Made by a program: the position numbers and the translations under genes | Shown: piece by piece, positions 1-64,000 of the stretch | How the letters are laid out: each line of letters starts with the position of its first letter | Position numbering within the stretch: the first letter of the stretch is position 1 | NCBI GenBank assembly: GCA_003155655.1 | Contig: PMDS01000025.1 | Coordinates: 354-64,353, forward strand | Direction of reading: 5' to 3' | From: Melioribacter sp. | GTDB taxonomy: Bacteria; Bacteroidota; Ignavibacteria; Ignavibacteriales; Melioribacteraceae | DNA length: 64,000 nucleotides | The notes under the pieces: model-generated | The model's input: only the letters and a program-made list of their open reading frames with translations | Told to the model about the DNA's origin: nothing | Database searches by the model: none

Positions 1-52
1 GCTTTAGCCCAAATAAAATAGATGAGGATGTAAACTAATAACGAAATTATGT
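1..52 (-). repeat. Conserved ~50 bp 3'-UTR module ending in a GGGCT-AA-AGCCC hairpin (terminator-like), downstream of trx on the minus strand. It is an inverted copy of 12022-12075.
   Basis: The reverse complement of 1-52 matches 12022-12075 at about 47/52 positions. The hairpin is truncated at the window edge. Confidence 0.5.
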
Positions 53-178
53 GTCCATTAAACAAAGAGTTGAGCTTGGCATAGCCATCCTTTCGGGAAA
101 AGCCAAAAACTTGTTTCTTTATCTATTCAGCAACTTAAAAGTCGTGATTATAAATTAAATTATGCATAATGTAAGTGA

Positions 179-514
179 TTAATTAACAATATTAAGATGA
201 GGATTTATTTTTCCAACTAATTGAGATTTTGGAACTGCGCCAATAACAGAATCAATCATTTTTCCATCCTTAAAAATGCCAAGTGTTGGAATGCTTTTGA
301 TCCCATATTTTGCCGAAACACCATAGTTTTCATCTGTGTTAATTTTTACAACTTTTAGTTTACCGGCAAGATCCTTGGCAATTTCTTCAACAATAGGCGC
401 TACCATTCTGCAAGGACCACACCATGGCGCCCAGAAATCAACTAAAACCGGTGTCTCAGATTTTAATACTTCATTTTCGAAATTTAAATCAGTTCCTTCT
501 ATAATATTTTCCAT
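179..514 (-). CDS. trxA: Thioredoxin
   Basis: 111 aa with a WAPWCGPC active-site motif, the typical thioredoxin length and C-terminal pattern. Confidence 0.9.
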
Positions 515-585
515 TTTTTTCTCCTTTGTAATTACTGATTATAAGATGAATAACATAGAAAAAGGATTCAAATCAATTTCTTTAT

Positions 586-1332
586 TTAATTGTTGTTCAA
601 AAGATTAATCAAGCCTGTAAGGGAATGGATGATTTCAATGGGCTTTTTTCTGTCTTTAGCTAGATTAATACTAGTCCGGCTTTGCGGATACTTAATTAAA
701 ACCGGTTCAATATTAGAAAAGATAGCCCCGCTTATATCGTCACTGCTATCGCCGACAAAAATAATTTCTTCAGCTTTTAAGTTTACTTGCTTAAGCGTTA
801 ATTCAAAAATTCTAGAATCCGGTTTTAAAAAACCAACTTCATCAGAAATAATTATCGGGTTTAGAAATGAGTCAAGATTATAATCTTTTATTACTTTTTT
901 AATATGCGGTGTGTGGTCAAAATTTGTTATCATCGCCATTTTAAATCTTTTTTTCAGCTCTGTGAAAACATCTGTTGCATCTGGTGCAAGTGAAATATGT
1001 CTCTGCCAGATTCCAACCGTTTCATCGGCTATAAAAGCCAGCTGTTCTCTTGTGAAACTAACCCCGCGCTTCTCAAAGCTCCGCTTTATCTTTGTCTGGT
1101 AAGTAGTTAAACCGGAACCACTCTCTTTATTTATATTATTTAGGAGCAGTTCCTCACAGATGATGTTTATTGTTTCTTCGGAAAAATTATTCTCGATTCC
1201 TACACGATTATAAAAAGCCTTTCGCCATTCTTTCGAAGCTTTTTCTTCATCCTTAAATACTAATACAGTACCATAAAGATCAAAGAAAATTCCTTTAATC
1301 TTTTTAAAATCGAATTCAATCATGGAAATCAT
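586..1332 (-). CDS. HAD-superfamily hydrolase
   Basis: 248 aa with an N-terminal FDLYGT (DxDGT-like) motif and a C-terminal VGDSSDD motif typical of HAD phosphatases. It overlaps the upstream gene by 4 bp, so the two are likely an operon. Confidence 0.7.
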   Translation of the reverse strand: MISMIEFDFKKIKGIFFDLYGTVLVFKDEEKASKEWRKAFYNRVGIENNFSEETINIICEELLLNNINKESGSGLTTYQTKIKRSFEKRGVSFTREQLAFIADETVGIWQRHISLAPDATDVFTELKKRFKMAMITNFDHTPHIKKVIKDYNLDSFLNPIIISDEVGFLKPDSRIFELTLKQVNLKAEEIIFVGDSSDDISGAIFSNIEPVLIKYPQSRTSINLAKDRKKPIEIIHSLTGLINLLNNN

Positions 1333-2090
1333 TTTAAATATTCAATAACATCTTTGTGTATATTTCCCCCTGCAGCAACAATGCTGCTGCCTTTTACGGG
1401 GTCATTGCCCTGATAATCAGTAATTGTTCCTCCGGCACCACGAATTATTGGAATTAATGCCATAGAGTCCCAGATATTCATAATAGGGTCAATCATAATA
1501 TCAGCATATCCGGTTGCAACTAAATAATAGCCATAACAATCACCCCATTGGCGGTAAAGTTTTACACTATGCACAAGCTTATCAAATTTTTTTATTTCCT
1601 GGTACTTTTCAATATTCAATTGGTCAGTAGTAAGCAAAACGGCATTAGATAATTCTTTACATTCCCTAGTGTGAACTTGCTTTCCGTTTAATTCAGCAGT
1701 TTTCCCATCGCCAATTAAGCATTCATTAAGTATAGGCTGATTAATAATACCAATGATCGGCTCGTTGTTTTTAAGAAGGGCAATTAAAGTACCAAACGTT
1801 ACAGCGCCGCAAATAAAACTTTTTGTTCCATCAATCGGGTCAAGAATCCATTTATATTCCGCGCCGGAATTATACTCGCCAAACTCTTCTCCAAGAATTC
1901 CATGATCAGGAAATTCCTTCATAATCATTTCCCGCATAAGCTCTTCAGACTTTTTATCAGCAATTGTGACCGGCGATAAGTCATGTTTACTTTCAATTAC
2001 AATTTCAGTTCTAAAGTATTGTTTGATTATTTTTCCGCTTTTATCAGCCAGTTTTTGAGAAAATTTTTTGAAATTATAAAGTTCATTCAT
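1329..2090 (-). CDS. Inositol monophosphatase family protein
   Basis: 253 aa with WILDPIDGT and GEE motifs of the IMPase/FBPase fold. Confidence 0.8.
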   Translation of the reverse strand: MNELYNFKKFSQKLADKSGKIIKQYFRTEIVIESKHDLSPVTIADKKSEELMREMIMKEFPDHGILGEEFGEYNSGAEYKWILDPIDGTKSFICGAVTFGTLIALLKNNEPIIGIINQPILNECLIGDGKTAELNGKQVHTRECKELSNAVLLTTDQLNIEKYQEIKKFDKLVHSVKLYRQWGDCYGYYLVATGYADIMIDPIMNIWDSMALIPIIRGAGGTITDYQGNDPVKGSSIVAAGGNIHKDVIEYLK

Positions 2091-2173
2091 TTTTCAACCC
2101 AATTTTATCAATTAGATATTTAAAGATATTGGATTAACAATTCGTTCACAAAAATTATATTTTAGTATTAGAG

Positions 2174-3139
2174 ATGAGTTTATATAAAGCAAACAGCGAA
2201 AATATTCTTGCCGCCTCAAAAGTAATTAAGGAGGGAGGACTTGTTGCTTTCCCTACGGAAACGGTTTACGGATTGGGTGCAGATGGATTAAACCCAATTG
2301 CTGTAGCTAAAGTATTTGATGTTAAAAAGCGCCCTGTGTTCAATCCTTTAATACTTCATATATCTAAAAAAGAGGAATTGGAAAAATTTACTATTGTCAA
2401 AAATGAAAAAGTCATACAACTTGTTGATAAATTTTGGCCGGGTCCGCTTACACTTGTTTTACCCAAGACTGAAATTGTGCCGGAAATTGTAACAGCAGGA
2501 AATCCAACTGTTGCAATAAGAATGCCGAATCATCAAGTTGCTCTTCAACTAATAGAAGCAAGTAAAACTCCTATAGCTGCGCCAAGTGCAAACAGGTTTG
2601 GTCATTTAAGTCCAACAGAAGCATACCATGTAGAAAAATATTTGGGTAGTAAAATTGATATGATTCTTGATGGCGGGAAATGTTCGGTTGGGGTTGAATC
2701 GACTATAATACAATTTCATGAAAATGAATTTTATCTTCTGCGTCCGGGAGGTTTATCAAAAGAAGAAATTGAAGATGAAATTGGAAAAATAAAAAGCGGT
2801 AAAATAAATCAGCGAAAACCTAACGCACCAGGTCAGCTTCCTTTTCATTATTCGCCGAATACGAAGTTAAAATTTTTTGACAAACGGTTGTTGGATGTAA
2901 ATAAAAAAATAGGAGTTTTGTTTTTTAAAGAAAATAAATTTGATTTTCCGTTTGCAAGTATAAAGATACTTTCTGCTTCCGGTAATTTGCATGAAGCCGC
3001 AGCAAATCTTTTTCTGCAGCTCCATGAACTTGAATTAGAAAATGTTGATTTAATTCTTGTTGAGCCCGTAGAAGAATCCGGACTTGGACTTGCTATAATG
3101 GATCGTTTAAGGAAAGCTTCTCACAAACATGCTATATGA
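2174..3139 (+). CDS. L-threonylcarbamoyladenylate synthase (Sua5/YrdC family, long form with Sua5 C-terminal domain)
   Basis: 321 aa. The YrdC-like N-terminus (AFPTETVYGLGAD) is followed by a C-terminal extension typical of Sua5-type TsaC. Confidence 0.85.
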   Translation: MSLYKANSENILAASKVIKEGGLVAFPTETVYGLGADGLNPIAVAKVFDVKKRPVFNPLILHISKKEELEKFTIVKNEKVIQLVDKFWPGPLTLVLPKTEIVPEIVTAGNPTVAIRMPNHQVALQLIEASKTPIAAPSANRFGHLSPTEAYHVEKYLGSKIDMILDGGKCSVGVESTIIQFHENEFYLLRPGGLSKEEIEDEIGKIKSGKINQRKPNAPGQLPFHYSPNTKLKFFDKRLLDVNKKIGVLFFKENKFDFPFASIKILSASGNLHEAAANLFLQLHELELENVDLILVEPVEESGLGLAIMDRLRKASHKHAI

Positions 3140-3177
3140 TTAGCCACCGTTTATGAATACAGGTTAATTTAACTATC

Positions 3178-3185
3178 TTTATATT
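3178..3185 (+). promoter_or_regulatory. Candidate Bacteroidetes-type -7 promoter element TATATTTG (TAnnTTTG), about 35 nt upstream of the histidine kinase ATG
   Basis: Sequence motif only. A similar TATATTTG lies 9 nt before the ATG of the 20495 gene. Confidence 0.25.
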
Positions 3186-3220
3186 TGTATGAATAAGAAA
3201 CACTTTCGATTATTAAACGA

Positions 3221-4804
3221 ATGGAAAACATAAATATTTTTAACACACAAGAATTTAATTCGCCAGGGAATAATACAGGAGAAAGAATACGATCCGTCAA
3301 CGAGCTAAACCTTGTGCTCCGTACTATGAATTCAATCCCAAATTGTATCAATATTACAGATGTTAACGAAATAATCCTTTACGTAAATAATGCGTTTGCA
3401 GCAACTTACGGATACACTGTAGAGGAATTGGTTGGAAAGTCAATTACAATTATCCGTTCTGAGAAAAATGATCCGGAATATGTAAAACAGATTCTTCCTG
3501 CAACATTAAAGGATGGTTGGCACGGCAGGTTATGGAATAAACGCAGGGATGGAGTTGATTTTTACATAGATTTACACACTTCTATTGTCCGGGACGAAAA
3601 AGGTACCCCAATTGCCTACGTGGGTGTGGCACAAGACATGACCGAAAAGTTAAAAGCAGAAGAAGATTTGCGTACAGCGCAAGATAAATTCAAAACTCTT
3701 TTTCAGGAACTTAAGGATATTGTTTACGAAAGCACGCCAGACGGAATGCTTATTGAACTTAACCCTCCGGGATGTGAACTGTTTGGAATAACTTCTTTAG
3801 ATGAGCTAAAAAATATTGATATAGCCCGCGATCTTTATGCAATAAAAGATGAAAGGAATAGTTTTAAAAAGGAATTGGAGAATAAAGGATTTGTCAAAGA
3901 TTACGAAATTCATGTTCGTAAAAAAACGGGTGAAATAATTACAGCATTAGAGACATCTTATGCGGTAAAAGATGGAAAAGGAAAAATCATTGCATACCGG
4001 GGAATTATAAGAGATGTTACCGAACAAAAAAAGAATGAGAAAACTCTAAAACAACTTGTGGAAAAACTGGAAGAAGTTAATTCCCAGCTTAAGGAATCGG
4101 AAGAAGAATTAAAAAATACGAATGCTTCCAAAGATAAATTTTTCTCAATTATTGCTCATGATTTAAGAAGTCCTTTCAGTTCGCTTCTAAGTTTCTCCGA
4201 ATTTCTTATGGAAGACATTCAGATCCTGTCGAAAGAAGAGATTAAATCATTCGCAGAAAAGATTAACGAATCTGCAAAAAGTGTTTTCAGTCTGCTTGAA
4301 AATCTTTTGCAGTGGTCACGAATTCAATCTGGTAAAATTCCTTTCCAGCCGGCAAATTTTAATATCTCATACAAAATAAACCAGGTAATTAGTCTCCTTT
4401 TAAATAATGCGCAGAACAAGAATGTCAGAATTATAAACGAAGTACCTTCGGGGATAGTAGTGATTGCTGATGAAGACATGATGTATTCGGTTATACAAAA
4501 TTTGCTTTCCAATGCAATAAAATTTACGAGAGAAAACGGATTGATTATCTTTCGCTCTGTTACAAAGGAAACAGAATACGAAATTACTATTCTCGATACA
4601 GGCGTTGGAATTAGAGAAGAAGATTTACAAAAACTTTTTCGTATCGATTCTCACGTTACAACAGCTGGTACCAATGACGAGAAAGGTAGCGGGCTGGGTT
4701 TAATATTGTGTAAAGAAATGATAGAGCGAAATCATGGAAAAATATGGGCTTACAGCAGACTTAACGAAGGAACATCATTTACATTTACACTTCCAAAAGC
4801 CTGA
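3221..4804 (+). CDS. PAS-domain sensor histidine kinase
   Basis: 527 aa with two PAS-like regions, a HisKA H-box (IAHDLRSP) and HATPase N/G boxes (NAIKFT, GSGLGL). Confidence 0.85.
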   Translation: MENINIFNTQEFNSPGNNTGERIRSVNELNLVLRTMNSIPNCINITDVNEIILYVNNAFAATYGYTVEELVGKSITIIRSEKNDPEYVKQILPATLKDGWHGRLWNKRRDGVDFYIDLHTSIVRDEKGTPIAYVGVAQDMTEKLKAEEDLRTAQDKFKTLFQELKDIVYESTPDGMLIELNPPGCELFGITSLDELKNIDIARDLYAIKDERNSFKKELENKGFVKDYEIHVRKKTGEIITALETSYAVKDGKGKIIAYRGIIRDVTEQKKNEKTLKQLVEKLEEVNSQLKESEEELKNTNASKDKFFSIIAHDLRSPFSSLLSFSEFLMEDIQILSKEEIKSFAEKINESAKSVFSLLENLLQWSRIQSGKIPFQPANFNISYKINQVISLLLNNAQNKNVRIINEVPSGIVVIADEDMMYSVIQNLLSNAIKFTRENGLIIFRSVTKETEYEITILDTGVGIREEDLQKLFRIDSHVTTAGTNDEKGSGLGLILCKEMIERNHGKIWAYSRLNEGTSFTFTLPKA

Positions 4805-4919
4805 TATATTTCTGCATTGTATTTTCTTTCAACCCGCCATCTTGCTTAATGATACTTCTTTAACTAAGTTCATTTATAATAATCAATAAAACTGTTTACA
4901 AACTTCAGAGGAACGTTCA

Positions 4920-6110
4920 ATGTCAAAAGAAATGATTCTAGAAAAAATAAATCAAGCTGTTAAAATATTGAATGAAAAAGATATTGATATGTGGATGACT
5001 TTTGTCCGCGAAACAGGCAACATGAAAGATCCAATGGTAGATATGATAGTCGGAACTAATGCCACCTGGCAGTCTGCGTTCATTATTACTAAAAGCGGTC
5101 AAACACACGCAATAGTTGGCTCGCTTGAAGTTGAAAACATGAAAGCTGTAGGGACATACAAAAATATCCATAGTTATTTAAAATACGTTAAAGATGCTCT
5201 TATAGAGGTGCTTAATATTTATAAGCCGGAAAAAATTGCAATAAATTATTCCCGCAATTCAACTCTTGCCGACGGGATGACATATGGATTGTATCTTGAA
5301 CTGTTAGATCATTTAAAGGATACAAAATATGCCGCGGCATTAATTTCTTCTGAAGACATCGTTGCGGCGTTGAGAGGAAGAAAATCACAAACAGAACTTG
5401 AATTTTTGAAAGAATCTATAAAAGAAGCATTGAAAATATTTGATGAGGTAACAAAATTTATTAAGCCCGGTTTATCAGAAAAAGAAGTTGCTGATTTTGT
5501 TATTAACTTAACCCGTAATAAAGGACTGGAACTATCATGGGATCAAGATTACTGTCCTTCGGTTTTTTCCGGACCGGATACAGCAGGTGCGCATTCAGGT
5601 CCAACAAACAGGGTTATTGAAGCAGGGCATGTAATCAATATGGATTTTGGAGTTAAGTTCAAAAACTATTGCTCGGATCTTCAAAGAACCTGGTACGTGC
5701 TTAGACAGCACGAAGATAAAGCCCCGGCGGAAGTTCAAAAAGGGTTTGATGTCATTTATGAATCAATCACACGTTCAGCAAATGAGCTAAAACCCGGCAA
5801 AAAAGGTTATGAGATTGACGAGATTGCGCGTAATTACATTCAAATTCAGGGCTATGAAGAATTTCCGCATGGATTAGGCCATCAGGTTGGCAGAGTATGC
5901 CATGATGGCGGGTGTCTACTTGGTCCCAAGTGGGAACGTTATGGTAATTTGCCATACCTTGAAGTTGAGGAAGGAAATGTTTTTACAATAGAGCCCAGGC
6001 TTACAATTCCAAATTATGGAATTGCGACAATTGAGGAAGAAGTTGTAATAACAAAAACAGGTTGCGAATTTTTATCGCAACGGCAGAAAGAAATTTACCT
6101 TGTAAGATAG
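4920..6110 (+). CDS. M24 family metallopeptidase (Xaa-Pro aminopeptidase-like)
   Basis: 396 aa with the creatinase/prolidase N-terminal domain plus a pita-bread C-terminal domain carrying metal ligands (HGLGHQVG, EPR). Confidence 0.8.
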   Translation: MSKEMILEKINQAVKILNEKDIDMWMTFVRETGNMKDPMVDMIVGTNATWQSAFIITKSGQTHAIVGSLEVENMKAVGTYKNIHSYLKYVKDALIEVLNIYKPEKIAINYSRNSTLADGMTYGLYLELLDHLKDTKYAAALISSEDIVAALRGRKSQTELEFLKESIKEALKIFDEVTKFIKPGLSEKEVADFVINLTRNKGLELSWDQDYCPSVFSGPDTAGAHSGPTNRVIEAGHVINMDFGVKFKNYCSDLQRTWYVLRQHEDKAPAEVQKGFDVIYESITRSANELKPGKKGYEIDEIARNYIQIQGYEEFPHGLGHQVGRVCHDGGCLLGPKWERYGNLPYLEVEEGNVFTIEPRLTIPNYGIATIEEEVVITKTGCEFLSQRQKEIYLVR

Positions 6111-6123
6111 TTTTTCCCATTCA

Positions 6124-6161
6124 ATCAGCCCTTTTCTTGTAGGAAAAGGGCTGATTTGTGG
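6124..6161 (+). terminator. Intrinsic terminator-like hairpin after the M24 peptidase gene
   Basis: Perfect 12 bp stem ATCAGCCCTTTT/AAAAGGGCTGAT with an 8 nt loop, followed by a TTGTGG tail. It may act bidirectionally. Confidence 0.55.
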
Positions 6162-6287
6162 TATTAAATTACAAATACGAATTTAAAGTAAATTCCTAAT
6201 ACTTATTATGAAAATTTCCTTAAACCTCAAAAGTATACGGAATGTCTAAAAACTAATTCCATTTGATTTTAATTTAAAAGGCGAAAA

Positions 6288-7181
6288 ATGAATACTCAAC
6301 GTTTTATTATGAAAATTGTTGTTTTTTTCACCGCAGCTTTTGTACTTTGCATTTTGAGCGGTTGTAGTTCTTCACAGTCAATAGTAAGTACCTGGAATAA
6401 GCAGGAAATTAAGATTGACGGGGACCCTTCAGAATGGCTGCCTATAATGCAGCAAATACCGGACAAAAAAGTTTCTGTGGGATTTAGGAATGACGATAAA
6501 TTTTTATACCTCTGTTTAATGACAGAAGACAGGTCTAAGATTTTTCAGCTTTTAAGAAGTGGTTTTGTGGTATGGTTTGAAACTGAGTCCAAAGAATATA
6601 AAACTTACGGTGTAAGATACCCGCTGCCTGTTGATTTTTCTGAACAAACGCCAAGGAATAGAGAAGCCGGTATAAATGGGCCGAGGGAAATGAATAAAGA
6701 TTTAGGACAAATGGAAGATTTGGAAAAGTTAATTCAAACATTTTTTCAAAAGCAAAATGAGTTAGAAGTCGTTAATAAAGACAAATTTCCTTTAACAGCT
6801 TTATCTCTTCCAAATAAAGAAGGAACTGAGGCTAAATTCGGAGTTTACAGGGGAATGCTTGTTTATGAACTAAAAGTTCCTTTGGCGGTTGGAGGGGATT
6901 ATTCTTTTAGCGCTGGCGCTGTACCCGGGGATAATTTGAAAATTAGATTTGAAACAGAACCTCTTGCAGTAAAACCAACGGGAGAGCAAGGTGAACGCGG
7001 AAAAGGACCTGGTGGTGGTGCGCCTCCTGGAGGTGGACCTGGCGGCGGCGGAATGCGCGGTGGTGGAGGCCGTTCTGGCGGCGGTAGACCAGGCGGAATG
7101 GGTGGAGGTCCATTCTCAGGTGCTGGCGGAATAGATCTTTCAGTTGAAATAAAGCTGGCGGCTCAACAGATAAACAAATAA
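6288..7181 (+). CDS. Lipoprotein with a glycine-rich low-complexity C-terminus
   Basis: 297 aa with a signal peptide and lipobox (LSGCSS). The C-terminal G/P/R-rich tract (codons at about 7005-7135) is locally GC-rich. Confidence 0.55.
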   Translation: MNTQRFIMKIVVFFTAAFVLCILSGCSSSQSIVSTWNKQEIKIDGDPSEWLPIMQQIPDKKVSVGFRNDDKFLYLCLMTEDRSKIFQLLRSGFVVWFETESKEYKTYGVRYPLPVDFSEQTPRNREAGINGPREMNKDLGQMEDLEKLIQTFFQKQNELEVVNKDKFPLTALSLPNKEGTEAKFGVYRGMLVYELKVPLAVGGDYSFSAGAVPGDNLKIRFETEPLAVKPTGEQGERGKGPGGGAPPGGGPGGGGMRGGGGRSGGGRPGGMGGGPFSGAGGIDLSVEIKLAAQQINK

Positions 7182-7205
7182 TTTTTTTAGATGCAGTACA
7201 GAAAA

Positions 7206-7853
7206 TTATTCAGGGATTGCCGCAAGGTACTTTTCCAGCCCGTTTAGACATGTAATATAAGTTACATCATCAATACCGGCAAAAATGTTGCTATAGTCTT
7301 GTGCCAAAGCCTGCCCGCCAACTATAATTGTCTGAAATGGAAATTCATTTTTAATGTCGTTAATTAATTTTACCAATCTCGATAAATTAACATAGAAGCT
7401 GATTGAAATACCAACCAACTCAGGGTTCCTTTCACGGATCATGAAAAGAATTTCATTGGCGGGAGTATTTGAACCGGCAAAAAGCGTGTCCCATCCGTTA
7501 GCTTGGAGAAATCCTGCAACCATTCGCGCACCAAGCTCATGGAATTCCTTATCAACACACGTAACTAAAGCAATCTTACCGTTTTTTTTACTGCATAAGT
7601 AATTTTCTGAAACAAGTTCAATCAATCCTTCTGTAATTTTAGTAGCAACGTGTTCTTTTGCAATTGAGCATCTTTCTTTTTCCCACAACTGGCCGATTCT
7701 ATACATAGAGCGCTGGAACAACTCCATGTAAATTTCTTTTATGCTAACCCGCTGCTCAACAAGATTAATTACAATTTGTACACATTGCTGCTTATCCCCA
7801 TCCAATAATGAATTGAGATAATGTAAATAAACCGCTTCTGAAATCATTTTCAT
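7206..7853 (-). CDS. Cobalamin (B12)-binding domain protein (helical cap plus Rossmann B12-binding module)
   Basis: 215 aa. The pattern LVTCVDKEFHELGARMVAGFLQANGWD matches B12-binding domains of the CarH and methionine-synthase type. There is no DNA-binding domain. Confidence 0.65.
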   Translation of the reverse strand: MKMISEAVYLHYLNSLLDGDKQQCVQIVINLVEQRVSIKEIYMELFQRSMYRIGQLWEKERCSIAKEHVATKITEGLIELVSENYLCSKKNGKIALVTCVDKEFHELGARMVAGFLQANGWDTLFAGSNTPANEILFMIRERNPELVGISISFYVNLSRLVKLINDIKNEFPFQTIIVGGQALAQDYSNIFAGIDDVTYITCLNGLEKYLAAIPE

Positions 7854-8006
7854 GTTTAGCTTTAATGTATTCTAAACCAGAATACCAATAAAATAATTCC
7901 ATATTTGCTATGATTTTTTCTGACATTTATCAGTCGACTTTTTACATAAATTCTTTTTAAATCACTTTTGGGGAGGGGAAAGAAAATATCAATTTAATGG
8001 GCTGCT

Positions 8007-8675
8007 TTAAGAATTTGTTTTATTGTTTTTTCTGAAACGCTTTATTAACAGTCGGGAAATCCTATAGCTTGTATATGCAAAAAAAGGTGCGGTGACAACA
8101 TCAATTGTGTAATGAACGTGCTGAACCAGAACACAATAACCCACCAATATTGTACAAGCTAAAAAAATTGGTTTTAAAGTTTTACTGGGACTAGTTAAGA
8201 AGAATAAAAACATAGTTGATGTATGACCCGAAAAAAATAAATCGCGTAGAAGTGTTGTTCCCCCGCCAAAGAATTCAATGAATGGATCTTTCAAAGGAAT
8301 AATTGCATGCGGCGCGCTTAGTGGAAGGAAATAAATTGTAATCAATCTTAAAGATGCAATAAGAGTATAGGATTGCAGCGCTATCAGCAACCTTTCGGGA
8401 TAAAATGCAAGCGAGGCAAGAGCAATAATCAAACCAATATAAATTAATCCAAAAGTAAGCCATGTTACATCAATTGGTGTAAACAAACTTATAAAAGGAT
8501 CGTTAAATGAAAATCCCTGCCGTATTTCATTATACGCTAAAAATTTTGCGAAAACATATAATGTAATAACAAGTAAAAATAATGTGGCTGCAAACAAGTT
8601 GCGGAAATATTTTTTCCCCAGCTCGTTTAGCCAGGCAGACTTAAAATTGTTATATGTATATATTTTATTGTGCAT
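8007..8675 (-). CDS. PAP2-superfamily membrane protein
   Basis: 222 aa and multi-TM, with SGHTS and HYTIDV motifs resembling PAP2 phosphatase/transferase signatures. Confidence 0.55.
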   Translation of the reverse strand: MHNKIYTYNNFKSAWLNELGKKYFRNLFAATLFLLVITLYVFAKFLAYNEIRQGFSFNDPFISLFTPIDVTWLTFGLIYIGLIIALASLAFYPERLLIALQSYTLIASLRLITIYFLPLSAPHAIIPLKDPFIEFFGGGTTLLRDLFFSGHTSTMFLFFLTSPSKTLKPIFLACTILVGYCVLVQHVHYTIDVVTAPFFAYTSYRISRLLIKRFRKNNKTNS

Positions 8676-8799
8676 CTATTGGAAATTTTACGCTGATAAG
8701 ATAATCACGAATGGGAAAACATCAAAAGAATTTCTAACTATTCTCCTCTCTACGCCTGTCGGCAGGCAAGCTTCATAAGGAGAGGGAGTTAGGGTGAAG

Positions 8800-9384
8800 T
8801 CAAAAAATGAAAGGAATAAACATTTTTGTGCGTTTCATATATTTCAAATATCCATCACCAAATTTGTCTATCATTTCCAGCTCTTCAACTTTAGCTGTTT
8901 CATATAGGGCAATAATATTTACTAATGCAAAAAGTAAAGTATTAACAGAAATGTATTTAAGAAAAATTCCGCATCCAAGAAGCAATAAAGAACAATACAA
9001 CGGGTGGCGGATATATTTATAAGTTCCCTGGATAACCAGCCTGCTTGTGTTTTCAATTTGCCCTGCCGGTCTTCCAATCTTCTTTAATAAATAGAAACCA
9101 TGTATTGCAAGGATTAAAGAGGCAAATAAAAGTAACCATGAAAATATTTGAAAGATATTGAATGGGTTTTCGAACCAATAAGGATAGTTAAATAAGGTTA
9201 AGGCGAAAAGGCTTTCAAAAGAAAAAAAACGGTATATACCATGGTAGCGCTTTTCTTTAATTGAAAACCACCATGAGAAATAAGCTATTAACAGAGTACC
9301 AATTACAAATATTATAATTTCCATAAAATACACGGTAAGAATGTTTATTTCTGCTTTTAAGTTAACATCAAGAACAATAAACAT
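8800..9384 (-). CDS. Isoprenylcysteine carboxyl methyltransferase (ICMT/PEMT) family membrane protein
   Basis: 194 aa and multi-TM, with an RHPLY motif and a C-terminal E-rich region typical of the ICMT family. Confidence 0.6.
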   Translation of the reverse strand: MFIVLDVNLKAEINILTVYFMEIIIFVIGTLLIAYFSWWFSIKEKRYHGIYRFFSFESLFALTLFNYPYWFENPFNIFQIFSWLLLFASLILAIHGFYLLKKIGRPAGQIENTSRLVIQGTYKYIRHPLYCSLLLLGCGIFLKYISVNTLLFALVNIIALYETAKVEELEMIDKFGDGYLKYMKRTKMFIPFIF

Positions 9385-9421
9385 CCATAAAAAAAGCAGT
9401 ACTGTAAAACCTCACCCCTGC

Positions 9422-9490
9422 CCCTCTCCTTGTGAAGGAGAGGGTATCCCGCTTGACCTCAACCTTTCCCCCTCCTTTTCAAGGAGGGGG
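9422..9490. repeat. Tandem pair of GC-rich perfect 10-bp-stem hairpins (CCCTCTCCTT-gtg-AAGGAGAGGG and CCCCCTCCTT-ttc-AAGGAGGGGG), between the flotillin stop and the ICMT start
   Basis: Read directly from the sequence. The two hairpins differ by a compensated substitution (T to C paired with A to G). Confidence 0.7.
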
Positions 9491-9508
9491 ATTAAAGGGG
9501 GTGGTTAA

Positions 9509-11566
9509 TTATGCTCCAGTTTTTACAGATGCTTGAGTACTTGTAAGATTCTTAGTAAGAAAAGCTGATAGGAGACCGCCAATGTTGTCGCTTCCCTGTA
9601 CTAAAGTATCCGGTGTAACTTTTACATTGCCGCTTGCAATCTGTTTTGCAATTTCAATTGCAGTAACACCCTGCTGTCCAACAGCTTTATTCTGCATCTC
9701 ATATGCTTTCGCGGTTGCTTCGCCCATTGCAAGAATTTTTGAGCCTTCGGCATCGCCTTTTGCCTTTATACCTTTTGCCTCGCCTTCTGCGCGCAAGCGG
9801 ATGCTTTCTGCTTCACCTTCTGCAAAACGGATCGCTTTCATTTTATTTTGTTCTGCAATCTTAACACCGATTTCAGCTTCAACAAGATTTTTCTGCTGAT
9901 CGGCTTCTGATCTTGTTTTTTCTGTTGCAATTCTAGTCTGCTCTGCCTTCTGCTGATCCTGATACATTGCCTGCTGCTGCTGAGCTATAATTTTCTTTGT
10001 CTGAGTATCCATCAATTCCTGGGGCAGATTGATCTGGCAGATTAAAACAGAAACGCACTCAACGTGATATTTTTCCAATTCTCCTTTGGCGCGTTCTTCA
10101 GCCTTGCGCTGTTCTTCCTGCCTGTCTTGCATAAAATTCATTGCTGAAGTTGATGAAGCCTGGTTGCGGAAACTAGAATCAATCATTGGATGAATAACGT
10201 GCAGAATCAAATTTTCAATAGAACCGATCTTTGCAACCATGTAAGGCGCCTGGTCGGGCCTGATTCTAATAACTACTTTAACAGAAACGCTAATTTCAAA
10301 ACCATCTCTTGAAATAACTTTAAGAGGGTCAAAACGTGTTTCTTTTGCATCATCCCAATCGATTGTAATGTTGGTTGTATCAACAATGTAAACGATATAA
10401 GCGCGGTGGTTCAGGTAATAAAAACCGGGACCGGCAACTTCCTGCTGAATTCCACGAAAACCTTTTGGAACAACGTAACGTTCAATGCCAATATTCAATC
10501 TTTTTTCAATGTCTTTATATGCCTCACTTCCCGGCACAACGTTTTCAAGTCTTGCAGCTTCTTCAATTGCTTTTTTAACTTCAACCGGTTCTTCTCCAAC
10601 GTTTGAAACAACAACAGCAACCTGTCCGCGTTCAACAATAGCCGCGTCATCAAGCTCTACTTTGAACATCATTGGGTTGATATAGTAAGTACCGGGCCGC
10701 AGTACATCAAATTGCGGGCCCCGCTGTCCGCCGGCGCCTAAAAATTTTGATGCATCCTGAAAATCTGTATGACCTATAACCGATTTTGCAACATATTCTG
10801 CATCAGGCAACGGTTCGCCATCCAAAGCTGTGACCAGTCCAACTTTATTTGCGGGAATTATTGTTGCATCCTGAATTTCTACATGGAATAAATCGGTATT
10901 TATTCTGTACGTACCCGGCAGAAGTATTTCAATTTGCGGTCCTTTCTGTCCCTTGTTGTTTAAGAACATTTCACCATTTTCAAAATTGTAATGTCCCTCT
11001 GTTTTATGTGCAAGTAATCTACCTACAGGGATCGGCTGACCGTCCATCGAAGTAATTAAACCAATTTTTCCTTTGTCAATTATTATTGAAGGATTCTTCC
11101 TGATTGTAAATAAAATGGGATTAATTCTATAAACTCCGGGAGGAAGTATTTCAATCTGAGGTCCTTTCTGTCCGCCGTTCTGTAAAAATTTTTCTCCATC
11201 CTGAAATGAATTATGACCGGGAACAACTTTAGCAAATATTTTTCCCGGCGGAACCGGATCACCGTCAATGGATTCGATTATGCCGATCTCTTTTTCCGAA
11301 ATAACCATAAACTGATATTTTTTCGGCGCATATAAAAATGGAATTAGGAAATGAAGTCCCGGTCCAAGTGTTCTTGCCTGTATACCAATTTCATTTGCCT
11401 GGGCAATTACTCTACCCTGCGGCATCTTTTTGCCAAAATATCTTCTTTCAACAACCGCAATCTCCCTGCCGCCAACAAGAACTACAGATTTGAAAAAAAG
11501 TACAATCGCAAAAAAGACAATAACGTAAGGAAGCGCGGATGATAAAAACAGTTCGAAATTTGTCAT
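9509..11566 (-). CDS. Flotillin-like SPFH/band-7 protein with four N-terminal ~75-aa internal repeats
   Basis: 685 aa with an N-terminal TM helix and four repeats of GxPxPxG...NGGQKGPQIEILxPGTYRIN. These are followed by an SPFH domain and an Ala/Glu-rich coiled-coil flotillin tail. Confidence 0.8.
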   Translation of the reverse strand: MTNFELFLSSALPYVIVFFAIVLFFKSVVLVGGREIAVVERRYFGKKMPQGRVIAQANEIGIQARTLGPGLHFLIPFLYAPKKYQFMVISEKEIGIIESIDGDPVPPGKIFAKVVPGHNSFQDGEKFLQNGGQKGPQIEILPPGVYRINPILFTIRKNPSIIIDKGKIGLITSMDGQPIPVGRLLAHKTEGHYNFENGEMFLNNKGQKGPQIEILLPGTYRINTDLFHVEIQDATIIPANKVGLVTALDGEPLPDAEYVAKSVIGHTDFQDASKFLGAGGQRGPQFDVLRPGTYYINPMMFKVELDDAAIVERGQVAVVVSNVGEEPVEVKKAIEEAARLENVVPGSEAYKDIEKRLNIGIERYVVPKGFRGIQQEVAGPGFYYLNHRAYIVYIVDTTNITIDWDDAKETRFDPLKVISRDGFEISVSVKVVIRIRPDQAPYMVAKIGSIENLILHVIHPMIDSSFRNQASSTSAMNFMQDRQEEQRKAEERAKGELEKYHVECVSVLICQINLPQELMDTQTKKIIAQQQQAMYQDQQKAEQTRIATEKTRSEADQQKNLVEAEIGVKIAEQNKMKAIRFAEGEAESIRLRAEGEAKGIKAKGDAEGSKILAMGEATAKAYEMQNKAVGQQGVTAIEIAKQIASGNVKVTPDTLVQGSDNIGGLLSAFLTKNLTSTQASVKTGA

Positions 11567-11752
11567 TTGTTTCTCCCATACTAATGATTTGTTTGATTAG
11601 TTAATTTGTTTTTAATGTATGTTAATAAATGATGTAATTATTCCTGAAGCCCAATCAGGGCTTTTTGCAACAAAAAGATTTTTAATCAAAAGAAAAATTG
11701 GAAAGAGGTTTATTCTAAATTCCCGGAGAAATCCGTGATGAAGTTTTAATGC

Positions 11753-11965
11753 TTGTGGTTGAAAAGAAATTTAAGCGAAAATGATTCTTACACATTGATA
11801 ACATTTCTTTCCCCCTGGTGGTTGATGATATTTCTTCTTGCCCTGTCATTTTGTTTGTCATTTATTTATTTCACTTTATTGAAAAACGAATTCGCTTCAC
11901 TTGTTCCAGGAAATCGTAAAAATCGGTATGCAGTGTTAAAATTCCTTTGTTTTCAAATTATTTAA
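11753..11965 (+). CDS. Small hypothetical membrane protein (doubtful)
   Basis: 70-aa ORF with a hydrophobic core. It is followed about 60 bp later by the 12022-12089 element and terminator. There is no homology evidence. Confidence 0.2.
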   Translation: MWLKRNLSENDSYTLITFLSPWWLMIFLLALSFCLSFIYFTLLKNEFASLVPGNRKNRYAVLKFLCFQII

Positions 11966-12021
11966 TGAAACAGATAATTTCTCTTATTAGAAACACATAC
12001 ATTATTTATAAGTAACTTTGC

Positions 12022-12089
12022 GTATAATTTCGTTATTAGCTTACATCTTCATCTATTTTATATGGGCTAAAGCCCTTTTCTTTTTTATT
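12022..12089 (+). repeat. Second, inverted copy of the ~50 bp module seen at 1-52. It ends in a GGGCT-AA-AGCCC hairpin plus a T-run (intrinsic terminator).
   Basis: Sequence identity with the reverse complement of 1-52. The hairpin at 12064-12075 is followed by TTTTCTTTTTTATT. Confidence 0.55.
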
Positions 12090-12314
12090 GTCTTTTTTTC
12101 CACCTTAACGGTGGAGTTATGGAGTTATAAAATCAATTTGTATAAATACAGTTTTTGCGTAACGAGAGTTATAAGTAACTTTTCCTTAATGACATAACAT
12201 TAGACGGGCTGATGCTGATTTAGTTTTTTTGATTCATGGACTTTCAGGTGGAATCCCGGAGTTTCAAAAAAGCATTATTACTATTAACCGGCCCTGCAGC
12301 ATATATTCCTTAAA

Positions 12315-13109
12315 TTAGATAGGATAATTAATTTCTCTTGAATCCGATTTTTGAATTTCAGCTATCCATTCTTTTTCAAGTGTTTCAATAGAAATTCCAA
12401 GAATTCTATCCGTTTTTGATATACCATCTTCCCAGAATTTCTTTGCTTTCTCTGGACCGTACTTTTCATAAATATATTTTACCAGACTGCCCGCTTCGGG
12501 ATAATTAATCAAACTGCTGTAAGAATTGAAATTTGAAGTTAACTCCGTTAAAGAAATCCATTTCCCTTTTTGATATATATATTTTGAAATTGCATGCAAA
12601 TCATAACCCCACCAATTATTATCTGCAAAGACGGCATACCCATCGCTTAACCAATAGTTATCAGGCGGGCCCCACTCATTCCATGATAATACATGAAATA
12701 TTTCATGACAGCCTATAGCGCGGACCGAATCATTTAGTGTTGCACATATTATTTTGCTATTTGTAAATGTGCATGCGTTTGCATCCGTACCGGTTAATAG
12801 AATGATTCTATTTTTGTCTTTCACAAAAAAATAGTACATCTTTTCGTTGTATTCTTTTTTGCCAATTATCGCTAAACATTTTAATAAGTCGGCTTCTGCT
12901 CTTTTTTTCATTGTCTCAATATTTTTTGCAGCCAATGAACCTTTTTCAAAATAGTACTGAAAATGTTTGCTGGTGTCTGTTATCCATTTAAAATTTGCGT
13001 TGTCTCTGAAATATTCTACTGAATGATGAAAAAACGGTAGTAAACTGCAGCTGTTAAAAGAAATTATGATAATAAAAATTGAGAGGGTGGGAATTAAACG
13101 TTTTTTCAT
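12315..13109 (-). CDS. Secreted hypothetical protein with an HExxH motif (putative zinc metallopeptidase)
   Basis: 264 aa with a signal peptide and a CHEIFHV motif. Function is inferred from the motif only. Confidence 0.45.
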   Translation of the reverse strand: MKKRLIPTLSIFIIIISFNSCSLLPFFHHSVEYFRDNANFKWITDTSKHFQYYFEKGSLAAKNIETMKKRAEADLLKCLAIIGKKEYNEKMYYFFVKDKNRIILLTGTDANACTFTNSKIICATLNDSVRAIGCHEIFHVLSWNEWGPPDNYWLSDGYAVFADNNWWGYDLHAISKYIYQKGKWISLTELTSNFNSYSSLINYPEAGSLVKYIYEKYGPEKAKKFWEDGISKTDRILGISIETLEKEWIAEIQKSDSREINYPI

Positions 13110-13378
13110 AAGCCGCTCCCTAATTTAGTTCTTATAAAAACCCTGTATTAATATAAAAAGGAATTGTTTTAAATGTTAAAGAATTAGACAGGTGTATTGA
13201 AGTTTTGTTTTTCTTTTACTTTTGCGCGCTGGAAAATTTCTTGTGATTGTGTGAAAAAAGGATGTTGAGAAATTAGTGGAATAAAAACCCCGGTCATTGC
13301 TGGCGCAAACTTGCCAACCAAAATAAAGGCGGCCGTTTATGACCGCCTTATATCTAAATACTCAATACTCCGTACTAA

Positions 13379-14743
13379 TTACTTGATTAGCAGCATCTTC
13401 TTGTACAATGTCTGATTCTTAAAAGTTACACTATAAAAATAAATACCTGAAGCATAATTTGATGCGTTCCATAATACGCTGTGTGCGCCTGCAGAAATTA
13501 CATCATTAACTAATGTTGCTAACTCTCTACCCAATACATCAAATACTTTTACTACTACTTTTCCATCTTCAGGAATTGAATAATTTATAGTTGTTGAAGG
13601 ATTAAACGGGTTGGGAAAATTCTGATCGAGCACAAATCGTTTGGGTAACTGAATTGGATTATATTTAATACCTGTTATTCCGCCATTAGTTGTATGGTAG
13701 ATCATACCGTTTTCTCCAACCGCAGTCCCAGCGTAGTCATTGGAGAAGCAGATTCCATGGAAATTGTTACAAGCGACCAACTGAAGTATCCAGTACCCAT
13801 CACCATCTTTCAAAGAATCAGCATATAATTTAACCCCACCGTTTGAAGTATGGTAAACTTGATTATATAATACAACAGTACCCGTTTTGGCATCTATGAA
13901 GGAAACTCCAAAAAGAGGGTCTGGGTAACACTGCTTGCAAAGTGAAGCAATACTATCCCTATTTGGTGTTTCATTTATCCACGATACCCCGCCATTTATT
14001 GTACGGAGGATTCTAGGACCGTTGTCATAACACGGGGTAATACATGGATAATGTTGATAAATACCAACTACAATTCCGGTGTCGGCAGATGGGAATGAAA
14101 CTGCACCCAAGCCATAATCTTTTGAGATCGATCGGGTTGTCCATTTTATTCCACCATTTGTTGTACGGAGAATTGTACCTGAATCACCGACTGCAGTTCC
14201 AACATTAACATCAGTAAAAAAGACTGCATTGAGAGTGTTTGATGTTCCACTTGATTGACGCTCCCACACTTTTCCTCCGTTTGTTGTATGAAGAATAATA
14301 CCTGAACCTCCAACTGCAGTTCCATTATTGAGATCAGTAAAAGAGACTGCATTGAGAGTGTTTGTTGTCCCGCTTAATTGATGATCCCACACTTCGCCTC
14401 CGTTTGTTGTATGTAGAATAATGCCGGAATCTCCAACTGCAGTTGCTGTGTTGACATCGGTTGCAGAAACTCCCCTGAGCCAATTCATCGTTCTGCTTAA
14501 TTGACTGATCCAAACCGTTCCTCCATTGGTGGTGTGGAGAACAGTACCAGATCCTCCAACAATGAAACCCGTATTTACAGTAACAAAGGATACACTAAGA
14601 AGACTGATACTTTGAACTTGTGAAGGTGTATATTGACGAACCCAGCCTGATTGTGAAGAAACAATCCCGCTAAACATCATTAATATATTGAACAATAAGT
14701 AATAAAAATTTTTTTCCATAACTTCACCATCAAAAATTTTCAA
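13379..14743 (-). CDS. T9SS cargo protein with Ycf48/BNR-like repeats and a C-terminal T9SS sorting domain
   Basis: 454 aa with a signal peptide, at least five repeats of ILHTTNGG.xW, and a C-terminal FPNPFNPSTTI...KKMLLIK domain (Por secretion tail). Confidence 0.75.
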   Translation of the reverse strand: MKIFDGEVMEKNFYYLLFNILMMFSGIVSSQSGWVRQYTPSQVQSISLLSVSFVTVNTGFIVGGSGTVLHTTNGGTVWISQLSRTMNWLRGVSATDVNTATAVGDSGIILHTTNGGEVWDHQLSGTTNTLNAVSFTDLNNGTAVGGSGIILHTTNGGKVWERQSSGTSNTLNAVFFTDVNVGTAVGDSGTILRTTNGGIKWTTRSISKDYGLGAVSFPSADTGIVVGIYQHYPCITPCYDNGPRILRTINGGVSWINETPNRDSIASLCKQCYPDPLFGVSFIDAKTGTVVLYNQVYHTSNGGVKLYADSLKDGDGYWILQLVACNNFHGICFSNDYAGTAVGENGMIYHTTNGGITGIKYNPIQLPKRFVLDQNFPNPFNPSTTINYSIPEDGKVVVKVFDVLGRELATLVNDVISAGAHSVLWNASNYASGIYFYSVTFKNQTLYKKMLLIK

Positions 14744-15416
14744 TTTCTTTGTTCTCAGAAGAACGGAAAGTCTTAATTAAACCCGTTAATAATTTTTTAG
14801 CAGCATATAATTCCTCCTCTTATTTGTTATTATAATTTCTAAATTATTTGTGTTAATTATTACTGAAATTATTTATCAAGCAAGAATAGGAAATTGCTAA
14901 TTTAGCTTACACGCAGAACAGGAAATATATTTAAAAGTACTCCAAGAATTTCCACCCATAAAAAAAGCCCCAAGAAGAAGAATAAAAACTTTTTAAGTTT
15001 CTAAAAATAAGGTAAGGGAAATCAAAGCCTCTGTCAATACCAAAAGATACGCAAAAAAGACATTCTGTGTTCTGGTCATCATAAAGAAAACAAAAAATTA
15101 TTATTTAATTAACAAGCTGGACTGAATTGCTGAAGTAATACACAGAGGCAGGTAAATAAACGAACGCGGCTCATCTCGATACTCTCTTCGCTACGCTCAG
15201 AGAACTCGATGACCGCCGCTACTCACCGCACTGCATTACGTTACACCATGCCCTCGACAAAAAACGCGAAACAAGCGTGATGGGCTGTGGCGAGTTTGAA
15301 AATAATCTATTCTGGTTAAAACCTGCCCGTGTAATAATAGGCGTATTAATTTTTTTTAAGCATCATTTTTTTTACTTAATTTAAAAACATTAATACTCAA
15401 AAATTAGAGCTACCCC

Positions 15417-17804
15417 ATGAAACGTCTATTACAAAATTCAATTTTAATTCTGTTTGTATTAACAACAATTAGTTTATCGCAGCAGGATCCCGTCATTCAA
15501 AAGATTTTTGAAATGGGAAAAGCTGATAACCATGTGATGTATTACCAGGATATTTTATGCAACAGGATCGGCGGCAGGGAAACCGGAACGGATCAATATC
15601 TTACTGCATGCAACTGGGCTGTTAGCGAATTGAAAAAAATGGGCTTTAAAGTACAGTTGGATGAAGTAGGCGAAACTCCTGTTGGCTTTTTAAGGGGGCA
15701 CTGGGCTGGTAAAATGATAAAGCCTTCGGAAAAAGTTTTGGATTTTGTAACTCCATCATACACTGCAGGCACAAAGGGAATTCAAAGAGGACCTGTAGTA
15801 ATTATGCCAAAGACCGATGCCGGATTTGATTCTGTAAAGAGTAAAATGAAAGACGCCTGGGTTATGATCGATGGAGAAAATACAGGCTGGCCCCGCGACC
15901 GGGATTCTGTTGTTGCACTTACAAGAAAACTTATGGCAGTTGGGGCGCTTGGCACAATACAGCTTACACATGTGCCAATACGCACGCTGGATTCCCGCTG
16001 TGTAAAATCATGGGATGCCCTACCAACTTTGTGTGATATTAAACTTGTTGATTCGCAATACAATGAAATAAAATCTCTCGTTCAAAAAAACGAGGAAGTG
16101 ATCCTTCAATTTGAGATCAGAAATTTCTTTAAACCGGGTCCAATAAAATATTATAATGTTATAGGCACTCTTCCGGGTACAAAATATCCAAAAGAATATG
16201 TTGTACTTGGCGCGCATTTGGATTCTTATGATATTGCAACCGGCGCTATTGATAATGGTTCAGGTGTTACCACAATGCTTGAAGCTGTTAATTTGTTAAC
16301 TAAGGCGGGGGCTAAACCAAAACGTTCTATAATGATTCAGCTTTATGCTTCGGAAGAGCAGGGATTGGTCGGATCAAAATCATGGGTGAGCAGAAATAAA
16401 AAATTATTGGATAAAATTTCACTTGTAATAAATAAAGACAGCGGAACAAATCCGGCGGTAAGCATTGGTGTTACAAAAGCTATGTTTGATGACATGAAAA
16501 AAATTGCAGAGCCTATTGAAACAGCAGGATTAAAATATCCTTTCAGTATAACCGAAGTGCCTCCATTTAGAAGAGCGGGCCGCGGCGGTACCGATAGTCA
16601 TTCATTCAATATGGAAAGCGTTCCCGCACCGGGACTTCAACTTAAAGGCCCGCATAATTACGGCATTACATGGCACACTCCTCTTGATACTTATGATGAG
16701 GTGATCCCGGATGCGCAGGAACATACTTCAATTATAATAGCAGTTCTAGCATACGGCACGGCAAACCTGGATCATATGCTATCACGCAAAGATGCTTTTT
16801 TGCCGGACGGTGTTTATGCTGATCTAAATACAAATAAAGGAAGAATTACACTCAATTTGGATTACGAACATGTTCCATTAACTGTTGCAAATTTTGTTGG
16901 ACTTGCTGAAGGAACAATAAAGAATGACGCACTTGCAGAAGGAAAACCATATTACAATGGAAGTATCTGGCACCGAGTTGTACCGGGACATGTTATACAA
17001 GCAGGCATGCCCACAAACGGAAAAGAAACCGAAGGACCCGGTTATGAATTTCCAAATGAGATTTATCCAGGCTTAAGCCACAACAAGGCAGGAATGCTTG
17101 GAATGGCTAACTCGGGACCAAACACAAACGGCAGCCAATTTTACATTACACTGGGCGACCGTTCATACCTTGACGGCAACTATACTTTGTTCGGTTCTGT
17201 TGTTGACGGAATGGATATTGTAAATAAAATTGTCCAGGGCGATACTATTAAAACCGTTACAATAACACGTATAGGTCAGAAGGCAATTGATTTTAAGGTA
17301 ACAACAGATTCATTCAAGAAAATGGTTGAAGACGCGAAAGTAAAATTGAAAACTGATGAAGAGAAAAAACAAAAAAAAGAATCAGAACTAATTAAAAAGA
17401 ATTATCCGCAGACAAACAGAACTGCAGACGGATTGGAATATTTAATTAACAAAGAAGGAACAGGAAATAAACCTGTTGACGGTTCCTTGTTAAGGGCAAA
17501 ATATAAAGGAACATGTCTGTCGGGCGGAATGGAATTTTTCAGTACGGGAGATGCAGGCAAACCAAATAATATAAATGCTGCCGAACCGTTTGATTATATT
17601 ACCGGGAAAACAAAAATAAATCCTGGTGTTGACGAAATACTTGCCGGTATGAAAGCCGGAGAAAAAAGAACCGTTGTTGTTCCGTCAAAATCAGCTTATG
17701 ATGTTAATGGTTTTTATGGAAAAACGGTTGAAGGTAAAAACCGTTTTGTAATTTCTCCCAATACAACTATAATTTATGAAATTGAAGTTCTGGAAGTGAG
17801 ATGA
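15417..17804 (+). CDS. Secreted tri-domain protein: M28 peptidase, cyclophilin-type PPIase and FKBP-type PPIase
   Basis: 795 aa with a signal peptide. The M28 metal-ligand region is GAHLDSYD...DNGSG...EEQGLVGS. The cyclophilin core is WHRVVPGHVIQAG...GMANSGPNTNGSQFYITL. The C-terminal FKBP domain contains GLEYLINKEGTG...GEKRTVVVPSKSAY. Confidence 0.85.
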   Translation: MKRLLQNSILILFVLTTISLSQQDPVIQKIFEMGKADNHVMYYQDILCNRIGGRETGTDQYLTACNWAVSELKKMGFKVQLDEVGETPVGFLRGHWAGKMIKPSEKVLDFVTPSYTAGTKGIQRGPVVIMPKTDAGFDSVKSKMKDAWVMIDGENTGWPRDRDSVVALTRKLMAVGALGTIQLTHVPIRTLDSRCVKSWDALPTLCDIKLVDSQYNEIKSLVQKNEEVILQFEIRNFFKPGPIKYYNVIGTLPGTKYPKEYVVLGAHLDSYDIATGAIDNGSGVTTMLEAVNLLTKAGAKPKRSIMIQLYASEEQGLVGSKSWVSRNKKLLDKISLVINKDSGTNPAVSIGVTKAMFDDMKKIAEPIETAGLKYPFSITEVPPFRRAGRGGTDSHSFNMESVPAPGLQLKGPHNYGITWHTPLDTYDEVIPDAQEHTSIIIAVLAYGTANLDHMLSRKDAFLPDGVYADLNTNKGRITLNLDYEHVPLTVANFVGLAEGTIKNDALAEGKPYYNGSIWHRVVPGHVIQAGMPTNGKETEGPGYEFPNEIYPGLSHNKAGMLGMANSGPNTNGSQFYITLGDRSYLDGNYTLFGSVVDGMDIVNKIVQGDTIKTVTITRIGQKAIDFKVTTDSFKKMVEDAKVKLKTDEEKKQKKESELIKKNYPQTNRTADGLEYLINKEGTGNKPVDGSLLRAKYKGTCLSGGMEFFSTGDAGKPNNINAAEPFDYITGKTKINPGVDEILAGMKAGEKRTVVVPSKSAYDVNGFYGKTVEGKNRFVISPNTTIIYEIEVLEVR

Positions 17805-17817
17805 TTATTTAATAAAA

Positions 17818-17850
17818 AGCTGGTGGTAAATAACCACCGGCTTTATAATT
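17818..17850 (+). terminator. Intrinsic terminator-like hairpin after the M28-PPIase gene
   Basis: Stem AGCTGGTGG/CCACCGGCT with one G-U wobble, a TAAATAA loop and a TTATAATT tail. Confidence 0.45.
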
Positions 17851-17957
17851 ATATAAAAAAAATAAACAAAGCATAACGTAGTTACACCAATTATATGCAG
17901 CATAGCTTTATTGGAAGCTGTGTCTCTAATAATAATTGGAGAAAGGAGAACACTCTT

Positions 17958-18329
17958 ATGCTTAATAAATCCGATGTAATTAGTTTTGTTGCAACCAGTA
18001 ACGCCGCAAAGGCTCGCCAGTTTTACGAAAAAAACCTCGGTTTGACTTGCGTGAGCGAAGATCAATTTGCATTAGTCTTTGAAGTGAACGGGACAATGCT
18101 TCGAATTCAGAAAGTCGATCAGGTAAATCCACATGGATACACTGCTCTCGGCTGGAAAGTTGCCGATATCAAAAAAGAAGTTGATGTACTGTCAAAGCGC
18201 GGAGTAAAATTCAACCGGTATGAAGGAATGAATCAAGACGAAAACGGAATTTGGACGGCACCAAGCAAAGCAAAAATTGCCTGGTTCCCAGATCCGGATG
18301 GAAATATATTGTCGCTGACTGAGATGTAG
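17958..18329 (+). CDS. VOC (glyoxalase/bleomycin-resistance) family protein
   Basis: About 124 aa from the ATG at 17958, which is preceded by AAGGAG. The longer track ORF begins at 17895. It has a paired beta-alpha-beta-beta-beta VOC pattern. Confidence 0.7.
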   Translation: MLNKSDVISFVATSNAAKARQFYEKNLGLTCVSEDQFALVFEVNGTMLRIQKVDQVNPHGYTALGWKVADIKKEVDVLSKRGVKFNRYEGMNQDENGIWTAPSKAKIAWFPDPDGNILSLTEM

Positions 18330-18398
18330 TAATATAAGTTGTTGGGAATGCAAACGCTTATATGCCATTGGTGGATTGCGCTCCCTGATTTATAAAAC

Positions 18399-18484
18399 TC
18401 AATTCCATTTTAGAACCTTTCTGTTTTAATGATAAGAAATTATTAACTGGGAAATCTTTTTCTTTTACTTTCTGTACTGCGGCG
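18399..18484. repeat. Copy A of an ~85 bp direct repeat. It includes a truncated duplicate of the start of the 185-aa gene (reverse ATGGAATTG) and of the last codons of trhO.
   Basis: It aligns with 19429-19510 at about 85% identity. Confidence 0.7.
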
Positions 18485-18744
18485 GGTAAACTCACTACAA
18501 AAAAACTGGGGAAATTATTTTGAACTGTTCAAAATTATTTATTAAAGAAGTTTTGCATATTCGCAGCGGACTTCACCCTTCGGCGTTGCTCAGGGCAGGC
18601 TCCCAACCCTCTACTTAAAAAAGGAGGGGATAAACCATGCCAGTTGCTGGTAAAACGGGATCGAAGGTCTTGTTCTTTGACATATTGACTATTTAAGAAA
18701 TGCCTGAAAGAATAGGAAAAAACGTGACAAAATCAGGCTAAAAA

Positions 18745-18787
18745 CGGGTGAAAACCGGGTGAAAATTGGTGAAAATGGTGTAAAAAA
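18745..18787. repeat. Four tandem 10-11 bp GGTGAAAA(C/T) repeats (iteron-like microrepeat)
   Basis: cgggtgaaaac cgggtgaaaat tggtgaaaat ggtgtaaaaaa, read from the sequence. Confidence 0.6.
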
Positions 18788-18880
18788 TTTTGATGTCATT
18801 TTGCCTCAGAACCGTTACCGAAATGCAGAAGAATTACACCTCGGCTGATTGCGATCCCAGCCTTATAAATTTTCATTTAC

Positions 18881-19438
18881 TCAATTCATAAATAAATCTA
18901 AACTTTTATAAACTAATTCTGAGCCTCTTTCAAATCCATTTTGGAAATCTTTTTTATCTGCAAATATTTCAGCAATTTTCTCGCCATATAAAATATGTTT
19001 CTGCTCGTTCATGTGCTCATCAAAATATATTGTTGTTTCCAGAGTAAAGCCGTAATAATTTATTAATCCTTCTTTTTTTGTCTTTGCAACTGCCGGCTGT
19101 TGAATTTCAAACGCGTGAAGCGCACCTAATAATTCAGACGGATTCATTTTTTCAAATTCACCTAGAACATTTGTCATTGCTGGAAATGAACTGACGCTTT
19201 CTAATTGCGATGACCATCTTTTCCATAGTGCGATATGCTCTGTTTCTTCTTTTACAATCTCGCTGCCTGTCTCTTCTTTAACACCTAAGCAGTCAAGAAC
19301 TTTTTGCCAATAAACGGGCATTCTTTCAATAAAATCCAAGTAAGAGTGTGAATATTTTGAGAGTTGTTCTGTAGAAATTTCTCCGTTCATCCATGCCTGG
19401 TAGAACGGGTGTTCAAGTAATTTATATTTCAATTCCAT
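18881..19438 (-). CDS. TenA/PqqC-like (heme-oxygenase-fold) hypothetical protein
   Basis: 185 aa. The N-terminal HPFYQAWMNGEIS..L..Y..SYLDFIE pattern resembles the PqqC/TenA/CADD family. The assignment is tentative. Confidence 0.45.
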   Translation of the reverse strand: MELKYKLLEHPFYQAWMNGEISTEQLSKYSHSYLDFIERMPVYWQKVLDCLGVKEETGSEIVKEETEHIALWKRWSSQLESVSSFPAMTNVLGEFEKMNPSELLGALHAFEIQQPAVAKTKKEGLINYYGFTLETTIYFDEHMNEQKHILYGEKIAEIFADKKDFQNGFERGSELVYKSLDLFMN

Positions 19439-19510
19439 TTGATAACCTTTCTGATTAAATGATGAGAAATTACCCGTGAAATCTTTTTCTTTTATTTACC
19501 GCACTGCGGC
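19429..19510. repeat. Copy B of the ~85 bp direct repeat, spanning the start of the 185-aa gene and the last 13 codons of trhO
   Basis: See copy A. Confidence 0.7.
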
Positions 19511-20354
19511 ATTCTGCCGAGCAGCAGTACTCATTTTCTATTTTACATTCATCACAAGTTACAAGCATTTTATCACATTCCTGGTTGTGGCAGTTTATAT
19601 AATAGGAAGATGCTTTGCCACAATAAAAACATTCTCCAATGTGCTTAATATTCTCTTGGGTGTTGGGTGTTACAATGCGGCGTTCATCAAAAACAAAAAC
19701 GCTGCCTTCCCAAAATTTATCGGGATATTTGTTAACGTAATTCCAGATGCCGCCATCAACCTGGTAAACATTTTTGAAACCTTTCTCAACCAGATATGCC
19801 GAAGCTTTCTCGCACCGTATACCGCCGGTGCAGTAAGTAACTATTGTTTTCTCTTTGAAAGGTTCAAGCTCGTTTACAATTTTTTGCCAATCGCGGAATG
19901 TATCCATTGTCGGAGTAATTGCATTCTTGAATTTTCCAATTTTACTTTCATATTCGTTACGCGCGTCAATAATTATAAAATCCCGATGGTTTTCATAAAG
20001 ATTGTTTAATTCTTCCGGGGTTAATTTTTTAGCAGCCATTGAAATGTCAACTTCTCCAAAACTTGAATTTACTATTTCCGGTCTTACCCTAACGTGAATT
20101 TTCTTAAAGGCGTGTTCAGTATATTTATCTTCCTTGAACCAAATATCAGAAAAGCTGGGGTATCTTCTAATTTCTGCTTCGTATTTTTCAATATTTTCTT
20201 TGGTTCCTGAAACGGTTGCATTTATTCCTTCATGTGCAATCCAGACCCGTCCCATAATATCGTTATCAATGCAAAACTTCAGATGTTCTGCCTGGAATTT
20301 ATCCGGATTTGGAAAATCTGCATATTTATAAAAAAGTAATATTCTATAGTCCAC
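19470..20354 (-). CDS. trhO: tRNA uridine(34) hydroxylase TrhO (rhodanese-domain, UPF0176/YceA family) with a Cys-rich C-terminal extension
   Basis: 294 aa. The conserved YceA N-terminal region (ILLFYKY...AHEGIN) is followed by a rhodanese domain with a catalytic-Cys loop (YCTGGIRCEKA) and a C-terminal CxxC-rich tail. Confidence 0.8.
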   Translation of the reverse strand: MDYRILLFYKYADFPNPDKFQAEHLKFCIDNDIMGRVWIAHEGINATVSGTKENIEKYEAEIRRYPSFSDIWFKEDKYTEHAFKKIHVRVRPEIVNSSFGEVDISMAAKKLTPEELNNLYENHRDFIIIDARNEYESKIGKFKNAITPTMDTFRDWQKIVNELEPFKEKTIVTYCTGGIRCEKASAYLVEKGFKNVYQVDGGIWNYVNKYPDKFWEGSVFVFDERRIVTPNTQENIKHIGECFYCGKASSYYINCHNQECDKMLVTCDECKIENEYCCSAECRSAVNKRKRFHG

Positions 20355-20494
20355 GATATGCTAACAATACAAACCGGCAAATGGTTTACAATATTACAAG
20401 AATTCGGAAATAAGTATGACAGGATTTTGAAAAAGAATAGGATGGTAAGGTTATTATCCTACCTAATTAAACATTACGTTGCTATATTTGCTTT

Positions 20495-21841
20495 ATGTTA
20501 ATCAAAATTTGGTTTATGGAAGAGCCCAACGTCAGCATTGGAATACTAAGCGGAAAAGAGATTAGTTTCGATCTTTATGGTGAATTTATTGTTCAGGGAG
20601 CAGATAAAAAATTCAGCGGAAAGTATAAAGCTAAAGCGGATGGAAATAGAATTAAGATAATACAGGAATCAAAAGAAGTCGATTCGGCGGCAAATATTAT
20701 TTTTTCTCCAAACGATCTTGAATCGGAATCATTTTTACTGCGCGAAGTTATAATTGGGAAAAATTTTCACTGGGAGCGGAAAGAAAACCAGCGGTTCCGC
20801 GGCAGCTTGAAATTTATTAGAGAAAACGAATCATTAACAGCACTAAATATAATTCCAATTGAGGAATACCTTACCAGCGTTATCTCATCGGAAATGAGCC
20901 CTAATAGTTCAATTGAGCTTCTGAAGGCGCATGCAATAATATCACGCGGGTGGCTGATTGCACAGCTTAATAAGAAAAATAAAAATGCGGTTAATGAAAA
21001 AATAAATAATGAAGAAATAATCCGCTGGTATAATAGGGAAGACCATTCAAATTATGATTTTTGCGCGGATGACCACTGCCAGCGCTACCAGGGTGTTTCA
21101 AAAATTAATAACGATAATGCAATTCATGCTATTACAGAAACTCGCGGATTGGTTCTAAAAAATGAAGATGAAATCTGCGATACGCGCTATTCGAAATGCT
21201 GCGGCGGTGCTACGGAAGCATACGAAAATGTGTGGGATGAAGAATCACATCCATATTTGAGTTCAATTATTGATTATAAATTTGAAATGGAAGAAAGTGG
21301 AAATGATTTAACCAATGATGAATGCGCTGAACAATGGATAAAAAGAAATCCGCAAGCTTTCTGCAATACAGACAATAAGAAAATTCTTTCCAGCGTACTT
21401 CTGAATTTTGACCAGGATACGGTGAATTTTTATCGATGGAATATCGAATACACACAGGATGAACTTTCGCAATTGATAAAATCAAAAAGCGGAATTGATT
21501 TTGGAAACATAATCGATTTGAGCCCGGTTGAAAGAGGAAAGTCCGGAAGAATTATAAAATTGAAAATAGTTGGAACAAATAAAATACTTACTATTGGGAA
21601 AGAACTTGAGATTAGAAAAATACTTTCACAAACGCATCTTTATAGTTCTGCATTTATAGTATCAAAAGAAAATATTGTTGAAGGAATTCCAGGAAAATTT
21701 ATCTTGCAGGGCGCAGGATGGGGGCATGGAGTCGGTCTTTGTCAAATTGGAGCGGCTGTTATGGGCGAACTCGGATATAATTTTGATGAAATTCTTTCTC
21801 ATTACTTTAAAGGAACATCAATCCAAAGAATTTATTTATAA
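20495..21841 (+). CDS. SpoIID/LytB domain protein
   Basis: 448 aa with C-terminal GWGHGVGLCQIGA...HYFKGT motifs characteristic of SpoIID/LytB. Confidence 0.8.
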   Translation: MLIKIWFMEEPNVSIGILSGKEISFDLYGEFIVQGADKKFSGKYKAKADGNRIKIIQESKEVDSAANIIFSPNDLESESFLLREVIIGKNFHWERKENQRFRGSLKFIRENESLTALNIIPIEEYLTSVISSEMSPNSSIELLKAHAIISRGWLIAQLNKKNKNAVNEKINNEEIIRWYNREDHSNYDFCADDHCQRYQGVSKINNDNAIHAITETRGLVLKNEDEICDTRYSKCCGGATEAYENVWDEESHPYLSSIIDYKFEMEESGNDLTNDECAEQWIKRNPQAFCNTDNKKILSSVLLNFDQDTVNFYRWNIEYTQDELSQLIKSKSGIDFGNIIDLSPVERGKSGRIIKLKIVGTNKILTIGKELEIRKILSQTHLYSSAFIVSKENIVEGIPGKFILQGAGWGHGVGLCQIGAAVMGELGYNFDEILSHYFKGTSIQRIYL

Positions 21842-23944
21842 ATGACATTTCTTAATCCCGCAATTTTATTCGGCTTATTGGCAGCTTCAATTCCGCTGGT
21901 TTTGCATTTCCTGAATCTGCGGAAGTTGAAAACAATTGAATTCAGCACACTGACTTTTTTAAAGGAACTGCAAAAAACAAAGATTAAACGAATAAAGTTA
22001 AAGCAATGGCTCCTTCTTTTATTAAGGACGGCAATAATTATTTTATTGGTAATGGCATTTGCGCGTCCGACACTTAAAAACATTGCATTCGGAAATTCTT
22101 CAATTGCGAAAACTACCGCGGTAATAATTATAGATAACACATTCAGCATGTCTGTTGTTACCGATAAAGGCTCCTATTTGAATAGGGCAAAACATCTTGC
22201 AGGGAATTTGTTAAATAATTTTCAGGATGGTGATGAAATTGCAGTTTTACCTGTTAGTGAAACAGCAAAAGAATTTAGTATACCAACAACAAATTTTAAG
22301 CAAGCTGTTCGTACAATAGATGAAATGCAAACATCCTTTATTTCAAAAACTCTGAATGAATCTATCATAAAAGCTTCGCAAATTTTATATCAGTCCAAAA
22401 ATTTTAATAAGGAAATTTACATTTTAACTGATCTTCAGAAAGGGAGAACATATAATTCAAACGATCTTTCAATTCTTTCAAAAGTACTAGACGCCAGTGT
22501 AAGACTATATTTAATGGATATTAATGGGAAAGAAGTCTTCAACCTAGGGATTGATGATTTTACTTCCGTGAACCAAATTTTTGCAAAGGATAAAACAGTT
22601 GGATTTACAGCGCGTGTAAAAAATTATTCCCGGCAGTCTGTAAATAACCATGTAATTTCTCTTTTTATAGACGGAAAACGCAGCGCACAGCAAAGCTTAA
22701 ATCTTGGCGCAGGTGAAACGAAAGAAATTTCATTTGAGGCAACTCTTTCTGATACGGGACTTGTTGAAATTTCCGCAGAACTTGAAGATGATGACATTAT
22801 TCAGGATAACAAAAGGTATTTTAGTGTTTATGTACCGGGTAAAATATCAGCTCTTATTTTGAGCGATAATAAAGATGATTCAAAATTTGTTAAGCTTGCA
22901 ATTGAAGACCCTTTGCAGAAAATAAAAATTACCGAATACAACCTATCGCAGACAGCATCGCTCAACTTAAAAAATTATGATGCCGTTTTTATTATTGGTT
23001 CCGAAAAGGAAGCTGATTGGAGAAATTTATCGGCTTTTGTGCAACAGGGAGGTAAAATAATTTTAATGCCGGGCTCACAAAGTACAGTTCAAAATTTCAA
23101 AAAGTTATGCGGCGCTATGGGTATTACCCAGCCGGATAATTCTATAGGAAAAATAAACTCGCAGCAGTCCATTGCCCAAATAGATAAAATAGATCTTCAA
23201 AATCCCCTCTTTGAAGACTTTTTTGATAATAAGAAACTTCCGCAAATTGAGTCACCGGAGATTTATTATTATTTTAAAATAAATCCGGGAGATGCCGGGA
23301 AAAATATTATCGGCATGTTTGATGGATCTTCCTTTTTGAGTGAATTTAAAGTAAAACAGGGCAAAATATATTTATTTAATTCCGCACCTGTTCTTAGCTG
23401 GAATAATTTTCCGCTAAAAGGATTTTTTGCACCGTTCATGAACAAACTGGTTTTAACTTGTGCTTCAAAAATTAAAGCGCAAAACTCTTTTATGGCAGGA
23501 GAAGAAATTACGGCGGATATCTCAAATCATATTTCACAACAGATTAAAATTCAAAAACCGGATGGTTTAGATGAATATCTTAATTCTGATTCATTAGCGA
23601 ACAAGAACTTCATTAATTACTCCAAAACTGCTAAAACCGGCCTATATACATTCATTTCCGGCGATAAATTGCTTGATTACATCTCAATTAATCACGATCC
23701 GCGCGAGTCTGTTACTGAAAAGAGCAGCATTTCTGATTTTAAAGACTATCTTAAGCTGGTAGATTTTGAAGGAAAATTTTATTCTCTTTCAGCCGATGAA
23801 GATTTTTCAAAGGTAATTTATGAATCGCGGTTCGGGACAGAGTTATGGAAATATTTTTTAATCGCTGCTCTTATTCTTGCTATGATCGAATCATACGTTG
23901 CGCGCAGTTCAAAAAAAGATTTAATAAATATACAATCCAATTAG
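21842..23944 (+). CDS. BatA-N-domain / vWA-like membrane protein (Bacteroidetes aerotolerance-type)
   Basis: 700 aa. The N-terminal FLNPAILFGLLAASIPLVLHFL matches the BatA N-terminal domain. It has a vWA-like region and a C-terminal TM helix, and abuts the upstream gene. Confidence 0.7.
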   Translation: MTFLNPAILFGLLAASIPLVLHFLNLRKLKTIEFSTLTFLKELQKTKIKRIKLKQWLLLLLRTAIIILLVMAFARPTLKNIAFGNSSIAKTTAVIIIDNTFSMSVVTDKGSYLNRAKHLAGNLLNNFQDGDEIAVLPVSETAKEFSIPTTNFKQAVRTIDEMQTSFISKTLNESIIKASQILYQSKNFNKEIYILTDLQKGRTYNSNDLSILSKVLDASVRLYLMDINGKEVFNLGIDDFTSVNQIFAKDKTVGFTARVKNYSRQSVNNHVISLFIDGKRSAQQSLNLGAGETKEISFEATLSDTGLVEISAELEDDDIIQDNKRYFSVYVPGKISALILSDNKDDSKFVKLAIEDPLQKIKITEYNLSQTASLNLKNYDAVFIIGSEKEADWRNLSAFVQQGGKIILMPGSQSTVQNFKKLCGAMGITQPDNSIGKINSQQSIAQIDKIDLQNPLFEDFFDNKKLPQIESPEIYYYFKINPGDAGKNIIGMFDGSSFLSEFKVKQGKIYLFNSAPVLSWNNFPLKGFFAPFMNKLVLTCASKIKAQNSFMAGEEITADISNHISQQIKIQKPDGLDEYLNSDSLANKNFINYSKTAKTGLYTFISGDKLLDYISINHDPRESVTEKSSISDFKDYLKLVDFEGKFYSLSADEDFSKVIYESRFGTELWKYFLIAALILAMIESYVARSSKKDLINIQSN

Positions 23945-23963
23945 ACGGAGTTTAGCTTTTAGT

Positions 23964-25229
23964 ATGATTGAATTAAAACCGGTACCTAAAGAACGTGCAA
24001 TTTTAATTGCTCTTGTAAGCGGCTATGATACAAAAGATATGGTAGAAGAACATCTTGACGAACTGGAACTGCTGACGGATACTGCGGGCGCGGAAACAGT
24101 CTTTAAAATAATCCAGGACCGGAATAGGCCCGACCCGGCTTTTTTTATTGGAAAGGGAAAGGCAGAAGAAGTTGCGCAGCTTATTGAATTGAATAATATT
24201 CAGCTTGTAATATTTGATGACGATCTTAACCCCACACAGGCACGTAACCTTGAAAAACTATTTGAGCGTAAAATTTTGGATCGCAGCGGTCTTATACTAG
24301 ATATCTTTGCCTCTCACGCTCAAACACGCGAAGCTAAAACGCAGGTAGAACTTGCCCAGTTACAATATATGCTTCCGCGCTTAACTCGCGCATGGACGCA
24401 TCTGTCGAAACAGTATGGTGGAATCGGGACTAAGGGTCCCGGTGAAACACAGATTGAAACCGACAGAAGAATTATACGTACACGTATAAGCAAGCTGAAA
24501 GAAAATTTAAAGAAAATTGAAGCGCAGCAGACAACTAAAAGCGCAATGAGGAAAGAACAGATTACCGCTTGCCTTGTAGGATATACAAATGCCGGAAAAT
24601 CAACGCTGCTTAATAGATTAACTAAAGCAGGGGTCCTGGCAGAAGACAAATTGTTTGCTACTCTTGATTCAACAACACGCTCTTTTGAAATAGAAAAGAA
24701 AAAAAATATTTTACTGAGCGATACTGTTGGGTTTATACGCAAACTGCCGCATCATCTTGTTGCATCTTTCAAGAGCACGCTTAATGTTGTTAAGGAAGCT
24801 GATGTTATTCTTCATGTGATAGACGTTTCCCATGATTTTTTTGAGGATCACATTAATGTTGTTGATTCTACTTTGGAAGAACTTAACAGCAATAAAAAAA
24901 TTCAGATTAAAATATTTAATAAAGTTGATGCGTTAAAAGATAAAAACAGAATAGATTACGTTTTAAATAAGTATCAAAACAGCATTCTGATTTCTGCCGA
25001 ACGCGGAATTAATATAGCTAATTTGAAAAAGCTTCTGATTGAAATTTATGAGAAAGAATTTGTTGAAGGGAAAATCGTACTGCTGCACTCGCAGTCAAAA
25101 CTTGTTTCCCAATTATATGACATGGTGGAAATTATTTCTGCCGATTATCAGGATGAATCAATTGTAATTACTTACAGGACAAATTCATCAACACACAATA
25201 AAATTCAAAGAATGATAAAAGAGAAATAA
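23964..25229 (+). CDS. hflX: GTPase HflX
   Basis: 421 aa with the HflX N-domain and a G-domain (GYTNAGKST, DTVGF, NKVD). Confidence 0.9.
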   Translation: MIELKPVPKERAILIALVSGYDTKDMVEEHLDELELLTDTAGAETVFKIIQDRNRPDPAFFIGKGKAEEVAQLIELNNIQLVIFDDDLNPTQARNLEKLFERKILDRSGLILDIFASHAQTREAKTQVELAQLQYMLPRLTRAWTHLSKQYGGIGTKGPGETQIETDRRIIRTRISKLKENLKKIEAQQTTKSAMRKEQITACLVGYTNAGKSTLLNRLTKAGVLAEDKLFATLDSTTRSFEIEKKKNILLSDTVGFIRKLPHHLVASFKSTLNVVKEADVILHVIDVSHDFFEDHINVVDSTLEELNSNKKIQIKIFNKVDALKDKNRIDYVLNKYQNSILISAERGINIANLKKLLIEIYEKEFVEGKIVLLHSQSKLVSQLYDMVEIISADYQDESIVITYRTNSSTHNKIQRMIKEK

Positions 25230-25320
25230 GTTGTAAATATTTTTAGGATAAATTTCTTGGGGGATTTTGAAAATATCTAAAGAAGAACCCTCTTTGTATA
25301 AACTTTTGGTTATGCCATAA

Positions 25321-25803
25321 TTAATTTTTAGTATAAGGCAAATTATCACAAATAATTTCAAAAATAAATGTTAATGATTCCGGAGAATATACATTCCCAC
25401 GCAAACTTTGTACTAAATCATGAAAAATTCTTGGTGATATAATTGAACTTGAATCCTCGAATCTATTTGTTTCACTACAGCAAATAGCAAATCCCATATG
25501 TAAGGCAACTAATTCGTTAATTGCCAAGAATTTTTGTTTATTGTCCTCAAGGTAACTAATAGGTTTTAATTTTCTTATCCAAAAAGACATACAACCTGCA
25601 ATTTTGGATTTATTAGGAGTAGCGACCCCTAATAATATAAGGGATTTTAATGCCCTTGCTTCTACTTCATCCAAGATATTAGTATCGGTAATCATATTGC
25701 ACTTAAATAATTTACTATAAATCACTACAATTTTATAGAATATTTTTTTCCAATCAATTACCGATATAATTTCTTCGATAGTTGCTGATTTGTGAGATTC
25801 CAT
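25321..25803 (-). CDS. Hypothetical protein in an AT-rich islet
   Basis: 160-aa ORF with very AT-rich codon usage and no recognisable motif. Confidence 0.4.
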   Translation of the reverse strand: MESHKSATIEEIISVIDWKKIFYKIVVIYSKLFKCNMITDTNILDEVEARALKSLILLGVATPNKSKIAGCMSFWIRKLKPISYLEDNKQKFLAINELVALHMGFAICCSETNRFEDSSSIISPRIFHDLVQSLRGNVYSPESLTFIFEIICDNLPYTKN

Positions 25804-25815
25804 TTTTATAAGAAG

Positions 25816-26031
25816 TTAATTTTTTCTTTTTTTTTGTTTTATAAAAAGATTTGATGCTAATAACTGTTCAACACATTTATCATTGATGATTTTTTTTGCT
25901 TGAACAACGCCTTTTAATATACTTTTCGTTGTTAATTGCTCACCACTATTTCTCAATGAATTAGTGTTAAAGTTAGTGACACTGAAGTCTGAATTACGTA
26001 TGCCTATTTTTTTAACAATTGAGTTCCCCAA
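25816..26031 (-). CDS. Small hypothetical protein (basic, K-rich)
   Basis: 71-aa ORF co-directional with, and between, the cyclase and the 160-aa ORF. Confidence 0.3.
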   Translation of the reverse strand: MGNSIVKKIGIRNSDFSVTNFNTNSLRNSGEQLTTKSILKGVVQAKKIINDKCVEQLLASNLFIKQKKRKN

Positions 26032-26104
26032 TCGTACGCCCTAGTTTCTAAATATTAAATTATTATATTCTATAACCATATGCAAGAAAAAATGCTATCC
26101 AGAA

Positions 26105-27151
26105 TTAGGACAAAACATCGTTTAAATTGGGGGAGATACCGTTTATAGTTAGTCTTAATAATAGATGCCCTAAATCATCACATTTTAGCCATATATCTTC
26201 ATTGTCTAAAAATTTTACTTTACCCAAGAAATCATCTCCATTATAATAATAGTCTGATTGTTTTTTTATTACTCTAATACTTCTTTTAACATTCATTGAA
26301 CTATTCTCTTGAAAGAGTAATTCATAGTTTATTATCGAAAAATCATCACTGAAAATTAATAGTTCTGAATATTTATTTCTATTTATCCATGACTCAAACT
26401 TACATATATTATTATTCCTCTCAGTAATTTCAAATCTTATATCAGGGTTGGATTTACTTAAAATAATACTAGCTTTTTTTATCTTTTCTTTAATGTAAAT
26501 TAATAATTTATGAGTTTCTTCAGTGTTGAGTAAATATTCTTTATAATTAGCGTAAATACTAAAGCTTTTTTCATCTATGATTTTGTTGACTAATTCCGTA
26601 AAATAATTTTCAACTTCACTTTTATAAATAAGTTCGTATACTACTATAGTACCATATCCTTTCACCAATGCCATCTGACCTAATTTAATGCCGACAATAT
26701 TCTGCACATTAGTGTTTCTAAAATGTCTATAGAATAAATCTGAACAATAGATGTGGTTGCTTTTTGTTATTGGTTCCAATCTAGCTGTTAAATCTATTCC
26801 CTTCCCAATAACTTCTGTTTTGCCCCCTTCATTTATTATTATTATCTCTGCTACATTTATTGCAATTCTGATTTGTGGAATAAATCCAAGATCAAGGTAT
26901 TCTTCCTTTAAGTTTATAAAATTCTCTTTTAACTCAAAAGCAAATTCTACACATTGGGCACACTTTTCAAAACAAACCAAAACAGCATCTCCCCATGTTT
27001 TTTCATGGAAAATTGTTTTTTTATCGTTATTTTTTTTTATGCATTTATGAAAAAAATCTGATAATGCAAGTTTTTTACTGTCATCTTGGATTTTTGAAAA
27101 TCCCGCAATGTCAGCAAATAATATCGGTGTAATTCTAGTAATCATAGACAT
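26105..27151 (-). CDS. Class III nucleotidyl cyclase (CHD) with an uncharacterised ~170-aa C-terminal domain
   Basis: 348 aa. The N-terminal FADIAGFS ... TWGDAVLVCF ... IRIAINVAEII...GKGIDLTARLE motifs match the metal-binding Asp and substrate-binding motifs of the adenylyl/guanylyl cyclase catalytic domain. Confidence 0.75.
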   Translation of the reverse strand: MSMITRITPILFADIAGFSKIQDDSKKLALSDFFHKCIKKNNDKKTIFHEKTWGDAVLVCFEKCAQCVEFAFELKENFINLKEEYLDLGFIPQIRIAINVAEIIIINEGGKTEVIGKGIDLTARLEPITKSNHIYCSDLFYRHFRNTNVQNIVGIKLGQMALVKGYGTIVVYELIYKSEVENYFTELVNKIIDEKSFSIYANYKEYLLNTEETHKLLIYIKEKIKKASIILSKSNPDIRFEITERNNNICKFESWINRNKYSELLIFSDDFSIINYELLFQENSSMNVKRSIRVIKKQSDYYYNGDDFLGKVKFLDNEDIWLKCDDLGHLLLRLTINGISPNLNDVLS

Positions 27152-27341
27152 GTAAAGTTACTCGCCAACTCACTTTTTCCAATACTATATTTATTATGAA
27201 CTTTATATCTTAATATATTGTACGCATACTCATAATGAATCAATATATATATTATTCAGTTTTTTAAAATCGTGAAAAATATTTTAGTGTATGGAATTTA
27301 TAGTCACTAATTAATTTATTATCATTATTGTTAAATGTAAA

Positions 27342-27524
27342 TTATTTATTGTCTTGAAAATCCGGTTTTTGAGTCTTTGATTTATCCTTATAAAGACTCT
27401 CTTTGCCTAGTCTTTCTTTTCTGTCAACCCATTTGTCAATTTTCATAATCAATAATCCAAACAAAGCCAGTCCAATAAGAACAAGTAATGTAACAGCTAT
27501 AAACGCAATTGTATAAATGCTCAT
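27342..27524 (-). CDS. Small single-TM protein with a charged tail
   Basis: 60 aa with one hydrophobic helix and a Lys/Asp-rich C-terminus. It sits just upstream of the cyclase on the same strand. Confidence 0.35.
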   Translation of the reverse strand: MSIYTIAFIAVTLLVLIGLALFGLLIMKIDKWVDRKERLGKESLYKDKSKTQKPDFQDNK

Positions 27525-27666
27525 ATTTTTCTTTTATATTTTAGACGCTTGAATCATATAAAATCCAATATTAAAGTACAAATTCATTAATAAAATACTT
27601 AGATGCTTTTTAGTTAAGTCTTCTTAAGTTTCATAAGACAATTTTCCAATTTTTGGAGGTAACTGT

Positions 27667-29190
27667 ATGTCAATTGTTCTTGATGGAACAAATCTAACAG
27701 TAGAAAAAGTAGTTGCAATTGCCCGGGGAAATGAAAAAGTGGAGCTGCATCCTCAGGCTCTTGAAAGAATAAAAGTATGCCGCACTATGCTGGAAGATAA
27801 AATTAAAGCTCACGAAATAATGTACGGAGTTAATACCGGAATCGGTGAGTTTTCCGAAGTTGTTTTGAATGATGAACAGGTAAAAGATTTTCAAAGGTAT
27901 CTTATATATAACCACGCTGCCGGAATTGGCGACCCTGCCCCAATTGAATATGTACGCGGGGCAATGGCTGGAAGAATTAATGTTCATGCACACGGTATGT
28001 CGGGCATCCGGCCTGAAATTACTCTTACACTAATTGAAATGCTCAATAAAGGAGTTACTCCTTTTGTTTGCCAGAAAGGATCTGTTGGCGCATGTGGAGA
28101 TCTGGCGCCAATGAGTCAAATTGCTTTATTGTTGATGGGAGAAGGAGAAGCATTTTATAAAGGAGAATTAATTCCAGGTAAAGATGCATTTGAAAAAGCA
28201 GGAATTAAAATTCCCGGGCTGCAGGCAAGAGATGGACTAGGAACAATCAATGGTTCTAATCTTCTTACGGCAATGAGCGCCATTCATATTTATGATATGA
28301 ACAGGTGGCTGAAGCAGGCAGAGATTGCATGCGCAATGACGCTTGAAGCTCTGTTTGCTAATTTAAAACCTTATGATTCACGCCTTCATGAAGTGCGCGG
28401 ATTTAAAGGTGCAGTTAGAAGCACAAAAGCAATCATGAAGTGCATTATGGGAAGCGACCTTCAAACCGGAAAACTTAAAACAAAAGTCCAGGATGCATAT
28501 TCAATGCGCTCATCGCCCCAGGTAATTGGTTCAGCACATGATGTAGTGGCTTATGCAAAGAGCCAGGTTGAAATAGAATTAAATGGAGTCGGTGATAATC
28601 CTATTTTTATGCCTGAGTTTAACCTAACGCTTACGGGTGCAAACTTTCAGGGTTCACCTGTTTCTCTTCCAATGGATATGGTGGGAGCGGCAATTACAAT
28701 GGTGAGTGTCTTATCCGAAAGAAGATTGAACAGGCTGCTGAATTCTGCATTGAGCGTTGGACTGCCTGAATTCCTTACAAAGGGCGCCGGTATGTTTTCA
28801 GGATTGATGCTGAGCCAGTACACTGCCGATACATTAATTGTTGAGCAAAGAATTTTATCCATGCCTGCATCAGTTCAATCAATTCCCGCAGCAGCAGACC
28901 AGGAAGACTTTGTTTCAATGGGAATGAATACCGCAATAAAGAACGGACAAATATTAGACAACGCTTATGGAATTTTGGGAATTGAATTTATAGCGGCAGC
29001 ACAGGCGCTTGATTTTAGAAATTTTACAAATGGCAAAGGCGTTACTAAAGCAAGAGAAATTGTAAGAAAATATGTTGAACATCTTGACGTTGACCGCCCT
29101 TTATATCCCGATCACACAAAAATGAAACAGGTTGTTAAAAGCAGCGAAATTTTAGAGGAAGTAGAAAAAGCAGTCGGTTCTTTAGAATAA
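27667..29190 (+). CDS. hutH: Histidine ammonia-lyase family (MIO-dependent aromatic amino acid ammonia-lyase) with an A-C-G MIO motif
   Basis: 507 aa with the HAL/PAL fold. The GSVGACGDLAPMS motif has Ala-Cys-Gly in place of the canonical Ala-Ser-Gly. A strong SD (GGAGGT) precedes the ATG. Confidence 0.8.
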   Translation: MSIVLDGTNLTVEKVVAIARGNEKVELHPQALERIKVCRTMLEDKIKAHEIMYGVNTGIGEFSEVVLNDEQVKDFQRYLIYNHAAGIGDPAPIEYVRGAMAGRINVHAHGMSGIRPEITLTLIEMLNKGVTPFVCQKGSVGACGDLAPMSQIALLLMGEGEAFYKGELIPGKDAFEKAGIKIPGLQARDGLGTINGSNLLTAMSAIHIYDMNRWLKQAEIACAMTLEALFANLKPYDSRLHEVRGFKGAVRSTKAIMKCIMGSDLQTGKLKTKVQDAYSMRSSPQVIGSAHDVVAYAKSQVEIELNGVGDNPIFMPEFNLTLTGANFQGSPVSLPMDMVGAAITMVSVLSERRLNRLLNSALSVGLPEFLTKGAGMFSGLMLSQYTADTLIVEQRILSMPASVQSIPAAADQEDFVSMGMNTAIKNGQILDNAYGILGIEFIAAAQALDFRNFTNGKGVTKAREIVRKYVEHLDVDRPLYPDHTKMKQVVKSSEILEEVEKAVGSLE

Positions 29191-29217
29191 ATTGACGCTG
29201 GTTTTTGAATTATGAAT

Positions 29218-29245
29218 TGGGCTTGACAGATCAAGCCCTTTTCAA
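29218..29245 (+). terminator. Intrinsic terminator after the HAL gene
   Basis: Hairpin GGGCTTGA-cag-ATCAAGCCC with an 8 bp stem, followed by TTTTCAATT. Confidence 0.65.
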
Positions 29246-29313
29246 TTGAATTAAGAATGAAGCAATTTGCAATTATATTCTTTTTATTTACGTTTATAAT
29301 TTGAGGAGAAAGA

Positions 29314-29553
29314 GTGAAGACAATTACTGCAACAAAAGCACGTCTAAATTTTTATAAGCTGATAGATGAAATAGCAAAAACCAATCGCCCAATTCAAATT
29401 ACCAGCAAGCGTACTAACGCAGTCTTAATTTCGGAAAATGACTGGGGTGCAATTCAAGAAACTCTTTATCTTTTGTCAATTCCTGGTATGAGAGAGTCAA
29501 TTGTAAATGGTATGAAAACACCAATTGAAAAGTGTTCATCGGGAATTAAATAG
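29314..29553 (+). CDS. Phd/YefM family type II antitoxin (apparently orphan)
   Basis: 79 aa. ITATKARLNFYKLIDEI...PIQITSKRTNAVLISENDWGAIQETLYL matches the YefM/Phd fold and motif. No intact YoeB/RelE-type toxin gene follows. Confidence 0.75.
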   Translation: MKTITATKARLNFYKLIDEIAKTNRPIQITSKRTNAVLISENDWGAIQETLYLLSIPGMRESIVNGMKTPIEKCSSGIK

Positions 29554-29637
29554 TAAAGTGGAAGCTTGTTTATACAAAGCAAGTACAGCAAGATCCCAAA
29601 AAATAACCGCGGCTTAGCCTAGTATCAATCTCCTTTT

Positions 29638-30054
29638 TTATTTGCTCAACTCAAAAAAACTCCACAAAGAAGCGCTCTGTTTTGAAAGTTCGTCCTTAAC
29701 ATTAAAAATTACTTTATAAGTCCCAGGTTTATAGCTTGAATCCAGCTTTAATTGTGTGCTGACTTCTATTTCAGAAATTTTTTCGTCTGCTGTCTTGTCA
29801 ACTGTTCCGGAGTCAATTCCCGTCAAATACTTATCGTCAACAGTAACCAGGTCAATTGTATAAGAAAGTTTGGCAGAGAATTTTTTGTCGTTTTCGTTTT
29901 GCTCAAAACCTTTTGCGCGTACAGTGCCGTTCATTTCCCAGCCTTTATCCATTGAATACGCAAAAGATTCCGCGCTGAAAAGCTCAAATTTTTCCTGCTT
30001 CTTTGAACAGGCAACAACTAATAGCAAAAGAGCAATTAAAAAAAGTTTTTTCAT
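29638..30054 (-). CDS. Hypothetical lipoprotein
   Basis: 138 aa with a signal peptide and lipobox (VVACSKK). Confidence 0.5.
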   Translation of the reverse strand: MKKLFLIALLLLVVACSKKQEKFELFSAESFAYSMDKGWEMNGTVRAKGFEQNENDKKFSAKLSYTIDLVTVDDKYLTGIDSGTVDKTADEKISEIEVSTQLKLDSSYKPGTYKVIFNVKDELSKQSASLWSFFELSK

Positions 30055-30074
30055 TTGGTTACCCTAACAAAAAT

Positions 30075-32657
30075 TTAAGCATTAATTATATTTTCAACTG
30101 AAGCTAATGCCTCATCAATTTTTGAAACATCTTTCCCGCCGGCTGTTGCAAGATGCGGGCGCCCGCCCCCGCTGCCGCCGACTATTTTTGCAACTTCTTT
30201 AACAATATTCCCGGCTAGAATTTTTTTCTCTTTTATTAAATCATCCGATACAACTGAAACAATGCCAACTTTACCGTCGATCTCTGAAATCATAACACCG
30301 ATTCCGCTTTTCATTTTTTCGCGCAGTTCATCACCCATTGATTTCAATTCATCCATGTTTGAGGCAGAAACCCGGCCTTTAAATACTTTTATACCCTTAA
30401 CTTCAACCCATGAAGAAACTATAGCGTCAATTCCGCCGAGCTTCTCTTTTAATTTTAATTCAGCCAATTCCTTCTCTAATTTTCTCTTCTCGTCATTTAG
30501 TTCCCCAATTCTCAATTCTCCATTCTCAATTCTCAATTGTATTTCTTTAATGTACTTTTCAACACCCGCGCCGGTAACAGCTTCAATTCTTCTTATTCCG
30601 CTGGCAACGGAAGACTCACTTAAAATTTTGAACAAGCCGATTTGAGAACTGTTTTTTACATGGGTGCCGCCGCAGAATTCCATTGTGAAATCGCCGAACT
30701 GAACTACATTTACTTTGTCTCCGTACTTATCGCCAAAGAACATTAGCGCGCCCATTTTCTTAGCTTCATCAAAGGGTGTATCCTTATGATGATTAAGGGG
30801 CAAATTCTCCCTGATCTTTTCATTCACTAAAAACTCTATTGCTTCAAGTTCTGTTTCGCTCACCTTCTGGAAATGTGTAAAGTCAAAACGCAGGTAGTCC
30901 GGGCCAACATAAGAACCGGACTGCTGAACGTGCTGACCAAGAATTTGCCGCATTGCTTTATGCAAAAAGTGGGTTGCAGAATGGTTGCGCATAATATTCC
31001 ATCGGCGTGCTGAATCAACTTCAACAAGAACTTTCATTCCGGCAATTAGTTCTATACCGGATTCATTTTCAACTACATGAATAATTTGTGCACCTACTTT
31101 TGCAACTTCAACAACACGCAAATGTGTATCGTCCAAAAACAGGTTCCCTTTATCGCCAACCTGTCCGCCGGATTCTACGTAAAAAGGTGTGCGATCTAGA
31201 ATAACCAGAACTTTATTGTTATCATTCCGAACATCAATAATTGTGGCATCTGACCGCAGCTCATCATAACCAGTAAATATCGTTGGCTTTATTATTTGAT
31301 CTACTGTTGTGATACTATAACTTAAATTCAAATTGAAGGTTTTTGAAATTTTAGTCGCTGTTGATTTACGCGCGCGCTCTTTCTGCTCATTCATCAATTC
31401 ATTAAATCTTTTTTCATCGATAGAAAATTCCTGCTCGCGTGCCATTACTGCTGTAAGATCAACAGGAAATCCAAAAGTATCATATAACTTAAATACATCA
31501 TCCCCTGGAATAACTTTTTCATTTTTAACATTTAGTTTTTTAATAAGTGCGTCAAATAATTCAATTCCCCTATCAAGAGTTGCGTTAAAACTTTCCTCTT
31601 CGGCTTTGATAATCTTTTCAATGTTCGACTGGTTTGATTTTATCTCCGGAAACACATGACTGAAATTTTCAACAACAACATGCACCAGTTTATTTAGAAA
31701 AGGTTCTTTCAAATTAATTTTTCTTCCATAACGTGCCGCACGGCGCAATAATCTTCTTAGGACATAACCGCGTCCTTCGTTGCCCGGAGTGGCGCCGTCA
31801 GCAATTGCAAATGTCAATGTGCGTATATGGTCTGCAATTACACGCATGGAAATCATATCGTCTTCATTTTGGTAACTTATGCCTGAAAGCTTTTCAACTG
31901 CATTTATAAGAGGCATAAAAACATCTGTATCATAATTTGATTTTTTCTTTTGCAGAACTGCACATACACGCTCAAAACCCATTCCGGTATCAACGTGTTT
32001 AGAGGGAAGATCATGCAGTTTTCCTTCAGAATCCCGGTTGTATTGTATAAAAACAAGATTCCATATTTCAATACATAACGGAGAGCCGGCATTTACAAGG
32101 CTTCCATTTTCTAAATCATCGCTTAAATTAATATGAATTTCAGAACATGGACCACAGGGACCGGTTTCTCCCATTTCCCAAAAATTATCTTTTTCATCAA
32201 ACTTTAAAATATGCTTGGGATTTATATCAGTTTCGCTACTCCAAAATTTCAAAGCCTCATCATCAGTTCTATAAACGGTTGCCCACAATCTTTCTTTGGG
32301 AAGTTTCCAAACTTCCGTTAACAATTCCCACGCCCACTTAATTGCTTCTTTTTTATAATAATCTCCGAAAGACCAGTTGCCAAGCATTTCAAAGAAAGTG
32401 TGGTGGTACGTGTCATGTCCAACTTCTTCAAGATCGTTATGCTTACCCGAAACTCTTATACATTTTTGCGTATCTGTTGCACGTTTGTATTCCCGGGAAC
32501 CGGTTCCAAGAAAAACATCCTTGAATTGATTCATCCCTGCGTTTGCAAAAAGTAATGTTGGGTCTCCGTGCGGAACTACCGGTGCGCTGGGAACTATTCT
32601 ATGTCCCTTGCTTTTGAAAAAATCTAAAAACTGCTGACGTATTTCATTTGAAGTCAT
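30075..32657 (-). CDS. alaS: Alanine--tRNA ligase
   Basis: 860 aa with the class II aaRS catalytic core, the editing domain HxxxH/CxxxH motifs (HSATHFLH, CGGTH) and a C-terminal DHHA1-like region. Confidence 0.95.
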   Translation of the reverse strand: MTSNEIRQQFLDFFKSKGHRIVPSAPVVPHGDPTLLFANAGMNQFKDVFLGTGSREYKRATDTQKCIRVSGKHNDLEEVGHDTYHHTFFEMLGNWSFGDYYKKEAIKWAWELLTEVWKLPKERLWATVYRTDDEALKFWSSETDINPKHILKFDEKDNFWEMGETGPCGPCSEIHINLSDDLENGSLVNAGSPLCIEIWNLVFIQYNRDSEGKLHDLPSKHVDTGMGFERVCAVLQKKKSNYDTDVFMPLINAVEKLSGISYQNEDDMISMRVIADHIRTLTFAIADGATPGNEGRGYVLRRLLRRAARYGRKINLKEPFLNKLVHVVVENFSHVFPEIKSNQSNIEKIIKAEEESFNATLDRGIELFDALIKKLNVKNEKVIPGDDVFKLYDTFGFPVDLTAVMAREQEFSIDEKRFNELMNEQKERARKSTATKISKTFNLNLSYSITTVDQIIKPTIFTGYDELRSDATIIDVRNDNNKVLVILDRTPFYVESGGQVGDKGNLFLDDTHLRVVEVAKVGAQIIHVVENESGIELIAGMKVLVEVDSARRWNIMRNHSATHFLHKAMRQILGQHVQQSGSYVGPDYLRFDFTHFQKVSETELEAIEFLVNEKIRENLPLNHHKDTPFDEAKKMGALMFFGDKYGDKVNVVQFGDFTMEFCGGTHVKNSSQIGLFKILSESSVASGIRRIEAVTGAGVEKYIKEIQLRIENGELRIGELNDEKRKLEKELAELKLKEKLGGIDAIVSSWVEVKGIKVFKGRVSASNMDELKSMGDELREKMKSGIGVMISEIDGKVGIVSVVSDDLIKEKKILAGNIVKEVAKIVGGSGGGRPHLATAGGKDVSKIDEALASVENIINA

Positions 32658-32874
32658 AATCTTTTTTATTGTTTTTAATAATCAAATATAATAAAAATTG
32701 TTTTTCTCTCTGCGGGCTTTAATGATTGTATTTGTTAGTTATTAAGCATAATCAGGCAGAATATTACCGGAAACGAAGAATAATTTAAGTAAACGGCAAT
32801 TCAATCTATTCATTAATTGCAATTTTGTCTCAGTAGTTATACTTTTGATTGCTTAATACTGAGTTTACTGGTAA

Positions 32875-33456
32875 ATGTTAACCAAGTTTAAAGGATTATC
32901 CGATTTAGAATTAATGCACGAGATTTCCCAGTTTGAATCCCGCGCCCTTGAAGAATTGTATGACCGTTATTCATCTCTTCTATACACAATAATCAAGAAG
33001 ATTTCTCCCGACCAGGCAACAGCAGAACAAATTCTGATTGAAGTATTTGTAATGGTTTGGCGAAAAGCTGATAAATTCAATTTTAGCATCGGCAACATTT
33101 ACGCCTGGCTTGTTACACTTGCGCGCAACAGAGCCGTAGATGCTCTTAGAAGAGAACGTGAATCAAACAATACAATACAATTTTACGATGATGATTATGA
33201 AGACTATTTTATACTTCCAACCTTCCCTAAGGATATGGATAATTTAGATTTTAACACAGCCTTTACTATCAAACCTAAAATAGAAAAGTCTCTTTCAAAA
33301 CTGACTGACACGCAGAAATACGTTTTGCATCTTGCTTATTATGAAGGATATACAATTGATGAGATTGCGGATAAGTTAAATGTTCCAATTGAAACAGTAC
33401 GTTCTAAGGTTATGACCGCACTTCAGAGTTTAAGAGATTATTTGGTGAAGCAATGA
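32875..33456 (+). CDS. ECF-type RNA polymerase sigma-70 family factor
   Basis: 193 aa with region 2 (ELYDRYSSLLYTI...) and region 4 helix-turn-helix. It overlaps the downstream anti-sigma gene by 4 bp. Confidence 0.85.
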   Translation: MLTKFKGLSDLELMHEISQFESRALEELYDRYSSLLYTIIKKISPDQATAEQILIEVFVMVWRKADKFNFSIGNIYAWLVTLARNRAVDALRRERESNNTIQFYDDDYEDYFILPTFPKDMDNLDFNTAFTIKPKIEKSLSKLTDTQKYVLHLAYYEGYTIDEIADKLNVPIETVRSKVMTALQSLRDYLVKQ

Positions 33457-34619
33457 GCAAGACTGAAGATCAAGCAATTCATGAAATGATAGCTGCTTTT
33501 GCAATTGGCTGTATGGATAAAGCCAATTACATGCAGTTTAAGGATTATCTTTCCGAGGGCAGCGAACTGCCCAAAGGTGAATTAGGAGAACTTCAAAATA
33601 TTATATCAATGATTCCAATTATACTTGATCTGGAAGTTCCGAATACTACAATCAAGGATAAAGTTGCAAAAAGATTGATTGGAATGAAGGAAGAAATAAA
33701 AACCAAGATTTTTGAAGATAAAAAAAGGTCTACCCGGCCATTAGCAAAAACAGCCTGGATAGACCCGCCTTCAGCGCAACCATCAGTATCGTTTTCAGGT
33801 CAGCCCAAAAAAGAGGATTTCACATTTGGCGGTAAAAAAGCTCCGACCGGAACATCAGCGTTTCAGTTCGGAGATGATCAAGTTCCTTCAATATTTGAAA
33901 AGGACGGACAAAAAAAGGCTGAACAACCATTACAGCAAAAAGAGTCCGACTCAATACCCAAAAGGATGGAGCAAATACCTGAACCTGAGTCATCAAAGTC
34001 ATTGTTCCAATCAAAACGTGCAGAACAGGAAAAACCTGTTCAGCAGGAAAAAGTTTCTTCCGGCGCTGTTGGCTGGATCGCAATTCTTATAACAATCATT
34101 CTTTTTTCAATTATAGGCTATTATACTTTTTCAACTACAGAATCTCTGCGTAGGCAGGTTGAAGATCTTAAAAGTGATGTTACAGTTTTGAGAACTCAGC
34201 AGGCAACGGCAAATAATTTTATTGCCAATTACACGTCATTAATAGAATTCTTTTACTACAAAGACATAGTTGTTTATAACCTTGTTAGTTCGGAAGTAAA
34301 TGAAAAAGCATCTGCACAATTACTTATTTCTTTTAACGAGAAAGAAGGATTAATTCAATTTAAAAATGCAAAGATGCTGCCCCCGGACCAAAGCTTTCAG
34401 GTTTGGGCTGTAAGTAAGGGGCAGGCTTATTCAATTGGTTCATACCAGCCGATGGGTAGTGAATACATTAAAATTACTTCATTCCCGTTCTTACCAAAAG
34501 AAAAGATAGATTCATTTAAGGTTACACTTGAACAAAAAGATGGTGCTCAATTCCCTTCGGCAAAAATTTATCTTACTTATTCACAAGCCGGAAATCCTCT
34601 GCACGGCAAAGCACGCTGA
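33453..34619 (+). CDS. Putative anti-sigma factor (single TM, RskA-like C-terminal domain)
   Basis: 388 aa, translationally coupled to the ECF sigma gene, with a central TM helix and a low-complexity linker. Confidence 0.6.
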   Translation: MSKTEDQAIHEMIAAFAIGCMDKANYMQFKDYLSEGSELPKGELGELQNIISMIPIILDLEVPNTTIKDKVAKRLIGMKEEIKTKIFEDKKRSTRPLAKTAWIDPPSAQPSVSFSGQPKKEDFTFGGKKAPTGTSAFQFGDDQVPSIFEKDGQKKAEQPLQQKESDSIPKRMEQIPEPESSKSLFQSKRAEQEKPVQQEKVSSGAVGWIAILITIILFSIIGYYTFSTTESLRRQVEDLKSDVTVLRTQQATANNFIANYTSLIEFFYYKDIVVYNLVSSEVNEKASAQLLISFNEKEGLIQFKNAKMLPPDQSFQVWAVSKGQAYSIGSYQPMGSEYIKITSFPFLPKEKIDSFKVTLEQKDGAQFPSAKIYLTYSQAGNPLHGKAR

Positions 34620-34621
34620 TC

Positions 34622-35125
34622 TTATTTTTTCCTGTTTAAAAATATGCTGATTCCCAGTACAAGTAATAAAACAGGCCAAAAAACATCAAATATATTTCCA
34701 ACTTTGTTTACAAGATTGAATAATCCAATGTTTTTTAAAAATATTATTGAAACAATGCTTAATAAGAACATTATAATTGAGGGAGCCAGCAATATTTTCT
34801 CTTTTGGATTTTCAATAAATAAAATAAACATTACAGCGCCGGTAATAAAAAGGATAGATGAGAATATAGTGCCTCTTGTATCGGTTATCTTGTAATAAGA
34901 TTTGACTAAGAATATTACACCCGCCAGGAATAAAATAGTTGCAAAAACTAAACTGGCTCTGTCCCCGCTTCCCAGAGAAATATAAACTGTTATTACCGAG
35001 TACAGGATAAAAGCAATTGCGATTATAATTTCAACATCTACCGAAATAATTCCCAAATAATTTAGAAATGAAAATACGCCCATTAAGCAAAAGCAGGATC
35101 CCAGTACTAATTTTTTTCTATTCAA
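34622..35125 (-). CDS. Hypothetical integral membrane protein
   Basis: 167 aa with 4-5 TM helices. It overlaps the PspC-domain gene by 8 bp, so the two are likely an operon. Confidence 0.5.
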   Translation of the reverse strand: MNRKKLVLGSCFCLMGVFSFLNYLGIISVDVEIIIAIAFILYSVITVYISLGSGDRASLVFATILFLAGVIFLVKSYYKITDTRGTIFSSILFITGAVMFILFIENPKEKILLAPSIIMFLLSIVSIIFLKNIGLFNLVNKVGNIFDVFWPVLLLVLGISIFLNRKK

Positions 35126-35816
35126 GATTATTTCCCGCTTCAGAAGAAGTTAATAAAACAATTAAAATATATAACAATGAAAAAGCGCCAAGTGTAAGCA
35201 GAGTCATAAGAATAAAAATTATTCTTAATGAAGAAGAATCTATGTCAAGGTATTTTCCAAGTCCTCCGCAAACGCCCATTAACCGTCGGTCATTTTTTGA
35301 ACGGAAGAGTTTTTCCGCGCGGTTTTTAGGATTTTCTGACGCTCCATAATTTTTATTTATCAAAATAATAACACCCAAAAAGAAAACTGCAACTGGAAAT
35401 AAAAAACTGTTAGGGAGAAGAAATATTCTTACGGAACTGCTTAGTCCAAATGCAATCAGTGCATAATGAAACCCAACCAGGAGTAAAATTCCGCTCAACA
35501 CTACTCTAAAATTTTCTTTACGTTGTGCAGTTAATTGCTTATCCGATAGAACCGGTGGTGACGTCTCGATTGACATTAAAGAGGCTGTAATCAGGTAGGC
35601 AATTATACTCCATCCGCCCAGTAATAAGGTAAACAGGGCTATAAGCCGCAGGTTTCCAACGTCGGCATTAAAATAATCTGCAATACCGGAACAAACGCCA
35701 GCCAGCACTACATTATTTCTTGAGCGCTGAAATCTTTTAAATTTTGGCAACTGCTGTGCGGAATCCATCTTATCAAAAAGATTCTCTTGTTGCTCCGGTA
35801 TTTGTTCATTTTCCAT
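35118..35816 (-). CDS. PspC-domain protein (two PspC domains)
   Basis: 232 aa with two copies of the PspC signature (GVCSGIADYF...LRLIALF and GVCGGLGKYL...LRIIFIL). Confidence 0.75.
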   Translation of the reverse strand: MENEQIPEQQENLFDKMDSAQQLPKFKRFQRSRNNVVLAGVCSGIADYFNADVGNLRLIALFTLLLGGWSIIAYLITASLMSIETSPPVLSDKQLTAQRKENFRVVLSGILLLVGFHYALIAFGLSSSVRIFLLPNSFLFPVAVFFLGVIILINKNYGASENPKNRAEKLFRSKNDRRLMGVCGGLGKYLDIDSSSLRIIFILMTLLTLGAFSLLYILIVLLTSSEAGNNLE

Positions 35817-36200
35817 AAAAATTCTTTTTATTTAGAAAATCCTAAAATTTATTGCCAGTGATTGTTAAGAACATTTAATCTTAACCTTTACAAGCCAACA
35901 CAATAACCCTGGTGAAAGTTCTTTCATCTGTTTTCAATATACTACGGTAATCATTTAGAATAGAAAGTTATTTATGATGATAACTATATCCAAGAATAAA
36001 ATGCAATTCTCGATTTTTACTGATAATAAGTCTGATTAAACTATAATTAAGAAATGAAGAAAAATTTAGTAATTAAGGCGTAAAATTAGGATATTATCAA
36101 AAAAAAATATTAAATTCATTTAAGATTTTGATTACGCCTCGTTTGCGTCAATTCTTTAGTGATCTCAAGAAATTGAACGAAATATTTAGGAGATAAAATT

Positions 36201-37169
36201 ATGTTGATAGCTATAGCCATATTCGCACTCATTATTGTAATAGCGCTCGTGTTTGAATATCGTTTTAGAAAGCCGGACGAACTGGTGCTGTATGAATCTA
36301 ATAATAAAATTATACAGCGTAAGTCACGTTTTTACCCAAGGCATTTTAGTCTTGCGCTTCAAAACACTACTCATTCATTCCAGCTTAACGTGGATGCTGC
36401 TGCAAAAGGCAATCTTGATATCAAGATAAAACTTTCTGTAACCGTTGCTGCCGCTATAGGTAATATTCCGGCATTAATTCGCGTTGGAGGATGGAACAGC
36501 AATGCTGTTATTGGATCTGCAAAAGAATTGGAAATTATTATTCAGAGCATAATAAAAGAATTTGCTGAGAAGTACGAAATTGAGGAATTATCATCCGAAA
36601 AGATTTACAATTATCTGCGCCCTAAAATTGATGTAAGCAAAGAAAAACTTGGCCTTGAAGTTATTTCTCTTACTGTACAATCTTTCGAGGCTCTGGATCC
36701 TAAAATATCTGAAGCAATGCGCCAGCAGGAATCAGCTAGGATATTGGAACAGACGGAATTGCTTAATCAAAAAGCAAGAATAGCTGCGTTTAAAACAAAA
36801 CTGAAAGCAGACGAAGAAATTGCAATAATGGAAAACGAACTTGAATTAAAAAAATATGAGCTTAAGAAAACAGAACTTGAAAAAGAAGCTGCATTAGCAC
36901 AGAAAAGAGTTGAAGATGAAATAAAGAGAAAAAAGATTCAGCTTGCATTTGATAAAGAGGAATTGGAGCTGCTAAAGAATAGTCCGGAATTATTAATGCT
37001 GACTCCACAGGCAGCCCGACTTGCAGAGGCGAGCCAATCTTTGAAAAATGCAAAGACTGTGGTTTCTCTTTCGCCAAATGAAGTTTCCCAGGGGATAGAC
37101 CTTGTGGGTATGTTCCAAAAATTTTTACAGAATGCAATGAACGTTTCTTCAAAAAAGAGTAAAGACTAA
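36201..37169 (+). CDS. SPFH/band-7-like membrane protein with a C-terminal coiled coil
   Basis: 322 aa with an N-terminal TM helix, an SPFH-like core and a long Glu/Lys/Ala-rich coiled-coil. It lies 27 bp upstream of the giant ORF. Confidence 0.55.
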   Translation: MLIAIAIFALIIVIALVFEYRFRKPDELVLYESNNKIIQRKSRFYPRHFSLALQNTTHSFQLNVDAAAKGNLDIKIKLSVTVAAAIGNIPALIRVGGWNSNAVIGSAKELEIIIQSIIKEFAEKYEIEELSSEKIYNYLRPKIDVSKEKLGLEVISLTVQSFEALDPKISEAMRQQESARILEQTELLNQKARIAAFKTKLKADEEIAIMENELELKKYELKKTELEKEAALAQKRVEDEIKRKKIQLAFDKEELELLKNSPELLMLTPQAARLAEASQSLKNAKTVVSLSPNEVSQGIDLVGMFQKFLQNAMNVSSKKSKD

Positions 37170-37196
37170 TAAATTATTGAGGGCGCAGTTTAGAAA

Positions 37197-40100
37197 ATGT
37201 CGAAACATAAAGACCCACTTGAATATTTTAGATTAAAGCCGATAAAAGCCGCAAAGGTTTCGGAGGTAAGTGAAACAACCGCTTCTTCAGGAGTGCCTGC
37301 TGAAGAAAGAGTAAATTTTCACATCGGTAACCCTGTGCAGGATAAACAGCTTTCTTCGGCTTATTTGCGGTTGATATTGGGCGTGGGAATCGAAAATCAA
37401 TTTTTAACTGATGATAATCTTGATGACGTTGTTAAATATCTGGATAGAGGTGTGGATGAAAAAGTTAAAGTTGAATTCTTATCAGCTCTCATAAAGAAAA
37501 GCGCGCCATATATGCCGCGGGGCGGGTATACTAAAAGCAATCCAAATTTTTTGATAAAATCATTTAATGAATGGCTTGTAAAAGATCAACAGGAACCGCT
37601 CTCCTATGATCTGGGCGAGGTCTCCGGCAAGCGGGAAATTATTTTAGCTTCAGGTGGCGTTGATGAAGCACTGAGAATTCTGTTTCTTGCTTTGCCTAAT
37701 TATTTTTTAAACCAAAACATAAAATTTCTTTTATACGAAAAAAATCTTCCCAAACATCTTTTGTCAATACCGTCTATTCAATTTGAAAGTATTGCACAGG
37801 ATGAGACAAAGCTTGTTAAAAATGTTAGAGAACAATTGATTAATTCCCAGGGAGTTCCAACATTTTTAATTCTAGGGAAAAATACAAGTGAAGGAACAAG
37901 AAGGAGCCTTCGTCATCTTAGTCTTGAACTCCCTCTCTTTTTTATAGAGGTCAATGATGCTCCTAATCATTTATCTCTTTCCCGTGAAGCAAAAATGATG
38001 AACAGGGTTCTGCGTTTTTTAACACCGCAAATTTTTTCTTCCAAATTTGCAAATCTCTCAACTGTTTTTATAGTCGGCAATTCCGAATTTATAAAGGTAA
38101 TAGAGACAATTCATTTCCAATTAAAAGGCACCCCTTCAGCCTCAGAAGTGGAATTTCTTTCGTTTCTAATAAAAGAAAATCTTGTAATTGAAACCGGTAA
38201 CGATAGAAAAATAGAAATTGAGCCATCATACGAAAGCAGCCTGTTGAAAATTGCCGGCGAAAAAACTACCGGGCCCCATGCAAAGTATATTGAAAATAAA
38301 TTATCTAATGCTGTTGAGCGGGCATCAAATATTTTAGAAGGCACTATTGGAAAAATTTCGATTAAAGAAAATGCAGTTGTAAACCGGTCAAAGAAATTAT
38401 TGTCATTTTTTTCGTTTGATAAATTTTCAGAAAAAGATGCTTTAGTGTTGCTTGATGAATTTATTGAAAATGTCGATTCATTAGCTTGGTTTGAAGAACT
38501 TATTGACAGCTTTCTTCATTCTTTTGTTAAGCACCATCCCGAATACAATATTAAGAATTGTGTAATAGCCAGCGGGTCATCCCGCACAGGTCTTGGACTG
38601 CTTGGTTTCCACTGCGGCATAAAGGAAGTTATAATTCCGGATTTAAGCTGGACTTACGAGCATTGTTTTCCCAAAGTTACTGTTGTTGCTCTCAAAGAGA
38701 ATTTCGAAATAGATGTTGATGCTTTGATTAATGCAGTTGAACATGCTCTATCGGCGGATCCTCACTGGAATAATTATGGCGCAGTTGTTTTGAACAATCC
38801 TCATAATGCAACGGGACAGCAGTTTGACAGCAGTGAGTTGAAACGTCTTCTTAAATGGGCGCTTGAGAAAAATATTTTTGTTATAGATGATCTCTCATAT
38901 CAAAACGTTGAACCGGTTGATGCTTTAAATCAAATAAAAACAATCAGGCAGCTGGCAGACGAACTTTATTCGGCAGGCTACATAACAAGAGAGCAGTCAA
39001 ATTTAGTTATTACTGTTCATTCGGTTTCAAAAACAGATTCACTTGCAGGCGCACGCCTTTCCGTTATGGAAATCCGCCATGAGGAATTGTTTAAAAAAGT
39101 TTCTGAAATTAATTCGACAATTAAACCGAACATAACGGCAATATTTTTAACATACTTGTTTTATAGATGCCACGCAGAAAATGTAAATGCATATTGGCGT
39201 TTACGCAATGTGATATTCAAAGAAAGAATGGCTTCACTTAGTGAAGCTGTCGACATTTTACCTAAAGAACGGAACAGGTTCAGCATAGAAATTAAACCGC
39301 CCAAAGGCAGTATGTATCCTCAAATGATTATTAAAAAGCTGCCGTCAGGATTATCTCTGGATTGGCTTGCAACCGGTCTGGCAAGACAAGGAATTGGGCT
39401 TATTCCGCTTTCAACATTTGCACGAACTGAAAAAGGATTTGAGGCAGGAAGGAAAACATTTCGTTTAACGCTTGGCGGGACTGATAATTCTGAAATACTT
39501 CTCAAAAAAACGAGACGTGTTCTAATTGATTTAAACAGGATGATTGCCGAAGAGGCTGCAAATTATAATTGCAAGCAATTTAAAGTAATTCCACGAATTA
39601 CAAAAAAATTATTTATTCATAATGAACAAATAGATAAATGGAATCTGGTTGAAAATAAAATAATTGAATTGTGCAAGGAGAATGCTGCCGGGACTATTAA
39701 GCAGCACAATGATGAATTTTCAGACGAAACATACTATAAAAGATTTGCGAATGAATTTATTCCAGAAAGGCTATATCTTTTTAAAAGACGTTTTGATGAA
39801 AGATTGAACATTGCAAACGAGCTTATGGAATCTGCACTGGCTGATAAGGGAAAAAATCTTGCAGCAGTTCTTGAACGTGAATTTTATAAGGACAACCTTG
39901 AAAAGAGAGAACGGGCATTCAAGCTAAGATTATACGACAGAACTGTGCATCCAACTCAGATGTATTCTTTAAAAGTTGACCTGCTCTTCCAGGAAATTAT
40001 TGAATTAATAATTAGGAATAAGAATATTCCGCTTGTCCTTATTCAAAAATTGGCGGCAGAATTAGCCAAAGAATTCTTTGGACTGAATGTCTCAATTATT

Positions 40101-42809
40101 TCCGCTGAAGAACCTTACGAATTGATTCTTGATCTAAATACAATTATTGCCGCAGAAAATTTCACAAACTTACATTCGGACCTATCATTCCAAACATTTA
40201 TATCTTTTTGGGGTGACTGGGATGGAAGCACCCGTCCATCAGGACAGGGGCACAGTTTAGTTGCTGCAGTGTTAAAAGAAAATGTTGCACGCCAATCAAG
40301 ATTGATTCAACTGCTGGTAAAGAGCGATAAATCAGTTAAGATTGATCAGAATCTTCTTTCGGAGATAGAAAAACTGCCTGAAAAGAATAAGCGGTTTTCA
40401 AATTTGCTAAATGATATAACGTCGCTTACTCATCAGTTGGAAAAGAGATACCGCGGAATTCTGCCTTTCAATTTAAAACCGGGGCGGGTAAGGGAATTAG
40501 GAATGCGCCTGCACATTGCGCAGGACCCTTTAACTTCCCTGTGGCATCATAATGACCGGCTTGAAAGAAAAATGCTTGAACTTCGCCTGCAAAGAAGAAA
40601 CACGCTTGAATATTATTTCTCATTAAACAAACAGATGAGAAAAGTTCTTCATTCATTAATACCTTCAATAATAAAAAACATTAACAATGAAGAATTATTT
40701 CTTGAAGCATGTTTGTTTAAAGATTTACTTAAACGTTTTGTTGTTACTCCGCGCATTCATCAAAAATTGATTACAACACAGGATCAATTTGCAATAGACA
40801 CAACTGTATATAACATTAACGAGATTAACGAAATTTCCGGAAAATACGGTAACCCCGGTATGGTGCTGGCATTGCAGGTTAGCATGTCTACTAAAGCTGA
40901 TGCATTGATTTCAATTGATAGAAAAATGCGTGCAAGACGCGAACAAATTTTGCGTGATGATAATGAAACTGAACTCCCGTCCCCATCAATAATTCCTTTG
41001 TTTGAAGATACTGATTCAGTGAAGAACCTAACCAATTACTTAAATAAAATTTGGGAATATGCTCTTCAAAGCAGACGCATGAACCAGGAAACAAGTGAAA
41101 GATTTTCCGAGATTATTGCAGAAGTTTTTGTTGCCGGTTCCGATTTAAGCCAGCAGGTTGGGCAGGCAGCGGGAATGAATTTATATAAAGCAGCAAAACA
41201 CCAGTTGACTTCGTGGCTTGCTGAAAAGGGTTTGATTGGTAAAGTTAGAATGAAAATGGGCAGCGGTGAACCAATGCAGCGCCAGGGAGGTTATTATTCA
41301 AACGTTGTCGGCAAATCTGCTTTTATAAAATCTGCAGATTCCTTGAAGAGGTTTTCTCAATATCTTAAAGCTTCAACTAGAAAAAGTACAGAGTATGCAG
41401 CAACACCGTTGATTGGAGTTTTTGCAGGAGGGGATTTACGCACTTTTCAAAGCAACATCTCTGAAAAATTGAGATATATTTCTGTAAATGAATTATCGCA
41501 GCTTCTTTACCATGTAAAAGAGTCCCAAAAATTTTACGAAACAGAAATAAAACGCGCAGGTGAACCGCTTGTTGAAACCAGGCTGCAATTTAAAACCCGG
41601 GGCTTAAAAGAATTAGAACGTCTTACCATCGGCAGAAAAGACGAACTGTTTGATGATTTCTTGTCCATTCTTACGGAAAATTTCCGTCAAATTTTATATG
41701 GCCGCGAAGAAGATGTTGTGGGAATACATGTTATTTCTTATTTCATTGCTAGAACAACCCCAAACCTGCGTGATAGACCCACCGTACGACCAGTACAAGG
41801 CGCTTCAGGCAGCGAAGGACAAAAAATTCTGGAAAGGATTGCACAGACAATACCGTTCTCCCGTTATGGAAGTCTACTGAGGGCAATTGCCCATAATCAA
41901 TCGCAAACTGTTGTATTGGGAATTAACCAGTTGACTTCTGGATTATTCCGTGCACTTGATAGTTTTTCGCAAAAGCATTTTAGCGAAGGAGAAACAAGCT
42001 CTTTAATTGAAGATAGAATTCTTCCCAATCTGCCCGTTTATGAAATTCTGCATACATTGCGCACCTATCATGATGTGGATTTGATTTATTTAAATAAACT
42101 GGAAAAAGCATTCCCGGCGGGTAACTCTGCATTCATTGCATTAAGAGAAGATATCGATTCTTTAAACAAGTATTTAATTTTATTTCAGCGTGAACTTTTA
42201 AGGCGCCATGGGCTTAATGTAACAGACTTTTTTGACGAAGATCAGTTTATTGCAGATCTTTTACCAACTCTGCGCCCTGATCTGGCAGTAATCTTACAGC
42301 AGGATTTTTTCAATACCAATCCCGAAAAAGTACTTTCATCTATCAGCGGGCACGTAGACTCCAAATGGATGGAAGAAACAAGGAAAATTCTTGTTATACC
42401 GGACCAGGTAAAATATTTTCGTTCAAAAATCTGGGATCTGCTGGAGCAGCCGGTATACCAGCGTGTTGCAAGCTTTAGCGAACTTGCAATTGCCCTGCAT
42501 TCTCTCTCATCAAATGTGCAGACTAAAGAACTTCCATTTGCACCAAAAAAAATAAAGCCGTCTGCTGATATATCAAATTTCTTCAAGATGTCCGGCGATG
42601 ATAATATGCGCCAGTTCCTTGCTGCAGCATTTGAATATCTATCTACTGTTTCCGAAGGAATGGTTGAAGTACCCATAAATATAATTCGTGCAATGAAAGA
42701 AGTTGAACGTATTATAAAAATAGAAGAACTTGCTCTTTCCCACAAACAGCAGGATCTTTTGCGGTTTTATTTATTGCAGATAGCACGCCTAACCGGCGAG
42801 AACGGGTAA
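37197..42809 (+). CDS. Giant multidomain protein (1870 aa): PLP-dependent fold-type I aminotransferase-like domain fused to a full-length, motif-degenerate phosphoenolpyruvate carboxylase (PEPC)-like domain
   Basis: Aminotransferase motifs: NPHNATGQQF...FVIDDLSY and VHSVSKTDSLAGARLS (PLP lysine). PEPC-like motifs: TVHPTQ (compare TAHPTE), SFWGDWDGSTRP (compare SWMGGDRDGNP), LQVSMSTKADAL...IPLFEDTDSVKNL (compare ISMAKTPSDVLAV...APLFETLDDLNNA) and VFVAGSDLSQ...KMGSGEPMQRQGG (compare VMIGYSDSAKDAG...FHGRGGSIGRGG). The C-terminus TGENG compares with the PEPC C-terminal NTG. Confidence 0.85.
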   Translation: MSKHKDPLEYFRLKPIKAAKVSEVSETTASSGVPAEERVNFHIGNPVQDKQLSSAYLRLILGVGIENQFLTDDNLDDVVKYLDRGVDEKVKVEFLSALIKKSAPYMPRGGYTKSNPNFLIKSFNEWLVKDQQEPLSYDLGEVSGKREIILASGGVDEALRILFLALPNYFLNQNIKFLLYEKNLPKHLLSIPSIQFESIAQDETKLVKNVREQLINSQGVPTFLILGKNTSEGTRRSLRHLSLELPLFFIEVNDAPNHLSLSREAKMMNRVLRFLTPQIFSSKFANLSTVFIVGNSEFIKVIETIHFQLKGTPSASEVEFLSFLIKENLVIETGNDRKIEIEPSYESSLLKIAGEKTTGPHAKYIENKLSNAVERASNILEGTIGKISIKENAVVNRSKKLLSFFSFDKFSEKDALVLLDEFIENVDSLAWFEELIDSFLHSFVKHHPEYNIKNCVIASGSSRTGLGLLGFHCGIKEVIIPDLSWTYEHCFPKVTVVALKENFEIDVDALINAVEHALSADPHWNNYGAVVLNNPHNATGQQFDSSELKRLLKWALEKNIFVIDDLSYQNVEPVDALNQIKTIRQLADELYSAGYITREQSNLVITVHSVSKTDSLAGARLSVMEIRHEELFKKVSEINSTIKPNITAIFLTYLFYRCHAENVNAYWRLRNVIFKERMASLSEAVDILPKERNRFSIEIKPPKGSMYPQMIIKKLPSGLSLDWLATGLARQGIGLIPLSTFARTEKGFEAGRKTFRLTLGGTDNSEILLKKTRRVLIDLNRMIAEEAANYNCKQFKVIPRITKKLFIHNEQIDKWNLVENKIIELCKENAAGTIKQHNDEFSDETYYKRFANEFIPERLYLFKRRFDERLNIANELMESALADKGKNLAAVLEREFYKDNLEKRERAFKLRLYDRTVHPTQMYSLKVDLLFQEIIELIIRNKNIPLVLIQKLAAELAKEFFGLNVSIISAEEPYELILDLNTIIAAENFTNLHSDLSFQTFISFWGDWDGSTRPSGQGHSLVAAVLKENVARQSRLIQLLVKSDKSVKIDQNLLSEIEKLPEKNKRFSNLLNDITSLTHQLEKRYRGILPFNLKPGRVRELGMRLHIAQDPLTSLWHHNDRLERKMLELRLQRRNTLEYYFSLNKQMRKVLHSLIPSIIKNINNEELFLEACLFKDLLKRFVVTPRIHQKLITTQDQFAIDTTVYNINEINEISGKYGNPGMVLALQVSMSTKADALISIDRKMRARREQILRDDNETELPSPSIIPLFEDTDSVKNLTNYLNKIWEYALQSRRMNQETSERFSEIIAEVFVAGSDLSQQVGQAAGMNLYKAAKHQLTSWLAEKGLIGKVRMKMGSGEPMQRQGGYYSNVVGKSAFIKSADSLKRFSQYLKASTRKSTEYAATPLIGVFAGGDLRTFQSNISEKLRYISVNELSQLLYHVKESQKFYETEIKRAGEPLVETRLQFKTRGLKELERLTIGRKDELFDDFLSILTENFRQILYGREEDVVGIHVISYFIARTTPNLRDRPTVRPVQGASGSEGQKILERIAQTIPFSRYGSLLRAIAHNQSQTVVLGINQLTSGLFRALDSFSQKHFSEGETSSLIEDRILPNLPVYEILHTLRTYHDVDLIYLNKLEKAFPAGNSAFIALREDIDSLNKYLILFQRELLRRHGLNVTDFFDEDQFIADLLPTLRPDLAVILQQDFFNTNPEKVLSSISGHVDSKWMEETRKILVIPDQVKYFRSKIWDLLEQPVYQRVASFSELAIALHSLSSNVQTKELPFAPKKIKPSADISNFFKMSGDDNMRQFLAAAFEYLSTVSEGMVEVPINIIRAMKEVERIIKIEELALSHKQQDLLRFYLLQIARLTGENG

Positions 42810-42826
42810 TTCCTGCCCGTTTTTTA
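42801..42826 (+). terminator. Intrinsic terminator overlapping the stop of the giant ORF
   Basis: Hairpin AACGGG-taattcctg-CCCGTT followed by TTTTAAG. Confidence 0.5.
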
Positions 42827-42883
42827 AGAATGCAACTTCCACACAATTCTTTTATATTACTTGCACACAAAAAGTATTTTTCA

Positions 42884-43105
42884 ATGAATGAATTGCAGCC
42901 GTTTGGTAAATATTTAATTATTGCCGGAATCTTAATTGTGGCGGTTGGAATACTATTATCGTTTTGGGATAAAATTCCTCTTCTTGGAAAACTTCCCGGC
43001 GACATTATCATTAAAGGAAAGAATTTTACTTTCTACTTTCCAATTGTCACATCAATAATTTTGAGTCTTCTTTTTTCCTTAATTCTTTACCTGTTCAGAA
43101 AATAA
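42884..43105 (+). CDS. DUF2905-like small membrane protein
   Basis: About 73 aa from MNELQPFGKYLIIAG. It has two TM helices and a GKLPGD motif typical of DUF2905. Confidence 0.55.
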   Translation: MNELQPFGKYLIIAGILIVAVGILLSFWDKIPLLGKLPGDIIIKGKNFTFYFPIVTSIILSLLFSLILYLFRK

Positions 43106-43155
43106 ATTGTCAGTTAACCTTCATAAATAAAGCTATTGAATATTGAGAGGTAATC

Positions 43156-44457
43156 ATGATTGAAAAATATTTTCATCTGAAAAAACTTGGTACAACTGTT
43201 AAGCAGGAGATAATTGCAGGCGCTACAACGTTTGTTACAATGGCTTATATTATTATAGTAAACCCCAAAATTCTTGAAGCCGCCGGAATGCCGTTCGGGG
43301 CTTCAATGGTTGCTACAATTATCAGTGCATTCTTTGGTACGTTATTAATGGGAGTTTATGCAAAACGTCCGTTTGCAATTGCACCCTACATGGGAGAAAA
43401 TGCGTTTGTCGCTTATACTGTTGTAAATGTTCTTCATTACAGCTGGCAGACGGCTCTTGGCGCAATTTTTATTGGCGGGGTTTTATTTACGCTGCTCACA
43501 ATTCTAAACATTAGAAGCTGGCTGGCTAATGCAATTCCCGAAAGTTTGAAAATTGCGTTTGCCGCAGGGATAGGACTCTTCTTAACTTTTATTGGATTAA
43601 ACGATACTGGCATTGTAAGAATTGGAGTTCCGGGCGCGCCTGTTCATGTAGGAAATTTCCACGAACCGTCAGTATTGCTTGGAATATTTGCCTTTTTATT
43701 CATTGGCGTTTTGATGATAAAAAAGATCAATGGGTCAATTTTAATTGGAATTCTTGTTACAACTCTTTTGGGTTTTATATTCGGAGTCACTCGAGTCCCG
43801 GGTGTATTTGTAAGTTTGCCTCCAGATATCAGTCCTGTATTTTTACAGCTTGATATTTTAGGAGCATTAAGCTGGGGCTTCTTTGCAGTTATACTTGTTG
43901 TTTTTGTAATGGATTTTGTAGATACAATGGGCACACTGCTTGGGTTGGGTTATAAAGCAAAAATGCTGGATGAAAAGGGCAATCTGCCCGAAATTGAAAA
44001 ACCAATGTTGGTTGATGCACTGGCAACAGTCGTAGGAGCTCTTTGCGGAACAACTACAAGCGGGGCCTATATTGAATCCGCAACAGGTATTGAAGCAGGT
44101 GGTAAATCAGGTTTTACTGCCGTAGTCACTGCAATATTATTTCTCTGTGCTCTTTTCTTCGCGCCTTTGCTTTCTACTATTCCGCCTTATGCATACGGAT
44201 CGGCATTAATAATAGTTGGTCTGTTGATGATATCATCAATGTCGCATTTAAAATTTGATGATCTGGCAGAAACTATCCCGGCATTTGTTACAATGACTCT
44301 TATGAGCTTTACCTTTAATCTCGGTATTGGTATGACTGCTGGATTTGTTGTATATCCTCTAACAATGCTTGTTGCAGGAAGAATCAAAATCGTTACACCT
44401 GGGATGTGGATTCTTTTCTGTTTCTCTGTTTTGTTTTACATTTTTTATCCGTATTAA
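43156..44457 (+). CDS. NCS2-family purine permease (AzgA/PbuG-like adenine/guanine/hypoxanthine transporter)
   Basis: 433 aa. The N-terminus FHLKKLGTTVKQEIIAGATTFVTMAYIIIVNP is highly characteristic of AzgA-family permeases. Confidence 0.85.
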   Translation: MIEKYFHLKKLGTTVKQEIIAGATTFVTMAYIIIVNPKILEAAGMPFGASMVATIISAFFGTLLMGVYAKRPFAIAPYMGENAFVAYTVVNVLHYSWQTALGAIFIGGVLFTLLTILNIRSWLANAIPESLKIAFAAGIGLFLTFIGLNDTGIVRIGVPGAPVHVGNFHEPSVLLGIFAFLFIGVLMIKKINGSILIGILVTTLLGFIFGVTRVPGVFVSLPPDISPVFLQLDILGALSWGFFAVILVVFVMDFVDTMGTLLGLGYKAKMLDEKGNLPEIEKPMLVDALATVVGALCGTTTSGAYIESATGIEAGGKSGFTAVVTAILFLCALFFAPLLSTIPPYAYGSALIIVGLLMISSMSHLKFDDLAETIPAFVTMTLMSFTFNLGIGMTAGFVVYPLTMLVAGRIKIVTPGMWILFCFSVLFYIFYPY

Positions 44458-44493
44458 TTTTCACTTAAACAAATTCTGAAAAACGAGGAAATT

Positions 44494-44934
44494 ATGACAG
44501 ATCAATTTATGCGCGCCGCAATTGAAGAAGCCAGAAAAGGACTAAGTGAAGGTGGAATTCCAATCGGCTCCGTTCTAATTATTGATGGCAAGATAGTAGG
44601 ACGAGGTCATAACCGGCGTGTTCAAAGTGGAAGCGCTATCCTGCATGCAGAAATGGATTGTTTTGAAAATGCCGGAAGATTGACCGCAAGGGATTATCAA
44701 AGAGCAGTTCTGTATTCAACGCTTTCTCCATGCGATATGTGCAGCGGAACAGTCCTGCTTTATAAAATTCCTAAAATTGTTATAGGGGAGAACAGAACCT
44801 TCCGCGGACCTGAAGATTATGTTAAGTCACGCGGTGTTGAACTGGAAATATTAAACGATTCCGAATGTATAAAGCTGATGGAAGATTTTATTGCAAGCAA
44901 TCCAAAACTTTGGAATGAAGATATCGGGGAGTAA
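44494..44934 (+). CDS. CMP/dCMP-type zinc deaminase (cytosine/guanine deaminase family)
   Basis: 146 aa with the HAE...PCxMC zinc-binding motifs (HAEMDC, PCDMCSG). It is adjacent to the purine permease. Confidence 0.8.
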   Translation: MTDQFMRAAIEEARKGLSEGGIPIGSVLIIDGKIVGRGHNRRVQSGSAILHAEMDCFENAGRLTARDYQRAVLYSTLSPCDMCSGTVLLYKIPKIVIGENRTFRGPEDYVKSRGVELEILNDSECIKLMEDFIASNPKLWNEDIGE

Positions 44935-45028
44935 AAAAGTAGTATCTAGTATTTAGTACTCAGTATTTAGAAAAAATCTTTTTAAAATATTTCACATCTA
45001 ATACCAAAAGGATAAATCTGAGGTTTAA

Positions 45029-45457
45029 GTGGCGGTAAAAAAAGCGGTAATAAAACATATAAAAGGCGTTACATTTATTGGCAAGGCAGATTCAAACCAT
45101 TGGATTACAATGGACGGACCTGAAAATTTTGGAGGAAGCAATGCCGGAATTCGTCCGAAAGAATTGCTGCTTGTGGCGCTTGGCGGCTGTACGGGAAGTG
45201 ATGTTGCGACTATTCTTCAAAAAAAGAAAGTTAAGCTTGATGGCTTTGAAATAAATGTTTCTGCAGAAATGCAGGAAACTCACCCGCAGGTTTACACAAT
45301 AATTGAACTGGAGTATGTATTTTACGGTAAAAACATTCCTAAAGAAGCTGTTGAGCGGGCAATTGAACTTTCTCTAACAACTTACTGCAGCGTTACTGCA
45401 ATGTTAAAAAAAGCAATCGAGATAAAGCATTCATATAAAATTGTTGAAACAGATTAA
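45029..45457 (+). CDS. OsmC/Ohr family peroxiredoxin-like protein
   Basis: 142 aa with the conserved Cys pair (GGCTGSD and TYCSVTA). Confidence 0.8.
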   Translation: MAVKKAVIKHIKGVTFIGKADSNHWITMDGPENFGGSNAGIRPKELLLVALGGCTGSDVATILQKKKVKLDGFEINVSAEMQETHPQVYTIIELEYVFYGKNIPKEAVERAIELSLTTYCSVTAMLKKAIEIKHSYKIVETD

Positions 45458-45473
45458 ACGGAATAATTTGCGG

Positions 45474-45854
45474 TTAAATATTTTCCTGCTGGATTAATTT
45501 ACGCCCGATAAAGCCATCATCCAATCCATGATAATAAATTATATCTTCTTCATCACTTCGCCAGCATAATAAAACTTCTTCCCCGTTAATTATGGATGGA
45601 AAGTCTACAATGCCAATTTCGAAATTCCAATCCTTATAAATACAGCCAATATCTTCAAGTTCTTTAATGAACGAATTGATTTTTGAGGTCAGAAACTCAA
45701 TTTTTTCTTCAGAATCAACGTTGTCAAAATTTAAGTCAGCGATGTTTTTTATCTGGAAAGAGTGGTTCAGAATATCACCAACTATCTGACGCACAAGTGG
45801 AAGAGTCCTTTGCGCCTCTTCCGGTGTAAAATATTTTACCTCTGTCTGTGACAT
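45474..45854 (-). CDS. Hypothetical protein (DUF2203-like)
   Basis: 126 aa. The N-terminal FTPEEAQRTLPLVRQIV pattern is reminiscent of DUF2203. The assignment is weak. Confidence 0.4.
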   Translation of the reverse strand: MSQTEVKYFTPEEAQRTLPLVRQIVGDILNHSFQIKNIADLNFDNVDSEEKIEFLTSKINSFIKELEDIGCIYKDWNFEIGIVDFPSIINGEEVLLCWRSDEEDIIYYHGLDDGFIGRKLIQQENI

Positions 45855-45993
45855 TAATTTCTAAAGTTTTTCTAATTGGTAAATGAAATAATCCATCAAT
45901 TAGTTCCCAAGATTAATTTAAGAATCTTTTATGCACTTGACAACTAGTTTATTATCAATTATTTTAATGTCGTAATATCATACATAATAATAC

Positions 45994-46452
45994 ATGCAGT
46001 CTACAATAAAATATAGTAAACGGATAGATCTTGCTTTGATTACCTGGGTAAAGCTGGCAAGAGCATTTTCATCATTTGAAAAAAAATCAAACGAGAGTAT
46101 TCGTTCGTTTGGGTTAACGCAGGCACAGTTTGCTGTAATTGAGGTGCTGGGGCATTTGGGACCCTTAAAAATTGGTGAAATTTGCAAAAAAATGCTGGTT
46201 ACAGGCGGAAACATGACTTTAGTTTTAGATAATATTGAGAAAATTGGTCTAGTTGAACGGGTACCAAGCAAAGATGATAGACGGGCTATTGACGTTCAGC
46301 TCACCGACAAAGGGAAAAATCTGTTTGATGAAGTATTTGAGAAGCATGCAGAAAACATTGCAAGGTTTATGTCTGTATTAACTCCTGCGGAACAATCAAC
46401 ACTGGGTTCGTTGTTAAAGAAGTTAGGGTTGTCTGTTAGCAAGCAGGAATAA
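45994..46452 (+). CDS. MarR family transcriptional regulator
   Basis: 152 aa with a winged-HTH pattern (LTQAQFAVIEVLGHLGPLKIGEICKKMLVTGGNMTLVLDNIEKIGLVER). Confidence 0.75.
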   Translation: MQSTIKYSKRIDLALITWVKLARAFSSFEKKSNESIRSFGLTQAQFAVIEVLGHLGPLKIGEICKKMLVTGGNMTLVLDNIEKIGLVERVPSKDDRRAIDVQLTDKGKNLFDEVFEKHAENIARFMSVLTPAEQSTLGSLLKKLGLSVSKQE

Positions 46453-46514
46453 AAATTTTTTAAATATATATAACGAATTAGTAATATACAAATTCGTAGA
46501 AAGAGGTCAGAGAA

Positions 46515-47222
46515 ATGATTGAAATAAGAAGAAGTGATGAACGCGGAAGAACTAAAATTGATTGGCTGGACAGCTATCACAGTTTTTCATTTGGCGAGTA
46601 TTATGATCCCAAGAATATTCACTTTGGTCCTTTGCGTGTTCTTAATGATGATCTCATACAGCCAGGAGAAGGGTTTCCTACTCACCCGCACAAGGAAATG
46701 GAAATAGTAACTATTGTAACTGAAGGAACCGTTACTCACAAGGACAGTTCCGGCGGACAGGGAACCATTACTATGAATGAAATTCAGCGTATGACGGCTG
46801 GTAAAGGCGTTTTTCATTCAGAGTATAACGATTCAGATTTTGATGTACTAAAGCTTTTTCAGATATGGTTTATTCCCAATAAGCAAAATCTTGAACCATT
46901 TTACGAACAAATGAAGTTTTTTCATCAGGAAAAGAAAAATAAATTATTAAAGGTTGTAAGCGGAAAAAAAGAAAAGGGAATAATTTTTATAAATCAAGAT
47001 GCGGAAATTTATCTTTCCGATCTTGACGCTAATACCTCAATACAGTATGATATTCCCGAAAAGCGCGGTGTTTATATTCACATTATGGATGGAAGCATTT
47101 CAATTAATGGAATTGCTCTTAAAAAAGGTGACGCTGCAAAAATATATGAAGAAGATAAAATATCTATTCAAGCTGAAAAAGATTCCCAAATAATGCTCTT
47201 TGATTTGCCAATGGATTTTTAA
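46515..47222 (+). CDS. Pirin family (bicupin) protein
   Basis: 235 aa with HPHKEMEIVTIV..G and an N-terminal RRSDERG pattern typical of pirin/YhhW. Confidence 0.85.
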   Translation: MIEIRRSDERGRTKIDWLDSYHSFSFGEYYDPKNIHFGPLRVLNDDLIQPGEGFPTHPHKEMEIVTIVTEGTVTHKDSSGGQGTITMNEIQRMTAGKGVFHSEYNDSDFDVLKLFQIWFIPNKQNLEPFYEQMKFFHQEKKNKLLKVVSGKKEKGIIFINQDAEIYLSDLDANTSIQYDIPEKRGVYIHIMDGSISINGIALKKGDAAKIYEEDKISIQAEKDSQIMLFDLPMDF

Positions 47223-47376
47223 AATTTTATTTATACTTCTTTGAATAAATACAAGTTTGCTCAAGCCAATTTAATTCGATTCAATTCCATCCAAATCACT
47301 CCAATTTCATCCCATTTTACTCTCACTTCTTTAAGTGCTAATTTTCAATATAAAATTTTATAACAATGGAGAGGTT

Positions 47377-48609
47377 ATGGCAGTTATTAAGCCATTTAAG
47401 GCTGTTCGTCCTGCTGAAAAAGTTGCACATTTGGTAGCAAGCGTTCCGTATGATGTAGTTAACCGCGAAGAAGCTGCAGCTCTTGCTAAAGGAAATCCTT
47501 TGAGTCTTCTGCGCGTTACCCGCTCTGAGATCGAGATGAATGAAAATATAGATGTATATTCTAAAGAAGTTTATCAAAAAGCAAAAGCAAATTTTGATTC
47601 GTTAAAAGAGGACGGTTTTTTTATCCAGGATTCCAAACCTTACTTTTATATTTATAAGTTAACAATGGGCAGTCATTCCCAGTCTGGAATAGCCGCTGCG
47701 GTTTCAGTTGAAGATTATGAAAACGATGTAATAAAAAAACACGAAAAAACCCGCAAGGTTAAAGAAGACGACCGCACAAATCATATAATAACAACTGAAG
47801 CTCAAACGGGTCCCGTATTCTTGACATATAAACCTGTTGTGGAGATTGATAAGATTGTAAGTGAGACCATTAAAAAAAATAAGCCAATATATAATTTTAC
47901 ATCTGCTGACGGCATCACGCATGAAATTTGGATTCTTCCAGCGGAACTCTCAGATTCCATTATTAAAGCAATGAGCGGCGTAAAAAATATCTATATAGCC
48001 GATGGTCACCACCGCGCAGCCAGCGCTTGCAGGGTGCAGAAAATTAAAAAAGATAAGAACCCCAATCATAACGGGGAAGAAGAATATAATTTCTTCCTTG
48101 GTGTTTTATTCCCTGCCGATCAGGTAAAAATTCTTTCGTACAACCGTGCTGTACATAAACTTAAAATGACTAAAGAAGAATTCTTTGAAAAAATTAAAAA
48201 GAATTTTTCAGTTGAAGTTACCAAGATGAATAATCCTAAAGAGAAAAAAACGTATGGTATGTACATAGATAAAAAATGGTACCTGTTAAAGCCAACTGAT
48301 AACGTAAAACCCGGAAAAGCAATTGGTGATAATCTTGATATAAGCATACTGCAAAATTATCTGCTGCACCCAGTTTTAGGAATTGAGGATCCGCGTACAG
48401 ATACTAATATCGATTTTATCGGCGGAATACGCGGAGCAGAGGAATTGGAAAGACTTGTTGATAACGGTATAGATGAAGTTGCATTCTCATTATTTCCGGT
48501 AACCGTTGATGAACTTATTAATGTATCTGATGCAGGTGAAACGATGCCTCCTAAATCAACATGGTTTGAACCAAAACTAAGAGACGGCTTGCTCGTTCAT
48601 ATTATCTGA
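47377..48609 (+). CDS. DUF1015 family protein
   Basis: About 410 aa from MAVIKPFKAVRP (SD GGAGAGG). It has an ADGHHR motif. The family is commonly found adjacent to serC. Confidence 0.75.
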   Translation: MAVIKPFKAVRPAEKVAHLVASVPYDVVNREEAAALAKGNPLSLLRVTRSEIEMNENIDVYSKEVYQKAKANFDSLKEDGFFIQDSKPYFYIYKLTMGSHSQSGIAAAVSVEDYENDVIKKHEKTRKVKEDDRTNHIITTEAQTGPVFLTYKPVVEIDKIVSETIKKNKPIYNFTSADGITHEIWILPAELSDSIIKAMSGVKNIYIADGHHRAASACRVQKIKKDKNPNHNGEEEYNFFLGVLFPADQVKILSYNRAVHKLKMTKEEFFEKIKKNFSVEVTKMNNPKEKKTYGMYIDKKWYLLKPTDNVKPGKAIGDNLDISILQNYLLHPVLGIEDPRTDTNIDFIGGIRGAEELERLVDNGIDEVAFSLFPVTVDELINVSDAGETMPPKSTWFEPKLRDGLLVHII

Positions 48610-48629
48610 AATTATAACTGAAGAATAAA

Positions 48630-49727
48630 TTGGAGAAAAAAATGGAGAAACGAATTTTTAATTTTAGCGCCGGCCCGGCAATTTTACCTGAAGAAGTGCT
48701 GCTTGATGCACAGAAGGATTTTTTCTCTTACAAGAGTTCCGGAATGAGCATTATGGAGATGAGCCACCGGGGTAAAATTTTTGATGGTATTATTAAAGAA
48801 GCCGATGCTGACCTTAGAAAACTTTTGAATATTGGTGAAAATTATTCTATACTTTTTTTACAGGGCGGGGCAACTCTTCAATTTTCTATGGTTCCTCTGA
48901 ATTTGATGCCTCCTAAAAACAAAGCTGATTATATTGTAACAGGCGCCTGGGCAGAAAAAGCAGTTAAAGAAGCGAAGCGGGTTGGAACAGTTAATATTGC
49001 CGGTACAACAAAATCAGATCTCTATACTCGCATTCCAAAACAATCTGAATTGAAACTTGACCCGGATGCTTCATATGTTCATTTTACTTCCAACAATACA
49101 ATTTTTGGTACACAATGGAGATCAGAACCGGAAGTTGGTAACGTTCCGCTTGTATGTGACGCTTCTTCAGATTTTCTACATAAGAGTATTGATGTTAACA
49201 AATATGGATTGATTTATGCCGGCGCGCAAAAAAATATTGGTCCTTCCGGTGTGGTAGTTATTGTTGTAAGAAAAGATTTGCTGGAAAGATCTTCCGATAC
49301 TTTACATACGTACATGAATTACAAAGTTCACGCGGAAAACGAAACAATGTATAATACGCCGAACACATTCGGAATTTATATTGCCGGGTTAGTATTTAAG
49401 TGGCTGTTGAATATGGGCGGACTTGATGTTATGTACAAGCGCAATTTGGAAAAAGCAAATGTACTTTATGACTATATGGATGAAAGCGGTGATTATTATA
49501 AAGGCACTGTTGCCAAAGAAGACCGTTCGTTAATGAATGTTTGTTTACGTCTGCCTAACGAACAGCTTGAAGAAAAAATTATTAAAGAAGCTTCGGCAAA
49601 AGGATTCAGCGGAATAAAGGGACACCGTTCTGTTGGAGGATTGAGAGTTTCTATCTACAATGCATTCCCTAAAAAAGGCGTTGAAGCCCTGATTGAATTT
49701 ATGAAGGATTTTAAGAAGAACAACTAA
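48630..49727 (+). CDS. serC: Phosphoserine aminotransferase
   Basis: 365 aa with FNFSAGPA at the N-terminus, a PLP-lysine region (GAQKNIGPSG) and a SerC C-terminus. Confidence 0.9.
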   Translation: MEKKMEKRIFNFSAGPAILPEEVLLDAQKDFFSYKSSGMSIMEMSHRGKIFDGIIKEADADLRKLLNIGENYSILFLQGGATLQFSMVPLNLMPPKNKADYIVTGAWAEKAVKEAKRVGTVNIAGTTKSDLYTRIPKQSELKLDPDASYVHFTSNNTIFGTQWRSEPEVGNVPLVCDASSDFLHKSIDVNKYGLIYAGAQKNIGPSGVVVIVVRKDLLERSSDTLHTYMNYKVHAENETMYNTPNTFGIYIAGLVFKWLLNMGGLDVMYKRNLEKANVLYDYMDESGDYYKGTVAKEDRSLMNVCLRLPNEQLEEKIIKEASAKGFSGIKGHRSVGGLRVSIYNAFPKKGVEALIEFMKDFKKNN

Positions 49728-49754
49728 AATATTATTATTAGATAGTTAATAAAA

Positions 49755-49790
49755 AAACCCGTTCCTTATTCAAGAGCGGGTTTTTTGTTT
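49755..49790 (+). terminator. Intrinsic terminator after serC
   Basis: Hairpin ACCCGTTC-cttattcaa-GAGCGGGT followed by TTTTTTGTTT. Confidence 0.7.
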
Positions 49791-49851
49791 GGAAATATTT
49801 TTCAAAGAATGATTGCAAATAACATTATTGACACACTCAATTTTTTATTTT

Positions 49852-49960
49852 AAGTTGCATCTGTAACAAAGAGAATCCTGCAATGGGAGAACGAAATGGC
49901 GTTATCCTTTCTGATAAACACTCGCTTATCATAATTGTAAGACTTTATATATAATAAAGA
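49852..49960 (+). repeat. Copy 1 of a ~110 bp intergenic repeat family (AAGTTGCAnnTGyAACAAAGAGAAnCCyGmAATGGGrGAAC ... AAGACTWTATATATA)
   Basis: It aligns with 54779-54890, with both ends conserved and the middle more diverged. Confidence 0.6.
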
Positions 49961-50081
49961 AAATAATAAGTTTTTAAAGAAATTGGGAAGTAAATATGTA
50001 GCTAAGTGCATATCTACGTTCTCTCGATAAATAACCCGTTCAGCAAAAGTTACATTAGGCAAGTATATAAGGAGAAACAAA

Positions 50082-50648
50082 ATGGATAGTGAAAAAAAAT
50101 CAAATGAAAATTCTTTACTTGTTGCGACATATAAAAAATGGCCTGCGTGGGAACGTGGTATTTTATATTTCAATTTGGATGGTGTTTCGTATTTTCCTAT
50201 TGCAAGATCTTGGGCAAATGTAATCGCTATTGCTTTGTTATTAATATGGTTCAGTTTAGTAGGAATACTAGCCGAAACCGAAACCGAATTCATTGGTGTG
50301 ATACCTAATATTATTGTTACATATGGAATATTTCTGGGATGTTTACCATTTAGCTCAGGTGTCCGTAAAAAAGCTAATGAGATAGAAAAAGTTGTAAAAT
50401 TGAATGGTATAAATAATATTAGACAACTAAATGGGGGACTAAAATGGAGTTGGGAAAAGATAGTAAATATTACTGCGAAAAATAAGGCTCCATTTTCCTT
50501 TAAATTGACGGAAACAAATGGATTAACTTCTCATTTCCTATTATTAGGCAAAGCTAGTGCTTTTGATTTTGCAAGTGGGGTGGATACAGTTGAAGCAGTT
50601 AAAAATGTAGTAAATACTCTTTCTCATAAAAAACTTATTATAAAATAA
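50082..50648 (+). CDS. Hypothetical membrane protein
   Basis: 188 aa, with a strong SD (TAAGGAGAAACAAAATG) and two TM helices. It is preferred over the overlapping antisense ORF 49850-50293. Confidence 0.45.
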   Translation: MDSEKKSNENSLLVATYKKWPAWERGILYFNLDGVSYFPIARSWANVIAIALLLIWFSLVGILAETETEFIGVIPNIIVTYGIFLGCLPFSSGVRKKANEIEKVVKLNGINNIRQLNGGLKWSWEKIVNITAKNKAPFSFKLTETNGLTSHFLLLGKASAFDFASGVDTVEAVKNVVNTLSHKKLIIK

Positions 50649-51222
50649 AATATTTATGTTAAGAATATTGCCTAAGTAGTGACACATTACCACAGCGCTT
50701 TTGCAGATTGCTATTGTACAATTATAAAGTTAGTTGCTCTTTGAAGTTAGTTACACTAAATAATTTTTAATAATTATTGGCATTTGTTTTCTTCCGAAGA
50801 AATCCTTTCGGGAAAAGCTGCATTGTTGTTACGGGTAGCGGGTGTAAGACGGCAGTAAGAGAAGAAATTTTTAACATCTTCAAAACGGTTAGCGTCATCA
50901 ACTTCGAGAAGAATAGTAAAAGCGTTCATTTTACTTATACCGAGAATCCAGAAAAGACGCTGTTAGAATCAGTTCTCTTTAGAAGCCAATTGACAATACT
51001 TATATTAATAATTATTTTATATTTATACCTTTCCTCTCAATTTTAGAAGATTAGCATTCATATAGATTTCCTTTCCAGCGTATTATTGAAGAAAAAGAAT
51101 TTCAATGTGGGAACTAATGCTTTGAGTATTAAAAGCAGGACTGTATAAATAGTTTTTTTTCTTCGGCTGCCTAATATGAGTTTTTATTTAATTGAGAATA
51201 AAGACAATATGAAGATACAAAA

Positions 51223-52875
51223 ATGAAAAATAGAATTTGTATTTCTTTAATCATAATGGGATTTGCATTAATTCTAATGAATAGTTGCAAGACAGACGAT
51301 TCAATTAACTCCGCAACATCATCACAAAATGGTGGGCTAATATTTAATCCCAATCTGACTTATGGTACAGTAACAGACGTTGATGGTAATATATACAAAA
51401 CTATCAACATCGGAACTCAAACATGGATGGCCGAAAATCTACGCTCTACACATTACCGAAACGGTGAAACCATACCTGAGATAACAGATTATTCTACATG
51501 GACACAACTAGACTTTCTAACAAAAGGGGCATATTGTAATTATAGAAACACAAGGAGCAATGATACTATTTCTACTTTTGGAAGGTTATATAATTGGAGT
51601 GCAGTGAACGATCTCCGAAGTCTCGCACCAATTGGATGGCATGTACCTTCTGATTCCGAATGGACAGTCCTGACAACTTATTTAGGTAGCGAAGCAGGAG
51701 CTAAACTTAAAGAAAAGGGCAATACGCATTGGTTAGTTCTTAATAAAGAAGCGACTAACGAAAGCGGCTTTACAGCAATTCCTGGCGGTTATCGTATCAA
51801 CAATACCTTTTACGAATTTGGCAATTCAGGTTACTGGTGGAGTTCTACTGATTATAATACTGGCGATGGATATATTTTATATGCATGGTACCGGGGAATG
51901 GGCTGCAGGAACAACACTGTGGACAGATTTTGGGAACCGAAGGAGCTCTGTTATTCCGTCCGTTGTATCAAGGACGCGACTCCAAGATTTCCAACGATAA
52001 CAACTTCTCAGGTCTTTGCGGTTACTAATACTACAGCAACAAGTGGTGGTCAAATCACATCTGAAGGAGGATCTCCGGTAATATCACGTGGAGTATGTTG
52101 GAGTACCAATCCAAACCCAACTACTGCAAATAATCATACTTCAGAAGGAACCGGAACCGGATCTTTTACAAGTTTAATAACAGGATTATTACCTGGTGCA
52201 ACTTATTATTTAAGGGCTTATGCTGTTAATAGTGTTGCGGGAACAGTTTATGGAAATGAATTTAGTTTTATTACATATCAAGGAACTGTAACAGACATTG
52301 ATGGAAATGTCTATAATACCATTCAAATTGGAACACAAGTATGGATGGCAGAAAATCTTAAAACTACAAAATACCGTAATGGAGATTTGATTGGGACAAC
52401 GACCCCCGCCACATTAGACATATTAGATCAAAGTGCTCCAAAATATCAATGGGCAAATGGTGGTAATGATAACAGAGTTGCAACTTATGGCAGGTTATAC
52501 ACATGGTATGCTGTAAACGACAGCCGTAATATATGTCCAATCGGATGGCATGTTCCAAGTGATGCAGAATGGACTGCCTTAACCACTTATTTAGGTGGAG
52601 AATCTATAGCGGGTGGTAAACTTAAAGAAGCTGGCACAATTCATTGGATAAGTCCTAATACTGGAGCAACAAACAATAGCCGTTTTACAGCCCTTCCAGG
52701 TGGCAGTCGTAGCTGGAGTGGAGTCTTCGGAGGTTATGACGGTTACTGGTGGAGTTTCACTGAATACAGTACAGCCTCTGCCTGGTTCCGTTTGATGTAC
52801 TACGATGCAAGCAATGTATTCAGAACATATAGCAATAAGAGAGACGGTTGTTCTGTACGTTGCATTAAGGATTAA
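51223..52875 (+). CDS. Lipoprotein with two FISUMP (Fibrobacter succinogenes major paralogous) domains
   Basis: 550 aa with a lipobox (LMNSCKTDD). It has two copies of GRLYNWSAVND...CPIGWHVPSD.EWT.LTTYLG...GFTA.PGG.R...YWWS...CSVRCIKD separated by an FN3-like segment. Confidence 0.75.
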   Translation: MKNRICISLIIMGFALILMNSCKTDDSINSATSSQNGGLIFNPNLTYGTVTDVDGNIYKTINIGTQTWMAENLRSTHYRNGETIPEITDYSTWTQLDFLTKGAYCNYRNTRSNDTISTFGRLYNWSAVNDLRSLAPIGWHVPSDSEWTVLTTYLGSEAGAKLKEKGNTHWLVLNKEATNESGFTAIPGGYRINNTFYEFGNSGYWWSSTDYNTGDGYILYAWYRGMGCRNNTVDRFWEPKELCYSVRCIKDATPRFPTITTSQVFAVTNTTATSGGQITSEGGSPVISRGVCWSTNPNPTTANNHTSEGTGTGSFTSLITGLLPGATYYLRAYAVNSVAGTVYGNEFSFITYQGTVTDIDGNVYNTIQIGTQVWMAENLKTTKYRNGDLIGTTTPATLDILDQSAPKYQWANGGNDNRVATYGRLYTWYAVNDSRNICPIGWHVPSDAEWTALTTYLGGESIAGGKLKEAGTIHWISPNTGATNNSRFTALPGGSRSWSGVFGGYDGYWWSFTEYSTASAWFRLMYYDASNVFRTYSNKRDGCSVRCIKD

Positions 52876-53066
52876 GCTTAAGTGAAATAGCAAAGTAATT
52901 ATTACCCTTCCACAGAAAATGTTGAAAGGTGAATTAGGAAAGAACATTTAATTGTGATCTTGAATATTTTGTATTAGAATAGAAAGAATAGGAAGATATT
53001 CTTTTTAAATTGAGATGTGTAGTAATACTTAGTCTGTGGTGTTCAATTATTCTATTAGGAGGACAA

Positions 53067-53573
53067 ATGAAAATTATTTTTAGATTATCGATCATCTTAA
53101 CTCTTTTCTTTATTCCCTCCGTTCTCACATATAGTCAATCTGCTGATTGGACAATAATAACATCTTCAAGGGATACTCTGAGGTCTTGCATCATACGGGA
53201 AGTAGTAGGCGGTGATGTGAATTTAATCTGTGGTGTTTCTTTTACTCATATTTCAGTTGACTCTCTGAGCATATTGATAAAACGCAAAGGATCGCCCTTG
53301 TGGAAAGGAGCAATTAATGGATTATACGCAGGTATGTTAGTAGGAGCTGTAGCTGGATTAGTATTTTACCCCGAAACACCTTCAAAGTGGGAAAAATACT
53401 TTGGAAAAGCTGGGTATGCTATGTACGGTAGCCTTGGCGGTGCTGCTGCCGGTTTTCTGCTTGGAGGAATTGTTGGAGCTATAGTTGGTAGTAATGATGA
53501 CAAATATGATTTATCGAAGAAATCAAAAGAAGAAAAGATTGAGTTTCTTCGTAATCTTATTGATAATGACTGA
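53067..53573 (+). CDS. Hypothetical secreted/membrane protein with a glycine-zipper segment
   Basis: About 168 aa from MKIIFRL (SD TAGGAGGACAAATG), with a signal peptide and GxxxG-rich hydrophobic helices. Confidence 0.45.
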   Translation: MKIIFRLSIILTLFFIPSVLTYSQSADWTIITSSRDTLRSCIIREVVGGDVNLICGVSFTHISVDSLSILIKRKGSPLWKGAINGLYAGMLVGAVAGLVFYPETPSKWEKYFGKAGYAMYGSLGGAAAGFLLGGIVGAIVGSNDDKYDLSKKSKEEKIEFLRNLIDND

Positions 53574-53833
53574 TCAGGTGAATTATCATTTTTTTTATTG
53601 TTTCTATTATATAGCTGAGTTGAATTAATTACGTAGGGCAAGAATGTTGCCTGATTCCATTATAACGAATACATTAATTGTCGCTAAGAGTACGAATAAT
53701 TGGTTGTTATAAATTCTTCGAGTAGGTATAAATAATAAACTTAGTAAGAACTAAAACACGGTGTTGCTGATCTTTAACAACTTGTCCCGCTTTAAATGAA
53801 GTTGTTACTTAGGCATTTACATATAAGGATCTT

Positions 53834-54700
53834 ATGAAAAAGATTACGATTATTATAATAGTTTTAACTACTGTAACGATGAAAATTCATGCTCAATTAC
53901 CTAACGCCGGATTTGAAAGTTGGACTAACGGCAATCCTGATAATTGGGGGGTGGCTGTAAGTACTGGTACTGTTACAAGAACATCTCAGGCTCATTCGGG
54001 TAATTTCGCTCTGCGAGGTGAACCTGTTTTAATATCTGGAAATATTATCGGCCCCATATTACAATCAGGAGTAGGTGGTACAGGGTTTCCAATTAATTAT
54101 AGCCCTACATCAGTAACAGGATATTATAAGTTCTTTCCTGCAACCTCATCTGGAGATAGATTCGTTGTATCAATTGGTTTGACAAATGGAGGAGTATCGG
54201 GAACACCAATTGCTAGCAATTTAGTCTTCTTATCTCAAACAATGGATAATTACTCTCAATTCTCCGTTCCATTTATTTATGTTGCAAGTGATGCCCCGGT
54301 TACTTGTGTTATACACTTTTCAATTGTGGGTCCATCGACTGCATCACCGATGCCAACAATCGGATCATATTACATTCTTGACGATCTTGGATTTTCTGGA
54401 ACAACTAATGTTGACTCAAAAAGAAACAGTCTTCCAAGCAAGTTTAAAATTTTACAAAACTTTCCGAACCCGTTTAATCCAAATACTAAAATAATATTTG
54501 AGTTGCCTAAAGCGTGTAATGTATTGCTGAGGATTTTCGATTTATTAGGACAAGAAAAATCAGTACTGATTAATAAAGAACAATCAGCTGGTAATCACGA
54601 AGTAAGTTTTGATGGTTCGGAATTACCAAGCGGAATATATTTTTACACAATTAAAGCTGATAATTTTATTCAATCGAAGAAAATGATATTGCTCAAATAA
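53834..54700 (+). CDS. T9SS C-terminal sorting domain-containing secreted protein
   Basis: 288 aa with a signal peptide and a C-terminal FPNPFNPNTKIIFELP...KKMILLK domain. Confidence 0.7.
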   Translation: MKKITIIIIVLTTVTMKIHAQLPNAGFESWTNGNPDNWGVAVSTGTVTRTSQAHSGNFALRGEPVLISGNIIGPILQSGVGGTGFPINYSPTSVTGYYKFFPATSSGDRFVVSIGLTNGGVSGTPIASNLVFLSQTMDNYSQFSVPFIYVASDAPVTCVIHFSIVGPSTASPMPTIGSYYILDDLGFSGTTNVDSKRNSLPSKFKILQNFPNPFNPNTKIIFELPKACNVLLRIFDLLGQEKSVLINKEQSAGNHEVSFDGSELPSGIYFYTIKADNFIQSKKMILLK

Positions 54701-54778
54701 ATTTGTCTAGTAATTGAAATATAAAATTATTAGCTAAAAGTAAGAAGAGTTATAGTTTACAATAATAACTTCCACTCC

Positions 54779-54890
54779 TAAGTTGCAAATGCAACAAAGA
54801 GAAACCCGAAATGGGGAAACAAATTCTAAATACCTTTTCCTGTGGACAACTCCGATTTATTAGTCTCAAGACTATATATATATAAATAAT
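54779..54890 (+). repeat. Copy 2 of the ~110 bp intergenic repeat family
   Basis: See 49852-49960. Confidence 0.6.
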
Positions 54891-55157
54891 TATTTCCTTT
54901 TCTAGATTAATTTAATTCAGACTCAAAAAATGGTGAGTGAATTAAGAAATCTGTAGGATATTATTCTTTTGTAGACGGAATGATATCATGCCAAAAAGAA
55001 GGATTATAAACAAGATATAAGTCGGTAGATATCATGCTAAAGACGATATATCAATTGGCGGGTTAATTAATAGTTAGGCAATAGTTCAGGAAAGATTATC
55101 GATAAAGCTTTCTCATACTCAATGGTCTTTTCACAAAACTAAAAGGAGAATCATCTT

Positions 55158-55637
55158 ATGTTACAGTGTTCATTCACCAAAATTCTAATTGCAACATTTC
55201 TTTTCACTATAACTCTATCTCAAATAGTACATACGCAAGAGAAAGTTTCACAGTTAGCCAGTGTTGTTACTCCAAAATATGTAGACCTTAGCTCTAATGT
55301 GCAAACACTCGAGGTCAAGTATGGTATCCCAACAGTTGGCGAATACACGATAGAGACACTCGGATATTCAGAGATCCGTTTCTTTGTAAGTGTATTTGCT
55401 GACAACTATAAGACCACTCCGATAAAGGACGCAAAGTTAAATATGCGTTTCTTTAATAATATACAAGGAGGTTCTTGGGATTATGCCGACTACTCAATAA
55501 AATCAATTGTCACATCCTACATCCAGGGATGGACGATTCAAAAAGTCTTCGGGAAATCAACTCGAATATTGGTTTGGGCGGAAAACATGCCTCTTGGTCC
55601 ATATACTATTGATGTCACCTATTATTTAATTCCATGA
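55158..55637 (+). CDS. Hypothetical secreted protein
   Basis: 159 aa with a signal peptide, an SD (AAAGGAGAATC) and no recognisable motif. Confidence 0.45.
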   Translation: MLQCSFTKILIATFLFTITLSQIVHTQEKVSQLASVVTPKYVDLSSNVQTLEVKYGIPTVGEYTIETLGYSEIRFFVSVFADNYKTTPIKDAKLNMRFFNNIQGGSWDYADYSIKSIVTSYIQGWTIQKVFGKSTRILVWAENMPLGPYTIDVTYYLIP

Positions 55638-55760
55638 ATTTTAACCATGGTGATTGGTAAAAGCGTTTATTCACAGTTGCCTAACCTGCGTCTCAGCCCG
55701 TCCGCTCCTATCAAGTCGTGATCGGTCGTAAGGTTTTATTAGCGGGGCCGGAAAAAATCT

Positions 55761-55836
55761 TGATATGATTAGGTAAGAATTTTCGGACAAATCGGTAAAG
55801 TCACAGAGCATTTTTTAGCTCGCCACAGCCTGCCCC
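55761..55836 (+). repeat. Intergenic 76 bp duplicate (~93% identity) of an internal coding segment of the downstream ASST-like gene (original at 56777-56851)
   Basis: Direct comparison: attagcggggccggaaaaaatct...cggtaaagtcacagagcattt. Confidence 0.75.
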
Positions 55837-55879
55837 GACGTTTTTTGTCGGGGGCTGTGTCCCGACGTTCTTTGTCGGG
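55833..55879. repeat. Tandem pair of GC-rich hairpins (CCCCGAC-gtttttt-GTCGGGG and CCCGAC-gttcttt-GTCGGG)
   Basis: Read directly from the sequence. The pair lies immediately downstream of the duplicated gene fragment. Confidence 0.65.
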
Positions 55880-56320
55880 GGTGTACCGTGGCGTACTAGA
55901 AATAAAACGCCCTCCTTTTATTGTGAACGTCGAATATTTTTCCTTTCCATCAGCGCTGGCAATGATCGCCTTTCTACTTACTCCTTATACATTATACTGT
56001 CCTTATTTTAAGAGTATCATCATTATAAACTAGCTATTCCCACCTTAAAAGATGTAGTTCCTTTTTCATCCTTTTATCCGTTGAATCTTTGAACTAAATA
56101 CTGCATTTACTATAACAAATTGGTTGGTATATATGTAAATGATCAATAAAAAAATGTAAAATCAGATTAGTACGCCCATCTCAAAAATTTTAAATGATCA
56201 TGCCAAAACACTTCAAAAATATAGACAGTCAAAGCAGTAAGGAGAATCACCATGAAAATACTATAATTAAACCTATAAGAGTAATCCCGCATCTAATAAT
56301 AAAATGAAAGAATTGAGGTA

Positions 56321-58549
56321 ATGAAAATATTTTACTTTGCTTTTTGGTTTGTATCTTTTTCTTACTGCTTTGAAAGCTCGGAAATTATCGCCGGCATACA
56401 CAGTAATGATCCACAATTGAAACAGTTGAATATGTACAATAGCGAGGGTAATTCGACTGAGACGGGATTCTATTATATTTCTCCCAGTCAAGGAAGTATT
56501 TTTAACTCGCCTTCGACATCAATTATTATAAAGAATAAATATCCCTTTGACCAGGCAATGCTGACGGCCGGGAATATTATTACTGTTAAAGGTTCGCTAT
56601 CAGGTGTTCATATGGGAAGTGTGAAGCTTGCAGAGAGGGGACAGACGCTTATCTTCATTCCCGATCAGATATTTACTCCCGGAGAAAAAGTGTTTGTTCA
56701 AGTTAATATTCAGGGAGCCAATAAAGTTTCTCTGTCAGCCGCTATGAGTTTTGATTTCAGCATCTCAAGTGGAAGTATTAGCGGGGCCGGAAAAAATCTA
56801 GAAATGATTAGGCAAGAATTTTCGGACCAATCGGTAAAGTCACAGAGCATTTCAGCACCCGCTGGAGGAGCCGGAATTATTAAACTGAATAAAACTACAC
56901 TAGCCCTCCCCTCAGATTTTCCCTCTCTTTCTATTTATTCCAATAACCCTAGTCCGGGGCAGATCTTTATTAGCAATTTTACAGGAACGGCTACCCTCAA
57001 TAATACTCCATTCCTGCTGGTACTGAACAACGATGGTACTCCTTTCTTTTACAAAAAAATGCCCGCGGAGTGTCTCGATTTTAAACTTCAGCCGAACAGC
57101 CAGTTCAGTTATTACGATTTCATCAAAGGTTTTTTCTGTATAATGGATTCAACTTTTACAGTTGTGGACAGCATTACATGTGCCAACGGCTACTCTACGG
57201 ACGTTCATGAGCTTTTACTTGAGAAGGATGGGCGCGCTTTTCTTATCGGCGACGATTATGAAACGGTAGATATGAGCCAGATTGTTCCAGGTGGGAATCC
57301 TGCGGCAGTTGTTATGGGGATTATAATTCAGGAATTTGATAAAGAAAGAAATCTCATTTTTGAATGGAAGAGCTGGGATCATTTTAAGATCACTGATGCA
57401 ACTTCCGATATCGTTCTAACTGCGGCAAAGATAGATTATGTTCATACGAATGCCATCGAGCTTGATAACGACGGCAACCTGATGATAAGCAACAGGCATC
57501 TTGATGAGATTACAAAAATAGACATCAGTACTGGGAATATCATTTGGAGAATGGGAGGAAAAAATAATCAGTTTCGGTTTATAAACGATCCTGTCGGATT
57601 TTCACATCAACATGCAATCAGAAGAATTCCAAACGGAAATGTGACACTTTTCGACGATGGAAATCTACATTTTCAGGTTATGGGGTCGAGAGCTCTGGAA
57701 TATAAGTTGGATGAAATCAATAAAACTGACGAGCTTGTTTGGCAGTATAGAAATAATCCCGAAATTTATTCCACTGCAATGGGCTATGTTCAGCGACTCG
57801 ACAACGGTAATACTTTGATTGGATGGGGACTGGTAAATAATCCTACAGTTTCAGAAGTAACTCCGTCAGGAGAAAAAATAATGGAGATGTCGCTTCCTGA
57901 TCAGATAATAAGTTACCGCGCCTTCAAATTCAATTTAGGAAATTCATATTATTCCTCGCTCGTTCCCAAACCAATTTATCCGCCAGACGGAACTGATCTG
58001 CTGTCGACCTCGATAAAGTTGGTGTGGAATAGAGATAAGTATGCAAAATCGTATTATCTGGAAATTGCAACGGATTCGATGTTCAATAATGTGGTTTACC
58101 ATTATTCGGCAATACTTGATACAACCGTGACCGTTGGTTCGTTAACGCTTGGCATGAAATATTACTAGCATGTCGAAAGCGATAACCTTACCCCGTCGAT
58201 AGGCGGCTATGATGGATTTTCTGTACGCAGAAGTTTTTCCGGTATGGTTACGGGAGTCTTATCTCAGGATAACCTTCCTGCTAATTATGCTCTGCTTCAG
58301 AATTATCCCAATCCATTTAATCCAAGCACAGTTATTAGTTACGAGCTGCCCGTAGGCAAGCACGTTACATTAAAGATCTTTGATTTGCTTGGCAGGGAAG
58401 TAGCAACACTTGTTGATGATTATCAGAATGCTGGTCGATATAATTCTCAATTCTCCATTCTCAATTCTAAATTATCTTCATCGGTTTATTTTTACAGAAT
58501 TCAGGCTGGAGATTTTACACAAACAAAGAAAATGATTCTGATGAAATAA
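56321..58549 (+). pseudogene. Arylsulfotransferase (ASST)-like beta-propeller protein with an FN3-like region and a T9SS C-terminal sorting domain, interrupted by an in-frame TAG at 58166-58168
   Basis: ORF 56321-58168 carries ASST-like motifs (HTNAIELDNDGNLMISNRHLDEITKID, HQHAIRRIPNGNVTLFDDGN). ORF 58244-58549 is in the same frame and encodes a T9SS CTD (NYPNPFNPSTVISYELP...KKMILMK). The TAG falls where FN3-like domains usually have Trp (GMKYY-stop-H compared with the YYW pattern), consistent with a TGG to TAG change. Confidence 0.65.
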
Positions 58550-59108
58550 TTTCGGGCCATTTGGTTATAACGGTCTGTTTTATTCAATGCGGCATTTTCC
58601 AGAACAATGTTATCGGTTCAAAAATAAAGCCTAAGACAACACTAAGGATTTAGGTTCCATAACCAACCCTGCCAAATGTAATTCAGGTATACACCCACAT
58701 ACCTCGTCTAGTAAATTTTTTGTTTGGGAAATTATTTCATTGAAAAGATGTATCAGATTGTAGTTTGATGAGAATGATACGGAAATTACTCATGACGTTT
58801 AGAAGGAATAGTTAACTCATCATTTGGTGTGTTAACTGAGCTTTTCAAGAGTATTGTTGAAAATCTATTCCATCCATTAGTAAATGTATTTATAATCACA
58901 GATTTATTATCCTAAAGTTGACAAACGTATCCTTTATTAATATTTTATTATTGATAATTGGAATGTGGGCAAGGATTTAAAATTCCAATCGATATCACTC
59001 ATAGCTATATAAAATAGATTTCAGAAAGAATTAATTTGTATTGTTATTTAACATAACACATTCTCAGAGTCTTTTTCATTGTCAATTTTTACAATGGAGG
59101 AAAAATAA

Positions 59109-60422
59109 ATGGAAAACGTATGTAATATGACTCCAAAGATTTATCACCCTGGTCAAGTACTTTGTCCGAAGTATTCATTTTTAAAAGTACACATATCCAT
59201 TACAACACTTTTATTATCAACGGTTTTATGCGTGCTTATACTCACTGGATGCAGCCCTTCCGTTGAAGAACGCAAGCGTATAGTAGAATCGACTAATGAT
59301 CAAGCAGTATTGACAAAGATGGTAATTGAAGATTCAGACGAGGATATCCGTTTGGCAGCAATCGAAAAGATCTCAGACCAAGTATTCTTATCAAAGATAG
59401 CCACTAATGATTATTCCATTAAGTTGCGAGAGGTCGCAATCAAGAAGCTGACCGAGCAAGCTGTCTTATATCGTGTAGCCTGTGAAGATAAGGAACTGTC
59501 GCTACGAATTCTAGCCATTGGCAGGATGACAGATCAGCAGTTGTTATCCAGGTTGGCTTCCGAACCGCCTGCTGCTGCTATCCGTCTGGCTGCAGTTGCT
59601 TTGGTGACTAATGATGATTTCCTTTTGTCACGTAGCCGCTTGGACATTTCCGACGCAGTGCGAACAGCGGCTGTGGATGCAATTAAACAGGAAACTTACT
59701 TGGTACGTGTGATCATCGAAAACGATATTGAGGCTCAACGAGAAGCTGCACGCCGGCGTGTAAACGATCCAATGCTTCTCAAGCAAATCAATGTTGCAGA
59801 CCAACAGCGCGCCGCTAAATTGGCGTCGATTAAGAATCAAACCAATAATGATAAGCTGGCTGAAGTCGCATTACATGGTGAATTCGATCTTTTACGTTTA
59901 GAGGCAGCACGACAGCTTAATCAACAGGAAGCACTTGGCAAGGTTTCTAGCGAGACAAAAGACAGAGAAGTTTGTAAAATTGTCTTTGGCAAGTTGACAG
60001 ATCAGAAAGTCTTGCTTGTAGTCAGTGCCAACTCATCGGATAACGCTGTTCGAATTGCAGCTAGTATTAAATCAGGGCAAACCACTTGGGAAAATGTATT
60101 TGACAAAGCTTCAGCGAAAGGGGCTGGCTTGGTTGCTATTGGAGAAGCTTTAGCAGCTGTAGATCTCTTCCCCGAACAAGCAGGTGCGAAAGAAGGTGTT
60201 GTCCAAGCATGCTTAAACTTTATTAAACAGGGTGATGAGACACGCATTCCGGAATTAGCCGATTTGCTCGATCTCTATGGAGATGTATCGCTGACCGAGG
60301 ACTATCTGAACTGCGGTCAACCAGATCTAGATGTCGCGGGCCGCAAATGGGCTGGAAATCATGGGTATGACGTAGGCAGTGGGAACGGCTCAAATCGTGC
60401 TACATGGGGTAGCAACAAATAG
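59109..60422 (+). CDS. HEAT/PBS-lyase-like repeat lipoprotein
   Basis: 437 aa with a lipobox (LTGCSPS) and repeated ...VRLAAVEKL.DQ..L..VA..D... units. Its codon usage is noticeably more GC-rich than its neighbours. Confidence 0.55.
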   Translation: MENVCNMTPKIYHPGQVLCPKYSFLKVHISITTLLLSTVLCVLILTGCSPSVEERKRIVESTNDQAVLTKMVIEDSDEDIRLAAIEKISDQVFLSKIATNDYSIKLREVAIKKLTEQAVLYRVACEDKELSLRILAIGRMTDQQLLSRLASEPPAAAIRLAAVALVTNDDFLLSRSRLDISDAVRTAAVDAIKQETYLVRVIIENDIEAQREAARRRVNDPMLLKQINVADQQRAAKLASIKNQTNNDKLAEVALHGEFDLLRLEAARQLNQQEALGKVSSETKDREVCKIVFGKLTDQKVLLVVSANSSDNAVRIAASIKSGQTTWENVFDKASAKGAGLVAIGEALAAVDLFPEQAGAKEGVVQACLNFIKQGDETRIPELADLLDLYGDVSLTEDYLNCGQPDLDVAGRKWAGNHGYDVGSGNGSNRATWGSNK

Positions 60423-60648
60423 TATTTTAAAAAGACTCTAACTTTATTAATAAATAAAAAGTCAATGGGTAAAAAAATATTATTTGAACAATATAATTCC
60501 TCCCTCCTGCCGAATGAGGTCGGCAAGATGAATTTTAAGAAAGTCTTGTGACCGGGCGGAGATGTTTAGTATAAATGTTGATCTAATACAAATTCCCATT
60601 CCTCAAGAAAAATTACTAAATTACTTTCAGTAATTAAGGAGTTCACTT

Positions 60649-61380
60649 ATGAGAAATCTATTTGCAATAATAGTTTTATTATTATCGGTTTATATTCTAA
60701 AAGCTCAGAATAATTTCCAAACGGATATAATAAAAACATCAGCCGGTGATTTGAAAATAACTTTCATTGGCCATGGCACATTAATGTTTGAATTTAAAAA
60801 TATTATAACTCATATCGATCCGGTCAGCAGGTATGCAGATTACTCCCAATTACCAAAAGCCGATTTAATATTAATCACTCACCATCATGGAGATCATTTG
60901 GATCCGAAAGCAATTGAAACGATAAAAAAAGATGGTACGAAATTATTTTGTAATGAAGCGTCCCTTCAAACAGCGAAAAGTGGCTCTGTTCTAAAGAACG
61001 GTGATACAGCTTCATTCAATGGGATTAAAATTTTAGCAGTCCCTGCTTATAACATCATTAACAAAAGTGAAACAGGGCAAGCTTTTCATCCAAAGGGAAT
61101 GGGAAATGGTTATGTACTGACTTTTGCAAACGTAAAAGTTTATGTGGCTGGTGATACTGAAAATGTGCCGGAGATGAAAAATCTTAATGGTATTGATATC
61201 GCTTTTCTGCCAATGAACTTGCCTTATACTATGACTCCGTCAATGGTTGCAGATGCAGTAAAAATGTTTAATCCTAAAATTCTTTATCCTTATCATTATG
61301 GAAATACCAACGTTAATGAGTTAGTAGAACTATTGAAAGATAAAAAAGATTGTGAAGTACGAATTCGAAAAATGAATTAG
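60649..61380 (+). CDS. MBL-fold metallo-hydrolase (secreted)
   Basis: 243 aa with a signal peptide, an HHHGDH motif and downstream His/Asp ligands. Confidence 0.8.
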   Translation: MRNLFAIIVLLLSVYILKAQNNFQTDIIKTSAGDLKITFIGHGTLMFEFKNIITHIDPVSRYADYSQLPKADLILITHHHGDHLDPKAIETIKKDGTKLFCNEASLQTAKSGSVLKNGDTASFNGIKILAVPAYNIINKSETGQAFHPKGMGNGYVLTFANVKVYVAGDTENVPEMKNLNGIDIAFLPMNLPYTMTPSMVADAVKMFNPKILYPYHYGNTNVNELVELLKDKKDCEVRIRKMN

Positions 61381-61420
61381 ATATTATGTCTTGTCTTTGA
61401 AATTAATCGTTGCACTTTCC
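61354..61420. repeat. Direct repeat copy 1 (66-67 bp), covering the last 9 codons of the MBL gene plus ~40 bp downstream
   Basis: About 94% identical to 61489-61554. Confidence 0.75.
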
Positions 61421-61423
61421 AGG

Positions 61424-61483
61424 CAGTCAAGGACCACTCCTTGACTGTACAAACATTCTCTGTCGAGGAATGGTCCTCGACAG
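61424..61483. repeat. Tandem pair of perfect 10-bp-stem hairpins (CAGTCAAGGA-ccac-TCCTTGACTG and CTGTCGAGGA-atgg-TCCTCGACAG) flanked by the 66 bp direct repeats
   Basis: Read directly from the sequence. The two stems differ at two positions, both compensated on the opposite arm. Confidence 0.75.
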
Positions 61484-61488
61484 CCGAG

Positions 61489-61554
61489 GAAGTACGGATT
61501 CGAAAAATGAATTAAATATTATGTCTTGTCTTTGGAATTAATCGTTGCACTTTT
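61489..61554. repeat. Direct repeat copy 2 (66 bp)
   Basis: See 61354-61420. Confidence 0.75.
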
Positions 61555-61658
61555 TTCCATTATGGAAGGCGAAAAATCCTCACGTCCGGGTACTTACTTT
61601 CACGCTAAACGTATTTTATATGGGCTGTCATTAATCGGTTTTTTTTATTCGGGAAAAA

Positions 61659-61940
61659 TTATTCTTCATCAATAGTTGCTGTTCCGGTTCCTTTACTTGC
61701 ATCCCAATGCAGCGTAATTTTTACAGCCTTGCAAAGATCTAAGTCTGTCCATTCAAGAGAATTACCGGATGAGTCTTTAACTTTCAAATCCCATTTACAA
61801 ACATTTTCTCTGGGATGGAATTTGATATCTAATGATTGATCGGTATCAAGAGCATCCTGGCCTAAAATGTCTGCTCCCCAGTCATCGGATGAAGATGGAG
61901 AAATGTGTAGGTTGTTAATAACCACGCCTGTTTTGTTCAC
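61659..61940 (-). CDS. Hypothetical secreted protein. The true start is probably upstream at CTG 62030, with a GGAGGG SD and an in-frame signal peptide.
   Basis: The track ORF starts at a GTG. The in-frame upstream extension encodes a typical signal peptide (KKTLIKVFILILVSLATKTFAQG). It has no ATG but has a strong SD 5 nt before a CTG. Confidence 0.4.
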   Translation of the reverse strand: MNKTGVVINNLHISPSSSDDWGADILGQDALDTDQSLDIKFHPRENVCKWDLKVKDSSGNSLEWTDLDLCKAVKITLHWDASKGTGTATIDEE

Positions 61941-62292
61941 GAGCGTAAAGTCCTGCCTGCCTTGTGCAAAGGTTTTTGTAGCAAGTGAGACTAGGATTAA
62001 AATGAATACTTTGATTAATGTTTTTTTCAGTGCACCCTCCGCATAATTTAATTTGTTATTTAATAACTGCTCGATCAGATCTATTTTTTTTAACCCAGCT
62101 CAAAAATTTCTCTTATAATCACAAAGACTATGCCGCAAAAATATATCCTAAAAATATTAAAACGCAATTAGAAAATTTTAATCTTGTTCTATATAAAATA
62201 CTTTCATTTTACTTTATTAGACACTTATTTCAAAACGATTTTTTTGGGGGTGTAATTTGTAAGATGAATGTAATCACAGGGATATAATGAGC

Positions 62293-62844
62293 TTAATACC
62301 TGAAGCACTCTGTAATATGGTCATTAACCATTCCGACAGCCTGCATAAATGCATAACATATTGTCGACCCCGTAAATTTGAATCCACGCTTTTTTAAGTC
62401 CTTGCTCATTGCATCAGACATACTGGTTTTGGGCGGTATGTCTTTTAAGCTTTTATAATTATTCTTAACAGGTTTACCGCCAACAAACTGCCATATATAT
62501 TTATCGAAGGAACCAAATTCCTTTTGTACTTCAAGAAAACATTTGGCGTTTTGAATTGCAGCCCCTATTTTCAACCTGTTGCGTACAATGCCTTCATTTT
62601 GCAATAGCTGCTTCACTTTTTTAGCATTATATGCTGCAATTTTCTTTGCGTCAAAATTATCGAATGCCGCACGGTAATTATCCCGTTTGCGTAAAATTGT
62701 AATCCAGCTCAACCCGGCTTGCGCTCCTTCAAGTATTAACATTTCGAATAGTTTTCGGTCGTCATGAACAGGCACACCCCATTCTTCATCATGGTATTTT
62801 TGATATAGTGGATCATTACTTGACCACGGGCATCTTTGCTTCAT
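62293..62844 (-). CDS. tag: DNA-3-methyladenine glycosylase I
   Basis: 183 aa. CPWSSNDPLYQKYHDEEWGVP...LEGAQAGLSW matches the Tag family, including the zinc-binding Cys/His pattern. Confidence 0.85.
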   Translation of the reverse strand: MKQRCPWSSNDPLYQKYHDEEWGVPVHDDRKLFEMLILEGAQAGLSWITILRKRDNYRAAFDNFDAKKIAAYNAKKVKQLLQNEGIVRNRLKIGAAIQNAKCFLEVQKEFGSFDKYIWQFVGGKPVKNNYKSLKDIPPKTSMSDAMSKDLKKRGFKFTGSTICYAFMQAVGMVNDHITECFRY

Positions 62845-62859
62845 ATTACCTCAACAATT

Positions 62860-63327
62860 TTAATTCGGAAGTCTTCCAAATATTCCTTTGATCCATCTGT
62901 GAGCTTTATGCCCGAATACAAGCGGCTCTGCAAACATAAGTATGCACTCATTATGCACAACATCAATATTATTTTTTTTACAATATTCTATTGCTTCAAA
63001 TGATTCGGAACCCTGCTGCATCCAGATATTATTAATTTTTAATCCGGCAGCTTCTTTAACAACTTTTTCTGTTTCATCCGCTTTAACGCTAATAAAAACT
63101 CCGCCGGGTTTCTCCGGCAGTTCATGCAAATTAGGATAGCATTTTTCTCCGTTTACTTCGCTCATGTTGGGGTTTACAGGATAAACTTTGTATCCTTTGC
63201 TTTTAAGTTCTTTATAAGCAGCGGTTCCAAATTTCCTTTCATTTCTCGAAACACCCACAATTGCAATAGTCTTTTGTGCTAAAAAAATTTCCACCGATTG
63301 TTTACTTGTTCTCATTTCATCCCTCAT
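62860..63327 (-). CDS. CoA-binding domain protein (YccU-like)
   Basis: 155 aa. KTIAIVGVSRNERKFG matches the Rossmann-like CoA-binding fold. Confidence 0.75.
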   Translation of the reverse strand: MRDEMRTSKQSVEIFLAQKTIAIVGVSRNERKFGTAAYKELKSKGYKVYPVNPNMSEVNGEKCYPNLHELPEKPGGVFISVKADETEKVVKEAAGLKINNIWMQQGSESFEAIEYCKKNNIDVVHNECILMFAEPLVFGHKAHRWIKGIFGRLPN

Positions 63328-64000
63328 TTATTTTATCCAGATTGTTTTAATATTCATAAACTCTTTAATGCCGTAATGAGAAAGTTCTCTGCCGTATCCC
63401 GAATTTTTTATTCCGCCAAACGGCAGGCGCGGATCGGATTTTACCATACCATTAATAAATACTGAGCCGCTTTCTATTTTGCAGGCAAGTTCCTTTGCTT
63501 TAGCAATATTGGAAGTCCAAAGTGAAGCGCCAAGACCAAAAAATGAATCGTTGGCAATTTTAATAGCTTCATTTTCATCTTTAACTTTTATTAAACTTGC
63601 AATAGGTCCGAATATTTCATCGTCATATGCAGGCATACCTTTACGGAGATTGGTTAATATGGTAGGCTCATAAAAATATCCTTCCCTTAAAATTCTCTTG
63701 CCGCCGCAAAGAATTACACCTCCTTTAGAAACAGATTGCTTTACCAGTTCTTCCAGTTCGTTAAGTAGATCTTCACGGGCAATAGGACCCAACTCTGTCG
63801 TACGTTCCATGGGATCGCCGGTCTTAACGGACTTCATCGCAGCAACAAATTTATTCTCAAAATCTTCATAGATCTTTTCAACTACTATAAATCGTTTTGC
63901 AGCTATGCAGCTTTGACCGTTATTAATTAATCTTGCTGTGACTGCGGTTTTTACTGCCTCGTCAATATTCGCATCTTCAAGAACAATAAAAGGATCGCTG
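63328..64000 (-). CDS. Aldehyde dehydrogenase family protein (NAD(P)-dependent; C-terminal part only, truncated by the window end)
   Basis: The ORF is open to the window edge. The C-terminal ALDH motifs are present (EIFGPIASL, PFGGIKNSGYGRE). Confidence 0.8.
   Translation of the reverse strand, partial: SDPFIVLEDANIDEAVKTAVTARLINNGQSCIAAKRFIVVEKIYEDFENKFVAAMKSVKTGDPMERTTELGPIAREDLLNELEELVKQSVSKGGVILCGGKRILREGYFYEPTILTNLRKGMPAYDDEIFGPIASLIKVKDENEAIKIANDSFFGLGASLWTSNIAKAKELACKIESGSVFINGMVKSDPRLPFGGIKNSGYGRELSHYGIKEFMNIKTIWIK

Follow-up and report, generated by a model that had tools for sequence, protein, structure and literature searches.

Cyclic-mononucleotide immunity is so far represented by the Pycsar (PycC plus effector) and Pucsar (PucC plus CNBD-TIR or 3TM protein) systems, both of which pair a class III cyclase, located on accessory DNA, with an effector that binds cNMP. 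Besides, comparative genomics has assigned cNMP cyclases the part of nucleotide-signal domains in conflict systems and in NACHT proteins, as in the NACHT/STAND and vWA-MoxR systems (Kaur et al., 2020, PMC7159879; Kibby et al., 10.1101/2022.07.19.500537), including catalytically inactive cyclase domains (Kaur et al., PMC7159879), and an 'immune clade 1' of cyclases has been defined by STAND fusions (10.64898/2026.08.12.744502). A further related architecture is found in the stand-alone TIR-Y4lF proteins of about 320 aa, such as y4lF from plasmid pNGR234a of Sinorhizobium fredii NGR234, in which an enzyme domain for nucleotide processing at the N-terminus is followed by a Y4lF domain of about 165 aa at the C-terminus; their genes belong to accessory DNA and in some cases have defence genes as neighbors. 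In the 64,000-nt stretch of Melioribacter sp. DNA analysed here (contig PMDS01000025.1, in the following the window), an AT-rich insertion encodes a 348-aa protein with a class III cyclase domain, which may represent a divergent stand-alone sensor-cyclase with a plausible immune role, a reading to which we give roughly even chances.

Between hflX (23964-25229) and the gene for an aromatic amino-acid lyase (HAL, 27667-29190), the base composition drops sharply, as had been noticed in a preceding sequence-only reading of this DNA. With 26.9% GC, the segment 25230-27666 shows the lowest value of all 2.4-kb stretches of the window (mean of 36.2% with a standard deviation of 2.2% for this size), and its spacers have only 20.5 and 22.5% GC. 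All four minus-strand ORFs proposed at that time (60, 348, 71 and 160 aa) exist, albeit not all of them belong to the islet. A synteny survey of about 40 related metagenome loci (HflX 45-87% identical) reveals a conserved order batA-hflX-(60 aa)-HAL, with the 60-aa gene and HAL following directly or closely after hflX. Copies of the 60-aa single-pass membrane protein (27342-27524, minus strand; KD19 maximum of 2.96) which are 60-75% identical adjoin HAL in 11 related loci, where HflX is 72-85% identical, and in three loci (L012, L018, and L020) such a copy is found directly after hflX without any cyclase gene. Since this core gene is conserved beside HAL, it forms the right boundary and stands outside the insertion proper, which extends from the hflX stop to the stop of the 60-aa gene (25230-27341, 2112 bp, about 27% GC compared to 36%). 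Hence, the AT-rich segment is real and accessory, but the limits originally given as 25250-27560 have to be corrected and the 60-aa gene has to be excluded. The comparison proposed there, whether the islet is absent from neighboring genomes with hflX directly next to HAL, thus shows the islet to be absent, with the 60-aa gene standing between the two. As a conserved core gene, this gene for the only TM protein of the segment was rejected as a Pycsar-like membrane effector or other partner of the cyclase.

The insertion carries three reading frames, the 348-aa gene, an ORF of 71 aa that is doubtful and an orphan of 160 aa, all encoded on the minus strand and separated by gaps of 73 and 12 nt. 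None of the three is present at any of the 40 related loci (tblastn, 1e-5). In relatives, other accessory genes are found inserted in this neighborhood. Among the loci compared, the insertion is thus found in one species only and is compositionally foreign, combining the two features of a horizontally acquired islet, deviant composition and absence at the syntenic site in relatives. Foreign AT-rich DNA of 2.1 kb would have entered the tail-to-tail gap between hflX and the conserved 60-aa gene. Neither an integrase or transposase gene nor an Rfam match was found in the islet, and the window lacks tRNA genes. The search for direct repeats flanking the insertion resulted in low-complexity matches only, none of them convincing, and promoter or terminator signals above background were not found in the islet. 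In the 190-bp spacer upstream of the cyclase gene (27152-27341, 20.5% GC), the presumed promoter region, promoter-like hexamers are no commoner than in shuffled sequences. An independent assembly of the locus ends within this spacer. Four additional metagenome assemblies contain a virtually identical locus; copies L003 and L004 show only two differences from the window, both non-synonymous, and the same genes are present in copies L009 and L011 (not aligned to the window).

The 348-aa gene (26105-27151, minus strand) encodes a two-domain protein, with a cyclase homology domain at residues 1-178 (26618-27151) and a C-terminal domain of about 170 aa at residues 179-348 (26108-26617). For the former, the initial assignment to class III cyclases is corroborated by Foldseek, phmmer and a subfamily profile alike. 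The AF2 model of the N-terminal domain (pLDDT about 95) matches CyaB, Cya2, Rv1900c, and Ma1120 at E-values between 2.6e-12 and 1e-9 and target TM scores of 0.7-0.83 (CyaB 3r5g at E 2.6e-12 and 0.74), phmmer with the 348-aa protein finds PDB 3mr7 at E 9.7e-6, and the domain scores 172.8 bits (E 2.8e-55) against a profile made from 41 subfamily members with the query left out. Residues 1-178 form a class III cyclase domain bearing the motifs already quoted in the sequence-only reading, FADIAGFS, WGDAVLVCF, and GKGIDLTARLE. The metal-binding D14 (FADIAGFS) and D55 (WGD), which align with the metal Asp residues of CyaB, as well as R95 and R124 are invariant in all 42 aligned members. The fold, this Asp pair, the Lys at the base position (K51) and the catalytic Arg are shared with CyaB from P. 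aeruginosa (3r5g), Cya2 (2w01), and Rv1900c (1ybt). In contrast to canonical cyclases, however, identity is only 15-24%, the G-x-x-x-G hairpin motif after beta4 is missing (as read from the alignment), the PF00211 score of 17.9 bits stays under the Pfam cut-off of 21.9, and the transition-state Asn is replaced by Asp. In the N-x-x-x-R motif, whose Asn and Arg positions presumably correspond to N1025 and R1029 of mammalian AC, the Arg is thus kept (R124) and the Asn is not (D120); the 42 members show D in 17, N in 12, T in 5, S in 3 and other residues in 5 cases. Due to this replacement, enzymatic activity is uncertain. Substrate preference of class III cyclases is reflected in a base-specifying pair, Lys/Asp for ATP and Glu/Cys-type for GTP. 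As the query combines K51 (family: N 20, K 19, R 3) with E113 (family: D 25, N 7, E 3), the mixed occupation does not allow for reading the substrate from sequence.

The C-terminal half, which could not be placed in the sequence-only reading, does not match any Pfam, PDB or PADLOC entry, and its similarity to the Y4lF domain is only marginal. Y4lF profiles score 5-8 bits (5.1-7.8), values equalled or beaten by 8-32 of 2000 shuffled sequences (p about 0.004-0.016), and hhalign gives a probability of 14% at an E-value of 0.0019. The marginal alignment is in register, with profile positions 41-113 corresponding to positions 44-111 of the C-terminal half. For residues 179-348, a helix, a six-strand meander and a second helix are predicted in the order of the family model, with a pLDDT of about 85 for residues 210-270 and lower values afterwards, the input alignment having assumed homology. 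Precomputed Pfam annotation does not list Y4lF for the 348-aa protein, whereas it does so for relatives, and phmmer against 150 relatives finds insignificant matches only, mostly co-linear with their Y4lF domain. In the window's protein, the C-terminal domain is 14% identical to the family and is encoded by DNA of 24.5% GC, compared with 30% for the N-terminal domain. Hence, this half is possibly a very diverged Y4lF-type domain with frataxin-like fold. AGS-C was rejected as an alternative identity, with family members matching Guanylate_cyc alone in the Pfam copy searched, which is assumed to contain an AGS-C model.

An exhaustive HMMER search with the query gives 1117 matches at E≤1e-3, and the majority of the top 60 or so are proteins of 335-360 aa, the best of them being 30-40% identical. 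Most close members have about 345 aa and a C-terminal Y4lF domain (Guanylate_cyc plus PF27176), a set whose N-terminal subfamily cyclase domain is shared by the 348-aa protein. With the window's protein as the sole exception, 41 of the 42 alignment members match the PADLOC model PDLC00420 ('ThsB1') at positions 156-316. This model represents full-length TIR plus Y4lF plasmid proteins, including y4lF of NGR234, and on plasmids the Y4lF domain is found fused to TIR rather than to cyclase (tblastn on plasmids). Among the top 150 HMMER matches, distant members scoring 55-95 bits show fusions to NACHT (P0062), TPR (P0016), FGE-sulfatase (P0039), TPR-S (P0077), and HEAT (P0126). Judging by these partners, the STAND-linked 'immune clade 1' appears to be a closer likeness of the subfamily than the Pycsar clade. 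The subfamily is fast-evolving, and its C-terminal domain in particular evolves fast, with a mean identity within the family of 25% compared to 38% for the N-terminal domain. In about 11 genomic contexts examined, two cyclase genes are located in clear defence or integrative islands (L005 and L069, the latter with a type I R-M system on one side and an integrase gene on the other), two others (L006 and L008) lie among housekeeping genes without defence neighbors and a further one (L001, encoding P0002) follows a GAF histidine kinase and a response regulator. A contig search with a 7-sequence alignment found four loci. In a word-indexed search of 5.8 billion proteins, the cyclase retrieved only its self-copy and one distant relative, and the Y4lF alignment retrieved nothing; relatives were not found in IMG/VR.

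Based on the subfamily fusions to NACHT, TPR-S, and FGE-sulfatase and the occurrence of the relatives' C-terminal domain on TIR proteins, the 348-aa protein probably has an immune role. The defence role originally put forward is therefore plausible, albeit unproven, yet it is not that of a recognized Pycsar-like system. In other bacteria, the subfamily occupies the position which TIR holds in a parallel set of proteins, as N-terminal enzymatic module beside sensor or NTPase modules (Y4lF, NACHT, TPR-S, FGE-sulfatase or HEAT). In the mechanism we propose, the cyclase would be kept inactive by the C-terminal half, which is probably an alpha/beta sandwich of strongly diverged Y4lF type, until a trigger binds, for example, a phage component. 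Cyclase domains might then pair as the head-to-tail dimer that forms the active site in class III enzymes and convert NTP to a 3',5'-cyclic nucleotide, which could signal to an effector, with the 160-aa orphan or a protein encoded elsewhere as candidates, or the reaction itself might drain the NTP pool. The TIR-Y4lF proteins are likewise stand-alone and accessory and share their C-terminal domain with the proteins most closely related to the 348-aa protein. In contrast to them, the latter has a class III cyclase as enzyme domain and a C-terminal half that aligns with Y4lF only marginally, and a ThsA-type effector is not encoded nearby. Any link to Thoeris exists solely via the Y4lF domain of its relatives, as none of the islet proteins matches TIR, ThsA or ThsB. 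By HMMER, the cyclase modules of the NACHT/STAND and vWA-MoxR systems mentioned above fall into the same subfamily, but the 348-aa protein lacks NTPase, repeat and adaptor domains, and vWA or MoxR genes are not present nearby.

A more far-reaching proposal is that cyclase-Y4lF proteins in general are single-gene anti-phage sensors in which the cyclase replaces TIR and which dispense with a linked cNMP-binding effector, acting by collapse of the NTP pool or via a cyclic nucleotide that is sensed by an effector encoded elsewhere or of an entirely new kind (e.g., the 160-aa protein). We consider this unlikely. If true, the cyclase itself would be the executor of immunity, as stand-alone TIRs are by depleting NAD. 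In this set, a cyclase takes the TIR position on the same C-terminal domain with no recognizable effector. Experimental work on these proteins of about 345 aa was not found in the literature. Should they be immune proteins, they would raise the questions of whether a nucleotide cyclase can be a stand-alone effector and what Y4lF senses. The window's locus is of more modest value here, as one very divergent, species-specific example.

Compared with an immune sensor-cyclase, an ordinary regulatory enzyme appears rather unlikely, i.e., an accessory cAMP- or cGMP-forming protein whose C-terminal domain senses a metabolite or a partner and which feeds normal cNMP regulators without any defence function. 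Retention of the class III fold and of catalytic Asp and Arg residues would suit it, and so would the relatives found alone among housekeeping genes or behind the histidine kinase and response regulator, as well as STAS, FHA or REC modules discerned by eye in other members, which are typical of signaling proteins. However, none of the related genomes examined has the gene, which occupies a variable hotspot, its relatives share the C-terminal domain with plasmid TIR proteins while the subfamily extends to NACHT, TPR-S, and FGE-sulfatase fusions, and the stronger divergence of the C-terminal compared with the N-terminal domain is more readily explained by an arms race than by a metabolic sensor. 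Quite improbable is a decaying or catalytically dead remnant, shaped by AT drift, with the Asn lost, the C-terminal domain degenerated and the small ORFs being due to chance or left over. D120 could be regarded as such a lesion, but with Asp being the commonest residue at this position it is a family trait, and all other invariant residues are kept. The low GC content and 14% family identity of the C-terminal domain, the chance length of the 71-aa ORF, the 160-aa ORF being without homologue among 5.8 billion proteins, and the inactive cyclase domains known from conflict systems (Kaur et al., PMC7159879) are compatible with decay. On the other hand, the frame of 348 codons is intact in DNA of 27% GC, a length not reached in any Markov simulation (160 codons in 0.05%), and the locus is preserved virtually unchanged in the four further assemblies.

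Highly improbable, finally, is a Pycsar- or Pucsar-like two-gene system in which the 160-aa (or 71-aa) protein binds the cyclic nucleotide as a new effector. The window's cyclase may, by analogy, produce a cyclic mononucleotide immune signal as in these systems, the three ORFs share one direction and are separated by short gaps only, and on a plasmid a distantly related cyclase (25% identity) is encoded two genes from an annotated Pycsar effector. However, the likeness to Pycsar suggested in the sequence-only reading did not hold. PycC models do not match the 348-aa protein at E≤1, although weak matches are found in 11 of 42 relatives (best at 3.2e-7), and none of the four islet-region proteins matches any PADLOC model, PycC included. 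In agreement with that reading, in which no CAP-like effector was recognizable, a gene for a cNMP-binding TIR, 3TM or CAP-like effector was not found at the locus, and the 160-aa and 71-aa proteins show no clear TM helix and no cNMP-binding, TIR or multi-TM features. A role as partners is not supported for them either, homologues being absent in relatives and beside any related cyclase gene in the family loci examined, where an unrelated upstream protein of about 100 aa, missing here, is the only recurring neighbor. The 160-aa ORF (25321-25803, minus strand), encoding a soluble orphan, has its sole match among 5.8 billion proteins in the same species' copy and no Pfam, NCBIfam, PADLOC, PHROG, PDB or phage match, but its length is beyond chance (at least 160 codons in 0.05% of Markov-simulated islets) and it is probably a real gene. 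For the basic 71-aa ORF (25816-26031, minus strand), likewise without Pfam, NCBIfam, PADLOC or PHROG match, coding status is doubtful; it has a TTG start and no internal Met, and its length is no more than expected by chance, as ORFs of 71 codons or more occur in 31% of the simulated islets. In two assemblies it is called with 71 aa and in a third one as a 46-aa gene.

All four minus-strand ORFs that the sequence-only reading had described between hflX (23964–25229, product with GTP-bdg_N, GTP-bdg_M and MMR_HSR1 domains) and an aromatic amino-acid lyase gene (HAL, 27667–29190, 521 bits) are present, encoding proteins of 60 aa (27342–27524, one strong membrane helix), 348 aa (26105–27151), 71 aa (25816–26031, TTG start and no internal Met) and 160 aa (25321–25803, an orphan). 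The drop in base composition is likewise real, with a GC content of 26.9% for 25230–27666 versus a window mean of 36.2% (sd 2.2%, windows of equal size), the lowest value for any stretch of this size in the whole 64 kb, and two spacers at only 20.5 and 22.5%. Beyond, SpoIID, BatA, AlaS and an ECF sigma/anti-sigma pair represent ordinary housekeeping flanks.

From a metagenome scan with HflX, 43 loci were obtained, 40 of which (L012–L051) were compared by placing the window proteins with tblastn. The gene order batA-hflX-(60-aa gene, minus strand)-HAL recurs where HflX is 72–85% identical. In the metagenome loci L012 and L018, the 60-aa gene follows only a few tens of bases past hflX, with HAL directly after it in L018, while the L012 contig stops before the HAL position. 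As this gene is kept beside hflX and HAL, its product showing 60–75% identity across 11 related loci, it is a core gene outside the islet and not a component of it as previously assumed. The single-pass membrane protein is tied to hflX/HAL. Homologues of the cyclase and of the 71-aa and 160-aa ORFs, on the other hand, were not detectable in any of the 40 loci. Hence, the region is indeed accessory, and the foreign insertion comprises 25230–27341 (2112 bp), where hflX and the 60-aa gene meet tail to tail. The islet is also found in same-species contigs from other samples, the two aligned copies (L003 and L004) being virtually identical to the window. Neither a tRNA nor an integrase was found, and flanking repeats were not convincing. 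An independent assembly (SRR7151544, L009/L011) breaks at the spacer of 20.5% GC that separates the cyclase and 60-aa genes (27152–27341), probably because DNA so extremely AT-rich is hard to cover or assemble. Beyond HAL, a Phd/YefM-type antitoxin gene (29314–29553, plus strand, 62 bits), also kept in the same-species contig L011, has no toxin ORF downstream, is followed by a convergent 138-aa lipoprotein-like ORF and looks like an orphan antitoxin. Further on, an 1870-aa ORF (37197–42809, plus strand) has an aminotransferase class I/II domain at residues 431–761 as its sole Pfam match, leaving more than 1400 residues without one.

The hflX/60-aa gene/HAL neighbourhood behaves as a variable hotspot, because relatives carry differing material around the same genes. 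In some, a second lyase paralogue, 36–37% identical to the window HAL, lies between hflX and the 60-aa gene (L017 6256–7800; L023 7714–9258; L024/L026 7734–9278; L030 7271–8809); the window has no such paralogue. Other relatives show inserts of 0.5–2.4 kb (L023 9905–11687; L020 6961–7809; L024 9470–9898; L030 9015–9452; L022 7277–7681), with a GC content below that of their own locus in all except L022. Inspected by eye, these encode an HD-domain dGTPase-like protein accompanied by a 186-aa ORF (L023), small Y1 (RAYT-like) transposase-like proteins (L024 and L030), a 282-aa protein and a small lipoprotein.

Residues 1–178 of the 348-aa protein are a class III cyclase homology domain, as had been recognized from the motifs. 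By phmmer, it matches PDB 3mr7 (E 9.7e-6), CyaB and a guanylyl cyclase, and among the structures that resemble the AlphaFold model of this half (pLDDT about 95) are CyaB, Cya2, Rv1900c and Ma1120 (E 1e-12 to 1e-9, target TM-scores 0.7–0.83); the Pfam cyclase model gives 17.9 bits, just below its cut-off of 21.9. The metal-binding D14 and D55, the beta4 arginine R95 and the catalytic arginine R124 are kept. The transition-state asparagine is replaced by D120, a family trait and not a lesion, since in the 42-sequence family alignment this position is Asp in 17 members, Asn in 12 and another residue in 13. At the adenine-specifying position, the lysine of the window protein is found in 19 members, with Asn in 20 and Arg in three, so that no substrate can be predicted from it. 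Invariant in the same alignment are an E-P pair after the catalytic arginine (E126, P127) and K164, which, together with the preference for Asp over Asn, hint that the chemistry or the handling of substrate may be altered.

When 1.84 billion representatives were searched exhaustively with HMMER, 1117 matches passed E ≤ 1e-3, of which 115 also passed E ≤ 1e-10; the closest one other than the protein itself is only 36% identical. Most of the top 60 or so matches are proteins of 335–360 aa, and a profile built from 41 members, leaving out the window protein, scores the N-terminal domain of the latter at 172.8 bits. The C-terminal 165 or so residues of the family form a separate domain, for which a confident model (pLDDT 89.5) shows a long helix followed by an antiparallel meander of six strands and then a C-terminal helix; the domain carries the precomputed annotation PF27176 'Y4lF'. 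In 41 of the 42 aligned members, all but the window protein, it matches positions 156–316 of the PADLOC model PDLC00420 'ThsB1|ThsB' (best E 4e-34). Searching plasmids with this domain by tblastn returned 35 records, nearly all annotated as TIR-domain proteins, including y4lF of NGR234. Three of these (317–323 aa, TIR_2 at residues 4–110 or so), encoded on plasmids pPUV-6 (L061 4554–5507), of Desulfosarcina BuS5 (L062 4491–5447) and pNGR234a (L063 3467–4438), align with PDLC00420 over its full length (E 1e-121 to 1e-163). Their genes stand alone; a PLD-like anti-phage gene adjoins one of them, a DNA methylase is encoded near another, and no ThsA-type gene is nearby in the three contexts. Perhaps PDLC00420 therefore represents a TIR family of single genes and not a part of Thoeris. 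As cyclase members and plasmid TIR proteins share it, the Y4lF domain has two alternative partners, TIR and this cyclase.

More distant members of the cyclase subfamily, scoring 55–95 bits to the window protein, occur in immune-type architectures as fusions with NACHT (P0062), long TPR arrays (P0016), FGE-sulfatase (P0039), TPR-S (P0077) and HEAT repeats (P0126). These fusions agree with published comparative genomics, in which cNMP cyclases are nucleotide-signal domains of vWA-MoxR and related conflict systems, with FGS-domain fusions also described (Kaur et al., 2020; PMC7159879), and are listed among the N-terminal modules of bacterial NACHT proteins (Kibby et al.; 10.1101/2022.07.19.500537). 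A 2026 preprint (10.64898/2026.08.12.744502) sets 'immune clade 1', defined by STAND fusions, apart from the Pycsar/Pucsar 'clade 2'; judging from its fusion partners, the subfamily would fall into the former.

The C-terminal half of the intact two-domain gene product itself, the weak link of this reading, has no match in Pfam, PADLOC or PDB, the precomputed Pfam record of the 348-aa protein being empty. Three Y4lF profiles, two from cyclase-linked members and a third to which further cyclase-linked and three TIR-linked sequences were added, score it at 5.1, 7.0 and 7.8 bits, values that 32, 10 and 8, respectively, of 2000 shuffles of the sequence also reached, and hhalign gives 14% probability. 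The aligned stretch is in register (profile 41–113 versus segment 44–111), the length is right for Y4lF, and the predicted succession (helix, six strands, helix) agrees with the family model, albeit from an input alignment that presupposed homology and with confidence dropping after residue 270. Within the family, mean identity is 25% for the C-terminal versus 38% for the N-terminal domain, the former evolving faster; for the C-terminal domain of the window protein it is 14%. This half is thus probably, though by no means certainly, a very diverged Y4lF domain.

Eleven genomic contexts of family members were seen, too few for statistics, indicating a mostly stand-alone gene on accessory DNA, sometimes in defence islands. 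P0011 (L069) has a complete type I R-M system on one side and a phage integrase on the other, and the L005 member, its neighbours inspected by eye from translations, lies behind a large methyltransferase, after two zinc-ribbon proteins and before an Mrr-type-nuclease-like gene. Directly upstream of the cyclase-Y4lF gene, three independent loci (L056 88–405; L059 1210–1515; L066 5595–5897) share a protein of about 100 aa (40–42% identity, E 1e-24 to 1e-27, without a recorded Pfam hit), a candidate conserved partner in part of the family that is absent from the window.

In the proposed mechanism, the C-terminal domain would act as a sensor or regulatory module, upon whose activation the cyclase would dimerise and convert NTP into a cyclic nucleotide. 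Either this product might signal to an effector that escapes recognition here, or the reaction might deplete NTP, in analogy to the stand-alone TIR proteins that consume NAD and occupy the same architectural position. An ordinary regulatory cyclase is a less probable reading; P0002 is preceded by a GAF histidine kinase and a response regulator, and the members in two Melioribacteraceae MAGs (L006 and L008) are solitary among housekeeping genes. Less likely still are a decaying remnant and a genuine two-gene system whose effector would be the 160-aa protein. In 2000 simulated sequences with the islet's own dinucleotide make-up, ORFs of at least 160 codons arose in 0.05% and of at least 348 codons in none, and the 160-aa ORF very probably is, or recently was, a genuine gene. 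For a length of at least 71 codons, the figure is 31%; the 71-aa ORF, called differently by one gene caller, is unproven as a gene. Neither has a match in Pfam, NCBIfam, PADLOC or PHROGs, and the 160-aa ORF finds nothing in PDB, no relative in phage genomes and, among 5.8 billion proteins, only its own species' copy. Nor do similar ORFs stand beside any cyclase relative examined, and the two are not demonstrable partners.

Of the sequence-only reading, a cyclase on accessory DNA with a possibly defensive role therefore stands, while the likeness to Pycsar does not, there being no PycC match and no cNMP-binding or multi-TM effector among the islet proteins, and none of the small genes is a demonstrable partner. 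Thoeris does not fit either, with neither TIR nor ThsA. The 348-aa protein is most alike to the TIR-Y4lF 'ThsB1-like' proteins, having a cyclase where they have TIR, and resembles the cyclase modules of NACHT/STAND proteins, yet without the NTPase. Most of the interest lies in the uncharacterised cyclase-Y4lF family rather than in the divergent copy of the window. A distant cyclase relative (25% identity, 489 aa) on the Priestia aryabhattai plasmid NZ_CP128553.1 (L055 3118–7744) stands in a run of an annotated Pycsar effector, two hypothetical proteins, the cyclase and an RyR-domain protein, with a large TIR protein nearby.

Follow-up and report, generated by a model that had tools for sequence, protein, structure and literature searches.

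The described systems closest to the locus reported here are PEP carboxylases (PEPC), class-I aminotransferases and SPFH scaffold-client pairs. SPFH proteins assemble into oligomeric scaffolds or cages that are attached to the membrane and serve client proteins, and fold-type-I aminotransferases normally obtain their partner subunit by dimerisation. PEPC is a textbook enzyme, of which just two types are recognised. In the E. coli enzyme (Ppc), H138 and R587 matter specifically for the carboxylation half-reaction, and the mutagenesis literature assigns R396, K546, H579 and R581 a contribution to the handling of the PEP phosphate and of bicarbonate. In PEPC, a Glu and an Asp bind the metal, and a conserved His takes the proton from carboxyphosphate (PMC10176493). 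Archaeal-type PEPCs 'differ strongly' from the bacterial type, yet they are active carboxylases (PMC8100219), so divergence alone does not imply lost carboxylase activity.

The window analysed here is a stretch of 64,000 nucleotides from Melioribacter sp. (assembly GCA_003155655.1, contig PMDS01000025.1, positions 354 to 64,353). A preliminary description had proposed that it contains a two-gene unit in which a gene for an SPFH membrane protein precedes a giant gene whose product joins an aminotransferase to a PEPC-like domain. Both ORFs are present with the 27-bp spacing it gave, and every motif it quoted is found and is invariant or nearly so in 26-56 homologues. The features of the locus are the following:

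36188..36192, + strand: Shine-Dalgarno-like AGGAG, read from the sequence, 8 nt before the SPFH start codon
36201..37169, + strand: SPFH/Band-7 gene, 322 aa
37179..37183, + strand: Shine-Dalgarno-like GAGGG between the two genes, 13 nt before the fusion-gene ATG
37197..42809, + strand: fusion gene, 1870 aa, 27 bp after the SPFH gene
37197..38186, + strand: N-domain, residues 1-330, a conserved alpha/beta domain
38187..38486, + strand: linker, residues 331-430, poorly conserved in family alignments and mostly helical
38487..39566, + strand: predicted class-I fold-type I PLP aminotransferase (AT) domain, residues 431-790 (Pfam PF00155)
39642..42272, + strand: PEPC-like domain, residues ~816-1692, collinear with E. 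coli Ppc 17-868 in hhalign
39942-39959, + strand: TVHPTQ, residues 916-921
40206-40229, + strand: FWGDWDGS, residues 1004-1011
40875-41288, + strand: putative catalytic core QVSMSTK...PLFED...AGSDLSQ...GSGEPMQRQGG
41769-41792, + strand: RDRPTVRP
41877-41900, + strand: LRAIAHNQ
42273..42809 including the stop codon, + strand: C-terminal extension, residues 1693-1870, beyond the hhalign alignment and with no detectable relative
42798..42826, + strand: terminator-like hairpin (11-bp stem, 5-nt loop) and U-run, overlapping the fusion-gene stop codon

The terminator said to close the unit corresponds to the hairpin with U-run at 42798-42826, which folds at -13.7 kcal/mol (z=-2.4, RNA fold) and is absent from the output of a consensus terminator scan. 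No terminator-like site was returned by the terminator scan between the SPFH gene and the fusion gene, and a search upstream of the unit revealed neither a riboswitch nor a regulatory RNA. The pair probably forms a self-contained two-gene operon.

Full-length homologues of the fusion protein, at 36-77% identity, are found in hundreds of genomes, and the family is conserved across Ignavibacteriota and neighbouring phyla. Essentially all of the best 120 homologues are ~1830-1890 aa long (one has 1532 aa), and complete family representatives span 1691-1947 aa. The orthologue search suggested in the preliminary description thus recovered full-length homologues, with the SPFH gene conserved upstream. 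A few long-read MAG copies of the fusion gene are frameshift-split. These copies and the unusual length of the gene could indicate an artefact in which separate aminotransferase and ppc genes were wrongly joined, or else a defence or mobile-element cargo gene. Such an origin has a negligible probability. The preliminary description had itself named chimeric misassembly as a way in which its reading could fail, and this is not supported: a single uninterrupted ORF of ~1830-1950 aa recurs in independent NCBI, JGI, ENA and Logan assemblies, and cultured Melioribacter, Rosettibacter and Stygiobacter strains carry it intact. Complete genomes with the module include those of Melioribacter roseus, Rosettibacter primus and Stygiobacter electus as well as MAG contigs of 4.7 Mb and 2.4 Mb. 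The presence of full-length homologues in hundreds of genomes therefore argues that the ORF is not a misassembly, and their lengths rule out a chimera. Against a cargo gene, each locus has a single copy and the chromosomal surroundings vary, and PADLOC defence-system models gave no match to the SPFH or fusion proteins at E<=0.1.

A profile search of 1.84 billion representatives returned 240 hits, all from the fusion family and none a PEPC. Among them we found no convincing stand-alone form of any module, and the apparent stand-alone hits that were checked are fragments starting inside the fusion gene; P0156 (994 aa) is ambiguous as a stand-alone form. In agreement with the earlier claim that no aminotransferase–PEPC fusion family has been described, sources annotate the protein only as 'aminotransferase class I/II', and the literature on the fusion, on 'PEPC-like' domains and on Ignavibacteria anaplerosis yielded no description of the family. 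A search for expression or biochemical data on the module returned none, and six predicted tryptic peptides were not found in the searched portion of the M. roseus proteome supplements. The portion searched includes a 'band 7 protein', MROS_1180, for which no link to the module was found.

The AT domain is the part of the protein that profile databases recognise. PF00155 (Aminotran_1_2) matches residues 431-761 with E=2e-14 (53.9 bits against a cut-off of 19.7), and the same cut-off is passed by 25/25 other homologues scanned. The AT motifs are NNPHNATG at 533-540, DDLSY at 564-568 and SVSKTDSLAGARLS at 609-622, and residues N537, D565, Y568, S611, K612, R620 and R756 are each invariant in 56/56 members. 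K612 corresponds to the Schiff-base Lys of SxSK and R756 to the C-terminal Arg for the substrate alpha-carboxylate; in the PLP site, D565 is assigned to the pyridine N, N537 and Y568 to O3' and R620 to the phosphate. An AF2 model of the fold (pTM 0.66) retrieves LysN, ACC synthase and AspAT in Foldseek with E~1e-11 and a TM(target) of ~0.6. By sequence, the best PDB match of the domain is BNA3 kynurenine aminotransferase (E=2e-8), and there is no NCBIfam equivalog match, the best scores lying 10-15x below every cut-off. Sequence and predicted fold together show a divergent class-I aminotransferase that appears catalytically complete, and the fold-type I assignment made earlier stands on the Pfam match, the fold match and the seven invariant PLP-site residues.

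A second, N-terminal aminotransferase-like segment had also been suggested. The N-domain carries the invariant motifs NFHIGNP, PYxPRGG, FFxExNDAPNHxSL and FQLKGxPS. Weak internal similarity favours the suggestion: hhalign aligns the N-domain to the AT domain at P=0.0076, pairing REIILASGG with NCVIASGSS and FFIE with FVID, and eight strand/helix elements in a row have counterparts in the AT domain of the AF2 model. On the other side, Pfam and PDB sequence searches with the N-domain gave no hit. The SxSK lysine is absent, with G294-N295 occupying its position. On this weak evidence the N-domain probably arose as a duplicate of the PLP fold-type-I large domain that is now degenerate and lacks the lysine, and it would probably act as a built-in 'partner subunit' for the AT domain. 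The linker that follows contains a long helix at 361-402 with low pLDDT in the AF2 model, and is shortened in P0152.

Pfam PEPcase has no hit in the window fusion protein, in 5 other full-length members or in 9 further divergent C-terminal domains. Searches of the C-terminal half with phmmer or profile hmmsearch against the PDB found nothing, and HMMER against NCBIfam gave no usable hit. The domain is therefore unannotated, and because it lies below the PEPcase threshold and is invisible to standard searches, we refer to it as 'PEPC-like' and not as a PEPC family member. Thus, of the two Pfam domains that the preliminary description expected, Aminotran_1_2 passes its cut-off and PEPcase (PF00311) fails.

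We aligned the family with a PEPC profile made of 11 diverse sequences from chromid and megaplasmid ppc genes. hhalign gave a score of 41.5 (P=0.0015) over 715 columns, with Q17-893 aligned to T17-868 and an hhalign probability of only 17%. As controls, 30 block-shuffled PEPC profiles, which keep the motifs and destroy their order, scored 16.1-30.3, the reversed profile 22.2 and unrelated domains 14-20. A single E. coli Ppc sequence as target was rejected as too weak (right register, prob 0.5%). The PEPC motif correspondences listed earlier are collinear in the profile alignment, whose score exceeds the controls at 14-30; in the core they comprise VSMSTK (1228-1233), PLFED (1267-1271), AGSDLSQ (1313-1319) and GSGEPMQRQGG (1355-1365). 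Two further pairs extend the list, RDRPTVRP with GSRPAKRR and LRAIAHNQ with LRAIPWIFAWTQ. The proposed match of the terminal TGENG to NTG lacks statistical backing, its score of 9.6 falling within the 8-14 of shuffles. The C-terminal extension is conserved within the family and ends in an invariant ...IARL(T/A)GENG; the invariant end of PEPC reads ...RN(T/S)G.

With the HMMER filters off, a PEPC HMM matches 52/56 members at P<=0.01 in a single register, compared with 4/56 scattered matches for the reversed control, and the reciprocal search matches 6/11 PEPCs versus 0/11 reversed. For the two Pfam PEPC families, which had been specified in advance, sub-threshold matches in homologues are found both to PF00311 (E=6.8e-4 and 1e-3) and, over the catalytic core, to PF14010 (PEPcase_2; E=7.5e-3 and 0.013). 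The PF00311 match that was located, in one homologue, pairs residues 1200-1363 with profile positions 471-621 (17.6 bits against a cut-off of 22.4, E=0.001) and shares its register with the hhalign alignment.

Alternatively, the C-terminal half could be an unrelated, mostly helical domain that resembles PEPC by chance or convergence. The missing significant hit with standard tools, the low hhalign probability and the non-significant tail motif would fit, as would an AF2 model of residues 800-1870 (11-sequence alignment) that is nearly all-helical and without barrel strands, though at pLDDT 50 its confidence is useless. Foldseek of that model returned only noise; a plant PEPC ranked 6th (E=2.7), a result that carries no weight. 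We nonetheless consider chance or convergence very improbable: about nine collinear motifs score well above 30 block-shuffles, two independent curated Pfam PEPC models match with the located hit in the hhalign register, the PEPC HMM separates true from reversed members, and identity to PEPC falls exactly at known catalytic residues. Taken together, the C-terminal ~880 residues are best read, with moderate statistical strength, as a remote collinear relative of PEPC. We hold with high confidence that the architecture and both homologies, as judged from sequence, are correct.

The alignment pairs strictly conserved positions of the family with residues of the PEPC active site. At the counterparts of Ppc H138, E506, D543, R587, R699, R703 and R713, 56/56 members share the same residue, with H918 corresponding to the catalytic His H138, E1270 and D1316 to the metal ligands E506 and D543, and R1362, R1527, R1531 and R1562 to R587, R699, R703 and R713. 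Most invariant family columns lie on or beside PEPC motif loops. Other Ppc residues are replaced, and the replacements are themselves conserved: R396 by W1116, in the least reliable stretch of the PEPC alignment, K546 by Q, H579 by L/M, R581 by S and G588 by Q. From the Gly-rich lid FHGRGGxxGRGG, R587 alone is kept, with GRGGxxGRGG aligned to GSGEPMQRQGG. This residue map confirms the earlier observation that the catalytic His is retained and that the GYSDS-Lys element and most of the GRGGxxGRGG loop are altered.

From these alterations the preliminary description had concluded that the domain is neofunctionalised or catalytically dead. The second option is the less likely one, since 56/56 members keep the catalytic His, the metal ligands and four Arg unchanged. 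A dead PEPC-like half would serve the AT domain as an oligomerisation, ligand-sensing regulatory or SPFH-docking scaffold. As this would predict, the family has given up several canonical PEPC residues and its Gly-rich loop can no longer be recognised, and the N-domain already appears as a degenerate PLP fold, so domain decay does occur in the fusion protein. However, the seven active-site positions stay invariant while domain identity falls to 36%, and invariant columns at PEPC motif loops point to a catalytic or ligand-binding pocket that has been maintained. The same conservation pattern would be expected of a sensing pocket; even so, we regard a pseudo-enzyme as improbable.

Neofunctionalisation is the more substantial alternative, though on balance unlikely. 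Here, the barrel would still bind PEP, or another phosphoenol or 2-oxo acid, together with a metal and make an enolate under a rebuilt lid; the enolate would be protonated or given to another electrophile, or the phosphoryl group would pass to another acceptor. The PLP domain would then act on pyruvate to give alanine, act on a new product, or supply a PLP-bound electrophile for C-C bond formation. Consistent with this, the conserved replacements are concentrated at R396 and within the GYSDS-Lys and GRGGxxGRGG elements, and the change of the R396, K546, H579 and R581 counterparts suggests that bicarbonate may not be the second substrate. The family is also equally far from PF00311 and PF14010, it has a ~180-residue C-terminal extension without PEPC counterpart, and its AT domain is unlike any characterised subfamily. 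M. roseus possesses conventional anaplerotic enzymes, with Pyc and Pck available to supply oxaloacetate (PMC3534657). On the other hand, H918 and R1362, the counterparts of H138 and R587, are strictly kept, the R396 region is the least certain part of the alignment, and no positive evidence points to another substrate.

The fusion gene has one constant neighbour. An SPFH orthologue lies immediately 5' of it on the same strand in 73/80 loci, the remaining 7/80 being cut or frameshifted contigs; the intergenic gaps are mostly 8-60 bp, and the pairing is kept even in the most divergent members. The upstream partner named in the preliminary description is therefore strictly conserved. No other neighbour is conserved, none being present in >13/80 loci. 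The ECF-sigma/RskA/LiaF-TM/PspC and OsmC/DUF2203/MarR/Pirin neighbours were rejected as lineage-specific synteny (<=11/80 loci).

The 322-aa SPFH protein has an N-terminal hydrophobic helix (~2-19), with MLIAIAIFALIIVIALVF as its hydrophobic N-terminus, an SPFH domain at 59-192 and a coiled-coil-like, E/K-rich region with heptad-like spacing visible in the sequence. Towards the C-terminus, the motif PELL(L/M)LTPQAARLAEASQSLKNA(K/R)TVVSL (residues ~262-290) is strongly conserved in the orthologue alignment. Band_7 (PF01145) matches the window protein at 25.4 bits against a cut-off of 23.6 (E=1.7e-5) and is matched in 15/17 orthologues (best E=1.8e-11); solved SPFH structures gave no sequence match. 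In one divergent genome, a canonical NfeD-Band_7 pair is present separately near the module, which makes the SPFH protein of the module a distinct paralogue.

Our best overall explanation, held tentatively and with slightly less than even confidence, is an SPFH-scaffold-tethered enzyme that couples PEPC-type chemistry to transamination. The first gene would encode a single-pass SPFH/Band-7 membrane protein and the second a cytoplasmic 1870-residue three-module enzyme, with the SPFH partner tethering the enzyme assembly at the membrane. The third module would be a deeply divergent PEPC-superfamily member with a remodelled Gly-rich lid, which may bind PEP and a metal, make a metal-stabilised enolate and carboxylate it to oxaloacetate. 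The fused AT domain could then turn this labile 2-oxo acid into aspartate in cis. The specific route from PEP through oxaloacetate to aspartate would be the simplest form of this coupling and its likeliest mechanism; it is possible, and we put it forward more cautiously than the general coupling; the Pyc and Pck of M. roseus were counted against it. A more radical version appears rather improbable. It would make the domain a third deeply divergent PEPC-superfamily class whose lid does not handle bicarbonate, passing a PEP-derived pyruvate enolate to a PLP-held electrophile or other acceptor; the whole would be a C-C-forming amino-acid synthase, a client in or on an SPFH membrane cage. To our knowledge, neither such a combination of chemistries nor such a scaffold-client pairing has been described.

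A third PEPC clade, unseen by profile databases, permanently fused to an AT domain and currently mislabelled as plain 'aminotransferase', would extend the range of sequences known for PEP/enolate chemistry. If aspartate is made directly from PEP, the module would represent a natural way of channelling unstable oxaloacetate and a compact building block for metabolic engineering, and metabolic reconstructions of widespread sediment, subsurface and wastewater heterotrophs would change. A metabolic enzyme that is a presumed SPFH client and is strictly paired with an SPFH protein of its own would be a rare and genetically clean case, and bears on what bacterial SPFH scaffolds organise.

Compared with bacterial/plant-type Ppc (PF00311; E. 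coli Ppc, PDB 1JQN), the PEPC-like domain is similar in size (~880 aligned residues) and has the signature motif order in common over ~850 residues. Identical in both are the catalytic His (in TAHPTE of Ppc and TVHPTQ of the family), the PLFE-/-SD- metal ligands, one Arg of the Gly-rich loop and the Arg residues of GSRPxxR and LRAI. Unlike Ppc, the domain scores below the Pfam threshold, has R396, K546, H579 and R581 replaced, lacks an alignable Asp-inhibitor site and adds the C-terminal extension. The domain invariably occurs in one chain with two PLP-fold modules and alongside an SPFH gene, and we know of no canonical Ppc with either association. Archaeal-type PpcA (PF14010, 55-60 kDa) likewise diverges strongly from the bacterial type, but the PEPC-like domain has ~2x its length, aligns over the full bacterial-type length and is no closer to PF14010 than to PF00311.

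The AT domain has in common with class-I enzymes (subgroup I-gamma-like: LysN, Thermus/Thermotoga AspAT, BNA3 and ACC synthase) the fold, the N/D/Y/SxSK/R PLP constellation and the C-terminal carboxylate-binding Arg. It differs in having only 13-22% identity to any solved enzyme and in the ~25 residues that are inserted between its Asp and Lys. Whereas a class-I aminotransferase is a 400-residue homodimer, the AT domain lies inside an 1870-residue chain behind a lysine-less PLP-like domain. The SPFH protein, although it matches Band_7 weakly and is unlike any solved SPFH structure by sequence, resembles the scaffold-client pairs HflK/C-FtsH, stomatin-NfeD and flotillin-NfeD2 in its predicted N-terminal anchor and coiled-coil-like tail. 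As in those pairs, its gene probably shares an operon with that of the presumed client, and the two genes stay together strictly. In the HflK/C-FtsH and NfeD pairs the client is a protease or NfeD, whereas here the presumed client is a giant metabolic enzyme.

The two-gene module comprises an SPFH gene and a gene for an 1870-residue fusion protein, with the 27-bp gap claimed in the preliminary description:

36201..37169, + strand, ORF of the SPFH partner (322 aa)
37197..42809, + strand, ORF of the fusion protein (1870 aa)

All sequence motifs quoted in that description were found. A Shine-Dalgarno-like sequence precedes each ORF; by consensus scan the intergenic gap contains nothing resembling a terminator, and no riboswitch was found 5' of the module. 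The terminator said to close the unit is a hairpin with an 11-bp stem (-13.7 kcal/mol) and a U-run after it, and it overlaps the stop codon of the 1870-aa ORF.

A search of 5.8 billion proteins with the fusion protein returned 708 matches. The best 120 of these share 54-72% identity with it, come from Ignavibacteria, Melioribacteraceae, Stygiobacter and similar sources and are publicly named at most 'aminotransferase class I/II'; 118 are 1845-1892 aa long and the other two 1835 and 1532 aa. Species-representative genomes contained 273 confirmed matching stretches, of which the best 80 loci are mostly from Ignavibacteriota (including cultured Melioribacter, Rosettibacter primus and Stygiobacter electus), with Kryptoniota, Calditrichia, several Acidobacteriota/Bryobacterales-labelled bins and one Anaerolineaceae bin also present. 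Orthologues therefore form a large family, and the occurrence of same-length fusions across many genomes excludes the chimeric misassembly considered earlier, or any assembly artefact, as the source of the ORF. An exhaustive HMMER profile search of 1.84 billion cluster representatives with the C-terminal 1071 residues retrieved no more than 240 proteins, all of them either fragments or, where complete, fusions of 1700-1950 aa.

The fusion ORF is in two or more pieces in L044, L056, L072, L081, L090 and L091, mostly long-read 'MFD' MAG assemblies in which the SPFH gene and both fusion halves are still there; these splits probably stem from frameshifts introduced in sequencing, not from pseudogene formation. 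Copies in bins labelled Bryobacterales/Acidobacteriota/Solibacteraceae, plus one Anaerolineaceae (L071, L075-L080, L084, L086 and L093), have 54-57% identity to the window's C-terminal domain and indicate that the gene was transferred horizontally out of the FCB group or, alternatively, that MAGs were mis-binned or mislabelled. No match exceeds 72% identity to the window's fusion protein (5.8 billion proteins), and no copy in species genomes exceeds 77% to its C-terminal domain; the source organism seems to represent a genus-level lineage of Ignavibacteriales not sampled so far.

The SPFH partner passes Pfam Band_7, as do 15 of 17 orthologues (best E=1.8e-11). It begins with a hydrophobic helix, its E/K-rich stretch resembles a coiled coil, and a motif at its C-terminus is highly conserved. 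Conservation of this gene upstream of the fusion gene, a point raised in the preliminary description, holds in 73 of the 80 related loci, directly adjacent and in the same orientation, most gaps measuring 8-60 bp and the genes occasionally overlapping; the other seven are truncated or frameshifted contigs. When all neighbouring ORFs were clustered, the next-commonest family occurred in at most 13 of the 80 loci. The pairing is kept where the rest of the locus context is unrelated and in the most divergent members (~36% identity), where the 330-aa product of the preceding gene is clearly orthologous (hhalign E=2e-58). The most divergent carrier, L094, also encodes a separate canonical NfeD-Band_7 (stomatin-type) pair about 3 kb downstream (14722-16811), so the SPFH protein of the module is a distinct, dedicated paralogue with a predicted client of its own. 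A proteome study (PMC5492636) reports a ~10-fold difference between growth conditions for the M. roseus 'MROS_1180 band 7 protein', which may be either the module's SPFH protein or the ordinary stomatin-type paralogue. The module carries no defence-system signature.

An envelope-stress-type cluster (32875-35816) lies just upstream of the module and is partly divergent from it:

32875-33456, ECF sigma factor
33453-34619, RskA-type anti-sigma factor
34622-35125, - strand, LiaF-TM-like membrane protein
35118-35816, - strand, double-PspC-domain protein

Since this cluster stands beside the module in only 7-9 of the 80 loci, all Melioribacteraceae-like, it is lineage-specific synteny outside the module. 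Directly 3' of the module (42830-44934) are genes for a DUF2905 small membrane protein, a xanthine/uracil-family permease and a cytidine/guanine-type deaminase, which occur in 0/80 related loci; as the syntenic locus L001 has an arginase gene at that place, genes here seem to have been replaced or inserted locally. An OsmC/DUF2203/MarR/Pirin cluster with an oxidative-stress character is conserved in both the window (45029-47222) and L001 (14726-16925, followed there by an AhpC-thioredoxin fusion) and is found in 6-11 of the 80 loci. The window's ECF sigma/RskA, LiaF-TM/PspC and OsmC/DUF2203/MarR/Pirin genes each occur in at most 11 of the 80.

The aminotransferase (AT) region was borne out by Pfam, with PF00155 matching fusion residues 431-761 (E=2e-14, 53.9 bits against a cut-off of 19.7). 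Many NCBIfam aminotransferase equivalogs match, all far below threshold, and among solved proteins the top profile match is the kynurenine aminotransferase BNA3 (E=2e-8). The AlphaFold model of residues 1-830 (pLDDT 66, pTM 0.66) retrieved LysN, ACC synthase and AspAT in Foldseek (E~1e-11). In our family alignment of 56 sequences, where identity in the C-terminal half goes down to 36%, the PLP-site residues N537, D565, Y568, S611, K612 and R620 and the carboxylate-binding R756 are invariant in 56/56. Given the PF00155 match, the fold matches and the PLP-site residues, we regard the AT domain as a class-I PLP enzyme of predicted catalytic competence.

A second, weaker aminotransferase-like segment had been proposed at the N-terminus. 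The N-terminal 430 residues have no Pfam or PDB sequence relative, including when 14 orthologues were scanned singly. The N-domain (residues 1-330) and AT domain give a weak in-register profile-profile match (P=0.0076; REIILASGG with NCVIASGSS, FFIE with FVID), and eight consecutive N-domain elements in the AF2 model (E148, H155, E175, E194, H203, E222, H232, E247) parallel AT large-domain elements (E455, H462, E477, E493, H507, E528, H545, E561), with G294-N295 at the equivalent of the Schiff-base lysine. The chances are about even that the N-domain duplicates the PLP fold in degenerate form, without the lysine, and it may take the place of the partner subunit found in ordinary dimers. Residues 331-430 form a poorly conserved helical linker; the 1703-aa family member P0152 is without most of it (residues 335-422 of the window's fusion protein), consistent with a dispensable spacer.

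The C-terminal half does not score as PEPcase with standard annotation tools, and at that level the claim fails by the preliminary description's own refuting condition: the window protein has no Pfam PEPcase match, even at E<=10 and cut into pieces, nor do nine divergent C-terminal domains or five further homologues scanned full-length. Neither phmmer nor an 11-sequence profile of this half found anything in the PDB sequence set, no PEPC was among the matches of the exhaustive profile search (1.84 billion representatives), and the AlphaFold model (pLDDT 50) gave only noise in a fold search. Scanned singly, two of 11 family members match PF00311 (best E=6.8e-4) and one of 11 the archaeal-type PF14010 (E=7.5e-3). 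The family member P0155 matches PF14010 too (E=0.013), and P0047 aligns residues 1200-1363 with positions 471-621 of the 919 in PF00311, the catalytic core. All these E-values are for a library of 24,736 models, and PEPC was the hypothesis specified beforehand.

We then compared the 56-sequence family profile with a PEPC profile built from E. coli ppc and ten ppc genes from chromids/megaplasmids of Proteobacteria, Actinomycetota, Bacteroidota and Halobacteria. A single collinear hhalign alignment of 715 columns (score 41.5, P=0.0015) joins family slice 17-893 to Ppc 17-868, upholding the PEPC motif order first read by eye. The reversed PEPC profile scored 22.2, 30 block-shuffled profiles (motifs kept, order scrambled) 16.1-30.3, and the AT domain and N-domain 14.2 and 20.1 against PEPC. 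In local HMMER without filters, the PEPC HMM matched 52/56 members at per-sequence P<=0.01 and 34/56 at <=1e-3, the top-scoring matches in a single register (hmm ~500-636, slice ~400-547), against 4/56 and 1/56, scattered, for reversed members; reciprocally, the family HMM matched 6/11 PEPCs versus 0/11 reversed. Taken together, the Pfam singles, the collinear alignment above controls and the filter-free searches make it highly probable that the C-terminal domain, a member of neither Pfam PEPC family, is a remote homologue of PEPC; no homology at all, which would agree with the null searches, is very improbable.

The alignment places E. coli H138, E506 and D543 at H918, E1270 and D1316, and R587, R699, R703 and R713 at R1362, R1527, R1531 and R1562. 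All are invariant in 56/56 family members, with counterparts invariant in the PEPC set, so the catalytic His of the first motif is kept, as had been noted. Other PEPC positions are replaced by residues themselves conserved within the family (R396 probably by W1116, Y541 by G, K546 by Q1319, H579 by L/M, R581 by S1356, G588 by Q, K620 by L), and K546, H579, R581 and G588 lie in the altered GYSDS and GRGGxxGRGG loops. The last ~180 residues (1693-1870) are without PEPC counterpart, and the likeness of the terminal TGENG to the PEPC RNTG tail is not significant.

PEPC binds its metal through one Glu and one Asp; carboxyphosphate is deprotonated by a conserved His that sits on a flexible loop (PMC10176493), and the reaction proceeds via enolate plus carboxyphosphate (PMC8100219). 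Compared with this mechanism, the seven invariant counterparts and the replacements suggest that the family keeps the catalytic His together with the core that handles metal, enolate and phosphate, with the Gly-rich lid rebuilt. Such a pattern argues against a dead domain, and bicarbonate may or may not still be the co-substrate. Of the two fates first proposed, neofunctionalised or dead, the second is disfavoured; a pseudo-enzyme scaffold is unlikely given the invariant core and His.

From the domain composition, conserved residues and gene pairing, all directly observed, we infer what the fusion protein may do. In the simplest model fitting this anatomy, the PEPC-type barrel would turn PEP (+HCO3-) into the labile product oxaloacetate, from which the fused aminotransferase would make aspartate, and the SPFH protein would tether or enclose the assembly at the membrane. 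The kept H138 and R587 counterparts argue for carboxylation, and we put this model forward tentatively, at somewhat below an even chance. Its main rival, which we consider somewhat less likely, is a neofunctionalised barrel with a different second substrate, in which case the PLP domain would work on pyruvate or on some novel product. In favour of this rival are the rebuilt lid, the lost K546/R581/H579/R396 and the fact that M. roseus has Pyc and Pck (PMC3534657), whereas the kept H138/R587 counterparts point to carboxylation.

Public annotations label the entire 1870-residue protein aminotransferase. In agreement with the preliminary description, our literature search found no published aminotransferase-PEPC fusion family, 'PEPC-like' domain of such kind or comparable SPFH-enzyme pair; the component parts belong to known superfamilies.

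Follow-up and report, generated by a model that had tools for sequence, protein, structure and literature searches.

The window, that is, the whole 64-kb stretch of DNA analysed here, carries on its + strand at 60649..61380 an intact gene of 243 aa for an MBL-fold metallo-hydrolase (Pfam Lactamase_B_3 and Lactamase_B_2), whose homologues are nearly all 241-245 aa long and can be aligned with it end to end. It converges on a gene for a small secreted-looking protein (61659..62033, - strand; no Pfam family match), and the 278-nt gap between the two genes contains a 70-nt segment (61419-61488) framed by two direct repeats of 65 nt each. Copy 1 (61354..61418, + strand) comprises 27 coding nt, including the TAG stop, and 38 nt downstream, while copy 2 (61489..61553, + strand), which starts 135 nt further on, is a drifting pseudo-copy of this gene end. 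The two copies are identical at 62 of 65 positions (95%) and differ, from copy 1 to copy 2, by CGA>CGG, TAG>TAA and GAAATT>GGAATT. At either end, the 70-nt segment borders exactly on a repeat copy; the repeat could be extended to 61421 (CCA) in copy 1 and to 61559 in copy 2 if a 3-nt T-run indel is allowed. An earlier, sequence-only reading of this DNA had reported the duplication of the MBL gene end 135 bp downstream and two hairpins between the copies, and both stand, with the repeat length corrected from 66 to 65 nt and the length of the intervening segment from 68 bp to 70 nt. The repeat core occurred only twice in all sequence searched, Tandem Repeats Finder did not report a 135-nt period, and no tRNA or tmRNA was present as a possible integration target.

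The two hairpins, which we annotate as REP units of a REPIN (61419..61488, from an alignment with eight doublets from other genomes), both have perfect 10-bp stems. Hairpin 1 (61424..61447), CAGTCAAGGA-CCAC-TCCTTGACTG, and hairpin 2 (61460..61483), CTGTCGAGGA-ATGG-TCCTCGACAG, have different bases at stem positions 2 and 6, in each case with a compensating change in the other arm, as the sequence-only reading had noticed. That reading had described a tandem pair lying back to back, a label that was wrong because the hairpins are in inverted orientation; they are also 12 nt apart, separated by the spacer TACAAACATTCT (61448..61459). Under an oriented covariance model (R1, built from 58 sequences, hairpin 2 of the window among them), the + strand gave 42.9 bits for hairpin 1 (61418-61451) and the - strand 45.9 bits for hairpin 2 (61456-61489), compared to only 19-20 bits in the reversed orientations. 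The ATGG loop of hairpin 2 is CCAT on the - strand, and the unpaired heads of the two units, GG at 61422-61423 and CC at 61484-61485 (+ strand), point outwards, giving a conserved core of GG-hairpin-spacer-hairpin-CC at 61422-61485. Across the window and the eight aligned doublets, the GG ahead of hairpin 1 was invariant and the CC after hairpin 2 nearly so, the flanks outside these heads were unrelated, and related doublets had spacers of ~5 to 50 nt that often started with TACA. The hairpin motif, expected 0.00 times in shuffled versions of the window, was found twice, solely at 61424-61483. Folding, which had been proposed as a check, supported the structure: the 70-nt segment as single-stranded DNA reached -23.1 kcal/mol (z = -5.8 vs shuffles), the inverted repeat across it had 32-nt arms with 78% complementarity, and the minimum-energy RNA fold of 61340-61580 was one long hairpin.

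Several familiar classes of structured sequence were considered and rejected. There was no terminator-like site on either strand within 60400-62300, the hairpins being followed by TACAAAC and CCGAGGA, so the earlier statement that this is not a simple terminator holds. Rfam at gathering thresholds returned nothing for the whole window, and the sub-threshold long-hairpin matches to microRNA-precursor models that appeared at permissive E-values represent generic hairpin matching. A CRISPR-like repeat-spacer unit does not fit two repeats only, which overlap a gene end and enclose a "spacer" corresponding to a known mobile element. Integron attC sites are defined by R''/L''-L'/R' cores (RYYYAAC ... 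GTTRRRY), a nearby integron integrase, and a cassette array. Such a site is, like the segment, an imperfect palindrome (~60-140 nt), and is recombined as a folded single strand; here, in contrast, there were no R''/R' cores at the segment ends (the nearest candidate, GTTGCAC, misfits GTTRRRY), no integron integrase or other tyrosine recombinase among the 38 window ORFs of >=180 aa, and no cassette array, and the arms are two independent perfect hairpins.

The sequence-only reading had asked whether the hairpin motif was confined to this site, which is true within the 64-kb window and false across related genomes. When species-representative genomes were scanned for the exact pattern, 57 loci emerged, with two to four matches in several genomes, and roughly half of these loci were from Ignavibacteria or Melioribacter and had the same oriented loop (CCAY or its complement RTGG). 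In a logo of 108 distinct copies, position -2 was G in 99, and the two outer stem pairs, which played no part in finding the copies, were paired in 92 and 105 of them (vs 53 and 68 in shuffles) through three to four different pair types. Similarly, 96.7% of the cells in alignment A2 were paired, 6 of the 10 pairs changed on both sides, and the covariation score was 0.393 vs 0.120 in shuffles, while pairing dropped to 29-43% in slid controls. The hairpin structure is under selection at the family level, as the sequence-only reading had proposed from the two copies in the window. The head-out inverted arrangement was also recovered at 34 metagenome loci in a doublet scan, and many copies are dispersed in related genomes; the window's own genome, examined over 64 kb, contained one doublet.

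Related loci also connect these hairpins to a gene. A RAYT gene or its remnant was found beside or between the hairpins at L009, L022, L039, L043, L045, L053, L057, L058 and L060 (we count at least eight such loci), and where both flanking hairpins were present, one had a CCAY loop and the other an RTGG loop (L022, L039, L043, L058 and others). The hairpin-adjacent gene of L039 matched Pfam Y1_Tnp, and the proteins of L039, L022 and L058 matched the NCBIfam model NF047646 ("REP-associated tyrosine transposase") with 116.7-123 bits (cut-off 80). The best PDB match of the L039 protein was 4ER8, the TnpA_REP of E. coli, with the HUH and Tyr regions aligned ("PSHFHWI" on "PEHMHCI" and "YIHNNPV" on "YIYINPV", respectively). 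In the genome IGN16, deletion derivatives holding RAYT remnants were multicopy. No paper on RAYTs in Ignavibacteria turned up among those searched. The 64-kb window itself contained neither a RAYT gene nor a further REP copy; we identify the window element as a REPIN because RAYT genes or remnants adjoin these hairpins in related loci. With the layout 5'-GG-stem-CCAY-stem ... stem-RTGG-stem-CC-3', it has the arrangement that flanks the gene of the RAYT, an HUH/Y1 enzyme, in related Ignavibacteria, minus the gene.

These observations also bear on the possibility that the segment is a host regulatory structure only, i.e., an mRNA 3'-end stabiliser, a terminator or a protein-binding site that was never mobile. 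Enterobacterial REPs stabilise upstream mRNA and bind host proteins (PMC3733652, PMC2817692), and the element does lie between two convergent genes. However, neither hairpin is followed by a T-run, with no terminator-like site on either strand, the MBL orthologues examined do not have the element, and the same element occurs beside unrelated genes in many genomes and also flanks a transposase gene. A purely regulatory origin is thus extremely improbable, while a secondary role in mRNA stability is compatible with the REPIN explanation.

In Proteobacteria, REPINs and RAYTs have been studied in depth, and the present family resembles those systems (E. coli REP/BIME with TnpA_REP/YafM, and the REPINs of Pseudomonas fluorescens SBW25) in its short palindrome with a conserved unpaired head, in inverted copies that form a long hairpin, in palindromes placed in inverted orientation on both sides of a single RAYT gene, and in stems that keep pairing by compensatory change. 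The extragenic site between convergent genes and the occasional clusters with duplicated flanks are further likenesses. It differs in its host (Ignavibacteria rather than Proteobacteria), its head (R-G rather than the classical GTAG), its perfect 10-bp stem with a conserved 4-nt CCAY loop, and its low density (one doublet in 64 kb). In addition, the multicopy RAYT-remnant derivatives of IGN16 are more insertion-sequence-like than a domesticated RAYT, and the window has one REPIN between two flank copies, whereas the known clusters are tandem arrays of REPIN plus flank.

Two other groups of elements come close. In IS200/IS605 elements (IS608, ISDra2) and their miniatures, an HUH/Y1 transposase likewise reads subterminal single-stranded hairpins, and non-autonomous derivatives likewise keep the ends only. 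Membership in this group fails, however: the associated proteins score above the RAYT cut-off and, at 27-31 bits, below the cut-off of 55 for the IS200 equivalog model; the end hairpins are inverted here and direct there; no TnpB gene is present here; and a 65-nt duplication flanks the window element, whereas transposition of the IS200/IS605 type by Y1 enzymes makes no target duplication (PMC2817692). The CGTC-tagged REPs (Di Nocera et al. 2013, PMC3733652) share a 4-nt loop and head-to-head dimers with the present family, in which some copies start with CGTC or TGTC, and have been reported in Chlorobi and Bacteroidetes. They are characterized by an unpaired CGTC tag, stems of 8-9 bp that open with A-T pairs, a CCA tail, and the lack of an associated transposase (PMC3733652), whereas here (C/T)GTC pairs with GAC(A/G) and the family has an associated RAYT, and membership in this group was rejected on these two grounds.

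The sole unusual feature of the window REPIN is the 65-nt host duplication on either side. Our preferred reading, to which we give a probability of about 70%, is that the 70-nt segment is a REPIN and that the flank duplication arose with its insertion or with RAYT processing; the duplication is tied to these events because both repeat boundaries abut the element ends. What had been called a mini-insertion footprint is an intact element rather than a scar, and of the recombination systems proposed for it the likeness to REP/RAYT stands, while attC and site-specific recombination do not (no cores, no integrase, and only 70 nt of insert). By analogy, the REPIN would be non-autonomous and mobilised by a RAYT encoded elsewhere in the genome, which may recognise the folded single-stranded hairpin via its loop and unpaired head, as in E. 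coli TnpA_REP and IS200/IS605, and then cut beside the hairpin. Its mobility is suggested indirectly, by the unrelated contexts of its relatives, by MBL orthologues that lack the element, and by the difference in copy number between L074 and L098 (see below). That a RAYT acts in trans in the window's genome, and how the duplication forms, we infer from these comparisons.

The MBL locus provides some polarity for this event. Orthologous loci, whose comparison the sequence-only reading had suggested, had a single gene end and no hairpin at 83-90% amino-acid identity. At both polarisable positions copy 1 retains the state common to every orthologue (CGA, TAG) and copy 2 has both derived changes. 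Since the orthologues have no second gene end, the duplication is derived; the DNA downstream of the closest ones (90%; 83-86% identity) is unrelated to that of the window and so offers no true empty site, and no empty-site allele was found among the available orthologues. Under the REPIN reading, the 65-nt repeat would be duplicated host sequence of the insertion point, of which copy 1, still joined to the MBL gene, preserves the gene and copy 2 is redundant and likely decaying.

A duplicated gene end is also what a different kind of element would leave behind. It is typical of integrative elements to regenerate the 3' end of the gene they target, with direct repeats tens of bases long left behind, and a tyrosine- or serine-recombinase element targeting the MBL 3' end could have left attL and attR here, each with a copy of the gene end, almost all of its body since deleted. 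The repeat matches this behaviour, being tens of bases from a gene 3' end with an upstream copy that preserves the gene, and the coding changes in copy 2 are both silent (CGA>CGG, TAG>TAA), as if it had once been a coding end in another strain, although two silent changes out of two are weak evidence. However, there is no element body: only 70 nt lie between the repeats, all of it taken up by a REPIN that could be aligned with copies from other genomes. Moreover, no integrase or recombinase was found among the 38 window ORFs of >=180 aa, and the same architecture occurs at unrelated targets. We consider this explanation close to refuted.

Long host repeats around such elements are clear at two other independent loci and less clear at two more. 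The first clear case, represented by three assemblies of one locus (L031, L077, L094), shows a perfect repeat of 26 nt, its copies at distances of 5 and 9 nt from the doublet, and, as seen in L077, no distal REPIN. The second (L098, L099) has three copies of a ~181-nt gene end with a REPIN separating each, where L074 has one copy. The weaker cases are L058, a RAYT unit with a ~70-nt repeat that is 75% identical, and L047, with a 48-nt repeat and a possible RAYT remnant suggested by a short nucleotide resemblance; the repeats of these two lie 21-156 nt away from the hairpins. The repeat score was equalled at only 0.7% of random positions, every flank repeat of these loci is known solely as its flanking pair, and the targets are unrelated, including a non-coding leader upstream of ileS. 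The flank duplication is an occasional by-product and not a rule: about 30 of the 35 distinct doublet loci lack a flanking repeat.

This recurrence also weighs on whether the window structure was created by the assembler, with the REPINs of two strains, 65 nt apart, joined via the shared 70-nt element. The window comes from a metagenome-assembled genome, a 70-nt element could exceed assembler k-mers, and three sites distinguish the copies, which would suit alleles of two strains. An independent assembly (a short contig from SRR7151544, L001, the only return of a look-up with the MBL protein) reproduced the end of the gene together with copy 1 of the repeat and its junction with hairpin 1; it stops inside hairpin 1, and independent support thus covers the first junction only. 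In look-ups, neither the 43-aa ORF across the junctions nor the 93-aa ORF downstream returned a matching record from independent assemblies. Against an artefact, the second strain would need to have the same element inside coding sequence, real reads must even then have joined hairpin 2 to GAAGTACGG, and equivalent structures were assembled independently three times (L031, L077, L094) and twice (L098, L099). We therefore regard an artefact as very unlikely.

The same loci are relevant to a two-step history, in which the REPIN was inserted without duplication 38 nt past the stop, the unit of 65-nt flank plus REPIN was duplicated in tandem, and the distal REPIN was then precisely excised. L098 and L099 are true tandem arrays, in which each flank copy is followed by a REPIN and 5 nt of non-element flank are shared; in L098 these 5 nt (TCTTT, before the REPIN) are common to all three units, which fits tandem duplication better than independent insertions. 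The middle REPIN of L098, however, has three unique substitutions and an indel, yet its 178-nt flanks are identical, a combination that fits neither simple model. In P. fluorescens SBW25, tandem REPIN repeats "including the flanking sequences" have been described as an "ordered REPIN cluster", and population sequencing has revealed REPIN excision (PMC3116915). On the other hand, this history involves two separate events, nothing of a second REPIN was found after copy 2 (a filter-free covariance search included), the L077-type locus also has no distal REPIN, and a break exactly at the REPIN end is unexpected for a random tandem duplication. Tandem duplication followed by loss is thus, in our view, an unlikely account of the window.

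Mechanistically, insertion or RAYT processing of the REPIN might yield both kinds of structure. After a RAYT cut at the REPIN end, the growing strand would leave its template exactly there and could re-prime upstream, at a distance of some tens to ~200 nt, on the sister or the resealed strand. If this template were without the element, the product would be flank-REPIN-flank, as in the window; if it still had the element, a tandem array of flank plus REPIN would result. Whether REPINs and RAYT units of this lineage in general create host duplications of 26 to ~180 nt at their ends, when inserting or being processed, is a more doubtful proposition, which we offer tentatively. If it were true, these end duplications would be a signature known from no HUH transposon of the IS200/IS605 type, and would point to a replication-coupled route (run-off and upstream re-priming) rather than simple peel-and-paste. 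To our knowledge, REPIN insertion has not been observed directly so far, and flank-REPIN-flank sites would in that case be fossil records of this unobserved step. REPIN insertions were unconfirmed in population sequencing, and the cause of the "ordered" clusters that include flanks was left unexplained (PMC3116915). With the window locus, a clean REP/RAYT family becomes known from Ignavibacteria, and together with the two clear and two weaker loci this locus forms a small set in which host sequence is duplicated at element ends, a pattern that, if general, constrains the mechanism of REPIN insertion.

For annotation, the MBL gene should be treated as intact and the second "gene end" as a pseudo-copy, and the hairpins should not be labelled as a terminator, an attC site or a small RNA. 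As a side observation, the 135 nt between the two repeat starts equal 45 codons that are open in the MBL frame from the TAG to the second stop (estimated chance ~0.02). We regard stop-codon read-through as a coincidence: the homologues end at ~243 aa, and in L098 just one of the two unit lengths is a multiple of 3.

Downstream of the MBL-fold hydrolase gene (60649-61380; Pfam Lactamase_B_3), a 65-nt segment comprising the last 27 coding nucleotides with the TAG stop and 38 nt beyond (copy 1, 61354-61418) recurs as a direct repeat (copy 2, 61489-61553) with 62/65 identity and a spacing of 135 nt. Between the copies lie, in order, CCAGG, hairpin 1 (61424-61447; CAGTCAAGGA-CCAC-TCCTTGACTG), a 12-nt spacer (TACAAACATTCT), hairpin 2 (61460-61483; CTGTCGAGGA-ATGG-TCCTCGACAG) and CCGAG. 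The structure reported by the sequence-only reading is therefore present, though its lengths needed correction: the repeat is 65 rather than 66 nt, the intervening segment is 70 rather than 68 nt, and the hairpins stand 12 nt apart. The hairpin motif (chance expectation 0.00) occurs only at this locus in the 64 kb, and the segment is predicted to fold as single-stranded DNA at -23.1 kcal/mol (z = -5.8 versus shuffles). An independent assembly (L001; run SRR7151544) matches the locus from the gene end through copy 1 and across the junction into hairpin 1. This is the one junction with independent support at the locus, which leaves some room for an assembly chimera, but such an artefact is highly improbable, as it would require two strains to carry this element at positions 65 nt apart, and equivalent structures at other loci appear in repeated, independent assemblies. 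From the TAG stop to the TAA of copy 2 (61378-61515), 135 nt or 45 codons are open in the MBL gene frame, and read-through would append 45 residues, again ending EVRIRKMN; we judge this open frame (chance estimated at about 0.02) a coincidence because MBL homologues end at 243 aa.

The hairpin consensus search that had been proposed, run with CWGTCRAGGA-N4-TCCTYGACWG on one genome per bacterial species, revealed a dispersed family of 57 loci, about half in Ignavibacteria or Melioribacter genomes, several of which carried 2-4 matches each. The 4-nt loop in these genomes is conserved as CCAY or its complement RTGG, which is not so in the scattered matches of other phyla, and the palindrome therefore has an orientation. 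The logo of 108 distinct copies oriented to CCAY reads R(-3) G(-2) / C-T-G-T-C-R-N-G-G-A / CCAY / T-C-C-N-Y-G-A-C-A-G; position -2 was G in 99 of them and has no matching counterpart 3' of the stem. The two outermost stem pairs, left out of the criteria for finding copies, were paired in 92 and 105 of the 108 copies (53 and 68 in shuffles) and occurred as C-G, G-C, T-A and A-T. Across a 58-sequence alignment, 96.7% of cells were paired, with both-side changes at 6 of 10 pairs, while sliding the partner by 1-3 columns reduced pairing to 29-43%. The compensatory substitutions first noticed between two copies were thus correctly recognized, and the family data support them far more strongly.

In related genomes these hairpins adjoin genes for REP-associated tyrosine transposases (RAYTs), which bears out the earlier REP/RAYT-like comparison. 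At one related locus (L039), a 184-aa gene with a Pfam Y1_Tnp match lies 2 nt from the hairpin end; this gene and those at loci L022 and L058 scored 117-123 bits against the NCBIfam model NF047646 'REP-associated tyrosine transposase' (cut-off 80), and all three fell under the cut-off of the IS200 model. The best solved relative of the L039 protein was E. coli TnpA_REP (4ER8), which aligns with it in both the HUH and the catalytic Tyr region. By tblastn, RAYT genes or remnants adjoin or lie between hairpins at L009, L022, L039, L043, L045, L053, L057, L058 and L060, and RAYT loci with both flanks carry one CCAY-loop and one RTGG-loop hairpin with heads outwards, the layout that defines the REP/RAYT unit (PMC2817692).

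The window pair has this arrangement minus the gene. An oriented covariance model of the REP hairpin (R1) gave 42.9 bits for hairpin 1 (+ strand) and 45.9 bits for hairpin 2 (- strand), compared with 19-20 bits in the wrong orientation and nothing above about 10 bits in the rest of the window. Searching metagenome contigs for CCAY...RTGG doublets gave 34 loci, and in an alignment of the window pair with eight doublets of other genomes, GG before hairpin 1 was invariant and CC followed hairpin 2 in most, while spacers varied and flanks were unrelated. Given the RAYT-unit arrangement, the oriented scores and the limits shared with other doublets, the element at 61419-61488 (core 61422-61485) is very probably a REPIN, as defined by Bertels and Rainey (PMC3116915). 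A REPIN of the REP/RAYT family in Ignavibacteria is our core finding; judged by title and abstract, we found no literature treating RAYTs in this group. Separately, contig L092 (JAAUYI010040427.1, 1-1100), where the REP segment is central in a long, nearly perfect inverted repeat that reaches 60 nt or more into the flank on each side, resembles a fold-back artefact of assembly rather than a genuine doublet, and L081 likewise looks like a chance match in G+C-rich DNA.

Several other identities were rejected. The attC-like comparison made earlier did not hold, as R''/R' cores and an integron integrase are both absent. Integrative-element att sites are contradicted by the mere 70 nt between the repeats, all of it REPIN, by the absence of an integrase and by the same architecture at a non-coding target. 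As had been recognized, this is not a simple terminator: there is no T-run, and a scan of both strands was negative. Known RNA families gave only sub-threshold microRNA-precursor matches reflecting a generic long hairpin, and the window held no Rfam family match. In CGTC-tagged REPs the tag is unpaired, stems begin with A-T pairs and a transposase is lacking (PMC3733652), whereas here (C/T)GTC is base-paired and a RAYT is associated.

Homologues of the MBL protein are named Ignavibacteriaceae, Ignavibacteriales and Melioribacter, among others. Ordinary chromosomal genes make up the window's 38 ORFs of 180 aa or more (e.g., alaS, hflX, a Sua5-type threonylcarbamoyl-AMP synthase gene and a sigma factor), with no transposase, integrase or recombinase among them, and no tRNA or tmRNA was found in the window. 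One of the ORFs, of 1870 aa (37197-42809, + strand), has an aminotransferase class I/II domain (residues 431-761) as its sole Pfam match, leaving about 1500 residues without one. The N-terminus of a convergent ORF downstream of the repeats (61659-62033, - strand; no Pfam family match) resembles a signal peptide (LKKTLIKVFILILVSLATKTFAQG) and follows GGAGGG, but no in-frame ATG, GTG or TTG lies ahead of it, the first listed start being GTG at 61940; a CTG start, a sequencing error or recent loss of the start codon is possible.

At orthologous MBL loci (L002-L008 and L100; 83-90% amino-acid identity), the gene end is present in one copy, ...CGAATTCGAAAAATGAATTAG, followed by unrelated DNA, and both the duplication and the hairpin are absent. 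The single copy in orthologues marks the direct repeat as host sequence and the duplication as the derived state. At the two polarisable positions, copy 1 has the state of every orthologue (CGA and TAG) and copy 2 is derived (CGG and TAA); the functional gene end, conserved among orthologues, is therefore copy 1, while copy 2 is a pseudo-copy that is drifting, and these changes mean that the duplication has some age. Both boundaries of the repeat fall at the REPIN ends, 5 nt from each hairpin foot.

We looked for such repeats around REP/RAYT-family elements in the collected loci. Most of about 35 distinct doublets had none. A perfect 26-nt repeat lies 5 and 9 nt from the doublet at a single locus upstream of ileS, seen in three independent assemblies (L031, L077 and L094); in the region L077:2380-2640, this REPIN sits in an ileS leader rich in CCACAAAA / TTTTGTGG inverted-repeat motifs. 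In L098 and L099, a segment of about 181 nt, covering the 3' terminus of an 803-aa gene and DNA beyond it, is present three times with a REPIN separating each copy, while the related L074 has one copy. The full RAYT unit of L058 (~70-nt repeat, ~75% identity) and L047 (48 nt, 88% identity) count only as possible cases because their repeats lie farther from the hairpins. Each repeat occurs solely as its flanking pair in all sequence examined, and a comparable repeat score anywhere within 200 nt was reached at only 0.7% of positions drawn at random from these sequences. As most doublets have no repeat, yet repeats recur and are rare at random positions, the association is real but occasional. 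Less familiar than the REPIN itself is the duplication of its flank, which, as a possible trace of REPIN insertion, gives the finding some value; it has a published parallel, the tandem REPIN repeats with flanks reported for Pseudomonas fluorescens SBW25 (PMC3116915), but no known mechanism.

Our full explanation, a REPIN with the duplication tied to the element ends, has a probability of roughly 70%. Its main rival, in which tandem duplication precedes loss of the distal REPIN by excision, is rather unlikely. The L098 array is informative, although its signals are mixed. TCTTT, the 5 nt of non-element flank ahead of the REPIN, is common to all three L098 units, which indicates tandem duplication of a REPIN-plus-flank unit there. 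Flank copies 1 and 2 of L098 are identical (178/178), yet the REPIN between them differs from both neighbouring REPINs by three unique substitutions and a spacer indel, a pattern not expected from simple co-duplication or from unequal crossing-over. At the window locus and at the L077-type locus, a single REPIN stands between two copies of the flank and a distal REPIN is absent; in the window, a filter-free covariance search found no remnant after copy 2. In the L098 array, fixed-site REPIN turnover (excision and re-insertion, or conversion) may be superimposed on the duplication. Insertion with a long staggered cut at the target would be indistinguishable by sequence; target duplication is not a product of standard IS200/IS605 transposition (PMC2817692).

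For a duplication tied to the element ends, we tentatively propose that a RAYT would cut the template at the REPIN end, that the growing strand would run off exactly there, and that it would re-prime a few tens to about 200 nt upstream on the sister or resealed strand. An element-free template would yield flank-REPIN-flank, and one still holding the element a tandem array, so that one scheme covers both forms. It would be consistent with junctions falling at the ends of the element, with repeats of varying length and with the small number of filler bases (5 nt in L077).

Lake metagenome samples differ in the number of units (REPIN plus ~181-nt gene end), with three in L098 (166-910), at least two in L099 (reverse), where the contig stops inside the array, and one in L074 (1340-1640). 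Divergence within the array is greater among REPINs than among flank copies; stems are perfect and flanks identical for the newest-looking REPIN, and the outermost one is degenerate. ORFs extend into REP hairpins at L039:5812-6297 (- strand) and L098:558-737, one frame giving ...VKDHSLT..., and in L039 the hairpin itself encodes the C-terminus of a 161-aa protein. Finally, the metagenome-assembled genome IGN16 holds at least 2-3 copies of a ~300-nt element (L045:2685-2984, L053:938-1237, L065:~1690-1770) made up of a CCAC-loop hairpin, 256 nt with a RAYT remnant and an ATGG-loop hairpin, with an interior common to the copies; these are multicopy deletion derivatives of the RAYT unit, closer to insertion-sequence behaviour than to a domesticated single-copy RAYT.
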